Below, in pieces: positions 1 through 45,952 of a DNA stretch of 45,952 nucleotides. Below the pieces are notes generated by a model that had not been told where the DNA came from, made no database searches, and saw only the letters and a list, made by a program, of their open reading frames with translations. The position numbers were made by a program, and so were the translations under genes. This DNA comes from an uncultured Prevotellaceae bacterium (GTDB taxonomy: Bacteria; Bacteroidota; Bacteroidia; Bacteroidales; Bacteroidaceae). Each line of letters opens with the position of its first letter. Position 1 is the stretch's first letter. Where the stretch lies: the NCBI GenBank assembly GCA_900321835.1, contig ONXQ01000005.1:1-45952 (forward strand), in the 5' to 3' direction.

Positions 1-100
1 GACAGGAATCATGAAAATTGCTGCATAACGAAAGATCTATCGGAATGCCTCAATGCAAAAAAGAAAAAAAGAGGATGTGCCTATTTTGACACACCCTCCA

Positions 101-148
101 GACGATTTTTTCCGAGCGCTCAGAAGTTTTCGTCCAAGCGCTTGCACG
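101..148. repeat. partial (2-unit) copy of the 22-bp-phased GAGCGCTC intergenic repeat family
   Basis: gacgattttttccGAGCGCTCagaagttttcgtccAAGCGCTTgcacg; cores at 114 and 136, exactly 22 bp apart. Confidence 0.8.
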
Positions 149-164
149 TATCAAAAAAACGCCG

Positions 165-172
165 TATTTTTG
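165..172 (+). promoter_or_regulatory. Bacteroidetes-type -7 promoter box (TAnnTTTG)
   Basis: TATTTTTG about 67 nt upstream of ATG 239. Confidence 0.5.
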
Positions 173-238
173 CAGAAAATTATCACCGGAGCCCCACCGA
201 CGGCACCTCACTCACACCCAAAAACAAGCAAAAATCCT

Positions 239-943
239 ATGCCTGCCAAAACAGATAAAAAAAAGCAGATTCTGGTCGTCGACGACGAACATGACTTGTG
301 CGAAATCCTGAAGTTCAACCTCCATTCGGCCGGTTACAAAGCCGAAGTCGCCTACTCCGCCGAGGAAGCACTGCACCACGACCTCCAGCACACCGACCTC
401 ATGCTGCTCGACGTCATGATGCCCGGCATGTCGGGATTCACCCTGGCCCAGCAACTCAAGCGCCAGCCCGAAACCGCCCAACTGCCCATCATCTTCCTCA
501 CGGCACGCGACACCGAACGCGACACCCTGCGCGGGTTCAGCCTCGGAGCCGACGACTACGTCTCCAAGCCCTTCTCCGTCAAGGAAGTCATGGCCCGCGT
601 CAAGGCCGTGCTCAGCCGCACAGCCGACACCCCGCCTGCACCCTCCGAAATCCTCACCTACGAAGGGCTCGTCGTGGACTTCGGCGCAAAAGGCGTCACC
701 ATCGACGGCGAGGCAGTCAGTTTCACACGCACCGAGTTCGAACTGCTCAGCCTGCTGCTCAGCCACCAGGGCGAAGTCTTCTCACGCAACAAACTCATCG
801 AAAGCATCTGGCCGCAAGATGTTGTCGTCACCGGGCGCACCGTCGATGTCAACATCACCCGGATGCGCAAAAAAATCGGTCCCTATGCCAAGTGCATCGC
901 CACCCGCATCGGCTACGGCTACTACTTTAAGACCGACTTTTGA
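239..943 (+). CDS. OmpR/PhoB-family response regulator
   Basis: ORF 53..943. Its 5' part runs through the repeat and promoter, so the start is moved to ATG 239 (MPAKTDKKKQILVVDDEHD). Receiver domain (VVDDE, LLDVMMPGMSGF) plus winged-helix output (LTRTEFELLSLL, VDVNITRMRKKI, GYGYYF). Confidence 0.85.
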   Translation: MPAKTDKKKQILVVDDEHDLCEILKFNLHSAGYKAEVAYSAEEALHHDLQHTDLMLLDVMMPGMSGFTLAQQLKRQPETAQLPIIFLTARDTERDTLRGFSLGADDYVSKPFSVKEVMARVKAVLSRTADTPPAPSEILTYEGLVVDFGAKGVTIDGEAVSFTRTEFELLSLLLSHQGEVFSRNKLIESIWPQDVVVTGRTVDVNITRMRKKIGPYAKCIATRIGYGYYFKTDF

Positions 944-977
944 CTCTTGACCCTCGCCTCTTGCCCAAAATTCAGAC

Positions 978-1898
978 ATGAAACGACTCACCGAAGGCCG
1001 CAAGATGTTCATCATCGTCATGGCCATCTACATCTTCTACGGCGCGTTCTTCGTCATCTTCGACGACTTCGACCGCCGCGTCTGGACCCCTCTCTCCGAA
1101 GAGTGGGACTGGCACATGATGGGAGTCGGCATCGTCATCCTCGTCATCCTCGCCTTCATCCTCCACCGCTATTCCCACCGCATGGACGAACGCATCAGTC
1201 GCGAACAGGCCGAGAAGGAAAACACACTGCGCCGCCAACTGACCCAGAACATCGGCCATGAACTGAAAACGCCCGTCGCCAGCATCCTCGGATACACCGA
1301 GACGCTGAAGGACAATCCCGACATCGCCCCGGACATTCGCCAACAGTTCATCGAGCGCACACATTCGCAGGCCGAACGGCTCACCCACCTGCTGTCCGAC
1401 CTCTCCACCCTCAACCGCCTCGACTACGCGCCCGACAAGGTCGAAAAAGAGCGTCTCGACCTGTGCCGCCTCTTCTCCGACATTGTCCAGGAAGTACAGT
1501 TGTCCCTCACGCAGCACAACATGACGCTGCGCAACTGCCTGCCCGGCTCCATTGTCATCCGAGGCAATCAGTCGTTGCTCTACAGCGTGTTCCGCAACCT
1601 GATTGACAACGCCATCAACCACGCCGGCAACGGCACTACCATCGAACTCACGGCGAGCGAACTGCCCCGCCACTGGCAGTTCACCTTCTCCGACAACGGG
1701 GTAGGCATCGCCGACAAGCATCTCCCACACATCTTCGAACGCTTCTACCGCATCGACAAGAGCCGAAGCCGTGCCACCGGCGGCACCGGCCTGGGGCTTT
1801 CCATCGTCAAGAACGCCATCGTCATGCACGGAGGCAACATCAGCGTCAAGGCCAACCAACCTCGCGGACTCATCTTCACCTTCACGCTTGAAAAGTAG
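978..1898 (+). CDS. sensor histidine kinase (HisKA + HATPase_c)
   Basis: Two N-terminal TM segments, H-box IGHELKTPVASILGYTE, N/G boxes NLIDNAINH, DNGVGI, GTGLGLSIV; lies 35 nt after the response-regulator gene. Confidence 0.85.
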   Translation: MKRLTEGRKMFIIVMAIYIFYGAFFVIFDDFDRRVWTPLSEEWDWHMMGVGIVILVILAFILHRYSHRMDERISREQAEKENTLRRQLTQNIGHELKTPVASILGYTETLKDNPDIAPDIRQQFIERTHSQAERLTHLLSDLSTLNRLDYAPDKVEKERLDLCRLFSDIVQEVQLSLTQHNMTLRNCLPGSIVIRGNQSLLYSVFRNLIDNAINHAGNGTTIELTASELPRHWQFTFSDNGVGIADKHLPHIFERFYRIDKSRSRATGGTGLGLSIVKNAIVMHGGNISVKANQPRGLIFTFTLEK

Positions 1899-1959
1899 CC
1901 ACACCCCATCGGCTCGTTCGGTTCACGTCGTTCAAGTCTCAACTTCCAACGCTCAACTC

Positions 1960-2751
1960 ATGAAACACCTTATGATTCTCTTCTCACTCTTCGCCGCCAC
2001 CCTGCACGCCCAACAGCAGGTGAGCATCGACCTCACCCCCGACGGCAGTGCAACGATGAAGGGATTCCTGCCCGCCCATCCCGACGGACGGGCCGTCCTC
2101 GTTCTGCCCGGCGGCGGATACAGCCATCTGGCCATGCAGCACGAAGGCTACGACTGGGCGCCCTGGTTCAACCGTCAGGGCATTGCCTGTTTCGTGCTCA
2201 CCTACCGTATGCCCAAAGGCGACTGGCAACTGCCTTTCTACGACGCCTGCAACGCCATGCTGCACATCCGTGAACACGCTGCCGACTATCATGTCGAGCC
2301 TCACCGGGTGGGCATCATGGGGTCGTCGGCCGGAGGCCACCTTGCCACGACCGTCGCCACACACGCCGACGACCACGCCCGTCCCGACTTCCAGATTCTC
2401 TTCTACCCCGTCGTCACGATGCAGAAGCAGGGCACCCACGAGGGGTCGGCACGCGAGTTTCTGGGCGAGCACCGCGACGACGACGTCTTCGTTCAGCGCT
2501 ACAGCAACGAGCGACAGGTGAAGGCTGGCGAAACCGCACCTGCCATCATCCTTGCCGCAAGCGACGACCGCGCCGTGCCTCCTGTCGAGAACGGCGTTGC
2601 CTACTACAATGCGCTCCAACGTGCCGGCATTCCGGCCACGCTCCACCTCTACCCTACCGGCGGACACGGCTTCGGCTTCCGCCGCAGTTTCAAATACCAC
2701 GAACCGATGCTGAACGAGTTGAGGAACTGGCTTGACAATTTATCACATTAA
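1960..2751 (+). CDS. secreted alpha/beta hydrolase (esterase/lipase-like)
   Basis: ORF 1771..2751 overlaps the kinase gene. An internal ATG at 1960 gives signal peptide MKHLMILFSLFAATLHAQ. LPGGGY oxyanion-type motif, nucleophile elbow GSSAGGH, C-terminal GGHGF. Confidence 0.75.
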   Translation: MKHLMILFSLFAATLHAQQQVSIDLTPDGSATMKGFLPAHPDGRAVLVLPGGGYSHLAMQHEGYDWAPWFNRQGIACFVLTYRMPKGDWQLPFYDACNAMLHIREHAADYHVEPHRVGIMGSSAGGHLATTVATHADDHARPDFQILFYPVVTMQKQGTHEGSAREFLGEHRDDDVFVQRYSNERQVKAGETAPAIILAASDDRAVPPVENGVAYYNALQRAGIPATLHLYPTGGHGFGFRRSFKYHEPMLNELRNWLDNLSH

Positions 2752-2764
2752 AAAAACAAACACA

Positions 2765-3352
2765 ATGATGAAAACAATGATCCATTTTGTTGTACTCTGT
2801 ACCCTGTACTTTGTACTTCCGCTCTCTGCCTCGGCACAGAGTGCCGACCGCCTCTACGAACAAGGCAAAACGCTCTACGACCAGAAAAAGTACACCGAGG
2901 CCGTGCCCAAACTGCGTGCTGCCGCCGAGAAAGGCCACAAGAAGGCCCAGTACCGGCTCGGCAAGTGCTACGACAAGGGACACGGCGTCGAAGAAGACGA
3001 CCAGAAGGCCTTCCAATGGTACCAGAAAGCCGCCGCACAGGACTACCACAAAGGGCTGTACGAACTGGGCCGCTGCTACCGCAAGGGCAAAGGTGTGCCC
3101 AAAGACAACAAGCGCGCCTTCGAACTTTTCACAAAGGCAGCCAAGCAGGACAACGGCGAAGCCCAACTGGCCCTCGGCGAGTGTTACCTGAAGGGCAAGG
3201 GCACGACGGCCGACCCGGCAAAGGCCAAATACTGGTTCAACAAGGCGATTCGCAACGAGAAGAAGGGCAAGGAAATCCTTCAGCAGTTGCGCAGCGACCG
3301 TGAAGACGGCGACGAAGACGCCAAGAAAATCCTCGAAATCATAGGAAAATAA
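2765..3352 (+). CDS. Sel1-repeat (SLR/TPR-like) secreted protein
   Basis: Signal peptide MMKTMIHFVVLCTLYFVLPLSASAQ. At least 4 Sel1-type repeats (AQYRLGKCYDKGHGVEEDDQKAFQWYQKAA, LYELGRCYRKGKGVPKDNKRAFELFTKAA, AQLALGECYLKGKG). Start chosen after the stop of the previous gene. Confidence 0.8.
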   Translation: MMKTMIHFVVLCTLYFVLPLSASAQSADRLYEQGKTLYDQKKYTEAVPKLRAAAEKGHKKAQYRLGKCYDKGHGVEEDDQKAFQWYQKAAAQDYHKGLYELGRCYRKGKGVPKDNKRAFELFTKAAKQDNGEAQLALGECYLKGKGTTADPAKAKYWFNKAIRNEKKGKEILQQLRSDREDGDEDAKKILEIIGK

Positions 3353-3398
3353 AAGGTCTGCGGGCCCGTCGCCGACGGTGTGCCCCGACTGTATGTTT

Positions 3399-3503
3399 GA
3401 GCGCTTGGACGAAAACGTCTGAGCGCTCAAACGTTTTCGTCTGAGCGCTCGGAAGATTTTTTCTGAGCGCTCAGACCTTTACGCGCGAGCGGGCGCACGT
3501 GGG
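3399..3503 (+). repeat. 22-bp-phased GAGCGCTC element, 4 units plus tail
   Basis: Cores start at 3399, 3421, 3443, 3465 (exact 22-bp period); tail cagacctttacgcgcgagcgggcgcacgtggg; lies between convergent genes. Confidence 0.92.
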
Positions 3504-3609
3504 AACGGACTGCACAATGCAACGCCGCCCTGCAACGACGAGACGTTGCAGGGCGGTGTTGTGCTGTTGTCCGTTCCGCACAAATCGGAGGACGGAGACG
3601 GGAAGGGGG

Positions 3610-4599
3610 TCAATAGACGCGGAAGCCGATGGTCTTGCGCACTTCGCGCAGGGTGGCGGCGCTGCTTTCACGGGCCTTTTCGGCACCCTGCCGGGCGATG
3701 CGGTCGAGCAGTTCGGTGTTGCTGCTGTACTCCTGGATGCGTTCGCGGATGGGACCCAGCGTGCGCACCATGTCTTCGGCGAGTTGTTTCTTCATGTCGC
3801 CATAGCGCAGGGTGCAGTCATTCCACTTCTCGTCGAAGTATTTGTAGGTCTCTTCGTCGGAGACAATGTGCATGAGGGTGAAAAGGTTCTGGATGACCTC
3901 GGGCTTTGGGGAATTGGGCTCCTGGGGTCCGTTGTCGGTGACAGCGCGCATCACCTTCTTGCGCACCGTCTTCTCGTCCTCATAGAGGTAGATGCAGTTG
4001 CCGTCGCTCTTGCCCATCTTTCCGCTGCCGTCGAGGCCTGGAACTTTCAGGGCCTCGCCGCCGAAGTAGAAGTTCTGCGGCTCTGGGAAGAGTTCGGTGT
4101 GGTAGATGTTGTTGAAGCGTCGGGCACATTTGCGTGCCATCTCCATGTTCTGTTCCTGGTCCTTGCCCACAGGCACCCACTTGGCGCGGTGCTGCAGAAT
4201 GTCGGCAGCCATGAGTGTGGGATAGGTGAACAGGCCTGCATTGACGTTGTCGGGCTGCTGGCGCGCTTTCTCCTTGAAGGTGGTGACGCGGCCGAGTTCG
4301 CCGATGTAGGTATTCATGTTCAGATAGAGGTAGAGTTCGATGGTTTCGGGCACGTCGCTCTGGATGTAGATGGTCGCCTTCTCGGGGTCGATTCCGCAGG
4401 CGAGGTATTCGGCCAGGATGGTGCGGGCCGAACGCTGGATGTTTTCGGGTGTGGGGTGTGTGGTGAGCGAATGCCAGTCGGCAATGAAAAAGTAGCAGTT
4501 GTATTCGTTTTGCATCTTCACGAAACTGCGCACGGCTCCGTAGTAGTTGCCGAGGTGCAGGTTGCCGGTTGGGCGAATTCCACTAAGTACGATGTCCAT
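3610..4599 (-). CDS. trpS: tryptophan--tRNA ligase
   Basis: MDIVLSGIRPTGNLHLGNYYGA (HIGH-type motif), KMGKS motif (GSGKMGKSDGN), 329 aa class-I synthetase length. Confidence 0.95.
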   Translation of the reverse strand: MDIVLSGIRPTGNLHLGNYYGAVRSFVKMQNEYNCYFFIADWHSLTTHPTPENIQRSARTILAEYLACGIDPEKATIYIQSDVPETIELYLYLNMNTYIGELGRVTTFKEKARQQPDNVNAGLFTYPTLMAADILQHRAKWVPVGKDQEQNMEMARKCARRFNNIYHTELFPEPQNFYFGGEALKVPGLDGSGKMGKSDGNCIYLYEDEKTVRKKVMRAVTDNGPQEPNSPKPEVIQNLFTLMHIVSDEETYKYFDEKWNDCTLRYGDMKKQLAEDMVRTLGPIRERIQEYSSNTELLDRIARQGAEKARESSAATLREVRKTIGFRVY

Positions 4600-4648
4600 T
4601 TATGTGCTGAAAATTGAGTATTGAAAATTTGTATTGATGAATTGCGGG

Positions 4649-7129
4649 TTATCGGATGTACGTTTTCTTTCCGCCGACGATGTAGAAACCCTTCGCGGGA
4701 TGTTCGACACGGCGACCGGTGAGGTCATAGACGGCACCCTCATTTTTCACTTTTTGCTGTTCACCTTTCACCTCCTCGATGCCCGTGGCAATGGGGTGCA
4801 GGCCGATGGCGTCAAGTTCATCCTCCGAGATGAAGAGGAAATGCTGCGTCTGGGCAGCGGTGCTGTAGTTGAAATCGACAATGGAGTTGGAGCCGTAGCC
4901 GCTCGTCACATTCGCGGCATTGAGCGAGAAGGCCTGGTTGCTGCCAGAGTTCCATGTCATCCAGTAGGTCGGTTTGGTGTAGGTGCCTCCGTCAACCGGA
5001 ATGGCCGCATCCACACGTCCGGGCATGAGTTGGAAGTTCTCGGTCGATGAGGGCGCTGCTGCGCGCTTCACGGTGACAGACCTTGCAGAGGCCGCGTGTG
5101 TCATGTAGCGGTCGGTGGCAGCATTACGGAAACGGTAGTAGCCCTGCACCGGCTCGTACTCCACGTACCAGGCGGCCGAGTCGTTCAGTGTCTCGGAGGT
5201 GAAGTGCGTCCAGCCAACGGCGCTCACTCCTCGCTGTGTGACAAATCCGTCGTCCAAACCGCGTTCGGCACTTTCGCAGCGGATGTAGTATTTCTTGTTT
5301 TCGTCGAAGTTGAAGGTGTAGCCCGGCACGCCGTTGGGGTGACCGCTTGTGGGGCAGAGACCGTCAACATAGAGCGAATAGAGGAGAGCGCAACCGCCGA
5401 TGTACTGTGCGGGGGTGTGTTTGTCCTTGTCTGCACCGTTGACAAACCAGTCGTAGGAAGCGTTGGTGCCCCATCCGTGGACGGCATCGCCGGTCATGAA
5501 AGTGGCTTCGTCGTCGGTGTTCTCCAGGAATCGGAGCGTCTTGTTGGCCCACGAACCGAGCCATTTGCCGTATTTTCCTTCCGACTCACGGGTGTCGGTA
5601 CAGTTGTACCAGCGCCAGTGGGTGCCGACTCCGACGCCGTGACCGGTCTCGTGCAGTACAGTTCCGATGGCTTGGTAGGCGGGGTTGGGTCCGATGCGCA
5701 TCCATCCGCCGTAGGAGCAGTCGGCGGTGGGAGTTCCAGAGCCATAGTTTCCTTGCAGGAGAAAGCCCTTGATGGCGGTCCACTCGTTGAGATAGTCGAT
5801 GGTCTGCTGTATGGCGGTGTTGCATCGCTCGTTGGCTTCGGCGGTGGGTGCGCCGTAGTTCCATGTGCCGCGGCATGAACCTTGTGGCAGGGTGACGACT
5901 TTCAGGACGTCGCCATAACCGACGGCATAGGTCTTCGTGACGGCATAAGCGCGGACGTAATAGACGGTCGAGGGGTTCATGCCTTTGACGTGGAAGAGCA
6001 TTCCCTTCTGGGAGTAGTAGTCGGTGGAGCGGTTGTCGAGGACGGTCGGCTCGGGGTCGGTGCTCCAGCAGATGCCGCGCTCCGTGATGTTGGCGCCGGC
6101 GAAGACGGCACGTACGAGTACGCCGTGGGCGGCCGGGATGAAGAATCGGGTGTGGGTGGTAGCGGTCGGGGCGTCGCCTGTGGCATTGGCTATGCGGAAG
6201 GCAAACACGGCCGTCTCGAGGGTTTTGATTTCGGCATCAATCTGTGCGACGGTGGTTGTCTCGTCCTGGTGTAGGCCGACGGCGTGGTCGATGGCCTGTC
6301 GAAATGGGTCAGCACCGGCTTTGTCGGCGTCGTAGATGGCTTCGGCCTCGTCGATGGCTTTTTGCAGACGGGCAAAGTCGGCGATGCTCTCGGTGGCTTT
6401 CACCATCGCGCCGACGAGGCTCTGGGCTGCCTGCTGAATGGCTTCGAGGGTGGCGTCGTCGGGCAGTGCGGTGGCTGTCTGGATAGCGGTCTCCAACTGT
6501 GTGCGGACGGTGGCCGACATCGTGCTCGAGAGTTGTTCGTTCGCCTGGGCAATCATGTTCTGCAGTTCGGCCTTCACCTCTTCGTCGGTGAGGGGGTCGG
6601 TCTGGGTGAGGCGGAAGTTATCGACGGCCAGCCAGTTGCCTGTGGCGTTCTCGGCCACGAAACCGATTTCGATTTCGGGGCAGATGTTGGTGAAGGTGAG
6701 GCGGTATTCGCGTGCGGTGTTGATGACAAGTTGTTCGGCACCGGCAAAGATGTAGGCACCTTTGCAGCGTGTGGTGGAGCCTTCGATCACGTTCTGCGCA
6801 CCGACTTGCAGGCGGTACTTGCCGACGGGCAGTTTGATCACCTGTGTGATGCGGGCACTGCCCACTTCGTTGCCGGCTTCAATCCATTTTTCCATATAGA
6901 CGTTGCCGTTTTTGCGGGCGAATGCGGAGTTGCTCTGCGGCTTGAGGCCTACGTTTGTCCAACCGGCGGCTCCGTTCTCTTCGAACGAAGGGTTGACGAT
7001 GAGGTCGGTGCGGGTGATGGGATAGGATTCCTCCTCGGTGTCGCCCCCGGTTTGTGCCACAGAACCTGCTGTGAGGCTGACAGCAAGCGTCAGCATGAGG
7101 AGTCTGCGGAAAGGTAATATAGACTTCAT
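4649..7129 (-). CDS. T9SS-secreted multidomain protein: CBM-like domain, helical (FIVAR-like) linker, FN3-like domain, HExxH zincin domain, lectin-like domain, T9SS CTD
   Basis: Signal peptide MKSILPFRRLLMLTLAVSLTAGSVAQ; NPSFEENGAAGW...NWLAVDNFRLTQ module; HETGHGVGVGTH; C-terminal VYDLTGRRVEHPAKGFYIVGGKKTYIR (Por secretion tail). Confidence 0.7.
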   Translation of the reverse strand: MKSILPFRRLLMLTLAVSLTAGSVAQTGGDTEEESYPITRTDLIVNPSFEENGAAGWTNVGLKPQSNSAFARKNGNVYMEKWIEAGNEVGSARITQVIKLPVGKYRLQVGAQNVIEGSTTRCKGAYIFAGAEQLVINTAREYRLTFTNICPEIEIGFVAENATGNWLAVDNFRLTQTDPLTDEEVKAELQNMIAQANEQLSSTMSATVRTQLETAIQTATALPDDATLEAIQQAAQSLVGAMVKATESIADFARLQKAIDEAEAIYDADKAGADPFRQAIDHAVGLHQDETTTVAQIDAEIKTLETAVFAFRIANATGDAPTATTHTRFFIPAAHGVLVRAVFAGANITERGICWSTDPEPTVLDNRSTDYYSQKGMLFHVKGMNPSTVYYVRAYAVTKTYAVGYGDVLKVVTLPQGSCRGTWNYGAPTAEANERCNTAIQQTIDYLNEWTAIKGFLLQGNYGSGTPTADCSYGGWMRIGPNPAYQAIGTVLHETGHGVGVGTHWRWYNCTDTRESEGKYGKWLGSWANKTLRFLENTDDEATFMTGDAVHGWGTNASYDWFVNGADKDKHTPAQYIGGCALLYSLYVDGLCPTSGHPNGVPGYTFNFDENKKYYIRCESAERGLDDGFVTQRGVSAVGWTHFTSETLNDSAAWYVEYEPVQGYYRFRNAATDRYMTHAASARSVTVKRAAAPSSTENFQLMPGRVDAAIPVDGGTYTKPTYWMTWNSGSNQAFSLNAANVTSGYGSNSIVDFNYSTAAQTQHFLFISEDELDAIGLHPIATGIEEVKGEQQKVKNEGAVYDLTGRRVEHPAKGFYIVGGKKTYIR

Positions 7130-7178
7130 AGTTATATCATTTCTGAGTGTTTGACTCGTTGATTCACACTTTATCGTG

Positions 7179-7338
7179 CAAAGTTACGGATAAGTGAGAG
7201 CAATACAAAATGAAAATCAAAAAATTTTCATTTTTATTGCCGAACGGGAGTAATTTCGGCGTAGCCAAAGTTACGGATAAGTGAGAGCAATACAAAAAGA
7301 AAATCAAAAAAAATTCATTTTTATTGCCGAACGGGAGT
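7179..7338 (-). repeat. tandem duplication (87-bp period) of a promoter-box plus AT-rich hairpin module
   Basis: Copy 1 is 7179-7251 and copy 2 is 7266-7338: caaagttacggataagtgagaGCAATACAAAAnGAAAAT...ATTTTTATTGCcgaacgggagt. On the minus strand each copy reads hairpin, then 13 nt, then TAACTTTG. Confidence 0.85.
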
Positions 7339-7366
7339 CTGCAGTCACCATTTCGATGCCACTTGC

Positions 7367-7466
7367 GAGCGCTTGGAAAAAAACGTCTGAGCGCTCAGAC
7401 GAAAACGTCCGAGCGCTCGGACGAAAATTTCTGAGCGCTCAGACCTTTACGCGCACACGCGTGGGA
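7367..7466 (+). repeat. 22-bp-phased GAGCGCTC element, 4 units plus tail
   Basis: Cores at 7367, 7389, 7411, 7433; head gccacttgcGAGCGCTTGGaaaaaaacgtc; tail cagacctttacgcgcacacgcgtggg; sits between divergently transcribed genes. Confidence 0.92.
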
Positions 7467-7579
7467 AGAAAAAAACGGTGCCGCACATTTTTCGTACTTA
7501 ACCGTACCTGTGGCTGCGTTGAAGGTACTCCCGTACGGAAAAAACCACAATAAATTTGCTTTTTTCGCTCACTTAATCG

Positions 7580-7587
7580 TAACTTTG
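7580..7587 (+). promoter_or_regulatory. -7 promoter box TAACTTTG
   Basis: 25 nt upstream of ATG 7613. Confidence 0.55.
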
Positions 7588-7612
7588 CATCGAATTTCGA
7601 AAAAAAGGGAAC

Positions 7613-9028
7613 ATGGTTCTGCTGACAGTCATACTCTACTTTGCCCTCCTGTTCGGCATTTCGCGGCTGACGGGACGGGGCACGAACGACGATTTCTTTC
7701 GGGCGGGACGACGGTCGCCGTGGCCGCTGGTGGCCTTCGGCATGGTCGGAGCGAGCATCTCGGGCGTGACGTTCGTGAGCGTGCCGGGCATGGTCACGAC
7801 GAGCGACATGACCTACCTGCAGATGTGCCTGGGATTCATTCTCGGCTATGTGGTCGTGGCCTTCGTGCTGCTGCCGCTCTACTACAAATATAACCTGACA
7901 AGCATCTATACCTACCTGGGCACGCGCCTGGGCCCCGTGAGCAGGAAGACGGGGGCGTGGTTTTTCCTGCTGTCGAAACTGACGGGGGCTGCCGCCAAGA
8001 TGTACCTGGTGTGCCTCGTGCTGCGGCAGTTTACGGGCCTGCCCTTCGTGGTCATCACGGCGGGTGCGCTCGTGCTCATCTGGCTCTACACGCGGCGTGG
8101 AGGCATCCGCACGCTGGTGTGGACCGACGCCGTGCAGACGCTGTGCCTGCTCGCTGCAGCGGCCTTGATTGTGGCCGAGGTGGCGTCGCAGTTGGGGATG
8201 TCGGCCGGCGAAGCGTGGCAGGCGGTGTGGACCGACCCGCATTCGCGCATTTTCGAGATGGACGACTGGGCAAGCCGGCAGAATTTCTGGAAACAGTTTC
8301 TGAGCGGCGTGTTCGTGGTGATTGTGATGACGGGGCTCGACCAGGACATGATGCAGAAGAACCTGACGTGCAAAAGCCTGCGCGACGGACAGAAGGACCT
8401 GTGCAGTTATGGTCTGCTGTTTCTGCCGGTCAACTTCCTGTTTCTCTCACTCGGGGTGCTGCTCCTGCTGTTCTATGCCCGGCATCCCGAACTGGCGCTG
8501 CCCGAGCGTGGCGACGACCTGCTGCCGACGGTCGTGGGCAGCGGCCTGCTGGGCGAGACGGCACTGGTGCTCTTCGTCATCGGCATCGTGGCGTCGGCCT
8601 TCAGCAGTGCCGACTCGGCGCTGACGGCGCTGACCACGAGCGTGTGTGTCGATTTGTTGCCCCGACAGGCCACAGTGCGGCAGCGCAAGTGGATTCACGC
8701 CGGAATGACGGCGGCACTGCTCGGCGTCATCCTGGCCATCGAGGCCATCGGCAGCAGCAGTGTGCTCGACCTCATCTATATGCTTGTGGGCTACACCTAC
8801 GGCCCGCTGCTCGGCCTGTTCGCCTTCGGCATGACCACCCGCCTCGGCGTACACGACCGGCTGGTGCCCTGGGTGGCCGTGGCCTCTCCCCTGCTCTGTT
8901 GGGCGTGCGACATGGCTGCGCGGCAGTGGTGGAACTACCGTTTTGGCTACGAACTGCTGCTGCTCAACGGCCTGCTCACTTTCGCGGGTCTGCTGCTCGT
9001 GAGCCGACACGAGAAAGCCCGAAGGTGA
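7613..9028 (+). CDS. sodium:solute symporter family transporter
   Basis: 471 aa, roughly 12-13 hydrophobic segments. N-terminal SSF signature region FFRAGRRSPWPLVAFGMVGASISGVTFVSVPG. Confidence 0.8.
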   Translation: MVLLTVILYFALLFGISRLTGRGTNDDFFRAGRRSPWPLVAFGMVGASISGVTFVSVPGMVTTSDMTYLQMCLGFILGYVVVAFVLLPLYYKYNLTSIYTYLGTRLGPVSRKTGAWFFLLSKLTGAAAKMYLVCLVLRQFTGLPFVVITAGALVLIWLYTRRGGIRTLVWTDAVQTLCLLAAAALIVAEVASQLGMSAGEAWQAVWTDPHSRIFEMDDWASRQNFWKQFLSGVFVVIVMTGLDQDMMQKNLTCKSLRDGQKDLCSYGLLFLPVNFLFLSLGVLLLLFYARHPELALPERGDDLLPTVVGSGLLGETALVLFVIGIVASAFSSADSALTALTTSVCVDLLPRQATVRQRKWIHAGMTAALLGVILAIEAIGSSSVLDLIYMLVGYTYGPLLGLFAFGMTTRLGVHDRLVPWVAVASPLLCWACDMAARQWWNYRFGYELLLLNGLLTFAGLLLVSRHEKARR

Positions 9029-9058
9029 CGACGCACCTTCGGGCTTTCGGTTCGTTTT
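9016..9058. terminator. stem-loop terminator shared by convergent genes
   Basis: AGCCCGAAGGTG-acgacg-CACCTTCGGGCT followed by ttcggttcgtttt; overlaps the symporter stop codon. Confidence 0.65.
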
Positions 9059-9074
9059 CAGCGGTTCTGAAGAC

Positions 9075-9572
9075 TTATTCCGGATCGGGAGTAATGGCTT
9101 CGAGAATCTTGCGTGCATCGGGATTAGCCGGGTCGGTAGATGTGCTCCAAACCATCAGGACTTCCTGCGGCAACTGGGCGATGTAGAGCAACTGATACTC
9201 ATCGCGCGTGGTGTTGTAAGCCTCCCAAGAGATGTCGCCAATGAGGAACTCTTCGGCCTTGTTCTCGGGTGTGCAGCCCGTGTTGGTCTTGCAAGCCTCG
9301 ATGTCGCTGCCTTCGCGGAACTTCAGAGCAACATTCTCGTTGCTTATCATAAGTTCCGAAACGGTGTCTTCCCAATCCCAGCCAGCAGGAACGGACACTG
9401 TGTAGTGGCCGCTGTAGCGGGAAACATCGTGTGGCTCTGCTACTTCTTCAGTAACTTCTTCTTCGGTAGCAACCGAGTCAGTGCCTTCACCCTGGTTGTT
9501 GGTGGTTCCGCTGCAAGCAGCGAACATCATTGCAGCGGCTGCAACGATGGCAAAACTGAAAATCTTTTTCAT
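9075..9572 (-). CDS. small lipoprotein, function unknown
   Basis: MKKIFSFAIVAAAAMMFAACSG lipobox; TAACTTTG box on the minus strand at 9640-9647. Confidence 0.6.
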   Translation of the reverse strand: MKKIFSFAIVAAAAMMFAACSGTTNNQGEGTDSVATEEEVTEEVAEPHDVSRYSGHYTVSVPAGWDWEDTVSELMISNENVALKFREGSDIEACKTNTGCTPENKAEEFLIGDISWEAYNTTRDEYQLLYIAQLPQEVLMVWSTSTDPANPDARKILEAITPDPE

Positions 9573-9833
9573 TCGACTTTTACTTTTAATAGATTAGGTG
9601 ATAAAAATGCGATGGGCTGTCTGTTGTCCCATACGGCGACAAAGTTATGCTTAAATTCTTGTTCTGCCAAAAATTTTAACATCTTTTTTTCGTTTTCGCC
9701 TGAAATACAGCATCAAATGCTCCGCATCAGGTGGAAACGTTCTAAAAACTTGCTAAAGTAAAAAAATCAGCAAAGATCGATAAAAAAATTGCATTTTAAC
9801 AGTTTTTTGACCATTTATCTGCAAAATTATTTT

Positions 9834-9841
9834 TAACTTTG
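9834..9841 (+). promoter_or_regulatory. -7 promoter box TAACTTTG
   Basis: 67 nt upstream of ATG 9909, inside a 330-bp AT-rich divergent intergenic region. Confidence 0.5.
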
Positions 9842-9908
9842 CAGGTGGAGAAATTCACGCTCCATCGAGACCTATTTTTTCTTATTCTTAAACTAACACC
9901 AACTACGT

Positions 9909-12875
9909 ATGAAGAAATTCTACATGATTGCTCTGCTGGCAACCCTCTTGCTGGGATTGTCGGCACAGGCGCAAATCACGGACACTCCCGTGCAACGCCC
10001 GAAGACAAAGGCCGGCGCTCCCGAAAACGGCAAGACCTATGTGATGGTCAGCGCCTACAGTCCGCTGCGCCACTACTCCAACCTCACTTCGTGGGACAAT
10101 GCCGTGTACCTCACTCAGGACATCGAGTTTGAGTTCACAGCCATCCAAAACGAGGACGACACTTGGTCGTTCACCCGCCAAGACGGCGACAAAACGCTCT
10201 ACATGATTACCCGCGAAGGCGACGGAAACTTGCGCTGGAACTCCGAAGAGCAGACCAAATGGCTGGTTGAACCCGGCGACTTCAAAGGCTTTGTCCGCCT
10301 CAAGGCCGGCGAAGGCAACGGCGAATCACAGCAAAAGTATTACGTCCATCTGAACGCCGGCGCTGAATACATCATCGTCAGTTGCCCCGGCTTCCCCTTC
10401 TACCCCGACTTCGCAGGCGGAATGATTGAAAACCCCGACATCGACGGTGAAGAAGAGTACCTCTCGGACGAAACCGGACGTTTCCTCATGGCCGACCACA
10501 CCAGCGAAAACTGGGCTTTCATCGCCAAAGAAGACTGGACTGACTTCACACAGCGCTATGAAATCTACAACAGCATCCAGAAACTTGAAGGCGACCAATA
10601 CAACATCGACGAATACATCAATGGTTTCAAGGCAACCTACAATGCCGTCGTAGCCATCTACAACGGCGATTGGGATACAGAAACCGACGGACAGACCATG
10701 CTCGACATGATCAACAACAAGATTGCCCTTTTCGAGCGCATTGAGTATGCCTACAGCCTCAATGTTGACCTCATGCTCCAAAACGCCATCAACGAGGCCC
10801 AGAATGCCTTCGACACAAAAACTTCGGCGGCAGACGTCGAAGCAGCCCTCAACGCACTGAACGACGCTATCTTCCAGTTTGAAAGCGGCGCCGGTGACTA
10901 CACGGGACTCATCAAGAACCCGTCGTTCGAAGACTTGAGTTCGCAGGGCGGCAATCAGACGAGCAACGTGGCAGGCGCTCCTGCTGGATGGAACGTTTTC
11001 ATCAACAACGTACAGGTTACAACAGCGGACGAAGTTCGCAATGCCGGCATCTACAACTGGCACGGCATCAACGACGACTGCGACGGTGAAGGCAAGGATG
11101 GCAACTACGGTTTCGGCATCTGGACAGCAGGCGTTCCTGACTACGAGATTTCGCAGACCATCGAAGGCCTGGAGTGCGGCACCTACACCGTAACTGCCGG
11201 TGTGATGGTCGGCGCCAACGGCAACGGTTCACGCCGCACGACGCAGCGCCTCTTCGGAAACCTCAACACGACGTACTTCGGCAGCAGTTCGGAGTATGAT
11301 GCAGACCTGCTCGAACTGGGCGAGGTGCGCGACTTTGCCGGACTTCCTGAACTCACCACAGACAGAACATTGCAACTCATGTCGGTGCGTGCATACGTTT
11401 ACGACGGAACGCTCACGTTTGGCCTGCGCACCGACGGCAACATCAAGGCGGCACTGCGTGAGACGAACAATCCGAACAGCGGCGACGGCTGGTTCAAACT
11501 CGACAATTTCCACATCCAGAAGGAAGGTTACTTCGGCAGCGAGGCTGCTAACGTGGCCAACACCTTCCTCAACATGTTCAAGGCCTATCAAGATCAGTAC
11601 ATGCAGAAGGAACTGACCGAGAAGATTCAAGGTCTGGTCAAGACGTACTCTGAAAAGACGGCCGACTCTCCGAAGGAGAAAATCAACGCGATGATTTCTT
11701 CGCTCTACGGACAGTTGGGTCTGCTTGACGAGGTGAAGGCTTGCATCGAGCAGTACGACCGACTGAGCAAAGCCATCGAAGACGGTTATGTGAGTCTTGA
11801 AGAGTATCTGTATAACAAGGGTGCTGACGAGTATGCCGCATTGCTTGAGGCTGCCGACCAGGGCTATCAGCAGGGTAGTTATGCTGCCGAGGAAATCGAC
11901 GGCGTGATCCAGAGGCTTAACGAGAAACTCGAAGAGGTCATCAAGGCCGGTGTGGCTGTAGGTGAGTACATCAACGTCATCAAGAACCCGTCGTTTGAGG
12001 ACCTTTCGGCTCAAGGCAACAGAAACAGCGACGGCATTGTCAACCCGCCGGCTGGCTGGACGCTGAAGTTCAACGACGTGCTTGTGACCGACGCTTCGCA
12101 GTATAGCGGTGCAGGAGCCAACGTCGGCTGGTGCGCCATCAATGGTGGTGACCCCATCAATGCAGATGACGAAAATGGCAACAACTGGACCCACCAGTAC
12201 ACCGACGGTTCTCACCTGTGGGGCATCTGGGGCGGCAACATGCCTGAAGTCGAACTTTCACAGACCATCGAAGGCCTGCCCGCAGGCACGTACATCCTGG
12301 AGTGCGACATGATTGTCGAGCACAACTGGGGCGGCTACAACGTGACCACACAGCGCATCTTCGGTAACGACTACGTGCAGATGTATGCCGACGAGGCCAC
12401 CTATGCCGAGGGTCTGAACGACACGCCCGACATGGCTCAGGCCAAGAAGGTGGACGCCAAGTACCCCGAGGCCGACATCAAGCACCTGCAGTTTGCCGGC
12501 TGGCAGTCGGTACAGTACGAAGCGGGCAACAACTTCACGTCGTGCCCCTACCCGATGGCCCTCACGTTCGGTGTTGACCACACAGGAACGGCCCACATCG
12601 GATTCCGCACCAACAACGTCAATCCGCAGGGTGTGGCCCACCACCACGACAGCGCCGGATGGTTCAAACTCGACAACTTCCGCCTCTACTACAAATCGAC
12701 GGACATCCCCGTCGGCATCAGCACGATGGAGATGAGCGGGGCCGCCCCACAGGTTGTCGGTCGCCAGTTCTTCACGGCCGACGGTCGCCAGGTGGCTCAG
12801 CCCGGTCGCGGCATCACCATTGTCCGCAACTTGATGAGCGACGGCAGCGTGAAGGCTGTGAAGGTGATCAAGTAG
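9909..12875 (+). CDS. T9SS-secreted 988-aa protein with two CBM-like (NPSFE...GWFKLDNF) domains
   Basis: Signal peptide MKKFYMIALLATLLLGLSAQAQ. Internal duplication 10911-11520 vs 11979-12690 (IKNPSFEDLS...IEGL..GTY...QR(L/I)FGN...GWFKLDNF(H/R)). C-terminal T9SS tail FFTADGRQVAQPGRGITIVRNLMSDGSVKAVKVIK. Confidence 0.75.
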   Translation: MKKFYMIALLATLLLGLSAQAQITDTPVQRPKTKAGAPENGKTYVMVSAYSPLRHYSNLTSWDNAVYLTQDIEFEFTAIQNEDDTWSFTRQDGDKTLYMITREGDGNLRWNSEEQTKWLVEPGDFKGFVRLKAGEGNGESQQKYYVHLNAGAEYIIVSCPGFPFYPDFAGGMIENPDIDGEEEYLSDETGRFLMADHTSENWAFIAKEDWTDFTQRYEIYNSIQKLEGDQYNIDEYINGFKATYNAVVAIYNGDWDTETDGQTMLDMINNKIALFERIEYAYSLNVDLMLQNAINEAQNAFDTKTSAADVEAALNALNDAIFQFESGAGDYTGLIKNPSFEDLSSQGGNQTSNVAGAPAGWNVFINNVQVTTADEVRNAGIYNWHGINDDCDGEGKDGNYGFGIWTAGVPDYEISQTIEGLECGTYTVTAGVMVGANGNGSRRTTQRLFGNLNTTYFGSSSEYDADLLELGEVRDFAGLPELTTDRTLQLMSVRAYVYDGTLTFGLRTDGNIKAALRETNNPNSGDGWFKLDNFHIQKEGYFGSEAANVANTFLNMFKAYQDQYMQKELTEKIQGLVKTYSEKTADSPKEKINAMISSLYGQLGLLDEVKACIEQYDRLSKAIEDGYVSLEEYLYNKGADEYAALLEAADQGYQQGSYAAEEIDGVIQRLNEKLEEVIKAGVAVGEYINVIKNPSFEDLSAQGNRNSDGIVNPPAGWTLKFNDVLVTDASQYSGAGANVGWCAINGGDPINADDENGNNWTHQYTDGSHLWGIWGGNMPEVELSQTIEGLPAGTYILECDMIVEHNWGGYNVTTQRIFGNDYVQMYADEATYAEGLNDTPDMAQAKKVDAKYPEADIKHLQFAGWQSVQYEAGNNFTSCPYPMALTFGVDHTGTAHIGFRTNNVNPQGVAHHHDSAGWFKLDNFRLYYKSTDIPVGISTMEMSGAAPQVVGRQFFTADGRQVAQPGRGITIVRNLMSDGSVKAVKVIK

Positions 12876-12906
12876 GCGAAAGCACACATTCTTGACTTAC
12901 ATTCCG

Positions 12907-12940
12907 AAGGTGTACCCCTCAAGGTACACCTTTTTTTTGT
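12907..12940 (+). terminator. rho-independent terminator
   Basis: AAGGTGTACC-cctcaa-GGTACACCTT followed by a T-run. Confidence 0.8.
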
Positions 12941-12990
12941 CCTTTTTCCACTTTTTCCGCCTAAAATTTTAACATTCGGCGGATAAGCCC

Positions 12991-12998
12991 TAACTTTG
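12991..12998 (+). promoter_or_regulatory. -7 promoter box TAACTTTG
   Basis: Overlaps the nominal TTG start of ORF 12996, which argues for a downstream start. Confidence 0.55.
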
Positions 12999-13022
12999 CA
13001 GGGACAAAAAACAACTGTATCT

Positions 13023-13997
13023 GTGGAAACAATCATACTCATCGTCAAGTTCGTCGTCGGCCTGGCCGCCATCATCAAGGGTGCCGACTGGCTCACCGAC
13101 GGCGCTTCGGCCATAGCCCGTCGCTACGGCATTCCCAGCATCGTCATAGGTCTGACCATCGTCGCCTTCGGCACGAGTGCACCCGAACTCGTGGTCAGCG
13201 TCGTCTCGGCTGTCGAGGGAAAGACGGAGATGGCCGTGGGCAACGTGGTCGGGTCGAACATCTTCAACACCCTGGCCATCATGGGCATCACGGCCCTCAT
13301 CTATCCCGTGGCTTGCAGCAAGAACAACATCCGCTACGACGTGCCCCTCTGCCTCCTGGCCTCCATCGCCCTCATGGCACTGGCACTCGACGGCGACATC
13401 GTCAGCCGCGGCGACGGCATCACCCTGCTCTGCTTCTTCCTCATCTTCATGTTCTACACCTTCGCCATCGCCAAGCAACCGAACGGCACAGCCGAGGGCG
13501 AACAGGAGACAAAGGCGGTGCCCCTCTGGCGCTCCATCGTCCTCTTCCTCGTTGGCCTCGCCTGCCTCATCCTGGGCGGCGAATGGTTTGTGGACGGAGC
13601 CTCGGGCTTTGCCCTCATGATGGGCGTGTCGCAGTCGGTCGTGGCTCTGACCATCGTGGCCGCCGGCACGTCGTTTCCCGAACTCGTCACGTCGATTGTG
13701 GCAGCGCGAAAGGGCGACACAGACATGGCGATGGGCAACGTCGTCGGGTCCAACATCTTCAACATCTTCATGGTGCTGGGCGTTGCATCGGTGCTCAATC
13801 CGCTCCAACTCGGCAACATCTCGCCCCTGGACCTCGGCACGATGACCTTCGGCGCCTTCCTGCTGTGGGTATTCTGCAAGTTCGGCCGCCGCTACCACTA
13901 CGTCACACGCACCGAGGGAGCCCTGCTCACAATCTGCGCCGTTGCCTACTACACCGCGGCCGTGCTGATGGCCACGGGCACCATTCCTGCCCTCTGA
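13023..13997 (+). CDS. calcium/cation antiporter (CaCA / YrbG-like K+-dependent Na+/Ca2+ exchanger family)
   Basis: Two alpha-repeat signatures GLTIVAFGTSAPELVVS and ALTIVAAGTSFPELVTS, GNVVGSNIFN twice. Start set to GTG 13023 because the promoter box covers 12996 (start uncertain). Confidence 0.85.
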   Translation: METIILIVKFVVGLAAIIKGADWLTDGASAIARRYGIPSIVIGLTIVAFGTSAPELVVSVVSAVEGKTEMAVGNVVGSNIFNTLAIMGITALIYPVACSKNNIRYDVPLCLLASIALMALALDGDIVSRGDGITLLCFFLIFMFYTFAIAKQPNGTAEGEQETKAVPLWRSIVLFLVGLACLILGGEWFVDGASGFALMMGVSQSVVALTIVAAGTSFPELVTSIVAARKGDTDMAMGNVVGSNIFNIFMVLGVASVLNPLQLGNISPLDLGTMTFGAFLLWVFCKFGRRYHYVTRTEGALLTICAVAYYTAAVLMATGTIPAL

Positions 13998-14001
13998 TTC
14001 G

Positions 14002-14105
14002 GAGCGCTCGAACGCGGACTTCCGAGCGCTTGGAAATTTTCGTCCGAGCGCTCAGACGTTTCTTTCTGAGCGCTCAGACCTTTACGCGCGCACGCGAGCG
14101 ACGGG
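14002..14105 (+). repeat. 22-bp-phased GAGCGCTC element, 4 units plus tail
   Basis: Cores at 14002, 14024, 14046, 14068; begins 5 nt after the antiporter stop; tail cagacctttacgcgcgcacgcgagcg. Confidence 0.92.
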
Positions 14106-14220
14106 ACCGACGGTGCTCCCGGAATCTGTCCGACACGGGGCAGCGGCGACAAAGGACACGAAACAGCCGCCTAAAAATGCTTTTTGTGGGAAAAAACGTG
14201 TCAATGAGAAAATAATTTCG

Positions 14221-14228
14221 TAAATTTG
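14221..14228 (+). promoter_or_regulatory. -7 promoter box TAAATTTG
   Basis: 42 nt upstream of ATG 14271. Confidence 0.5.
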
Positions 14229-14270
14229 CACACTTTTACGCCTCGCCCACAGCGGGGCACACAACGATTC

Positions 14271-15362
14271 ATGGAAAAAGAAACGACCATACAGTTGCGC
14301 AACGTCACCACAGGCTATCGCGTCAAGGGCAAGGAGAAGGAAATCAGCCTCGGGCTGAACGCCGCACTCCACACCGGCGAGATGACCTGCCTACTCGGCC
14401 CCAACGGAGCCGGCAAATCGACCCTGCTGCGCACGCTGGCAGGTTTCCAGCCGTCGCTCGGCGGCGAAATCACCGTCAACAACAAGCCGCTGAAGAAATA
14501 TGCGCCGAAGGAACTGGCCAAAGCCGTCAGTGTCGTGCTCACCCAGAACGCCGGCATCAAGAACATGACGGTCGAGGAGGTGCTGGCCATCGGACGCAGC
14601 CCCTACACCGGATTCTGGGGACGGCTGCGCGAACGCGACCACAAGATGATTGAGAAATGCCTCTCGTGGGTAGGCATCGAAGACCTGAGCAGCCGCAAGA
14701 TGCACACGCTCAGCGACGGTGAACGCCAGAAGGTGATGATAGCCAAAGCCATTGCACAGGAGACCCCCATCATCTTGCTCGACGAGCCGACGGCCTTCCT
14801 CGACTATCCCTCGAAGGTGGCCATGATGCTCCTGCTCCACCGTCTGGCCAAAGCACTGAAGAAGACCATCTTCCTCTCGACCCACGACCTCGAGCACGCC
14901 CTGCAAATCAGCGACCAAATCTGGCTGCTCGACCACAACAAGGGTCTCACCACGGGCATCCCCGAAGACCTCTGCGCCGAAGGCCACATCGGCCGCTACT
15001 TCGAGCGCGAAGGCATAGGCTTCGACGCCGAGACCTGCACCTTCAGCATCCAGCACGAAGTGGCCCGCGAGGTCATCGTCGAAGGCGACCCCACGTCGCT
15101 CCACTACCACCTCGCCACACGCGCCCTGCAACGCAATGCCATCCGCCCCATCCGCAACATGGCCGAAGCACGCATGGAGAGCACCCGCAACGACGTCGTC
15201 GTCCGCGTCGGCACCGACGGCACCTACCGACTCATCGACCACGGCAAGGAAACCGTCTGCGTCGAGCGCATCGAGCACATCCTCGGCATCGTCGGCTCCA
15301 CCATTGTCAAGAACCAAATCCAAGCCGTCCGCGACGCTGCCCAGATGACTGCCTACGAATAA
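14271..15362 (+). CDS. ABC transporter ATP-binding protein (FepC/BtuD-like) with an extra ~110-aa C-terminal domain
   Basis: Start moved to MEKETTIQLRNV. Walker A GPNGAGKST, signature LSDGERQ, Walker B IILLDEPTAFLD, H-loop STHD. No permease or binding protein adjacent. Confidence 0.85.
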   Translation: MEKETTIQLRNVTTGYRVKGKEKEISLGLNAALHTGEMTCLLGPNGAGKSTLLRTLAGFQPSLGGEITVNNKPLKKYAPKELAKAVSVVLTQNAGIKNMTVEEVLAIGRSPYTGFWGRLRERDHKMIEKCLSWVGIEDLSSRKMHTLSDGERQKVMIAKAIAQETPIILLDEPTAFLDYPSKVAMMLLLHRLAKALKKTIFLSTHDLEHALQISDQIWLLDHNKGLTTGIPEDLCAEGHIGRYFEREGIGFDAETCTFSIQHEVAREVIVEGDPTSLHYHLATRALQRNAIRPIRNMAEARMESTRNDVVVRVGTDGTYRLIDHGKETVCVERIEHILGIVGSTIVKNQIQAVRDAAQMTAYE

Positions 15363-15438
15363 TTCTTTCTCGTTTAATTTTTAATCCTTCATTCCTGATT
15401 TTTAATTTACAATTCTTATCTTTTCCACACCATAATCA

Positions 15439-18045
15439 ATGAAAAAACTCACAACCCTCGCAGCCGCACTGCTCATCGCACTCAGCGCCTCGGCCGTGCC
15501 TGCAAAACCCGTCAAGAAGACCGTCACCCTCACCGACGGCACCACAGTCACCGCCATCCTGCGCGGCGACGAACACCATCACAGCCTCGTCACCGCCGAC
15601 GGACGCGCCCTCAAGGAGGTGTCGGAAGGCATCTACGACTATAGCGACACCCAGGCCGAAAACGAGACGTGGAGCGCACTTCGCAACGCCAAAGCCAACC
15701 TGCGCCACCAAACCAGCCAGAAGCGACGCCAGGCCGGAAAGCCCCGCCGCGAATTCGGCGTTCCGGGCAAGGTGGTCGGCGAGAAGAGAGGACTTGTCAT
15801 CCTCGTCGAGTTCTCCGGCGCCTCAATGAAACACACACAGCAGGAGTTCGACCAGCAGTTCAACCAGGTCGGCTATTCGAAGAACCGCCACATAGGCTCC
15901 GTCCGCGACTATTTCAAGAAGCAGAGTTACGACCAACTCACCATCGACTTCGACGTCGTCGGACCCTATACGCTGGCGCATCCCATGTCCTACTACGGCA
16001 AGAACGCTTCGTTCACCTACAACGAAAACACCGGCATCATCACCTTCAAGGGCTGGAGTGAAAGTGGCGAAGACGTCAACGCCTTCGAAATGATCTACGA
16101 AGCCTGCCAGTCGGCCGACAAAGACGTGAATTTTGCCGACTACGACTGGGACGGCGACGGATACGTTGACCAGGTTTACGTCATCTACAACGGCTACGGC
16201 GAAGCCTCTGGGGCAGCCAGCACGACCATCTGGCCTCACGAATACGAACTTTCGATGTCGGCCTACTACCGGAACATGCCGTCGGGCTATCCCGACATGA
16301 CAAAGTTTGCCAACCTGACGCTCGACGGCGTGCATATCGACACCTACGCCTGCTCCAACGAACTCAGCGGAACGGCAGGCACGATGATGGACGGCATCGG
16401 CACCGCCTGCCACGAATTCACCCACTGCCTCGGCATTCCCGATTTCTATGACACGTCCTACAGCGGGAACTTCGGAATGGGCAATTGGGACCTCATGGAC
16501 CAGGGTTCGTACAATGGGCCTTCCGGCTACGAAGGATGCGTGCCAGCCGCCTACACGGCCTACGAGCGATGGTTCAGCGGATGGCTTGAGCCGGTCGAAC
16601 TCGACGAAGGTGCCAACGTCGCCGACATGGCTGCCATCACCGACAAGCCCGTCTCCTACGTCGTCTATAACCAAGGCAACCGCAACGAGTTCTACCTTCT
16701 GCAAAACATCCAGAAGACTTCCTGGAACCAGTATGCCGGAGGTCACGGAATGCTCGTCCAGCACATCTTCTACGACAAAGACATTTGGCAGGCCAACGAG
16801 CCCAACACCACCGGCAACAACAGCACGTCGGGCAACCAGTATCAGCGTTGCACCATCATTCCCGCCGACAACACCCGCAGCGAATACAACCTCGCCGGCG
16901 ACCCGTTCCCCGGCACATCCAAAAAGACAGCGCTGACCAACACCTCGATGCCCAGTGCAAGCCTGTACGTCTCCAACTCCAATGGTTCCAGACTCATGAA
17001 CCGCCCCATCGAGGACATCAAGGAGCAGAACGGCCTCATCTCCTTCACCTTCAACGGCGGAGCAAAGATTGACGCGCCCGTGGCCAACGAGGTGAAGGCC
17101 GACGACCTGACCGCCGACAGTTTCCGTGCCACATGGAGCGAAGTGTCGGAGGCAGCCTACTACAACGTTGAACTCACCGAATACGTCGAGGAGGAAGAGA
17201 CAACACCTGCTCCCGACGACCCACAGACCGTCACGCTGCTCCTCGACGAGGACTTCGCCGGCGTTTCGGCCCAGACCAACAGCAATGTCGATATCAGCGC
17301 CGACCTCGACCGATACCTGAACACGACAGGCTGGACAGGGTCGAAAGTCTATTCGGGCACCAACAATCCGGGTGGTGTGAAGATTGGTGCCAGCAAGACA
17401 GGCGGACGCCTCCAGACACCCCTGTTACAGGCGCCCCAGTCAAACGCCGTGACACTCTACCTGCGCTTCCAGGCCTACGGCACCGACGCAGTCGATTTCA
17501 CCGTCTCCTTCCTTTCGCAGACAGGCAATGTCATCACGACCAAAAACTACACGGCGAACACCGACGACGTGCTCACCGTCAGCATCGACCAGCCCTTCAG
17601 CGTGAAGTTTGAGACCGTGGCCAAGAAGCGCGTCTATCTCCTTGACGTCAAAGTGGCCGACGGCACCTACGACCGCAACGCCCTGCAGGACGGCGAAGGC
17701 ACGACGGACGACGACGACACGCCCAAGACCGTCGTGACGACCGTCCGTGTCGAAGACGCCACCGAGCACCTCTTCAGCGACCTCACCGCCAGCCAGTATT
17801 CCTACCGTGTGCAGGCTGTGGATGCCAGCGGTAACACCTCGGCGTGGAGCAACGTGGTCAGCGTCACCCTGCCCGAACCTCCCACCCACATCGCCGCCCC
17901 GACCGCGACCGACACCTTCGAGGTCTATACCCTCAGCGGCCTGCGCGTCAAGTCGGCTGCCAACGCCGCCACATGGCGCAACGGACTGCCACGCGGCACC
18001 TACATTCTCCGTTCGCAGCAAACGACGAAGAAGGCTGTGAAGTAA
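15439..18045 (+). CDS. M6-family (immune inhibitor A-like) metalloprotease with FN3-like domains and T9SS CTD
   Basis: Signal peptide; HEFTHCLGIPDFYD zinc motif; FRATWSEVSEAAYYNVEL and YSYRVQAVDASGNTSAWS FN3-like segments; C-terminal FEVYTLSGLRV...GTYILRSQQTTKKAVK. Confidence 0.8.
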   Translation: MKKLTTLAAALLIALSASAVPAKPVKKTVTLTDGTTVTAILRGDEHHHSLVTADGRALKEVSEGIYDYSDTQAENETWSALRNAKANLRHQTSQKRRQAGKPRREFGVPGKVVGEKRGLVILVEFSGASMKHTQQEFDQQFNQVGYSKNRHIGSVRDYFKKQSYDQLTIDFDVVGPYTLAHPMSYYGKNASFTYNENTGIITFKGWSESGEDVNAFEMIYEACQSADKDVNFADYDWDGDGYVDQVYVIYNGYGEASGAASTTIWPHEYELSMSAYYRNMPSGYPDMTKFANLTLDGVHIDTYACSNELSGTAGTMMDGIGTACHEFTHCLGIPDFYDTSYSGNFGMGNWDLMDQGSYNGPSGYEGCVPAAYTAYERWFSGWLEPVELDEGANVADMAAITDKPVSYVVYNQGNRNEFYLLQNIQKTSWNQYAGGHGMLVQHIFYDKDIWQANEPNTTGNNSTSGNQYQRCTIIPADNTRSEYNLAGDPFPGTSKKTALTNTSMPSASLYVSNSNGSRLMNRPIEDIKEQNGLISFTFNGGAKIDAPVANEVKADDLTADSFRATWSEVSEAAYYNVELTEYVEEEETTPAPDDPQTVTLLLDEDFAGVSAQTNSNVDISADLDRYLNTTGWTGSKVYSGTNNPGGVKIGASKTGGRLQTPLLQAPQSNAVTLYLRFQAYGTDAVDFTVSFLSQTGNVITTKNYTANTDDVLTVSIDQPFSVKFETVAKKRVYLLDVKVADGTYDRNALQDGEGTTDDDDTPKTVVTTVRVEDATEHLFSDLTASQYSYRVQAVDASGNTSAWSNVVSVTLPEPPTHIAAPTATDTFEVYTLSGLRVKSAANAATWRNGLPRGTYILRSQQTTKKAVK

Positions 18046-18055
18046 ATATAGGCCT

Positions 18056-18140
18056 GAGCGCTCGGACGAAAACGTCTGAGCGCTCAGAGATTTTCTTCCG
18101 AGCGCTCAGACGTTTTTTTCCAAGCGCACGGACTTCAAAA
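18056..18140 (-). repeat. 22-bp-phased GAGCGCTC element, reverse orientation, 4 units
   Basis: Cores at 18056, 18078, 18100, 18122 (the last is degenerate, AAGCGCAC). The head unit ...tttttttccAAGCGC is the reverse complement of GAGCGCTTGGaaaaaaa. Confidence 0.9.
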
Positions 18141-18186
18141 AAATCTGCGCTGTCCCGACTGGGGCAACGCAGATTCTTTTTTATGG
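18136..18186. terminator. bidirectional stem-loop terminator
   Basis: A-run, AAATCTGCG ... CGCAGATT, then a T-run; lies between convergent genes. Confidence 0.6.
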
Positions 18187-18209
18187 CAAAGCAGACCGGG
18201 CCGGACGGC

Positions 18210-18848
18210 TCACTGCATCACTGCCTCGACAAACATCTTCGTCGTCTGGAAAGACCGTTCAGCAATCGTGTTCCAGAAGTCGTGGTACTGCGAGGCGTCA
18301 GTGTCCTCGAGCGGCTTGTCGCTAATGACGCGGAAAGAGATGAAGGGCACGTGGTTGAGATAGCAGGCATGGGCAATGGCACACGACTCCATATCCACGG
18401 CTTTGGCGTCGGGAAAATGACCGACGATTTCGCGCATCTTCTCCTTGCTGTCCACAAACCAGTCGCCCGTGACGATAAGCCCCGGGTGGACACCCGGCAA
18501 CTGCACCGCCTTTGCCAGCAGTGCAGGGTCAGGAACGAAGCGCACCGGCAGCCCCTGCACCTGTCCGTACTGGGTCGTGTTGTCGATGGCTGCGCCACAA
18601 TAGACATCGTGGTAGGCCAGTTCGGCACTGACGACGACGTCCTGCACACGCACGTCCGGTCCGTTGCCGCCGGCACAGCCTGAAGAAATCACTACATCGG
18701 GGCAGAACTCCCCAATCATGCGCTGTGCGCCCAGAGCGGCATTCACCTTTCCGATGCCACACTTCTCAACGCGCACATTCTCTGTTGAAAAAAGCGATTG
18801 GAGTTGTTTCAACTCCTTATCCATAGCAACAATAATACCGATTTTCAT
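18210..18848 (-). CDS. mtnN: 5'-methylthioadenosine/S-adenosylhomocysteine nucleosidase
   Basis: MKIGIIVAMDKELKQL, GIGKVNAALGAQ, VISSGCAGG, AVDMESCAIAH: typical PNP_UDP_1/Pfs motifs. Confidence 0.9.
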   Translation of the reverse strand: MKIGIIVAMDKELKQLQSLFSTENVRVEKCGIGKVNAALGAQRMIGEFCPDVVISSGCAGGNGPDVRVQDVVVSAELAYHDVYCGAAIDNTTQYGQVQGLPVRFVPDPALLAKAVQLPGVHPGLIVTGDWFVDSKEKMREIVGHFPDAKAVDMESCAIAHACYLNHVPFISFRVISDKPLEDTDASQYHDFWNTIAERSFQTTKMFVEAVMQ

Positions 18849-18869
18849 ATTTTTTAGTATTTGTTTCGT

Positions 18870-18900
18870 GCAAAGTTACAAAATATTGTCGTAACTTTGC
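18870..18900. promoter_or_regulatory. palindromic pair of divergent -7 boxes (bidirectional promoter)
   Basis: GCAAAGTTACaaaatattgtcGTAACTTTGC; TAACTTTG on each strand faces mtnN (-) and ORF 18974 (+). Confidence 0.6.
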
Positions 18901-18973
18901 CCAAAATTTTAACAAATACTTGTCTTAGCGACAAGATTTTTCACTTTCAACTTTTCACTTATCACTTTCAACA

Positions 18974-19918
18974 ATGGATAGTTCCACACTTTCTTACATT
19001 CTCGGAGGACTTTGCGTGGTCATCGCCCTCGTTGAACTCTATTTCCTGCGCCGGATGCTTCATGCCTTCCGACCGCTCCGCGACGAAAACCGCCTCAGCG
19101 ACATCGAGGGCGGACGCTCCCACTTCCGCTTCGTGCCCGACAACATTGGTCCCCTCACCTTCGCAGCCTCCACCCACTACGTCCCCACCTTCCTCTCGAC
19201 CAAAGAGAAAGGCAAGTTCGTCGGCCTCGCAGTGCTCTACGTCACGCTCACAGCCCTCGTTGTCGGCCTCCTCGCCTACCTGCTCTGGGACAATCGCAAC
19301 GCCTGGGCAACGTCGGCCATCGTCATGTCCGTCGTCACCCTCCTGCTCCTCATCCTCCTGCTCTGCATTTTCACCGTCTATGCGTGGAAATACATCCCCT
19401 TCAAGTGTCGCCGGCAGGCCACCGATATGTTCGTCGGACGCGACGGCATCAGCCTCTACAAGTTCAAGGACACCCGCGAGCAGATAGCAGAGAGCAAGAC
19501 CATCCCCTTCGCCGCCGTCCACAACATCCTGCGCAAGCGCGAAGCCGCCAGCAGCAAGAAGAACCGCGTCGAATACCTCTACATCGGCAGTCCCAACGGC
19601 ACGCCCCGTGGCGACGACGCCGAACTGCTTAAACTTCGCGCCGTCCACAACACCCTGCTCAACAAGCCGGCCACCCTCCAGTTCCTCGAGGCTGCCGACA
19701 CCGCCTACGCCCACTGGCAGCAGGATGCCGACGCCTCAAAGCGCCGCGAAGCCGAGGACGCCGAACTGCGTGCCCGTGCCGAAGCCGCCGAACAGGCCGA
19801 AGCAGCACGACTGGAAGCCGAAGCACAACGACTGGCCGCCGAACAGGCTGCAGCCGCCGAACGTGCCAAGAAAACCGACACGTCCGACTACTTCTCCTCC
19901 ACCGCCACATTCAACTAA
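18974..19918 (+). CDS. membrane protein with Ala/Glu-rich (TolA-like) C-terminal coiled coil, function unknown
   Basis: 3 hydrophobic segments (ILGGLCVVIALVELYF, GLAVLYVTLTALVVGLLAYLL, AIVMSVVTLLLLILLLCIFTV); C-terminus REAEDAELRARAEAAEQAEAARLEAEAQRLAAEQAAAAERAKK. Confidence 0.6.
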   Translation: MDSSTLSYILGGLCVVIALVELYFLRRMLHAFRPLRDENRLSDIEGGRSHFRFVPDNIGPLTFAASTHYVPTFLSTKEKGKFVGLAVLYVTLTALVVGLLAYLLWDNRNAWATSAIVMSVVTLLLLILLLCIFTVYAWKYIPFKCRRQATDMFVGRDGISLYKFKDTREQIAESKTIPFAAVHNILRKREAASSKKNRVEYLYIGSPNGTPRGDDAELLKLRAVHNTLLNKPATLQFLEAADTAYAHWQQDADASKRREAEDAELRARAEAAEQAEAARLEAEAQRLAAEQAAAAERAKKTDTSDYFSSTATFN

Positions 19919-19953
19919 AATTCATCATCAACCCTTATTTTTCCAAAGACAAA

Positions 19954-20385
19954 ATGAAACGCATCTTATTCCTCACCCTCACCCTGTTCTGCGTGCTCTG
20001 CACCAGTGCCCAGGAGCAAACACAGCGTCCGCGCCGCCAGCGCTACGAAATCCCCACCGACGCACCCATCAAGACCAAGCAGCAGGACGGCACCGTCGTC
20101 ATCAACACCTCGGCCCTGTGCAAGGACGTGCGCGGCTACCGCGACATGACGCCCGTCCAGATTTTCATCAAGAAGGACAAAGTCGTCCGCGTCGAAGCCC
20201 TCCGCAACAACGAAGGCCCCAAGTACATGGACATGGCACGCCCCCTTCTCGACAAATGGAACGGGCAGAAGGTGAAGCAGGCACAGGCACAGAAGGTCGA
20301 TGCCGTCACCGGCGCCACCTTCACCTCCAACGCACTCATTGAAAACGTGCGCCAGGGCCTGAAATACTACGCAGAAAAGAAGTAG
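19954..20385 (+). CDS. secreted FMN-binding domain protein
   Basis: Signal peptide MKRILFLTLTLFCVLCTSAQ; FMN_bind signature VDAVTGATFTSNALIENV. Confidence 0.7.
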   Translation: MKRILFLTLTLFCVLCTSAQEQTQRPRRQRYEIPTDAPIKTKQQDGTVVINTSALCKDVRGYRDMTPVQIFIKKDKVVRVEALRNNEGPKYMDMARPLLDKWNGQKVKQAQAQKVDAVTGATFTSNALIENVRQGLKYYAEKK

Positions 20386-20414
20386 GCCGCCAGTTCGGCA
20401 TTTACCCCAAAAAC

Positions 20415-20458
20415 ACACCGCAGTGCAACGGAATTTGCACTGCGGTGTATTTTTATTT
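20415..20458 (+). terminator. rho-independent terminator
   Basis: 14-bp perfect stem ACACCGCAGTGCAA-cggaat-TTGCACTGCGGTGT followed by atttttattt. Confidence 0.85.
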
Positions 20459-20461
20459 CGT

Positions 20462-20548
20462 CTGTGGACGAAATTTATTTCAACTGCGGACGAAATTATT
20501 TTCGTCTGCGGACGAAATTTTTTTCAACTGCGGACGAAATTTGGGGGC
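20462..20548. repeat. 4-unit tandem array, 22-bp period, CTGCGGACGAAAT variant
   Basis: Units start at 20462, 20484, 20506, 20528: ctg(t/c)ggacgaaatt(t/a)(a/t)tttc(aa/gt). Confidence 0.9.
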
Positions 20549-20570
20549 ATGGGACAAGAACCGAAGGCCG

Positions 20571-22664
20571 TCAGTCGTAGAAGTTCCAACTGATGCCGAA
20601 ACGGAGGCCGCCGGGGTTCATCGGATAGTGGGGCGCCCAGAAACTGTTGCCGTCGCGCTGGTTGACATGATAATACTGCACATAGAAGCGGCACTTCTTC
20701 AGCAGGATGTTGGCATAGACGCTAATGAGGGGATAGCCACCAATCTGGATGCGATGGTTGGGGTTCTGCGTGGTGAACAGGCCGACGACGGGCGAGTAGT
20801 CGGGTGCATAGTAGCGGGTGAAGAAGGTCATGTCGCCTCCAATCTCGCAATGCATCACCTTTGCCACGACGAAACGCAGGTAGAGGTTGCTGTAGGTCGA
20901 GAGTGCAGGCAGGGGCAGGATGTCCTTCTGTGTGGAGTTTTGCCAGGTGACGACATTGTCGAGATGGACAGGGCCGAACTTGAGGTCCTGGCGCAGCGAG
21001 GCGGTCAGCACTTGGATGGGGCTGCCGTTCTGCTGGGCCACGATGTTGTGGGTCTGGTAGGTCGTGCCGCTGGTGGTGACGTCGGTGCCTTCGTCGGCCA
21101 GATAGATGTAGTTCTTGATGTTGTCGATTCCAGCGGTGAGGACGGTGTGGGTGTGGGGAATGGTGATGGTGCCGACGATGCGGGTGTGGAAGACGTTGTC
21201 GAAGGATTTGTCCCACCAGGCATGTTTGGAGTGATAATGCTCCATGTTGTAGGTGGTCGTCGTGCTGCTCACTTTGGCATTGACGGCCACTTGTGCCGTA
21301 TCACCGAGCAGGGGGATGTTCAGTTCGCCGTGTCCGCTGACGTCGAACTCGCCGATGTTGGTGCCTGCGGCAACGAGGGTGGCATCGACGTTGTAGTGAA
21401 TCAAGTGGCCTTGAGTACGGATAATCTGGCCGCCTACCAGGACGTCGCTTTCGGTGGGATGGGAACGGACTTCTGCCGGACTTCCGTCGATGGTCACCAC
21501 GTCGGGCATGTCGTAGCGGCGGTAACGGTAGCCGGCGTAGGCACTGAGGCCTGCCACGGCATAGCGGTTGAAGCCTTCACGCAGGGAGATGCCGGCGAGA
21601 GTTTGTACCTGGAGGAACTTGTAGCGGTCGGTAGCATCGGTGGTGAAGGGCATGAAGTCGTAGGTGTGGTAGGTGCCGACGGGGTTGTCCTGCTCGATAT
21701 AGGCCTTGCTGTACTTCTGCAGCGATGCGCTGTGGAAGAAGGTGGTGACAGGGACGAAGGTCTCCCATGTGCGCACGCTGTCGCTATCGACGCGGGTGAA
21801 GCCGACATGGTAGCGATGGTTGAACTGCACCTCGTCGTTCTCCATGCGGTTCCACGTGGCGCTCAGGCGGACAGGGATTTCGTTGGGTTCGAAACTCTGT
21901 GGCTGGTCCTCGGGACGGGTGATGTAGCCGTCGTCCTCAATACCTCCGTTCTCGGCCCACTTCATGTAGTTGTGGGTGTAGTGGAAGTGCATGTCGTAGC
22001 GCTCTCCTGTGTAGGAGGCAAAGCCCGTGGCGTTCATGAAGGAGGTTGACTGATGGTCGTAGTAGCCCTGACCGTAGAAGTAGTCGAAGATGCCGCCGAA
22101 GTTGAAGCGCTTGCCCACGTTGTTGGCATAGAGGGCACGGAAGCGGTCGTGGCCCGTACGCTTTTCGCCGCACCAGGTGTAGGTGAGGTTCATGTAGGGC
22201 GACTTGGTGTTGAAGTGGCGGAACTGGTCGGGGGGGATGATGAACTGCGAGAAGGGCTGGGTGAAGACGAAGTCGGGCTCGGCCTGACGATGGATGAAGA
22301 TGCGGTTGATGCGCGGCGAACCGAGGTTGGAGAGCGAGTTGTACTCGCCTTCGCGTCCTTCGGGGTGGTCGTCGTTCTGGAAGAGGTGCATGAGGGTATC
22401 GACGTCGGCGTCGATGCGGTTGCCGAAGGTGGGATCGACGGTCCACGAGCGCACATCGACGGGCACGACCTTGTTTTTCTTTTTCTCCTCGTCGGCGGCA
22501 TCCTGACGGCGCATCGAGTCGGCGGTGTTGAATCCGTCGAAGCCGGCATTGGTCTCCAACTCGCCGATGATGCGCTGGGCAGGCGACGTGACGCTGCACA
22601 GGGCACAAAGCAGGAGGCAGAGCAGGCGGAGCGAGGGTCGTGGGAGTCTTGTCATGCGGGCCAT
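20571..22664 (-). CDS. outer-membrane beta-barrel protein (Bacteroidetes putative-porin family)
   Basis: Signal peptide LLCLLLCALCSVTSPAQ; 697 aa rich in alternating aromatic/polar strands; C-terminal GLRFGISWNFYD. Confidence 0.65.
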   Translation of the reverse strand: MARMTRLPRPSLRLLCLLLCALCSVTSPAQRIIGELETNAGFDGFNTADSMRRQDAADEEKKKNKVVPVDVRSWTVDPTFGNRIDADVDTLMHLFQNDDHPEGREGEYNSLSNLGSPRINRIFIHRQAEPDFVFTQPFSQFIIPPDQFRHFNTKSPYMNLTYTWCGEKRTGHDRFRALYANNVGKRFNFGGIFDYFYGQGYYDHQSTSFMNATGFASYTGERYDMHFHYTHNYMKWAENGGIEDDGYITRPEDQPQSFEPNEIPVRLSATWNRMENDEVQFNHRYHVGFTRVDSDSVRTWETFVPVTTFFHSASLQKYSKAYIEQDNPVGTYHTYDFMPFTTDATDRYKFLQVQTLAGISLREGFNRYAVAGLSAYAGYRYRRYDMPDVVTIDGSPAEVRSHPTESDVLVGGQIIRTQGHLIHYNVDATLVAAGTNIGEFDVSGHGELNIPLLGDTAQVAVNAKVSSTTTTYNMEHYHSKHAWWDKSFDNVFHTRIVGTITIPHTHTVLTAGIDNIKNYIYLADEGTDVTTSGTTYQTHNIVAQQNGSPIQVLTASLRQDLKFGPVHLDNVVTWQNSTQKDILPLPALSTYSNLYLRFVVAKVMHCEIGGDMTFFTRYYAPDYSPVVGLFTTQNPNHRIQIGGYPLISVYANILLKKCRFYVQYYHVNQRDGNSFWAPHYPMNPGGLRFGISWNFYD

Positions 22665-22673
22665 TTCGTTGTG

Positions 22674-22940
22674 TCAGAACATGAAACGCAGTACAAATTC
22701 GGCTATCTTGAGCAGCAGGGCCGTCAGGCCTACGCCGAAGTAGAGGCCGCGCTGCTCGGGCAGGAGAAAATAGATGAGGATGGCGGCGACGAATCCGAGC
22801 ATGAAGACGATGTTGAGCACGGTGCGGACCTGCGTCACCCACTGGCGCCGGCGCGACGGGCGGTGCCATCGGCCGGCGTTGCGTCCCTTCTCTTTCTCGA
22901 GGGCCTCGGCTATAATCTGGTCGATTTCGTCCTGTTTCAT
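22674..22940 (-). CDS. small two-TM membrane protein, function unknown
   Basis: 88 aa with a charged N-terminus and 2 hydrophobic helices; start overlaps the stop of the upstream gene (ATGA at 22937-22940), which suggests an operon. Confidence 0.55.
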   Translation of the reverse strand: MKQDEIDQIIAEALEKEKGRNAGRWHRPSRRRQWVTQVRTVLNIVFMLGFVAAILIYFLLPEQRGLYFGVGLTALLLKIAEFVLRFMF

Positions 22941-23578
22941 TTGCAGGCTTCCTCCAGTTCGCGGAACAGTTCGTCCTTCAGGTCAACGGTGCGCACACGG
23001 AAGCGTGCAGCCGCCTTCAGCAGGCCGCCCTTGCGGCCGATAGCCTCGCGGTCGGTGATCCAGTCTTCGGCCGCGACACGTTCAGCCTCTTCGACAAAGG
23101 TGTAGGTGTAGGCAATCTGCGAAATCTCGGCAGCGACCCGTCCGTCGGCCACCTGCAGGCGCAGCAGGTATTGCAGGCGGGCTGCGTCGCGGTTGAGCAC
23201 CTTGTTGGTGAACACGAGTTCCTCGTCGCCCTGGCAGGTGATGACGCCCTCATCGACGTCGGCTATCTGGACAGAGGCAAATTCGTAGTTGTGGAAAAAG
23301 GCTGGCTCAAACCATTCGCCGCTCTGGATGCCTGCCGCATAGCGCATTTCGGCCCATCGGCCGATGGCATAGAAGAGATCCTGACGCGACTTGCCCGGCG
23401 CGTCGATGACGGTGCTGAACACCACCTTGCCGTCGCGTTCGGGCACGGCGCCCTTCAGATAGTATTCCGCCGGCTGGCGTCCTTTATACTCCTTCTTCAT
23501 CAGCAGTTGTGCGTTTGCCGTCGCTGCCGTCAGCCAGGCCATCATCACGACCGCGGCCACCAAGATATTTTTCTTCAT
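22937..23578 (-). CDS. secreted DUF4468-like protein, function unknown
   Basis: Start moved to ATG 23578 (MKKNILVAAVVMMAWLTAATANAQ signal peptide). The family assignment is from memory only. Confidence 0.55.
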   Translation of the reverse strand: MKKNILVAAVVMMAWLTAATANAQLLMKKEYKGRQPAEYYLKGAVPERDGKVVFSTVIDAPGKSRQDLFYAIGRWAEMRYAAGIQSGEWFEPAFFHNYEFASVQIADVDEGVITCQGDEELVFTNKVLNRDAARLQYLLRLQVADGRVAAEISQIAYTYTFVEEAERVAAEDWITDREAIGRKGGLLKAAARFRVRTVDLKDELFRELEEACK

Positions 23579-23638
23579 CCTTGTCTTGTGTTTAGGTTGA
23601 ACATCACGATTGAGTGCCGTTTCGGCACAAATTCTCTG

Positions 23639-23697
23639 CAAAGTTAGTGTAAAAGGTGTGCAATACAAAATAAATTAACATATTTTATTTTTATTGC
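23639..23697 (-). promoter_or_regulatory. -7 box TAACTTTG preceded by a GCAATA...TATTGC AT-rich hairpin (third copy of the 7179-7338 module)
   Basis: Minus strand reads GCAATAAAAATAAAATAtgttaATTTATTTTGTATTGCacaccttttacacTAACTTTG. Confidence 0.6.
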
Positions 23698-23764
23698 TGC
23701 CCTACGTCCCTGCATGGCGCAGAAGACGGACGGAGGGCGACGGCTGTACCGCTGGGGTGAAAAT

Positions 23765-23870
23765 CTTCGCGCGCACGCGTAAAGGTCTGAGCGCTCGGAA
23801 AGAAACGTCTGAGCGCTCGGAAGAAATCGTCTGAGCGCTCAGACGAAAATTTCCAAGCGCTCGGAAAGGC
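23765..23870 (-). repeat. 22-bp-phased GAGCGCTC element, reverse orientation, 4 units plus tail
   Basis: Cores at 23789, 23811, 23833, 23855. The reverse complement is nearly identical to the 14024-14105 copy apart from one extra unit. Confidence 0.92.
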
Positions 23871-23882
23871 GGCGACGGTGGG

Positions 23883-24683
23883 TCAGGATTGGGGGTCGGC
23901 GGCAGGCTGTCGTTTGGCCTCGTCCCAGAGCAGGTCCATCTCGGCCAGGGTCATGTCGCGCAGGGCGCGTCCCTGCTCGGCGGCGCGTCGCTCGACATAG
24001 TTGAAGCGGCGTATGAACTTCTGGTTGGTGCGCTCCAGGGCGTTGTCGGGGTTGATGTGGTAGAGGCGTGCGGCATTGATGAGCGAGAAGAGGACGTCGC
24101 CGAACTCGCTCGTGGCCCGCTCCTGGTCCATGTTCTCGACCTCGGCTTCGAATTCGCGGATTTCCTCCTTCACCTTCTTCCACACGTCGCGGCGCTCCTC
24201 CCAGTCGAATCCGACGTTGCGGGCCTTGTCCTGCACGCGGTAGGCCTTGACGAGCGAGGGCAGCGCGTCGGGCACTCCGCTCAGGGTTCCGCCCTTGCCC
24301 TTCTTTTCCTTCAGTTTCAACTGTTCCCACGACTTGAGCACTTCGCCGGCATCGTTGGCCACCGCGTCGCCATAGACGTGGGGATGGCGGTAGATGAGTT
24401 TGTCGCTCTCCTTGTTGCACACGTCGGCCATGTCGAAGCGCTGCTGCTCCTCGCCGATGCGGGCATAGAAAATCATGTGCATGAGCACGTCGCCCACCTC
24501 TTCGCAGATGCCGCGGGCATCGTCCTTGATGAGGGCGTCGCACAGTTCGTAGGTCTCTTCAATCGTGTTGGGGCGCAGGCTCTCGTTGGTCTGCTTCTTG
24601 TCCCACGGACACCGTTCGCGCAGCGTGTCGAGCACGTCGAGCAGGCGTCCGAAAGCCTCCAGTTTCTCTTCTCTTGTGTGCAT
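23883..24683 (-). CDS. mazG: nucleoside triphosphate pyrophosphohydrolase MazG
   Basis: LRERCPWDKKQT, EETYELCDAL, two MazG EExxE-type segments (EEVGDVLMHMIF, SEFGDVLFSLIN); minus-strand TAACTTTG at 24715-24722. Confidence 0.9.
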   Translation of the reverse strand: MHTREEKLEAFGRLLDVLDTLRERCPWDKKQTNESLRPNTIEETYELCDALIKDDARGICEEVGDVLMHMIFYARIGEEQQRFDMADVCNKESDKLIYRHPHVYGDAVANDAGEVLKSWEQLKLKEKKGKGGTLSGVPDALPSLVKAYRVQDKARNVGFDWEERRDVWKKVKEEIREFEAEVENMDQERATSEFGDVLFSLINAARLYHINPDNALERTNQKFIRRFNYVERRAAEQGRALRDMTLAEMDLLWDEAKRQPAADPQS

Positions 24684-24786
24684 GAGAGTAAGGTTAAAAT
24701 GTTAAATTTTGACGCAAAGTTAGAGGTTATTTTGCAGAAAATCAGTATTTCTTACGCGGAAAATTGTGTTTTTGGAAAAAGTATCG

Positions 24787-24794
24787 TAATTTTG
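24787..24794 (+). promoter_or_regulatory. -7 promoter box TAATTTTG
   Basis: 37 nt upstream of ATG 24832. Confidence 0.5.
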
Positions 24795-24831
24795 CAACGA
24801 AAATACACCTTTTTTATAAAAGCACATTCCT

Positions 24832-26571
24832 ATGAAACGAATTTATACCCTCCTGCTGCTCACGTCACTGGTGCTCACAGCCAGCGCCACCGTCAAACCC
24901 CGCTACCGCGGAGCCACCACCGCCGTCTGGGCAACGACCGACGAAGCCGAAGCCACGCACACCCCCACCCTGCGCCGCGTCGGGCTGCACAGCGACGCGC
25001 CCCTGCAGTCCTACGGCTCGCCCAGCGTGCCCGTCATCCTCGTCCAGTTCTCCGACCTCAAGTTCACCAGCGGCCTGCCCGACGGCGAGACGTGCGAATC
25101 GACCGAGCAGTTTGAAGCCGTGAACGAGTTTTTCGACCTCTTCTGCAACGGACAGGCCGACGGCACCGAATACACCACCCTCTGCGGCAGCATGGGCTCC
25201 ATCACCGAATACTTCCGCGACCAGAGCGACGGCCAGTTCACCCCGAAGTTCAAAGTCATCGGTCCCGTCACCCTCAGCAACAGCCACGACTACTACGGCA
25301 AGAACAGCGGCTCGTCGAAAGACGTCAACATCAACGCCTTCTACAAAGAAAGCATCCAGAAAGCACAGGAACTCGAGAGCGACTGGGCACAGTTCGACAA
25401 CGACGGCAACGGCAAAGCAGACATGGCCTTCTTCATCTTCGCCGGCGAAGGCGAAAACAGCGGCGCCGGCGTCGAATGCATCTGGCCGAAGGAACAGCCC
25501 AACGGCGGCACCATCGGCGGCGTGGAATACGGCTGCTACGCCTGCTGCAACGAGACCTACAAAGGCAAGCCCGACGGCATCGGCGTCTTTGTCCACGAAC
25601 TCAGCCACGCCCTCGGACTGCCCGACCTCTACGACTACAACTACGTGGCCTACGGACTCGACTACTGGGACATCATGGACTCGGGCTGCTACAACCAGGA
25701 CGGAAAGACACCCTGCGGCTACAGCGCCTACGAAAAAGACTTCATGGGATGGCAGAACCTCGTCACCCTCGACCCCACCGTGCCCCAGCACCTCGTACTC
25801 CAGCCCGGACACCAGTGGGGAGAAGCCTACAAAATCGTCAACCCCAACAACGCCAACGAATACTACATCATCGAAAACCGACAGAGCCAACTCTGGGACA
25901 CCTACATCGGCAAAGGAACCGAACGCACCAAGATGCACGGACTGCTCATCACACACATCGACTACGCCCAAAGCAGTTGGACCAGCAACCGACTCAACTC
26001 CACACGCACCCGACAGCGCTGCTCCATCATCCCCGCCGACGGCGATCTCTTCTCCTATATGAACGTCCGCACCGGCACAAACATCAGCGTCACAGAACTC
26101 TACAACGAGTTCTACCTCTCCGTCACCTGCGACGCCTTCCCCGGACGCACAGGCATCACCGAATGGAATGCCACCGACAGCATCAACATGCCCTACTGGG
26201 CCACCGTCAACGTCAACGACACCATCGTCGAAGAAGTTAACGGCCAGGAAACCACACGCATCGTCACACGACAAGTGGACAGCCTGCTCGTCCAAAAACT
26301 GCCACCCTTCTACACCAAGCCCAAGTTCTACCAACCCCTCATCAACATCCAGGAAATGGAAGACGGCACCGTAGAACTCGACTACTGCCCCAACGGACAA
26401 TTCCCCACAGCCATCTATGCCCTGCCCACACGACAACCCAAAGACGCAACCCTCTACAGCATCAACGGCGTGTCGCTCGGCACCGTCCGCCTGCAAGGAC
26501 AACACCCCGACCTCAGCGGACTGCCCGCAGGCATCTACATCGTCAACAAGCAAAAGTACATCGTGAAATAA
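24832..26571 (+). CDS. M6-family (InhA-like) metalloprotease with T9SS CTD (paralog of 15439..18045)
   Basis: Signal peptide; VHELSHALGLPDLYD; shared blocks with the paralog (RCSIIPADG vs RCTIIPADN, FPG(R)T); C-terminal LYSINGVSLGTVRLQG...LPAGIYIVNKQKYIVK. Confidence 0.8.
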   Translation: MKRIYTLLLLTSLVLTASATVKPRYRGATTAVWATTDEAEATHTPTLRRVGLHSDAPLQSYGSPSVPVILVQFSDLKFTSGLPDGETCESTEQFEAVNEFFDLFCNGQADGTEYTTLCGSMGSITEYFRDQSDGQFTPKFKVIGPVTLSNSHDYYGKNSGSSKDVNINAFYKESIQKAQELESDWAQFDNDGNGKADMAFFIFAGEGENSGAGVECIWPKEQPNGGTIGGVEYGCYACCNETYKGKPDGIGVFVHELSHALGLPDLYDYNYVAYGLDYWDIMDSGCYNQDGKTPCGYSAYEKDFMGWQNLVTLDPTVPQHLVLQPGHQWGEAYKIVNPNNANEYYIIENRQSQLWDTYIGKGTERTKMHGLLITHIDYAQSSWTSNRLNSTRTRQRCSIIPADGDLFSYMNVRTGTNISVTELYNEFYLSVTCDAFPGRTGITEWNATDSINMPYWATVNVNDTIVEEVNGQETTRIVTRQVDSLLVQKLPPFYTKPKFYQPLINIQEMEDGTVELDYCPNGQFPTAIYALPTRQPKDATLYSINGVSLGTVRLQGQHPDLSGLPAGIYIVNKQKYIVK

Positions 26572-26679
26572 GGCAAAAACACACCGCCAAGCACACTTTT
26601 TACAAAAAAAATGCACTTTCCGGGAAAATTTTTCCTTTTTCACTTTTCACTTTTCACTTTTCTTTGTATCTTTGCAACG

Positions 26680-26950
26680 CGAACAAAAAAGGCAACAGCG
26701 GTTGACCTGACACGCGAACAATATTCATACCCTTAAGCCGGGATAAAGGATCGATCGGGATACTCATCAAATTACAATCGAAAACCGAGAACGCTTTGCA
26801 TATCAATGGCGGGCCACGCCCTCCCTCGGGAAGGTAACCTTGAGTCGGTGGATTACAAAGATATGCGAGCACTCAAATCTTATCTGCTCGGAGTTTCATC
26901 ACATCTCCTCCCGGCTTTTCCCATAAAGGAGGCAGCACCGCTGCCTCCTT
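26680..26950 (+). ncRNA. candidate structured non-coding transcript upstream of tRNA-Ser (class not recognised)
   Basis: TATCTTTG -7 box at 26667-26674; no credible ORF; 9-bp long-range pairing AAGCCGGGA (26735-26743) with TCCCGGCTT (26909-26917); perfect 10-bp terminal hairpin AAGGAGGCAG-caccg-CTGCCTCCTT (26926-26950). Confidence 0.3.
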
Positions 26951-26986
26951 CATTACGACCAACAGCACACACCGCGTGTGACACAA

Positions 26987-27073
26987 GGAAAGTTGCCGGA
27001 GTGGTCGATCGGGCCGCACTCGAAATGCGGTGACCGGGTAACTGGTCCGGGGGTTCGAATCCCTCACTTTCCG
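26987..27073 (+). tRNA. tRNA-Ser (anticodon CGA), long variable arm
   Basis: Acceptor GGAAAGT/ACTTTCC, D-arm GCCGGAGTGGTCGATCGGGC, anticodon stem-loop CCGCA-CTCGAAA-TGCGG, variable arm TGACCGGGTAACTGGTCCGG, T-arm GGGGTTCGAATCCC. Confidence 0.9.
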
Positions 27074-27121
27074 CAAGGAGAAGGGAGAGATGTCTGAAAG
27101 ACACTCCCTCTCTTTCCGCTG

Positions 27122-27151
27122 AAAAGGACATCGAAAAGATGTCCTTTTTTC
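27122..27151 (+). terminator. rho-independent terminator after the tRNA
   Basis: AAAGGACATC-gaaaa-GATGTCCTTT followed by ttt. Confidence 0.75.
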
Positions 27152-27212
27152 GTTCAAGAAATCTGAACCCTATCCATTCTTTCCATTCGAAACATTTACG
27201 ATTCAACCAGAT

Positions 27213-28447
27213 ATGAAGAAAATCATTGTGGCTGGGCTGGGGCCTGGCAGCCGCGAAGACATGACGGAGGCGGTGGCGAAGGCGCTGGCCGAAGCCGATG
27301 TGGTGGTCGGCTACAAGTTCTATTTCCAGTTTGTCGAACCGTGGCTGAAGCCGGGAGCCGAGTGTGTCGATACGGGAATGAAACGCGAAAGAGACCGTGC
27401 CGAACAGGCTTTCCAACTGGCTGAAGAGGGCCGCACAAGCAGAAGCGCGGCTCGGACGTCGAGGTGGTGGTGTTGCCCGGCATTTCGGCTTTCCAGAAGG
27501 CGGCATCGCTGCTCGGCGCTCCGATTGGTCACGACCTCTGCCTCATTTCGCTGAGCGACCTGATGACGCCGTGGGAAGTCATCGAACGCCGCATCCGTGC
27601 TGCCGCCGGCGGCGATTTCGTCACAGCGGTCTATAATCCGCGCAGCCACGGACGCTACTGGCAACTCAGCCGCCTTCGGGAGGTTTTCCTGCAGGAGGGC
27701 CGCAGCGAGAACACCCCTGTGGGACTGGTCAGGCAGGCTGGACGTGAGGACCAGACGGTGCAGGTGACCACACTCGGCAGCCTCCGTGTCGAAGAAGTTG
27801 ATATGTTCACCGTCCTCATCATCGGCAATTCGCAGTCGTATGTGGAGGACGGACGGATGATCACGCCACGCGGCTACTTTGCCAACGAGACCGAAGACCA
27901 AGACTGCGTCAAGCCTGGTCAGCAAATCATGATGGAGTCGTTCCGCACCATCCGCAGCGAACTGCGTCGCCACGACTACCCCACCGACCATCTGTGGGCA
28001 CTGCTCCATGCCATCCACACGACTGCGGACTTTGAGATGGAGAACATCCTCTACACCGACCCTGATATCGAGGTGAAATGCTACCTGAGCGACCCGCGTG
28101 TGGCCGACATGGCTGTGCAGCAGGGCATCACCCGCACACAGGCCGGCATCCGTCTCGCTGTCGCCGAGCATCCCGATGCGCTCTACGTCTTCGGCAATGC
28201 TCCTACGGCGCTGATGGAACTGTGCGACCTCATGCGCAAGGGTGCGGCCCATCCAGCCGGCATCGTCGCCGCTCCCGTCGGCTTTGTCCACGTGAAAGAA
28301 TCGAAATACATGGTAAAAACCTTTACGGACGTGCCCAAAATCATCGTCGAAGGGCGCAAGGGCGGCAGCAATGTCGCTGCTACACTCTGCAACGCCATTC
28401 TCTGCTTCGACGACGCCGAGGCGCTGCGTCCCGGCCGCGACTTATGA
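27213..28447 (+). pseudogene. cbiH-cbiC: cbiH(cobJ)-cbiC(cobH) fusion: precorrin-3B C17-methyltransferase / precorrin-8X methylmutase, disrupted
   Basis: CbiH N-terminus MKKIIVAGLGPGSREDMT...AFQLAEEGR is in the frame of 27213. The continuation (K)QKRGSDVEVVVLPGISAFQKAASLLGAPIGHDLCLISLSDLMTPW is in the frame of 27464. The conserved SSGD(A/P)G(I/V)YGMA block expected between them is absent (junction about 27434-27437). CbiC motifs HTTADF, GNAPTAL, PVGFV, GRKGGSNVAA are present. Confidence 0.7.
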
Positions 28448-29502
28448 AGTTCTACGTTATTGGCATTACAGACCATCCGCAGCCGTGGTTTCCTCCCGAG
28501 ACATCACCGTGCCGCTTGATGCGGTGTTTGAACAGTATCGCACCCACGACGAAATCATCGTCTTTGCCTCGGGCGACCCACTTTTCTTCGGCTTTGCCGC
28601 CACGTTGCAACGCCGTCTGCCCGAGGCCCGACTGCAGGTGTTTCCTGCGCCCAATTCCTTGCAAATGCTGGCCCATCGCTGCCTGATTCCCTACGACGAC
28701 ATGCACATCGTGTCGCTCACGGGTCGTCCGTGGCACGAACTGGACCGTGCGCTGATGAGCCACACTGCGAAAATCGGAGTTCTGACCGACCGCCAGCACA
28801 CTCCGACGACCATTGCGCAGCGGCTGATGGACTATGGCTACGGGGACTACACGATGTGGGTAGGCGAACACCTCGGCAATCCGCAGCAGGAACGGGTCGT
28901 AAGCCTGTCGCTCAAGGAGGCAGCCAGCGCGACATTCGATTTGCCCAACTGCCTCATTCTCTGGGCAAGAAACGGACTTCCGCCACGCCGCATGGGCATT
29001 CCCGACGCTGAGTTTGAACTGCTCGACGGCCGCGAACGCATGATTACGAAGATGCCCATCCGCCTGCTTTCGCTCCAAGCCCTCGAGCACCGGCAGCGTG
29101 TCCATTGAAGCCGCGCTGCAGTTTCCCCACCTGCACATCCATTCGTTTGAAGTGCGGGAAGAAGGCCGGCGCCTGATGGACGTGAACACACACCGCTTCG
29201 GTGCCGTCGGCATCGAAGTGAGCATCTGCGATTTCCTCAGCAAAGACCTCACCGCCCTGCCTCGTCCCGACGCCGTCTTCATCGGCGGCCATGGCGGTCG
29301 GCTGAAAGAGATGATGACGCGAATCTGCGGCGTACTCACTGTCGGAGGCTGCATCGTCATGAACAGCGTGACGGAGCAGAGCCGGCAGGACTTCGAAGCC
29401 GCCTGCGACGCCCTTCGCCTCAGCCGTTGTCCCTCCCTGCACGTTGCACTCAACGACTACAACCCCATCGACATTCTGAAGACGGTGAAAAACCAGCCCT
29501 GA
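28444..29502 (+). pseudogene. cbiET: cbiE-cbiT (cobL) precorrin-6Y C5,15-methyltransferase (decarboxylating), disrupted twice
   Basis: MKFYVIGITDHPQPWFPPE (frame of 28444) jumps to DITVPLDAVFEQY...VFASGDPLFFGF (frame of 28371) at about 28498-28500. ...MITKMPIRLLSLQALE jumps to (S)TGSVSIEAALQFPHLHI...DAVFIGGHGG (frame of 29098) at about 29085-29089. The expected intervening conserved segments are missing. Confidence 0.7.
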
Positions 29503-29566
29503 CCCACCCCACGCACCTGCTGAAGCCACCACTCGGGTCCGCCATCAGGACTTGCTTTCGACTTTT

Positions 29567-29631
29567 AAGTGCTTAAAAAAAAGTTTTAAGTGCATAAAAA
29601 TACATTTTCAAGTGCTTAGAAATTCATTTCA
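29567..29631. repeat. 3-unit tandem array, 21/22-bp period, AAGTGCTT variant
   Basis: Units at 29567, 29588, 29610: AAGTGCTTaaaaaaaagtttt / AAGTGCATaaaaatacattttc / AAGTGCTTagaaattcatttc. Confidence 0.85.
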
Positions 29632-29647
29632 ACCAAGACATAGAGAC

Positions 29648-31374
29648 ATGAAGACAGCAGTGATACAAGTGACAGAAGCCGGCGCACAGGTGGCGCAGGT
29701 GGTCTGTCAGGAAACAGGCGGAATGCTCGTTCCCCGCTCCGACCTCGGCCGGCACTGGGCCGACGTGGAGGCCGTCGTGTTCATCGGCGCAATGGGCATC
29801 TGTGTCCGCACCATTGCGCCCTTGCTGACGGACAAGCACACCGACCCCGCCGTCGTGTGCATCAGCAGCGACGGCAGCCATGTGATTTCCGTCGTTTCGG
29901 GGCACGTCGGCGGTGCCAACCAACTGGCCGGACAACTGGCCGCTGCCCTGCCCGGGGCCGAGGCCGTGGTCACGACCCAGAGTGACACACAAGGACTCTG
30001 GGCCCTCGACACGCTGGCACAGCGCTATGGCTGGACTGCCGAGGTGGAGGGTGCGACGATGAATGACGCCATCTTCCGCTTTGTCGGCAAAGAGCCTGTG
30101 GCACTGCTGATTGAGACGTGCGATGCAGGCAGCGACTATCTGCAGCGCACCTGTCCGCCACACGTTCGCCGCATCCAGTCGGAGAGCGAAGTGGATACAG
30201 CCAGCGACCGTCTGCTCATTGCCGTCACTCCGCGCCAGATTCACAGCAGCGTTCCCGTGCTCCAGTACGTTCCGAAGACGCTCTGCCTGGGCATCGGGCT
30301 GGCCCATCAGGCAGAACCTGCCGAGGCGATTCTCCGTCAAATCATGCAGTGTGTCGCCGACAGCGGATGGCTGTGGCAGGGTGTGCGCACCGTTGCGACC
30401 ATCGACGTGAAACGCGACGAACCCGTCGTGAAACTGCTGCAAAGTCAAGGCTTCGACGTTCAGTTCTACACGGCAGACCAACTCGCCGCTGTGCCTGTGC
30501 CCACGCCCAGCGATGTCGTCGCCAGCCATGTGGGGACACCGAGTGTGAGTGAGGCCGCAGCCATTCTTGCAGCCGACGGAGGCCCGCTGGTCGTCAGCAA
30601 GAAAAAAGGTGAAAAATTCACCGTTGCCGTGGCCTCTTTGCCGCTGATGCAGGAGGTGGGCAGTGGGCATGGCTTCATCGAAATTGTCGGAGCCGGCCCC
30701 GGCGATCCCGACCTCATCTCCGTGCGCGGCCGTCGAATGCTCGAACGTGCCGACCTCATCCTCTACGCAGGTAGTCTGGTACCACGCGAACTCACGCTGT
30801 GCGCCAAACCAGAGGCCGTGGTGCGTTCCTCCGCCTCGATGTCGCTGGAGGAACAGTGTGCGCTGATGAAGGAATATTACGACCGAGGCTGCTTCATCGT
30901 CCGTCTGCACACGGGCGACCCCTGCATCTTCGGTGCCATCCAGGAGCAGATGGCCTACTTCGACGCCCACCACATGCACTACCACATCACACCATACCCG
31001 AACGCTGTCAGACCATCATCCTGACGCGCGGCGAAGGCCGTACGCCCATGCCCGAACGCGAAAAACTCCATCTGCTGGCCCGCAGCCGCTCGACCATGTG
31101 CATCTTCCTCAGTGCTGCCATCGTCGATGACGTGCAGCAGCAACTCCTCGCCGAATACCCGCCTGAGACGCCTGTCGCCGCCTGCTACCATCTGACGTGG
31201 CCCGACCAGCGCATCTATCGGGGTCAACTCAAAGACCTGGCCAGCATCGTCCACGACCATCATCTCACACTGACCACCATGCTCGTGGTCGGCGATGCGA
31301 TTGACAACCGCCAGGGCCTCTCCGAACTCTATTCGGCACACTTTTCACACTTGTTCAGAAAAGCCAGCGAATGA
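29648..31374 (+). pseudogene. cbiGF: cbiG-cbiF fusion: cobalt-precorrin-5A hydrolase / precorrin-4 C11-methyltransferase, disrupted in the cbiF part
   Basis: CbiG part looks intact (ATG 29648, MKTAVIQVTEAG...). CbiF starts with IEIVGAGPGDPDLISVRG...RLHTGDPCIFGAIQEQ...MHYHITP, then stops. The continuation IPERCQTIILTRGEGRTPMPEREKL...TMLVVGD is in the frame of 30799. The PGVSSF...AAAA segment expected between them is absent (junction about 30992-30997). Confidence 0.7.
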
Positions 31375-33242
31375 TACTCCTCTTTGGTGGCACGACCGAA
31401 GGACGCAAGGCTGCAGAGGTGCTCGAAGAGGCCGGCAGCACGTTCTACTACTCGACCAAGACGGGCGAGCAGGACATCGCCCTGCACCACGGGCTGCGCA
31501 TCGACGGAGCGATGGATGCCGAGGCGATGCAACGTTTTTGTCAGGAACAGGAAATCCGCCTCATCATCGACGCCGCCCATCCCTTTGCGCAGCAGTTGCA
31601 CCAGACCATTGCCGACGTCGCCCAGCGCCTACGCCTTCCCGTCGTCCGCTACGAACGCATCTTTCCGCCGCGCGACGAACACTTCATCTGGATTGACCGC
31701 TACGAAGATTTGCGCACGCTGCGGCCTGCCACCGTTCTTGCCACAACCGGCGTACAGAGCATTTCGCACCTGAAACCCCTCGAGACCGCAGGCTTCCGCT
31801 TCCTGTACCGCATTTTGCCCCGCGAGAGTTCTGTGGCACTGGCAAAAGCGCAGGGTGCTGCCGACGACCAACTTTGCTACTATCACGACGACGAGGACGA
31901 AGTCGCCCTGCTCCGCAGGCTCCGTCCCGACATCCTCCTGGTGAAGGAAAGCGGTGAAAGCGGTGGTTTCAACAAAAAAACGCAAGCCGCTCGTTCACTG
32001 GGTATTACGGTTGTCGCGCTGAAACGCCCTGCAACGCCTTTCACCTTCCACTGCGTCAACGGTCCGCACGGACTTCGCCGCCGTGTCGAGCAGTTGCTAC
32101 CCGACTTTTTTTCCCTGCACAGCGGCCTGACCACAGGCACGTGTGCCACCGCAGCCGCCGTAGCAGCAACGATTCGTCTGACGCGGGGTGAAACACCCTC
32201 CCAGGTGCCTGTCATCCTGCCCGACGGCGAAACCATCTCCGTCGGCGTCGGCTATGGCAACGACTATGCTTTCTGCATCAAGGACGGCGGCGACGACCCC
32301 GACGTGACCGACGGGATTGAAATAAGGGCAAAGGTGGAGGCACAAGCCCCCCTCCACCTCCCCCCCGAAGGGGGAGGGCCTCAAAAACAGCCTGTAGATA
32401 AGGAATCCTCCCCACTCGGGGGGGAGTTAGAGGGGGGCCAGGTCTTTATCACTGGTGGCGAAGGCATCGGAACCATCACCCTCCCCGGCTTTGACTATCC
32501 CCCTGGTTCGCCAGCCATCAACCGTGTACCCCGGGAGATGATAATGACTAACTTAAAGGCACTCCCCTTATGTGGGAGAGATGGAGGGGGGCCGTTCACC
32601 ATCACCCTCTCCGTCCCCAACGGTGCAGAGATAGCCCGCCGCACGTTCAATCCGCGCCTGGGCATCGAGGGCGGCATCAGCATCATTGGGGTGAGCGGCA
32701 TTACGAAACCCTTCAGCGAAGAGGCCTTCGTCGCCTCCATCCGCAAATGTATGGAAGTGGCAAAGGCCAGTATGCCCGCCGAAGGCTGTCTGGTCATCAA
32801 CAGCGGCGCGAAGAGCGAGGCCTACGTCAAGGCGCGTTTTCCCGAACTGCCTGCACCCTGTTTCGTGCAGTATGGCAACTACATCGGTGCCACACTCCGC
32901 ATCGCGGCCGAACTCGCCATTCCCCGTGTCACGCTTTGCGTGATGCTGGGCAAGGCCGTCAAACTCGCTGCCGGCAACCTCGACACCCACAGCCGCCGCA
33001 CGACAATGGACGTCGGCTTTGTCCTCTCCATGCTCACCGAGGCAGGGTGCAGCGACGACGTCATCGCCGCAGCCCACGGTCTCACGCTGGCCCGCGACCT
33101 CTGGACCCTCCTGCCGCCCGACCGTCTCGAACCTTTTGCCCGCGTCGTCATCCGCCATTGTCACCACCATTGCGACCCGGTTTTGCCCGACGGCCAACTC
33201 GACATCCTGCTCATCGACGAGGAAGGACATATATACGCCTGA
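31371..33242 (+). CDS. cbiJD: cbiJ-cbiD fusion: cobalt-precorrin-6A reductase / cobalt-precorrin-5B C1-methyltransferase
   Basis: CbiJ: MILLFGGTTEGR, IIDAAHPFA, LVKESGESGG. CbiD: SGLTTGTCATAAAVAA, KDGGDDPDVT, PAINRVPREMI, FNPRLGIEGGISIIGVSGI. ATGA overlap with the preceding ORF. The frame is open but contains the inserted repeats listed below. Confidence 0.8.
   Translation: MILLFGGTTEGRKAAEVLEEAGSTFYYSTKTGEQDIALHHGLRIDGAMDAEAMQRFCQEQEIRLIIDAAHPFAQQLHQTIADVAQRLRLPVVRYERIFPPRDEHFIWIDRYEDLRTLRPATVLATTGVQSISHLKPLETAGFRFLYRILPRESSVALAKAQGAADDQLCYYHDDEDEVALLRRLRPDILLVKESGESGGFNKKTQAARSLGITVVALKRPATPFTFHCVNGPHGLRRRVEQLLPDFFSLHSGLTTGTCATAAAVAATIRLTRGETPSQVPVILPDGETISVGVGYGNDYAFCIKDGGDDPDVTDGIEIRAKVEAQAPLHLPPEGGGPQKQPVDKESSPLGGELEGGQVFITGGEGIGTITLPGFDYPPGSPAINRVPREMIMTNLKALPLCGRDGGGPFTITLSVPNGAEIARRTFNPRLGIEGGISIIGVSGITKPFSEEAFVASIRKCMEVAKASMPAEGCLVINSGAKSEAYVKARFPELPAPCFVQYGNYIGATLRIAAELAIPRVTLCVMLGKAVKLAAGNLDTHSRRTTMDVGFVLSMLTEAGCSDDVIAAAHGLTLARDLWTLLPPDRLEPFARVVIRHCHHHCDPVLPDGQLDILLIDEEGHIYA
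32347..32439 (+). repeat. in-frame GC-rich hairpin insertion inside cbiD
   Basis: ccCCTCCacCTCCCCCccgaaGGGGGAGGgcc tcaaaaacagcctgtagataaggaat CCTCCCCactcgGGGGGAGttagaggggggcc; encodes APLHLPPEGGGPQKQPVDKESSPLGGELEGG. The AT-rich centre is atypical for this CDS. Confidence 0.6.
32560..32593 (+). repeat. second copy of the CTCCCC...GGGAG...GAGGGGGGCC motif inside cbiD
   Basis: cACTCCCCttatgtGGGAGagatggaggggggcc resembles 32407-32439. It is preceded by rare-codon AT-rich DNA (atgataatgactaacttaaag). Confidence 0.45.
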
Positions 33243-33350
33243 GCGCTCAGAAATTTTCGTCTGAGCGCTCAGACGTTTTCCTCCGAGCGCTCAGACGTTT
33301 TCTTCCGAGCGCTCAGACGTTTTTTTCCAAGCGCTCAGATGTATATAGAA
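33238..33350 (-). repeat. 22-bp-phased GAGCGCTC element, reverse orientation, 5 units
   Basis: Cores at 33241, 33263, 33285, 33307, 33329. The first core overlaps the cbiJD stop codon (ccTGAgcgctc). Head ...tttttttccAAGCGCTCagatgtatatag. Confidence 0.92.
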
Positions 33351-33434
33351 AAGGTACACTGTCCGAAACCCGTCAGTGCAGAAAAAAAATCGAAATAATT
33401 TAGTAGATTTGTTTTGGCTTCAGCATTTTTTTCG

Positions 33435-33442
33435 TAACTTTG
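33435..33442 (+). promoter_or_regulatory. -7 promoter box TAACTTTG for the riboswitch-led operon
   Basis: ttcgTAACTTTGcag just upstream of the riboswitch. Confidence 0.6.
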
Positions 33443-33454
33443 CAGCGCAAAGAG

Positions 33455-33650
33455 AACAACGGTAGTGCCGCGCCGTCACGACGGCGGTGCGAAGCACGCA
33501 AGGGAATGCGGTGTGAATCCGCAGCTGTACCTGCAACTGTAATCCTCTTCTTTTAAGGCTGTCCATCCATGCCACTGACCCTCTGGGACGGGAAGGCGGA
33601 CAGACCGGGGAAAGCCAGGAGACCTGCCGTAAGAAACGAATCTCTTCCAA
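33455..33650 (+). promoter_or_regulatory. cobalamin (B12) riboswitch
   Basis: Conserved core AAGGGAATGCGGTGTGAATCCGCAGCTGTACCTGCAACTGTAA, GCCACTG (33571-33577) and B12 box AGCCAGGAGACCTGCC (33613-33628); about 50 nt upstream of the TBDT start. Confidence 0.9.
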
Positions 33651-33699
33651 ACAGAAAAAGCGCACGCTCAGGAAAAAGCGCAGCGAAAAGCAGACTTAA

Positions 33700-35835
33700 A
33701 TGAGGATACGAAGAGTCGCCTTAGGGCTGGCATTGCTATGCTGTGCCGCTATGGGTCGCAGTCAGGACGTATTGCTCAGCGACACACTGGAAACGGTGGT
33801 CGTCACGGGCACCGGCACGAAGCACCTGCTGAAGGACGCTCCCGTCGAGACGGAGGTCATCAGCGGACGCACACTGCGTCAGTATGGCGGACAAAGTCTC
33901 GAGGACATCCTGGGAAGCCTGTCGGCCTCGTTCGCCTTCAACGAGGGCGACATGGGCAGCCAGATGCAACTGAACGGCCTCGGCAACTCGTACATTCTCG
34001 TACTCATCGACGGAAAGCGCCTGACGGGCGACGTGGGCGGACAGAACGACCTTTCGCTCATCGACCCCCACAACATCGAGCGCATCGAAATCGTGAAGGG
34101 TGCATCGAGCGCCCTCTACGGCAGCGACGCCATCGCCGGCGTGGTCAACATCATCACCCGCCGCCACGAAGGAGGCATCATGCTGGAGAACTCGACACGC
34201 TACGGCTCGTACAACGACGTCCGCCAGCACAACAGCGTCGGCCTGGCATGGGGAAAGTGGAAGAGCCTCACGGGGTTTCAACTCCAGCATTCGGACGGAT
34301 GGCAGAACACATCGGTCGAAAACACACCGAGCAGCGCCACACCCGTCACCGACTCGCGCAGCATGACGGTCAACCGCCACACAAGTTGGCAACTCTCGGA
34401 GCAACTCACCTTCGCTCCCAGCGAAGACCTTGAGTTCTACCTCGCCGGCACGCTGCACAGAAAGGGCATCTACCGTCCGAAGGGAAAATATCCCAAATAC
34501 GACGTCAAGACCTTTGACCTCAAGTATGAAAATGCCTCTGCAGCCCTGGGCGGACAGTGGCGGACAGAACGCGGCGACCTGCTGACCCTCGACATCGACT
34601 GGGCGCAACACGCCTACTACCACGCCTTCACTTCGACGACGCTGACCGAGGGCTTCGATGCCGACGGACTTCTGATTCTGGACTTCCCCTATTTCGCCGG
34701 ACAACGTCTGCTGCAGAGCAACCAGCAACGCACCACCGCCCAACTGAAGGGCGTGTTCAACTTCCCAAATCACAGACTGTCGGCCGGCCTCGAGGCGCGT
34801 TTCGACCACCTGAAGGCTCCGACCAGCCTTGCCTCACGCACGGCATCCGACAACACCGAGGCGCTGTACGTGCAGGACGAATGGTCACAGTTGCACTGGC
34901 TTTGGCTCACAGGCGGCCTGCGCCTGTGCCGCAACGAAGGCTTTGGCTGGCGGCTGACGCCCAAACTCTCGGCGATGGCCCGACTGGGCAACGTGCGTCT
35001 GCGTGCTACGTGGAGTCAGGGTTTCAAGACCCCTACGCTGAAAGAGATGAACTACCGCTACATCCGCGAGATGACGAACATCGTGATGTACCTGGGCAAC
35101 GAAAATTTGAAACCGCAGACGTCGAACTATTTCTCGCTTGGAGGCGAACTGACGCACCACGGCTTCAACTTCACAGTCACAGCCTACGTGAACCGCCTGG
35201 ACAACATGATTGCACTGGCGACGGTTTCCACCAGCGCTGCACCTGCAGCCTACCGCGAGCAGTACGGCGAAATGCTGAACAAGGTGCGCCGCTACGAAAA
35301 CATGGAGGATGCACGGACGATGGGCGTGGACATCAGCGCAAGTTATACGCGAAAGGAGTGGACAGCCGGTGCCAGTTACAGTTACCTCGACACGAAGGCA
35401 CACGTCTATGACTCGGACGCGGAACGGCTCGAGCGCGTTGTCATTGACGGCATGGCGCGTCACAAGGGCAATGTTTTTGTGACGTGGGAACATCGTTTCT
35501 CTCCCTCCTATGCACTGGGGCTCGGGCTGTACGGCCGTATGTCGAGCCGGCGCTTCTATGCCCTCGACGGCAACGGTCGTCCGTTCCAGATCTGGCGGTT
35601 GACGACGTCGCACAACCTGGGGCACAGCCGCACGATGACCTACCGGCTGGAGGCGGGCATCGACAACATCTTCAACCATGTGGACCGCACGCCTCACGGC
35701 CTGCATCTGGGCACGACCTCGCCGGGCACGACTGTGTTTGCCACGCTGACCGTGCGTTTCAAGACCAACAAGTCACTTAAATTTTCCAATAAACATAAGT
35801 CTAACTCTAAAAATCAAAACGATGAAGAAGATTAA
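33700..35835 (+). CDS. TonB-dependent receptor (BtuB-like, riboswitch-controlled)
   Basis: Signal peptide; TonB-box-like ETVVVTGT; plug motifs LNGLGNSYILVLIDGKR, IERIEIVKGASSALYGSDAIAGVVNIIT; barrel ends ...TVFATLTVRF followed by a 24-aa extension. Confidence 0.85.
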   Translation: MRIRRVALGLALLCCAAMGRSQDVLLSDTLETVVVTGTGTKHLLKDAPVETEVISGRTLRQYGGQSLEDILGSLSASFAFNEGDMGSQMQLNGLGNSYILVLIDGKRLTGDVGGQNDLSLIDPHNIERIEIVKGASSALYGSDAIAGVVNIITRRHEGGIMLENSTRYGSYNDVRQHNSVGLAWGKWKSLTGFQLQHSDGWQNTSVENTPSSATPVTDSRSMTVNRHTSWQLSEQLTFAPSEDLEFYLAGTLHRKGIYRPKGKYPKYDVKTFDLKYENASAALGGQWRTERGDLLTLDIDWAQHAYYHAFTSTTLTEGFDADGLLILDFPYFAGQRLLQSNQQRTTAQLKGVFNFPNHRLSAGLEARFDHLKAPTSLASRTASDNTEALYVQDEWSQLHWLWLTGGLRLCRNEGFGWRLTPKLSAMARLGNVRLRATWSQGFKTPTLKEMNYRYIREMTNIVMYLGNENLKPQTSNYFSLGGELTHHGFNFTVTAYVNRLDNMIALATVSTSAAPAAYREQYGEMLNKVRRYENMEDARTMGVDISASYTRKEWTAGASYSYLDTKAHVYDSDAERLERVVIDGMARHKGNVFVTWEHRFSPSYALGLGLYGRMSSRRFYALDGNGRPFQIWRLTTSHNLGHSRTMTYRLEAGIDNIFNHVDRTPHGLHLGTTSPGTTVFATLTVRFKTNKSLKFSNKHKSNSKNQNDEED

Positions 35836-36925
35836 GTTGCTCGTCATGGCACTGGCTGCCATGATGTTGTCGGCAGGATTCACGTCCTGCAGCGACAACG
35901 ACGACGACACCATGTCGAACATGGAACGTTACCAACAGGAAGTGGAGAACACCGTACGTGCCGAGAAGGCGCACAAGAAAGCGCTGCTGCTCGTGGCCTT
36001 CGGCTCGACCTGGCAGCAGGCCTACGATGCTTTCGACCTGACCCGTCAGGAGTATCAGAAGGCATTCCCCGACTACGACGTTTTCCTCTCCTTCTCGTCG
36101 GCCATCTGCATCAACCGTGCAGCCGCAGGCGAGAACACGGCCAAGCGTTCTTTCTACGAACCCATGTACTGGCTCGAGGCTTTCGGCCGTGTGCAGTATG
36201 AGGAAATCATCGTGCAGTCGATGCAGGTGATTCCCGGCGAAGAGTTCAGCCGCGTGGTGAACGCCATGAAGGACTTCGGCAACAACAAACTCGGCGACCT
36301 GGACGATGCCTACATGAAGACCGTGACCCTCAAACTGGGTATGCCGCTCATGTACACCGAGGACAATGCCAAAGAACTGGCTTCGGCCCTCGACGCCAAC
36401 TTCCACAAGTATGCCGAGATGGGTGCCATGCTGTTCATGGGCCACGGCAACCCCGACGACTACGACACTTACAAGGCCAACGTGCGCTACACACAACTTG
36501 AGACTGCCCTGCAGGCCATCCATCCCAACTATTACGTAGGTACGGTCGATATGGCCGACAACTTCAAGGTGCAGGTGAACAACCGCATGGAGGCCAACGG
36601 CTTTGCTTCGAACGGCAAGGTGTTCTGCGCTCCGCTGATGTCGATTGCCGGCGACCACGCCCACAACGACATGGCCGGCGACGACGACGAATGGGATGAC
36701 GCGATGGCCACTCAGACCGAAGGCGAAGCCGAGGACGTAAGTTGGAAGAAATACTTCGGCCACAAGGGCTACACCATCGAGGAGACACCTTACTACACCG
36801 ACAACGGCGAAGACGCCCTCGTGAAGGGTCTGCTGGAGTACAAGAACATCCGCGACCTGTACATAAAGCACACCCAGGCGGCCGAAGTGGTTGACTTCTA
36901 CCACTCGATGTACCCCGAGGAGTAA
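35822..36925 (+). CDS. surface lipoprotein with CbiK-type (class II chelatase) fold; IhtB-like
   Basis: Lipobox LSAGFTSC followed by the acidic run SDNDDD. CbiK-like blocks LLLVAFGSTW, MLFMGHGNP, PLMSIAGDHAHNDMAG. Confidence 0.7.
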   Translation: MKKIKLLVMALAAMMLSAGFTSCSDNDDDTMSNMERYQQEVENTVRAEKAHKKALLLVAFGSTWQQAYDAFDLTRQEYQKAFPDYDVFLSFSSAICINRAAAGENTAKRSFYEPMYWLEAFGRVQYEEIIVQSMQVIPGEEFSRVVNAMKDFGNNKLGDLDDAYMKTVTLKLGMPLMYTEDNAKELASALDANFHKYAEMGAMLFMGHGNPDDYDTYKANVRYTQLETALQAIHPNYYVGTVDMADNFKVQVNNRMEANGFASNGKVFCAPLMSIAGDHAHNDMAGDDDEWDDAMATQTEGEAEDVSWKKYFGHKGYTIEETPYYTDNGEDALVKGLLEYKNIRDLYIKHTQAAEVVDFYHSMYPEE

Positions 36926-36944
36926 GCGCCCCGGCGCTACTCGC

Positions 36945-37045
36945 GCGCGTATATATACGTCTGAGCGCTCGGACGAAACGCTCTGAGCGCTCAGACGAAA
37001 ACTTCCGAGCGCTCAGACGTTTTTTTCCAAGCGCTCGGAAACCGA
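36945..37045 (-). repeat. 22-bp-phased GAGCGCTC element, reverse orientation, 4 units
   Basis: Cores at 36963, 36985, 37007, 37029; left end is the palindrome CGTATATATACG (36948-36959); head ...tttttttccAAGCGCTCgg. Confidence 0.92.
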
Positions 37046-37052
37046 AATAGAC

Positions 37053-39143
37053 ATGACAAGAAAAACATGTGATATGTTATTTAAGAAAGTAGGTTTTTTG
37101 ATGGCGGCACTCCTCACGGGGAGTGCTGCCTTTGCGCAAATTCACAAGATGGAACGTGCCGACACGTCGGCCGTGGCACACACCTACGACCTCAACCCCG
37201 TCGTCGTCACAGGCTCGGGCCACCATCAGCGCATGAAGTACACAGCCACGCCCGTCCGTATGCTTTCCTCGCAGGAAATCCGAGAACAGGGCATCACCAC
37301 CTTCGACGCTGCCCTCACACGCATGATGCCCCAGGTGTCGATGGCACCCAACTCGATGGGCACCTTCCTGCGGCTCAACGGACTGGGCAACAAGTACATC
37401 CTCATTCTGGTGAACGGACAGAAACTGTCGGGCGACATCTCGAACAATGTTGACCTCAACCGCATCAACATGGCACGCGTGAAGCGCATCGAGGTGCTCG
37501 ACGGAGCAGCCTCGTCGCTCTACGGCAGCGATGCCATCGCCGGCGTCATCAACATCATCACCGACCAGCCCACACAGCAACTGGTGAGCGTGATGAGCGA
37601 CACCCGAGTGTCGGGCAAGGGCCAACTCACCGAGTCGGTCAACCTCGACATCCACACCCACGGCTTCGGTTCCTACACCTCCTTTGTCCACGACCGGGCC
37701 GACAGTTACCAGACCACGGACCTCGAATACAAGAAAGGCTCCGACACCGAGACCCAGCCGACCATCGCACCCTTCTTCACCGGCTACCGCTCCAACGTGC
37801 TCAGCCAGAAGTTCACCTACAGTCCCAACCGCCACCTGGCGATGAACGCCTACGTGGACTATTCGAACAAAATCACCGACCGTCCCGCGACACGTCCCGA
37901 CATCACCGGCGGCACCGACTACGAGATGCGCTACCGCGGCCTGCGCTACGGCTTTGGCGGCATCTACAAGTTCACACAGCGCAACTCGCTGCAGGCCGAC
38001 CTGACCATCGACCGCTTCCGCTACGGCAAGGAATACGACGTCGAGACGAAGAACAACGCCGTGGGCGACTTTGTCGAGTCGAAACGCCAGCGCACCATCG
38101 AGGGACAACTGAAGGGCGTGCTCGGCCTCACGGCAAACTCGACCACCGTGGTCGGTGCCGACTGGCGCCGCGACAAACTCGTCGCCACGAGCGGCAACAT
38201 CGACCAGACCGCCTACACCCTCGCCGCCTATGCCCAGCACGAAGTGAAGATGTGGGACCTGCTCACAGCCACCGTCGGCCTGCGCTACGACTATCACGAG
38301 AACTTCCACAACCGCCTCACGCCAAAAGCCACACTGATGCTCTCGCCAGGCCCCTTTAACTTCCGTGCCACATGGTCCACAGGCTTCCGTGCCCCAGGCC
38401 TCGACGAACTCTACTACCACTACTACTCCGTCAACCGCGGAAAGCCGCAAATCACCTTCGGCAACAGCAGTCTCGACCCCGAGCGCAGCAACTACTTCGC
38501 CCTCAACGCCGAATACCGCACCCAGACCCTCGCCGTCAGCGTGACCGGCTATGTGAACCGCATCAGCGACATGATCATACGCCAGGACATCCCCGTCGGC
38601 TCGTCCGAACTGACCATGCTGCAGGCCGAATTTCCGGAGATGACGTCGGCCGAGGCCGCCAAACTCGAACGCTACAGCCGCTATGTCAACAGCGACCGCG
38701 GCGACGTCAAAGGTCTGCAAGTGAACGTGTCGGCCAACCTTTTCGATGGTTTCAACCTCTCGGCCAACTACGCCTACACCTATGCCCGGACTGAGAACGC
38801 CGGCGAGTGGAGCGTGCTGGAGCGCAGCATCCGCAACGTGGCAACGCTGGCGGCAAACTACCACCATGCCTGGGGTCACTATGCACTGAACGTCAACCTG
38901 AACGGACGCTTGCAGTCGCGCACCTACTATACCAGTTACGAGAATGCACCGGGCTACGGCATCTGGAACCTGCACACCACGCACACGTTCGATCACCTGC
39001 ATTGGGCCATCATCGAGCCCAGCATCGGTGTTGACAATCTGTTCAACCGGGTCGATCGACGCATCGACTCCAGCAACCGCAAGTACGCCCTCTACAGCCC
39101 CGGACGTATGATCGTCGTCGGTCTGCGCGTACGTTTCCAGTAA
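37053..39143 (+). CDS. TonB-dependent receptor (paralog of 33700..35835)
   Basis: LNPVVVTGS, LNGLGNKYILILVNGQK, IKRIEVLDGAASSLYGSDAIAGVINIIT, C-terminal VVGLRVRFQ. The start may instead be ATG 37074. Confidence 0.85.
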   Translation: MTRKTCDMLFKKVGFLMAALLTGSAAFAQIHKMERADTSAVAHTYDLNPVVVTGSGHHQRMKYTATPVRMLSSQEIREQGITTFDAALTRMMPQVSMAPNSMGTFLRLNGLGNKYILILVNGQKLSGDISNNVDLNRINMARVKRIEVLDGAASSLYGSDAIAGVINIITDQPTQQLVSVMSDTRVSGKGQLTESVNLDIHTHGFGSYTSFVHDRADSYQTTDLEYKKGSDTETQPTIAPFFTGYRSNVLSQKFTYSPNRHLAMNAYVDYSNKITDRPATRPDITGGTDYEMRYRGLRYGFGGIYKFTQRNSLQADLTIDRFRYGKEYDVETKNNAVGDFVESKRQRTIEGQLKGVLGLTANSTTVVGADWRRDKLVATSGNIDQTAYTLAAYAQHEVKMWDLLTATVGLRYDYHENFHNRLTPKATLMLSPGPFNFRATWSTGFRAPGLDELYYHYYSVNRGKPQITFGNSSLDPERSNYFALNAEYRTQTLAVSVTGYVNRISDMIIRQDIPVGSSELTMLQAEFPEMTSAEAAKLERYSRYVNSDRGDVKGLQVNVSANLFDGFNLSANYAYTYARTENAGEWSVLERSIRNVATLAANYHHAWGHYALNVNLNGRLQSRTYYTSYENAPGYGIWNLHTTHTFDHLHWAIIEPSIGVDNLFNRVDRRIDSSNRKYALYSPGRMIVVGLRVRFQ

Positions 39144-39159
39144 ATCATCTTATGAACAA

Positions 39160-39210
39160 GGAATGAAGAATGACGGATGCCCGCTTGTCGTTCTTCATTC
39201 CATTTTTTTT
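39160..39210 (+). terminator. GAATGAAGAAT-type hairpin plus T-run
   Basis: GGAATGAAGAATGACG-gatgcccgct-TGTCGTTCTTCATTCC then attttttttc; ends 8 nt before the next start codon. Confidence 0.6.
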
Positions 39211-39217
39211 CAAACCC

Positions 39218-39724
39218 ATGAAGCAACTCTACACCAGGACAGGCGACAGCGGCCTGACCAGCCTTCGCGAGGGCGTCAGGGTCGAGAAGGACGACCTGCG
39301 CATCGAAGTGAACGGACAGGTGGACCACCTCAACGCCCTGCTCGGTCTGGTACGCAGCGACGAGCGCACAGCAGCCCTGCTGCCGACCGACGACGCTGCA
39401 CTCATCAGGCGGGTGCAGACAGAACTGATGTCGGTCATGAGCCACATCGCCACGCCCAGCGGCAGTGTCAATCCCCGTCCGCTCCATGTCGGCGAACTGA
39501 CTGCTGAGATGGAGCAAGCCATCGACCGCCACACCGACGGGCGCACCACAGGCTTCACCATTCCCGGCGACACACCGGCGGCGGCGTTGCTCCATGTGGC
39601 CCGCACCCAGACACGCACCGTCGAGCGCCGGCTCTGGACCCTGCATCGCGAGCATCCGCTGTCGCCCAGCGTGCTCACCTTCTTCAACCGCCTCAGCGAC
39701 TACCTTTTTTCACTCACCCTCTGA
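39218..39724 (+). CDS. pduO: PduO-type ATP:cob(I)alamin adenosyltransferase
   Basis: Start moved to MKQLYTRTGDSGLTSL; VNGQVDHLNALLG, ARTQTRTVERR, FFNRLSDYLF. Confidence 0.85.
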   Translation: MKQLYTRTGDSGLTSLREGVRVEKDDLRIEVNGQVDHLNALLGLVRSDERTAALLPTDDAALIRRVQTELMSVMSHIATPSGSVNPRPLHVGELTAEMEQAIDRHTDGRTTGFTIPGDTPAAALLHVARTQTRTVERRLWTLHREHPLSPSVLTFFNRLSDYLFSLTL

Positions 39725-39738
39725 CTCTTTTTCCAACC

Positions 39739-40755
39739 ATGCTCTACGGACACGGCGACGACACCTTCCGCTTCCCCCACCTGCGTGCCAACTTCAGTTC
39801 GAACATCTGCACAGAGGCCGACCTTGCCCCCCTCAAGGCGCATCTGGCCACACGGCTCTCCGCCATCGAGAACTATCCGGAGCCGGCAGCCGACTCGCTC
39901 GCTGCCTGCATCGCCCGGCTGCACGGCATCCAGCCCGACGAGGTGCTGGTGACCAACGGCGCCACCGATGCCATCTACCTCATTGCACAGGCTTTTGCCA
40001 CGGATGGTACCTATTTCTCGACCGACGAACCCACTTTCAGCGAATATGCCGACGCCTGCCTTTTGTTCGGATTGAAACCTCAGACAGACGCGGACTCTTC
40101 TGCAGCCGTTCGCTGGCTGTGCAACCCGAACAACCCCGACGGCCGCATCTACACGTCCGAGCAAGTGCGACGGGAGGCACAGCGCAGCACGTGGCTCGTC
40201 GTCGATCAGTCGTACGAAGACTACACCGCAGCCCCTCTGCTCACCGCTCGCGAGGCGCTCGGTGTGCCCAACCTGCTGCTGCTCCATTCGCTCACCAAGA
40301 GTTACGCCGTACCGGGGCTGCGCATCGGCTATGTCACTGCGCCGGCTCCGCTCATCGCCCGTCTCAAGTCCGTCAGCCGTCCGTGGGCCGTCAATGCCCT
40401 GGCGGTCGAGGCCGGGAAATGGCTGCTCAGCCACGATGTACGTGCCGTGCCCGACCTCGATGCCCTGTTGGCAGAGACCCAGCGGCTGGCCAACGCACTT
40501 TCGGAGGTGCCTCACCTCCACGTCAGCCCCACCGCCACGACCTTCATGCTCGTCTGCTGCGACACGTTCACGGCGGCCCAACTGAAGGAGCGGCTGGCCT
40601 CGGAACACGGTCTGCTCATCCGCGATGCCTCCAATTTCCCCACGCTCACTCCCCATCACTTCCGTGTGGCAACCCAGCGGCCCGACCAGAACGATGCACT
40701 TGTCGCTGCCCTGCGCACCCTTCTCTCCCCGTCTGCAGACGAACGAAAGTTCTGA
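39739..40755 (+). CDS. cobD: threonine-phosphate decarboxylase (class I/II aminotransferase fold)
   Basis: MLYGHGDD, NFSSN, YPEP, CNPNNPDG, HSLTKSYAVPGLRIGY (PLP lysine motif). Confidence 0.85.
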   Translation: MLYGHGDDTFRFPHLRANFSSNICTEADLAPLKAHLATRLSAIENYPEPAADSLAACIARLHGIQPDEVLVTNGATDAIYLIAQAFATDGTYFSTDEPTFSEYADACLLFGLKPQTDADSSAAVRWLCNPNNPDGRIYTSEQVRREAQRSTWLVVDQSYEDYTAAPLLTAREALGVPNLLLLHSLTKSYAVPGLRIGYVTAPAPLIARLKSVSRPWAVNALAVEAGKWLLSHDVRAVPDLDALLAETQRLANALSEVPHLHVSPTATTFMLVCCDTFTAAQLKERLASEHGLLIRDASNFPTLTPHHFRVATQRPDQNDALVAALRTLLSPSADERKF

Positions 40756-40820
40756 GTGCTTGAAAAAAAAGTTTTAAGTGCTTGAAAATTTACTTTTACG
40801 TGCTTGAAAGTTTGTTTTTA
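40754..40820. repeat. 3-unit tandem array, 22-bp period, (G/A)AGTGCTT variant
   Basis: Units at 40754, 40776, 40798: GAGTGCTTgaaaaaaaagtttt / AAGTGCTTgaaaatttactttt / ACGTGCTTgaaagtttgttttt; the first unit overlaps the cobD stop. Confidence 0.88.
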
Positions 40821-40833
40821 CCTACTTGTTTCG

Positions 40834-40841
40834 TAACTTTG
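40834..40841 (+). promoter_or_regulatory. -7 promoter box TAACTTTG
   Basis: 19 nt upstream of ATG 40861. Confidence 0.5.
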
Positions 40842-40860
40842 CACAAAGATTAGAAAACAA

Positions 40861-41400
40861 ATGGAGGTAGTCCTTATTCGCCACACCAGCGTCGCAGTCC
40901 CGAAAGGCACGTGCTACGGACAGACCGACGTGCCCGTTGCCGACACGTTTGAACAGGAGGCTGCGGCCACCCGTGCCGCCCTCGGCCGCTACGGCCAGTT
41001 CGACGCCGTCTTCTCGTCGCCCCTCACCCGTGCCCGCCTGCTGGCAGCAGCCTGCGGCTACGAACAGCCCGTCATCGACGACCGTCTGAAGGAGATGTCG
41101 ATGGGCGATTGGGAGATGAAGCAGTTTGACCTCATCGACGACCCGCACCTGAAGGAGTGGTACGACAACTACATCGAAGAGCGCACCAGCGGCGGAGAGA
41201 GTTTCCAGGACGTCTATCGGCGCGTGGCAGCCTTTCTTGACGAAGTGCGCCAACGGCCCGACTACACCCGCGTGGCCGTCTTTGCCCACGGCGGCGTGCT
41301 GATGTGTGCAGGCCTGTATGCCGGGCTCTACACCGCCGACGATATGTTCTACCACCTCGTCCCCTACGGCGGCATTCTGGAAATAAAAATTGAGAATTAG
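40861..41400 (+). CDS. cobC: alpha-ribazole phosphatase (histidine phosphatase family)
   Basis: MEVVLIRHTSV...CYGQTDVP, SSPLTRA, FAHGGV. Confidence 0.8.
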   Translation: MEVVLIRHTSVAVPKGTCYGQTDVPVADTFEQEAAATRAALGRYGQFDAVFSSPLTRARLLAAACGYEQPVIDDRLKEMSMGDWEMKQFDLIDDPHLKEWYDNYIEERTSGGESFQDVYRRVAAFLDEVRQRPDYTRVAVFAHGGVLMCAGLYAGLYTADDMFYHLVPYGGILEIKIEN

Positions 41401-41408
41401 TCAACACG

Positions 41409-41981
41409 ATGAGCAGAGTCATCTTGATCACAGGCGGACAGCGCTCGGGCAAGAGCGAATGGGCAGAGCGGATGGCGCTCTCGCTCAGCGACAGCCCCGT
41501 CTATGTGGCCACGGCCCATGTGTGGGACGAAGAGTTCCGCCAGCGGGTGCGCCGTCATCAGGAGCGTCGTGGACCTCAGTGGACAAACATCGAGGAAGAG
41601 ATGCGGCTGGCCGACCACGACCTGACGGGACGTGTGGCGGTGATTGACTGTGTGACACTTTGGCTCACCAATTTCTTCTTCCACCTTGACAGCAACACCG
41701 AACAGGCCCTCGCCGCCGCCAAGCGCGAATTCGACCGCCTCGCCGAGCAGGATGCGACCCTCATCTTTGTAACCAACGAAATCGGCTGTGGCGGCGTAAG
41801 CGACAATGCCCTTCAGCGCCGATTCACCGACCTGCAAGGCTGGATGAACCAGCACATCGCACAGCGAGCCGACGAGGTGTGGTGGATGGTGTCGGGCCTG
41901 CCCGTACAGATTAAGCATGAGAACATTCAACATACAACAGCCCGACAGCAGGATGCTGGCGGACATTCGCAAGAAGATTGA
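41409..41981 (+). CDS. cobU: bifunctional adenosylcobinamide kinase / adenosylcobinamide-phosphate guanylyltransferase
   Basis: ILITGGQRSGKSEWAE P-loop, HQERRGPQWTNIEE, IDCVTLWLTN, VTNEIGCGGV; the 3' end overlaps cobT by 65 nt. Confidence 0.85.
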   Translation: MSRVILITGGQRSGKSEWAERMALSLSDSPVYVATAHVWDEEFRQRVRRHQERRGPQWTNIEEEMRLADHDLTGRVAVIDCVTLWLTNFFFHLDSNTEQALAAAKREFDRLAEQDATLIFVTNEIGCGGVSDNALQRRFTDLQGWMNQHIAQRADEVWWMVSGLPVQIKHENIQHTTARQQDAGGHSQED

Positions 41982-42954
41982 CAACCTGAACAAGCCGAAA
42001 GGCTCGCTCGGACGCCTCGAAACGCTCGCCGAGCAAATCTGCCTGGTGCAGCAAACCCTGTCGCCGCGCCTCACCCACCCCAGCCACCTGCTACTCGGAG
42101 CCGACCACGGCATCGAGCGCGAGGCAGTGAGCGTGAGTCCGCGCGAAGTCACGTGGCAGCAGATGCTTAACTTCACCCACGGCGGCGGCGGAGTCAACAT
42201 GTTCTGCCGTCAGCACGGCTTCAAGTTGCGCATCGTAGATGTCGGCGTCGATTACGACTTCACGGGCGTTGATGGGATTCTGGACAGAAAAGTGGCGCGT
42301 GGAACACGCAATTTTCTCCACGAGGCTGCCATGACACAGGAAGAGTACGACCGCACCATCGACATCGGTGCAGCGCTCTGCGACGACTGCTTCGCCGAAG
42401 GCTGCAACGTGCTGAGCATCGGCGAGATGGGCATAGCCAACACCTCGCCGTCCAGCATCTGGATGAGCCTCTTTTGCCACATCCCGCTCGACGAGTGCAT
42501 AGGTGCCGGAGCAGGACTCGACACACCGGGCATCCGTCACAAGCGCGAGGTGCTCAGACAGGCTGTGGACAACTATCAGGGACAGGGCACTGCCGCCGAC
42601 CTCATCCGCTACTTCGGCGGATTCGAGATGGTAGCCGCCATCGGAGCCATGCTTCGTGCAGCCAAGCATCGTATGCTGGTGCTGGTCGATGGATTCATCA
42701 TGTCGGCCTGTGCCCTCGCCGCCATCCAGTTGGAACCGGAGGTGCGCGACTACATGATCTTTGCCCACTGCGGCGACGAGAGCGGCCATCGGCGTATGCT
42801 CGATGCCATGCAGGCCCAGCCCCTGCTCAGTCTTGGCCTGCGGCTGGGAGAAGGAACGGGAGCGCTCTGTGCCTACCCCATCGTCGATTCGGCTGTGCGG
42901 ATGATCAACGAAATGAACAACTTCGACAATGCGCGTATTACGAAATATTTTTGA
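41917..42954 (+). CDS. cobT: nicotinate-nucleotide--dimethylbenzimidazole phosphoribosyltransferase
   Basis: IDNLNKPKGSLGRLE, GADHGI, GEMGIANTS, LRLGEGTGA. Confidence 0.9.
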   Translation: MRTFNIQQPDSRMLADIRKKIDNLNKPKGSLGRLETLAEQICLVQQTLSPRLTHPSHLLLGADHGIEREAVSVSPREVTWQQMLNFTHGGGGVNMFCRQHGFKLRIVDVGVDYDFTGVDGILDRKVARGTRNFLHEAAMTQEEYDRTIDIGAALCDDCFAEGCNVLSIGEMGIANTSPSSIWMSLFCHIPLDECIGAGAGLDTPGIRHKREVLRQAVDNYQGQGTAADLIRYFGGFEMVAAIGAMLRAAKHRMLVLVDGFIMSACALAAIQLEPEVRDYMIFAHCGDESGHRRMLDAMQAQPLLSLGLRLGEGTGALCAYPIVDSAVRMINEMNNFDNARITKYF

Positions 42955-43711
42955 CCGTCTGTGGGCGGCTCTCATCTTTTTCACACGTCTGCCGTTGTGG
43001 CGGCTTTATCAGCCACCACAGGAGTGCTACAACTCGGTCGTTGAGTTCTGGCCGCTGACGGGATGGCTCACAGGCGGCGTGATGGCCGTCGTCATCGGGG
43101 TGGGCAGCCAGTGGCTGCCCTTGTCGGTGAGCGTCGTGCTGGCCATCGCTGCGCGCCTCTTGCTGACGGGCGGCCTTCACGAGGACGGCCTGGCCGATTT
43201 CTTTGACGGAATGGGCGGCGGAGGCAGCGACCGCAGCCGTGTGCTGGCCATCATGAAAGACTCTCACATCGGCACCTTCGGCGTTCTCTCGCTCATTGTC
43301 TATTTTCTGTTGCTGTGGACCGTGCTGACCTCCATGCCAGCCGTCATGGCCGCCTTCTGCATCTTCGTCGCCGACCCGTATGCCAAAATGCTGAGCGGAC
43401 AACTCATCCTCATGCTGCCCTACGCACGGACGGAGGAGACGGCGAAGAACCGCACCGTCTATCGTCGCTATTCGTGGAAGGCAGGACTGAGCCTGCTGGT
43501 GCAGGGACTGCTGCCGATGGGCCTCCTCGTTTATGTGTCGATGGATGTAGACTTCACCTGGGTGCTCATGCTGCCGGCCGTCGTCTTCTACCTGCTCTAC
43601 CTTTTCATTCGCCACCGTCTGCACGGCTACACGGGTGACTGCTGCGGCGCCGTCTGCCTGATGGTCGAGTTGACGACGTGCCTGGCCATGCTGCTCTGGG
43701 GGACCATGTGA
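42929..43711 (+). CDS. cobS: adenosylcobinamide-GDP ribazoletransferase (cobalamin synthase)
   Basis: ALIFFTRLP, GGLHEDGLADFFDG, multi-TM, 260 aa. Confidence 0.85.
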   Translation: MRVLRNIFDRLWAALIFFTRLPLWRLYQPPQECYNSVVEFWPLTGWLTGGVMAVVIGVGSQWLPLSVSVVLAIAARLLLTGGLHEDGLADFFDGMGGGGSDRSRVLAIMKDSHIGTFGVLSLIVYFLLLWTVLTSMPAVMAAFCIFVADPYAKMLSGQLILMLPYARTEETAKNRTVYRRYSWKAGLSLLVQGLLPMGLLVYVSMDVDFTWVLMLPAVVFYLLYLFIRHRLHGYTGDCCGAVCLMVELTTCLAMLLWGTM

Positions 43712-43772
43712 ACCACACCCGTTTTTCCTGAATCCCATAGTCCCACACAGAGGGAAGTTTTGCCACTTGTCC

Positions 43773-43865
43773 GAGCGCTTGGAAAAAAACGTCCGAGCGC
43801 TCGGACGTTTTCGTCTGAGCGCTCAGAGATTTTTTTCTGAGCGCTCAGCCCTATATACAGACTTT
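43773..43865 (+). repeat. 22-bp-phased GAGCGCTC element, 4 units
   Basis: Cores at 43773, 43795, 43817, 43839. The head gccacttgtccGAGCGCTTGGaaaaaaacgtc matches the 7367 copy. Tail cagccctatatacagac. Lies between convergent cobS and cbiB. Confidence 0.92.
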
Positions 43866-43866
43866 G

Positions 43867-44754
43867 TCAGAAAGAAAAGCAGAGGACGGCTGCCAGGAGC
43901 ACGGCAACGACTTCGGTGGTGACCACGATGCGCACGGCCCGCTGCATGTCGGGGGTGGAAAGCGGACGGGGGTTCGTGCCGATGAAAGGTTTGTCGAAAA
44001 GTTGGCCGAAGTAGGTGTGCGGACCGCCGAAACGGCAGTCGAGGATGCCGGCCAGAGCGGCTTCGGGCCATCCGCTGTTGGGGCTGGCATGGCGCGGGCC
44101 GTAGGTCCAGACAAAGCGCAGGAGCGACGGACGGCCGGCGACGAGAATCATGAGCAGGGCGGTGAGACGTGCAGGGATGAAGTTGGCGACGTCATCAATG
44201 CGGGCAGCGACGGTGCCGAAACGGCGATAGCGGTCGGTGCGGTAGCCAATCATCGAGTCAAGGGTGTTGACCATCTTGTAGGCCAGCATACCCGGTGCGC
44301 CGAGGAGGACGTACCAGAAAAGCGGTGCGATGACACCGTCGCTGAGGTTCTCGGCGAGCGTTTCGAGAGCGGCCGTGCGCACCTCCTGCGCTGTGAGTTC
44401 AGTCGTGTCGCGGCCCACAATGCGTGCCACCTGTCGGCGTCCCTGTTCCAGACCTTCATCGAGGGCGACAAAGACCTGACGGACTTCGCGGACGAGCGTA
44501 GTGCCTGCGAGACAGAAAAAGACTATGACGAAGTCGATGTAGCGTGGCAGTGCCCATGCGAGGGCGTAGGCCAGCAGAATGAGCACGACAGCCATGACGC
44601 CTCCTTTCAGACGTCGCCACGTGCCGCGGTTGAGCCAGTGTTCGCCCCAGCCAATCAGACGACCGAAGCCGACGACCGGGTGTGGCAGCCACGATGGGTC
44701 GCCCAGCAGGCGGTCGAGCGACCAACCGCCCAGAAGCATGAGGAACTTAATCAT
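43867..44754 (-). CDS. cbiB: adenosylcobinamide-phosphate synthase
   Basis: Start moved to ATG 44754 (MIKFLMLLGGWSLDRLLGDPSWLPHPVVGFGRLI). NLSDGVIAPLFWY, NTLDSMIGY, DDVANFIPARL, SPNSGWPEAA. Confidence 0.88.
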   Translation of the reverse strand: MIKFLMLLGGWSLDRLLGDPSWLPHPVVGFGRLIGWGEHWLNRGTWRRLKGGVMAVVLILLAYALAWALPRYIDFVIVFFCLAGTTLVREVRQVFVALDEGLEQGRRQVARIVGRDTTELTAQEVRTAALETLAENLSDGVIAPLFWYVLLGAPGMLAYKMVNTLDSMIGYRTDRYRRFGTVAARIDDVANFIPARLTALLMILVAGRPSLLRFVWTYGPRHASPNSGWPEAALAGILDCRFGGPHTYFGQLFDKPFIGTNPRPLSTPDMQRAVRIVVTTEVVAVLLAAVLCFSF

Positions 44755-45952
44755 GGCGCAGAATCTGGTAAATGCGTTGCAGGTCAACGTGCTGGCGGAC
44801 ATGGTCGGCCAGACGGTCGTATTGCTCCTGCTTGAATGCCTGATAATCAAAGGTGGAGACCTTGTCCGAGCGTTTTGCAGCATAGGGCTGGAGCAGGAAG
44901 TCCACGAAGGCGCGGTTGTCGAAGATGCCGTGCAGGTAGGTTCCCATGCACTGCGGACTGGCGTAGTATCCGTCTTCGCGTCCGTCGCTGAGGCGGAAAA
45001 GTGGAGAGGCAGGCTCATCGCCAAAGGGCTTCGTCACACCCATGTGGATTTCGTAGCCCGTGAGAAGAGCCTCGCCGTCCCCAGGCGAAAAGGCTGGGAA
45101 TGAAGAATGAAGAATGTCGGTTTCTCCTCCGGATGAAGAATAAGATTTACTTTCATTCTTCATTCTTAATTCTTCATTCTTCATGTCGTCGAAGGGAAGC
45201 CAACGGGCAGATACCTGGCGGGTAACTTTCTCGCCAGAAAGCGTAGTAGTGACTGGCAGAAGGCCCAAACCGGGAAGGCGTTCGGCATCGCCTTCGACAT
45301 GAAGCGGGTCGCACACCTCGACACCCAGCATCTGATAACCTCCGCAGATGCCCACCACTGTTTTTCCCTCGCGATGCGCCTCAACAATGGCCTGCGCCAT
45401 GCCGCTGCGGCGCAGATGGTAGAGGTCGTCGAGGGTCGATTTGCTCCCCGGCAGCACGACGATGTCGGCCTGCCGGAGGTCGTCGGGCGCTGCGGTGTAG
45501 AAGAGGTGGATGCGCGGATCCTGTTCCAGGGCATCGAAGTCGGTGAAGTTGGAGATGTGCTGAAGCATGACCACGGCGATGTTGATGCGTCCCTGCGCCG
45601 TCACCCTGGATTTCTGAGCCAAAGAAACACTGTCTTCCTCCTCGATGTGGATGTCTTTGAAATAGGGTATGACGCCCAGCACGGGGATGCCGCAAATCTT
45701 TTCCAACAGGCTGCGCCCCTCGTCGAAAAGGCGCATATCGCCACGGAATTTGTTGATAATGATGCCGCAGATGCGTCGGCGGTCGTCGTCGGGCAGCAGT
45801 GCGATGCTTCCATAAACCGAAGCAAACACGCCGCCACGGTCGATGTCGCCGACCAGAATGACACGTGCGTCGGCATGGCGGGCCATCGGCATATTCACGA
45901 TGTCGCTGTCGCGGAGGTTGAGTTCGCTGATGCTACCTGCTCCCTCCATGAC
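44747..45952 (-). CDS. cobQ: cobyric acid synthase, 5'-truncated by the window edge
   Basis: GAGSISELNLRDSDIVNM, VGDIDRGGVFAS, IINKFRGD, GATase part GICGGYQMLG, GYEIHMG, GTYLHGIFDN. The stop overlaps the cbiB start by 8 nt. Contains the inserted repeat listed below. Confidence 0.88.
   Translation of the reverse strand, partial: VMEGAGSISELNLRDSDIVNMPMARHADARVILVGDIDRGGVFASVYGSIALLPDDDRRRICGIIINKFRGDMRLFDEGRSLLEKICGIPVLGVIPYFKDIHIEEEDSVSLAQKSRVTAQGRINIAVVMLQHISNFTDFDALEQDPRIHLFYTAAPDDLRQADIVVLPGSKSTLDDLYHLRRSGMAQAIVEAHREGKTVVGICGGYQMLGVEVCDPLHVEGDAERLPGLGLLPVTTTLSGEKVTRQVSARWLPFDDMKNEELRMKNESKSYSSSGGETDILHSSFPAFSPGDGEALLTGYEIHMGVTKPFGDEPASPLFRLSDGREDGYYASPQCMGTYLHGIFDNRAFVDFLLQPYAAKRSDKVSTFDYQAFKQEQYDRLADHVRQHVDLQRIYQILRHD
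45098..45184. repeat. in-frame AT-rich heptamer-palindrome insertion inside cobQ
   Basis: GAATGAAGAATGAAGAATG (45098-45116) ... CATTCTTCATTCTTAATTCTTCATTCTTCAT (45154-45184). Translated on the minus strand as ...DDMKNEELRMKNESKSYSSSGGETDILHSSF... Confidence 0.8.

Follow-up and report, generated by a model that had tools for sequence, protein, structure and literature searches.

Heptamer hairpin within the cobQ reading frame

The stretch of DNA analyzed here (the window, 45,952 nucleotides from an uncultured Prevotellaceae bacterium) raises the question of how an AT-rich palindrome composed of GAATGAA heptamers came to lie in frame within the gene for the vitamin-B12 enzyme cobyric acid synthase, and of what its presence means for the gene and the protein. 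The following features are referred to throughout.

44747 to 45952, minus strand: cobQ/cbiP (cobyric acid synthase); the 5' part extends beyond the window edge and the N-terminus is outside the window.
45097 to 45184, minus strand: 88-nt core of the heptamer-repeat hairpin, with the in-frame cobQ translation MKNEELRMKNESKSYSSSGGETDILHSSF(P).
45098 to 45116, plus strand: GAATGAA array of 2.7 units, the 3' arm in the mRNA, translated ..ILHSSF and pairing with 45169 to 45184 (outer stem).
45116 to 45130, minus strand: 15-nt non-heptamer module, GGAGGAGAAACCGAC in the coding sense (family consensus GGAGGCGAAGCCGAC), translated GGETD.
45131 to 45165, no strand assigned: inner stem and short loop, in which GGATGAAGAATAAG pairs with TTTCATTCTTCATTC in both RNA and DNA folds.
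45152 to 45184, plus strand: TTCATTC array of 4.7 units including one TTAATTC variant, the 5' arm in the mRNA (ATGAAGAATGAAGAATTAAGAATGAAGAATGAA).
39160 to 39210, plus strand: intrinsic-terminator-like hairpin with a stem of the same GAATGAA repeat (GGAATGAAGAATGACGG ... CGTTCTTCATTCC), followed by T8.

The original prediction placed an AT-rich GAATGAA/TTCATTC inverted repeat in frame within cobQ, and this was confirmed by its arms, by its periodicity, by a local drop in GC content, and by the intact ORF. GAATGAAGAATGAAGAATG at 45098–45116 and CATTCTTCATTCTTAATTCTTCATTCTTCAT at 45154–45184 are separated by a 37-nt spacer, and TRF detected a period of 7 at 45098–45116 (2.7 copies, 100% matches) and at 45152–45184 (4.7 copies, 92% matches). 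The GC fraction is 0.36–0.43 in the element as compared to ∼0.57–0.60 across cobQ, and the minus-strand ORF at 44747–45949 continues uninterrupted across it (...GEKVTRQVSARWLPFDDMKNEELRMKNESKSYSSSGGETDILHSSFPAFSPGDGEALLTGYEIHMG...). The 12-mer GAATGAAGAATG, with up to two mismatches allowed, was matched 13 times in the window versus 2.8 expected (13 or more in none of 100 shuffles), and the matches concentrate at the cobQ element and at 39161–39200, the two being the only heptamer-repeat sites in these 46 kb. An Rfam search of 38500–45952 returned sub-threshold microRNA noise only. The limits of the core, 45097–45184, were set at the start and end of identity to a copy on a rumen contig (L207; ∼91% over ∼88 nt), and the true limits of the element are uncertain because 88 nt is not a multiple of three.

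The ∼19-bp stem originally proposed corresponds to 19-nt arms that are 95% complementary, including a perfect 16-nt pair (45100–45115 with 45169–45184), and the actual fold is fuller. An AT-rich outer stem of 16 bp surrounds a 53-nt branched interior with an inner stem of ∼11 bp (45131–45144 with 45151–45165) and a small side hairpin formed by the 15-nt module, which breaks up the 3' arm. Folding gave −31.4 kcal/mol (z −3.4) for the RNA sense and −22.6 kcal/mol (z −4.3) for DNA. Analysis of the heptamer register at the stem ends did not yield a clear phase rule.

A length-variable loop in an otherwise conserved CobQ

The protein encoded in the window has the domain layout of CobQ/CbiP, a CbiA/AAA_26 nucleotide-binding domain followed by GATase_3, with Pfam matches to PF07685 (2e-51), PF13500, and PF01656. 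The insert is located inside GATase_3, flanked by GEKVTRQ and GYEIHMG (an example peptide across it is SYSSSGGETDILHSSFPAFSPGDGEALLTGYEIHMGVTK), and the GATase_3 match covers both sides of it, with 226 residues on a 196-position model. Every invariant column of the homologue alignment is retained, including GICGGYQ and HG, and CobQ with the insert most likely still works.

Alignment with orthologues upheld the claim that extra sequence separates these two blocks. The loop comprises 52 residues in the window protein as compared to 7 (VECEYGT-like) in 76 of 110 parsed homologues, and 15 in the closest ones (P0002, 71% identity; L124, 73%). Other Prevotellaceae lineages carry GTTTACA hairpins in the same loop (L001, −68 kcal/mol; L129), and TTCAATC, CTCTCCA, and CAATTGT arrays occupy it elsewhere, as does a second GAATGAA array in L194. 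The CobQ loop is a hot spot that accepts almost any length. It probably lies on the protein surface, a placement that leans on length variation because an AlphaFold2 model of a 400-residue CobQ fragment, built with 31 homologues, was too poor for loop placement (mean pLDDT 55); a search by sequence for a solved CobQ structure found none.

Copies of the element at unrelated loci

Hairpins of the form GAATGAAGAAYG-N8–38-CRTTCTTCATTC occur in at least 120 genome stretches, as compared to ∼0.3 expected by chance according to our own arithmetic, and these stretches span Bacteroidota, Verrucomicrobiota, Acidobacteriota, Planctomycetota, Chloroflexota, and other phyla. The L207 copy, similar to the window copy through its loop and 15-nt module, is situated at the 5' end of an unrelated lipoprotein gene, and the loop GAAAGTAA(A/C)TCTTATTC is conserved between the two. 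The module is common to L207, L009 (4468–4482), and L111 (808–822 and 2873–2887), and the order arm, loop, arm, module, arm recurs once in L009 and twice in L111. When three mismatches were allowed, the module search returned mostly chance matches in G+C-rich DNA, among which only heptamer-flanked ones are meaningful. In other Bacteroidales, the genes for a CCA-adding enzyme and for a primase-like protein contain the same architecture in frame.

Among the matches listed, 8 of 121 hairpins (∼7%) are read in frame within genes whose Pfam domains are clear, and the hosts include PolyA_pol with HD, radical SAM/HemN_C, DegT, DinB_2 with FGE-sulfatase, lactate permease, methylmalonyl-CoA mutase, and BT4734-like proteins. 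All eight translate as ..KNEE[L/W/S/Y/V][R/G]MKNEE..HSSF.., and the TGA of the repeat is replaced in each. An open frame is absent altogether from 59 of the 113 non-genic copies among the matches listed. A phmmer search with the 35-residue insert against 1.84 billion representative proteins gave only three matches, including P0241 from L207, the query being too short for a census. A hairpin scan of viral contigs returned zero matches, and hence no sign of a phage vehicle.

We consider it probable that the cobQ segment is a copy of a dispersed heptamer-hairpin repeat, selfish or neutral DNA resembling miniature elements of the MITE or RPE type, that is tolerated in a permissive loop. The family would be a non-coding hairpin repeat with tandem GAATGAA arms around a short unique loop, and in one subfamily the GGAGGCGAAGCCGAC module would break one arm. 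A copy would have landed in, or been copied into, the DNA coding for the GATase-domain loop of CobQ, and would be transcribed and translated as ∼29 added low-complexity residues. Its survival would be explained by a GAATTAA unit in place of the one that gives an in-frame TGA, which changes TGA to TTA (Leu) and leaves the element open in the cobQ frame; within CobQ it is presumably neutral. The insertion event itself we infer, because searches of metagenomes and proteins returned no nearly identical cobQ that lacks the element, the best relatives being 73% and 71% identical. Spread by a trans-acting enzyme is possible, as is spread by polymerase slippage combined with fold-back or template-switch copying and gene conversion.

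Growth in place versus arrival from elsewhere

One alternative, which we regard as unlikely, is that the array grew where it stands: slippage during replication would have lengthened a short heptamer seed in the loop-coding DNA, and fold-back or template switching would have produced the inverted arm, with no transposition. Arrays of period 7 numbered 268 as compared to at most 30 for any other period from 4 to 12, in a sample biased towards GAATGAA, and heptamer arrays use dozens of different units, many of them arranged as hairpins. PMC4679880 and PMC4692102, citing Mrazek 2007, report that among long simple repeats of prokaryotes heptamers are the most strongly over-represented, and suggest polymerase slippage. 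The GTTTACA hairpin at the CobQ site exists in long, short, and collapsed forms in the related L001, L129, and L125, as expected of growth in place. No target-site duplication was evident at the window copy or in filled versus empty comparisons of L001 with L125 and L009 with L204, where identity of at most 85% could hide short ones. However, growth in place cannot account for a unique loop and 15-nt module that are ∼91% identical at the unrelated L207 locus, nor for the layout common to three other genes. Slippage probably alters arm length after arrival, so that growth in place complements, rather than fully rivals, the reading of the segment as a dispersed element.

The cobQ copy as a possible terminator

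The original prediction further proposed that a terminator-like element had apparently entered cobQ and been tolerated there, or that it attenuates cobQ expression. Its premise, a repeat shared with the hairpin at 39160–39201, was borne out. That hairpin, which separates the gene for a TonB-dependent receptor (stop at 39143) from that for a PduO-type adenosyltransferase, has a 17-bp stem, an 8-nt loop, and T8 (−25.4 kcal/mol, z −4.1), was listed by the terminator scan, and is apparently a canonical intrinsic terminator with a short, repeat-built stem. The stability of the cobQ hairpin in folding would also fit a functional site for termination, attenuation, or RNA processing inside the gene, by which cobQ-cbiB expression is tuned, and long perfect stems could serve as RNase III substrates. 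Terminators borne by MITEs, such as SPRITE, are known (PMC10969869). The conclusion drawn for cobQ was not supported, and we judge such a role very unlikely. In the mRNA sense, CCAGCCTTTTCGCC follows the cobQ stem and there is no U-tract directly there; the branched 88-nt fold departs from the short G+C-rich stem and 3–8-nt loop of an intrinsic terminator, and the cobQ copy is absent from the output of the terminator scan. The element is in a translated frame, where ribosomes would be expected to unwind the hairpin. Across the family, a run of T or A stands beside the stem in 20 of 113 non-genic copies (∼18%) among the matches listed, the hairpin is missing from the CobQ site in most orthologues, and in a diverged coding copy (L205) uncompensated changes have removed stem pairs (−38.2 to −32.4 kcal/mol).

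Inheritance of a second in-frame copy

The gene for the CCA-adding enzyme offers a comparison at closer range, and bears on whether CobQ gained the inserted peptide as an adaptation (a linker, an interaction loop, or a regulatory segment) kept by selection at the protein level. Relatives that are 96% and 91% identical have retained the CCA-enzyme element, and its rate of evolution does not exceed that of the whole gene, as such selection would have it. A rate comparison of the element with its flanks between L009 and L205 was ambiguous: the two copies are 82% identical as compared to 62–73% at third codon positions of the flanks, so that some constraint or gene conversion may act on the element. 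A relative at 92% identity carries a different insert, relatives at 84–86% have a minimal loop of 16 residues, and the comparison indicates that the element stands in place of ∼15 nt rather than being a simple addition. We nevertheless find an adaptive role in CobQ barely plausible: the peptide is simply what the repeat encodes, with KNEE...HSSF recurring in unrelated enzymes, close relatives differ greatly in both the length and the sequence of the CobQ loop, and the insert is the lowest-confidence part of the AlphaFold2 model, itself poor overall. An assembly or amplification artifact such as a chimeric hairpin has a negligible probability, although assembly error classically arises at hairpins and low-complexity repeats, given that the frame is kept exactly, that assemblies made independently in different projects, among them the isolate genome of Hymenobacter sp. 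HSC-4F20 (L113), show the same composite layout, and that an element in another gene is inherited across relatives at 91–96% identity.

Implications of the dispersed-element reading

The family to which we assign the cobQ segment has received little description, is scattered widely, and is occasionally incorporated into proteins. If the assignment is correct, in-frame palindromic selfish DNA within proteins, known mainly from Rickettsia, extends to free-living bacteria of gut, rumen, and soil in several phyla, and the repeat type involved is the 7-nt array, whose origin has been a question ever since such arrays emerged as the long simple repeats most over-represented in prokaryotes. Such inserts enlarge and diversify surface loops of conserved enzymes, generate spurious ORF starts and gene fusions in annotation (e.g., P0241 and P0042), and can distort phylogenies built from alignments as well as predicted structures. 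The loops that recur as hot spots, in CobQ, CbiD, and the CCA-adding enzyme, constitute a natural system for following the spread of such elements and the tolerance of proteins towards them.

A broader proposal, which we advance tentatively and hold to be possible rather than probable, is that heptamer-arm hairpins built from GAATGAA and dozens of other units form a distinct class of self-propagating DNA across Bacteroidota, PVC bacteria, Acidobacteriota, and Chloroflexota. The class, perhaps related to cyanobacterial STRR, would be moved or copied either by a conserved hairpin-recognizing enzyme or by a polymerase-driven ratchet of slippage and fold-back. It would then be a major contributor, so far overlooked, of in-frame loops to the housekeeping enzymes of Prevotellaceae from rumen and gut, several of its families having recurred in cobQ, cbiD, the gene for the CCA-adding enzyme, and other genes.

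Comparison with known repeat systems

Our literature search returned nothing relevant on the GAATGAA unit, on the present host range, or on in-frame repeats in Bacteroidetes or Prevotella, and four described systems serve for comparison. Bacterial MITEs and terminator-like repeats include Correia, ERIC, BOX, RUP, and SPRITE (PMC10969869). Similar to these, the element is small (88 nt, below ∼500 bp), non-autonomous and lacking coding capacity of its own, hairpin-forming with inverted heptamer arrays at both ends, and dispersed in multiple copies (L207, L009, two in L111, and the stretches counted above); some copies give terminators, apparently including the 39160 hairpin, and some fuse with ORFs in frame. 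In contrast to the fixed terminal inverted repeats of MITEs, its ends are tandem heptamer arrays of variable length, and no target-site duplication was seen in the comparisons made, at identities that could hide short ones.

REP and REPIN sequences are extragenic, measure 20–40 nt, carry a conserved 5' tetranucleotide of the GTAG type, and co-occur with a RAYT gene, and in-frame genic copies are not a feature of them. The present family is likewise made of short imperfect palindromes in many copies, of which the hairpin may be the recognized form. It differs in the 88-nt length of the element, in having no GTAG motif, and in the existence of intragenic copies.

Heptanucleotide repeats include the cyanobacterial STRR, TAACTGA (PMC4679880), and GGGAATC/GGGGAYT (PMC4692102). 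The resemblance lies in tandem 7-nt units that are mostly intergenic, vary greatly in length among relatives, are sometimes inverted into stem-loops, and are sometimes genic; the TRF counts given above agree with the roughly three or more copies of a tandem 7-nt unit typical of STRR. Vioque (1997) reportedly described STRR arrays within the gene for RNase P RNA in heterocystous cyanobacteria. Unlike those repeats, the present arrays are paired as inverted arms around a conserved loop and module, form an element found at multiple loci, and are translated within enzymes.

The Rickettsia palindromic elements (RPEs) measure ∼100–150 nt, and nearly half of the copies are genic in some families, as PMC10969869 recounts from Ogata et al. 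(2000, 2002). The present family differs in its hosts, Bacteroidota and others rather than Rickettsia, in arms composed of tandem 7-nt repeats, and in that ∼7% of the sampled copies are genic. It shares with RPEs the character of a short dispersed palindromic repeat that enters unrelated housekeeping genes in frame without killing them and contributes a family-specific peptide, here the KNEE..HSSF segment of the eight in-frame copies found in Pfam-domain genes besides cobQ. This likeness is best read as analogy only, with no kinship of sequence to be expected.

A heptamer-repeat hairpin in the cobQ reading frame

The heptamer hairpin in cobQ is a real feature, well outside what chance would give. 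The potential stem of the original prediction is confirmed, with a computed fold fuller than first described, in which a 16-bp outer stem is joined by an inner stem and a side hairpin.

44747–45949, minus strand: cobQ ORF, extending past the window end
45097–45184, in minus-strand cobQ: 88-nt element core
45098–45116: GAATGAA-side arm (plus-strand reading GAATGAAGAATGAAGAATG)
45116–45130: 15-nt non-heptameric module (coding sense GGAGGAGAAACCGAC), folding into a small side hairpin
45131–45144 with 45151–45165: inner stem, ~11 bp
45154–45184: TTCATTC-side arm (plus-strand reading CATTCTTCATTCTTAATTCTTCATTCTTCAT)
39160–39201, plus strand: second hairpin of the same repeat

The arms are separated by 37 nt and pair over 19 nt at 95% complementarity, with a perfect 16-nt pair (45100–45115 with 45169–45184) reported by the repeat finder and two period-7 arrays (2.7 and 4.7 units) by Tandem Repeats Finder. 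GC falls to 0.36–0.43, as compared to ~0.57 for the gene, and folding energies are −31.4 kcal/mol as RNA (z −3.4) and −22.6 kcal/mol as DNA (z −4.3). Allowing ≤2 mismatches, the 12-mer GAATGAAGAATG occurs 13 times in the window versus 2.8 expected, a count reached by none of 100 window shuffles, and its matches are concentrated at the cobQ element and at 39161–39200.

The claim of extra sequence kept in frame is borne out by the ORF, which stays open through the element, and by ortholog alignment. Measured between GEKVTRQ and GYEIHMG, the CobQ loop spans 52 aa in the window protein, as compared to 7 aa (VECEYGT-like) in 76 of 110 parsed homologues and 15 aa in the two closest relatives, P0002 (VKAAMLSEEDKGELS) and L124 (VKATMLSEGDKGVLS). 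Both ends of the window loop (VSARWL... and ...GDGEALLT) remain similar to the 15-aa loop, leaving ~37 extra residues, 29 of them encoded by the core, and the Pfam alignment uses 226 residues for a 196-position model. The ORF matches GATase_3 (2e-51), AAA_26, and CbiA; at 65–73% identity, its closest relatives come from Prevotella and “Bacteroidaceae” MAGs and are cobyric acid synthases. The gene looks intact, as it retains all invariant columns of a 31-sequence alignment, among them GICGGYQ and the HG motif. It lies in a cobalamin cluster with TonB-dependent receptors, CbiK, a PduO-type adenosyltransferase, a CobD-like aminotransferase, CobC, CobU, CobT, and CobS, CbiB and CobQ being convergent on the minus strand. 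Since homologue searches found no empty-site strain near-identical to the window cobQ (best relatives 65–73% identity), we only infer insertion as an event.

Related copies at unrelated loci

The 35-aa insert, too weak as a phmmer query for a census, yielded protein P0241. On its rumen-sample contig (L207), a stretch of ~88 nt, placed at the 5′ end of an unrelated lipoprotein gene, matches the window element at ~91% identity. The match covers the loop GAAAGTAA(A/C)TCTTATTC and the 15-nt module, and identity ends at 45097 and 45184. The common layout, [GAATTAA GAATGAA GAATGAA] - loop - [ATTCTTCATYC] - GGAGGCGAAGCCGAC - [ATTCTTCATTCTTCAT], recurs once in L009 (a goat-omasum Bacteroidaceae MAG) and twice in L111 (uncultured Bacteroides). 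Judged from these comparisons, local slippage alone could not produce a unique loop and module common to unrelated loci.

Scanning species-representative genomes (596 Gb) with the pattern GAATGAAGAAYG-N8-38-CRTTCTTCATTC returned at least 120 matching stretches, versus ~0.3 expected by chance (our arithmetic). Hosts among the matches listed include Bacteroidales (Prevotella, Phocaeicola, Bacteroides, Parabacteroides), Cytophagales (many Hymenobacter, plus Fibrella, Algivirga, and Flammeovirga), Saprospiraceae, Verrucomicrobiota, Acidobacteriota, Gemmataceae, Chloroflexota, and Abditibacteriaceae; two matches (L033 and L089) look like chance G+C-rich hairpins. Among these matches, arms comprise 3 to 8 heptamers with variants typical of lineage (GAATGAG in Hymenobacter, GAATTTC in Thermoanaerobaculia, GAATGCA in Verrucomicrobia). 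Their stems have a median of 20 bp and their loops, which group into recurring types, a median of 24 nt. IMG/VR viral contigs gave no match, Rfam holds no family for the heptamer-repeat hairpin, and no description of the family was found in the literature accessible here, which is no proof of absence. One stretch binned as “Rhodanobacter sp.” (L110) is nearly identical in hairpin and flanks to Hymenobacter sp. UV11 (L013), probably reflecting a binning error in a public MAG.

As 7 shares no factor with 3, any (GAATGAA)n of n ≥ 3 contains TGA in all three frames; the TTCATTC repeat has no stop in any frame. Eight of the 121 hairpins among the matches listed lie in frame in long ORFs, seven with clear Pfam domains: PolyA_pol + HD (L009), Radical_SAM + HemN_C and DegT aminotransferase (Prevotella L018 and L027), DinB_2 + FGE-sulfatase (L041, Cytophagales), L-lactate permease (L078, Pedosphaera), methylmalonyl-CoA mutase + B12-binding (L113, a Hymenobacter isolate), and BT4734-like (L111). 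The eighth, in a Leptolinea MAG (L050), lies in an ORF without a Pfam match. In all eight, the would-be TGA unit is altered to TTA, TGG, TCA, TAC, or GTA, and the peptide reads ...KNEE[L/W/S/Y/V][R/G]MKNEE...HSSF(F)ILHSSF.... In cobQ, a GAATTAA unit removes the TGA (GAA GAA TTA AGA ATG). Of the non-genic copies among the matches listed, 59/113 lack any open frame. Survival within a gene is possible for some versions of the element only, the cobQ copy among them.

Relatives of the L009 CCA-adding/HD enzyme differ at the element site. P0121 (96% protein identity) retains the element and P0122 (91%; L205) a diverged form; P0123 (92%) has a different 55-aa insert; and P0130, P0131, and P0135 (84–86%) have a minimal 16-aa loop, TNVVKSGGELWLRWAA. 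Further lineages show different repeat peptides at this site (e.g., THPQQTHPQQ and PLPSGRGEAG). At the DNA level, ~15 nt are replaced by the element, with no obvious target duplication in the filled versus empty comparison. Relative to L009, stem energy in L205 changes from −38.2 to −32.4 kcal/mol through non-compensatory substitutions, and the two elements are 82% identical (whole flanks, 83–87%; third positions, 62–73%), a comparison that is ambiguous as to constraint.

Terminator function

The original prediction was that a terminator-like element had apparently landed in cobQ and was tolerated or attenuated expression. Its apparent terminator at 39160–39210 was recovered: a 17-bp stem closed by an 8-nt loop precedes T8, and the hairpin is flagged by the terminator scan (39160–39201) and lies 17 nt past a TonB-receptor gene stop, ahead of the adenosyltransferase gene. 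It is plausibly a terminator with a stem built from the family repeat. The description does not hold for the cobQ copy, which folds as a branched structure, has no U-tract, and is unflagged. Of the non-genic copies among the matches listed, only 20 of 113 have a T or A run beside the stem, so terminator function does not characterise the family overall. That the cobQ copy attenuates expression seems unlikely.

Repeat inserts in the CobQ loop

Other Prevotellaceae carry alternative inserts in this loop: a GTTTACA hairpin (93 nt, near-perfect, −68 kcal/mol in L001; shorter in L129; collapsed in L125), TTCAATC arrays (L002), CTCTCCA arrays (L003), a CAATTGT hairpin (L153 and L154), and another GAATGAA array, NEESLFNEELRM (L194), the only genuine one in 488 kb of unselected cobQ neighbourhoods. 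By these alignments the loop is a hot spot for repeat inserts, whose variety may reflect either repeated arrival or continued remodelling of an old insert.

The L001 rumen contig has two GTTTACA hairpins with nearly the same loop (4060–4170 and 5100–5230), one inside the CobQ loop and the other bridging an upstream cbiA-like gene and cobQ, so that the gene caller reported a 666-aa fusion protein (P0042). In homologues P0003, P0005, P0013, and P0101, a further variable site follows DAYDYWR on the N-terminal side of the region covered by the window fragment, and in some lineages it carries repeat-like peptides (e.g., RQGDRNTGRQGDKETRRQDD); for the window gene, this part falls past the window end. 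Within P0001 (622 aa), ~130 residues are duplicated exactly (VNMPMACYADADV...NRLER occurs twice), probably through an assembly artefact; the duplication explains how a homologue of only 55% identity reaches the top bit score.

Other repeats in the window

A second, unrelated in-frame hairpin (32346–32438; GCCCCCCTCCACCTCCCCCCCGAAGGGGGAGG ... CCTCCCCACTCGGGGGGGAGTTAGAGGGGGGC, a G/C-run inverted repeat; RNA fold −73.8 kcal/mol, z −6.1) lies within the CbiD domain of a CbiJ-CbiD fusion ORF (31371–33242), where the loop is 46 aa versus 16 aa in 52 of 89 parsed homologues. Some homologues carry other repeat peptides in the CbiD loop, including a DKHGLTRT..KEVR.SP type common to the CobQ loop of P0005, P0014, and P0068. 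A 22-nt palindromic unit, ~TCTGAGCGCTCAGACGTTTTCG, forms intergenic arrays of 2 to 4.5 units (3395–3500, 7366–7448, 13999–14056, 18044–18127, 23781–23868, 33230–33347, 36943–37039, and 43770–43848), some copies being flagged as terminator-like; this family is separate from, and much more abundant in the window genome than, the GAATGAA family. Further period-7 arrays (units GACTCTT, TTGTACT, TTTAATT, and TTTTCAC) lie at 935–963, 2790–2818 (within the signal-peptide codons that open a Sel1-repeat protein ORF, 2732–3352), 15373–15408, 18938–18968, and 26629–26662. More tandem arrays occur at 20452–20542, 29563–29629, 40746–40828, and 7179–7338, with units including 22-nt TTTATTTCAACTGCGGACGAAA and AAAGTTCTAAGTGCTTGAAAAA-like sequences and an 87-nt unit (1.8 copies).

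Comparison with known systems

The fetched DNA, a sample biased towards GAATGAA, contains 268 period-7 arrays versus at most 30 for any other period from 4 to 12, and heptamer-arm hairpins occur with many other units (among them GAGTTTT, CAGTTGT, GATAATT, GGGGTCA, GTAGTTG, and GCGAGGT). Part of this picture agrees with reports that, among long simple repeats in prokaryotes, heptamers show the strongest over-representation, for which polymerase slippage has been suggested; few have been studied in detail (TAACTGA, GGGAATC, and cyanobacterial STRR repeats) (PMC4679880, PMC4692102). For in-frame insertion, a 2024 review of prokaryotic MITEs takes Rickettsia palindromic elements as its paradigm; it presents SPRITE as a MITE resembling a terminator, and mentions neither Bacteroidetes nor heptamers (PMC10969869). 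The cobQ element is best explained as one copy, tolerated in frame, of a heptamer-repeat hairpin element with dispersed members; we infer its mode of spread, the translation of the insert, and CobQ enzyme activity. Such an element would work like a Rickettsia palindromic element or MITE and be built like an STRR-type simple repeat.
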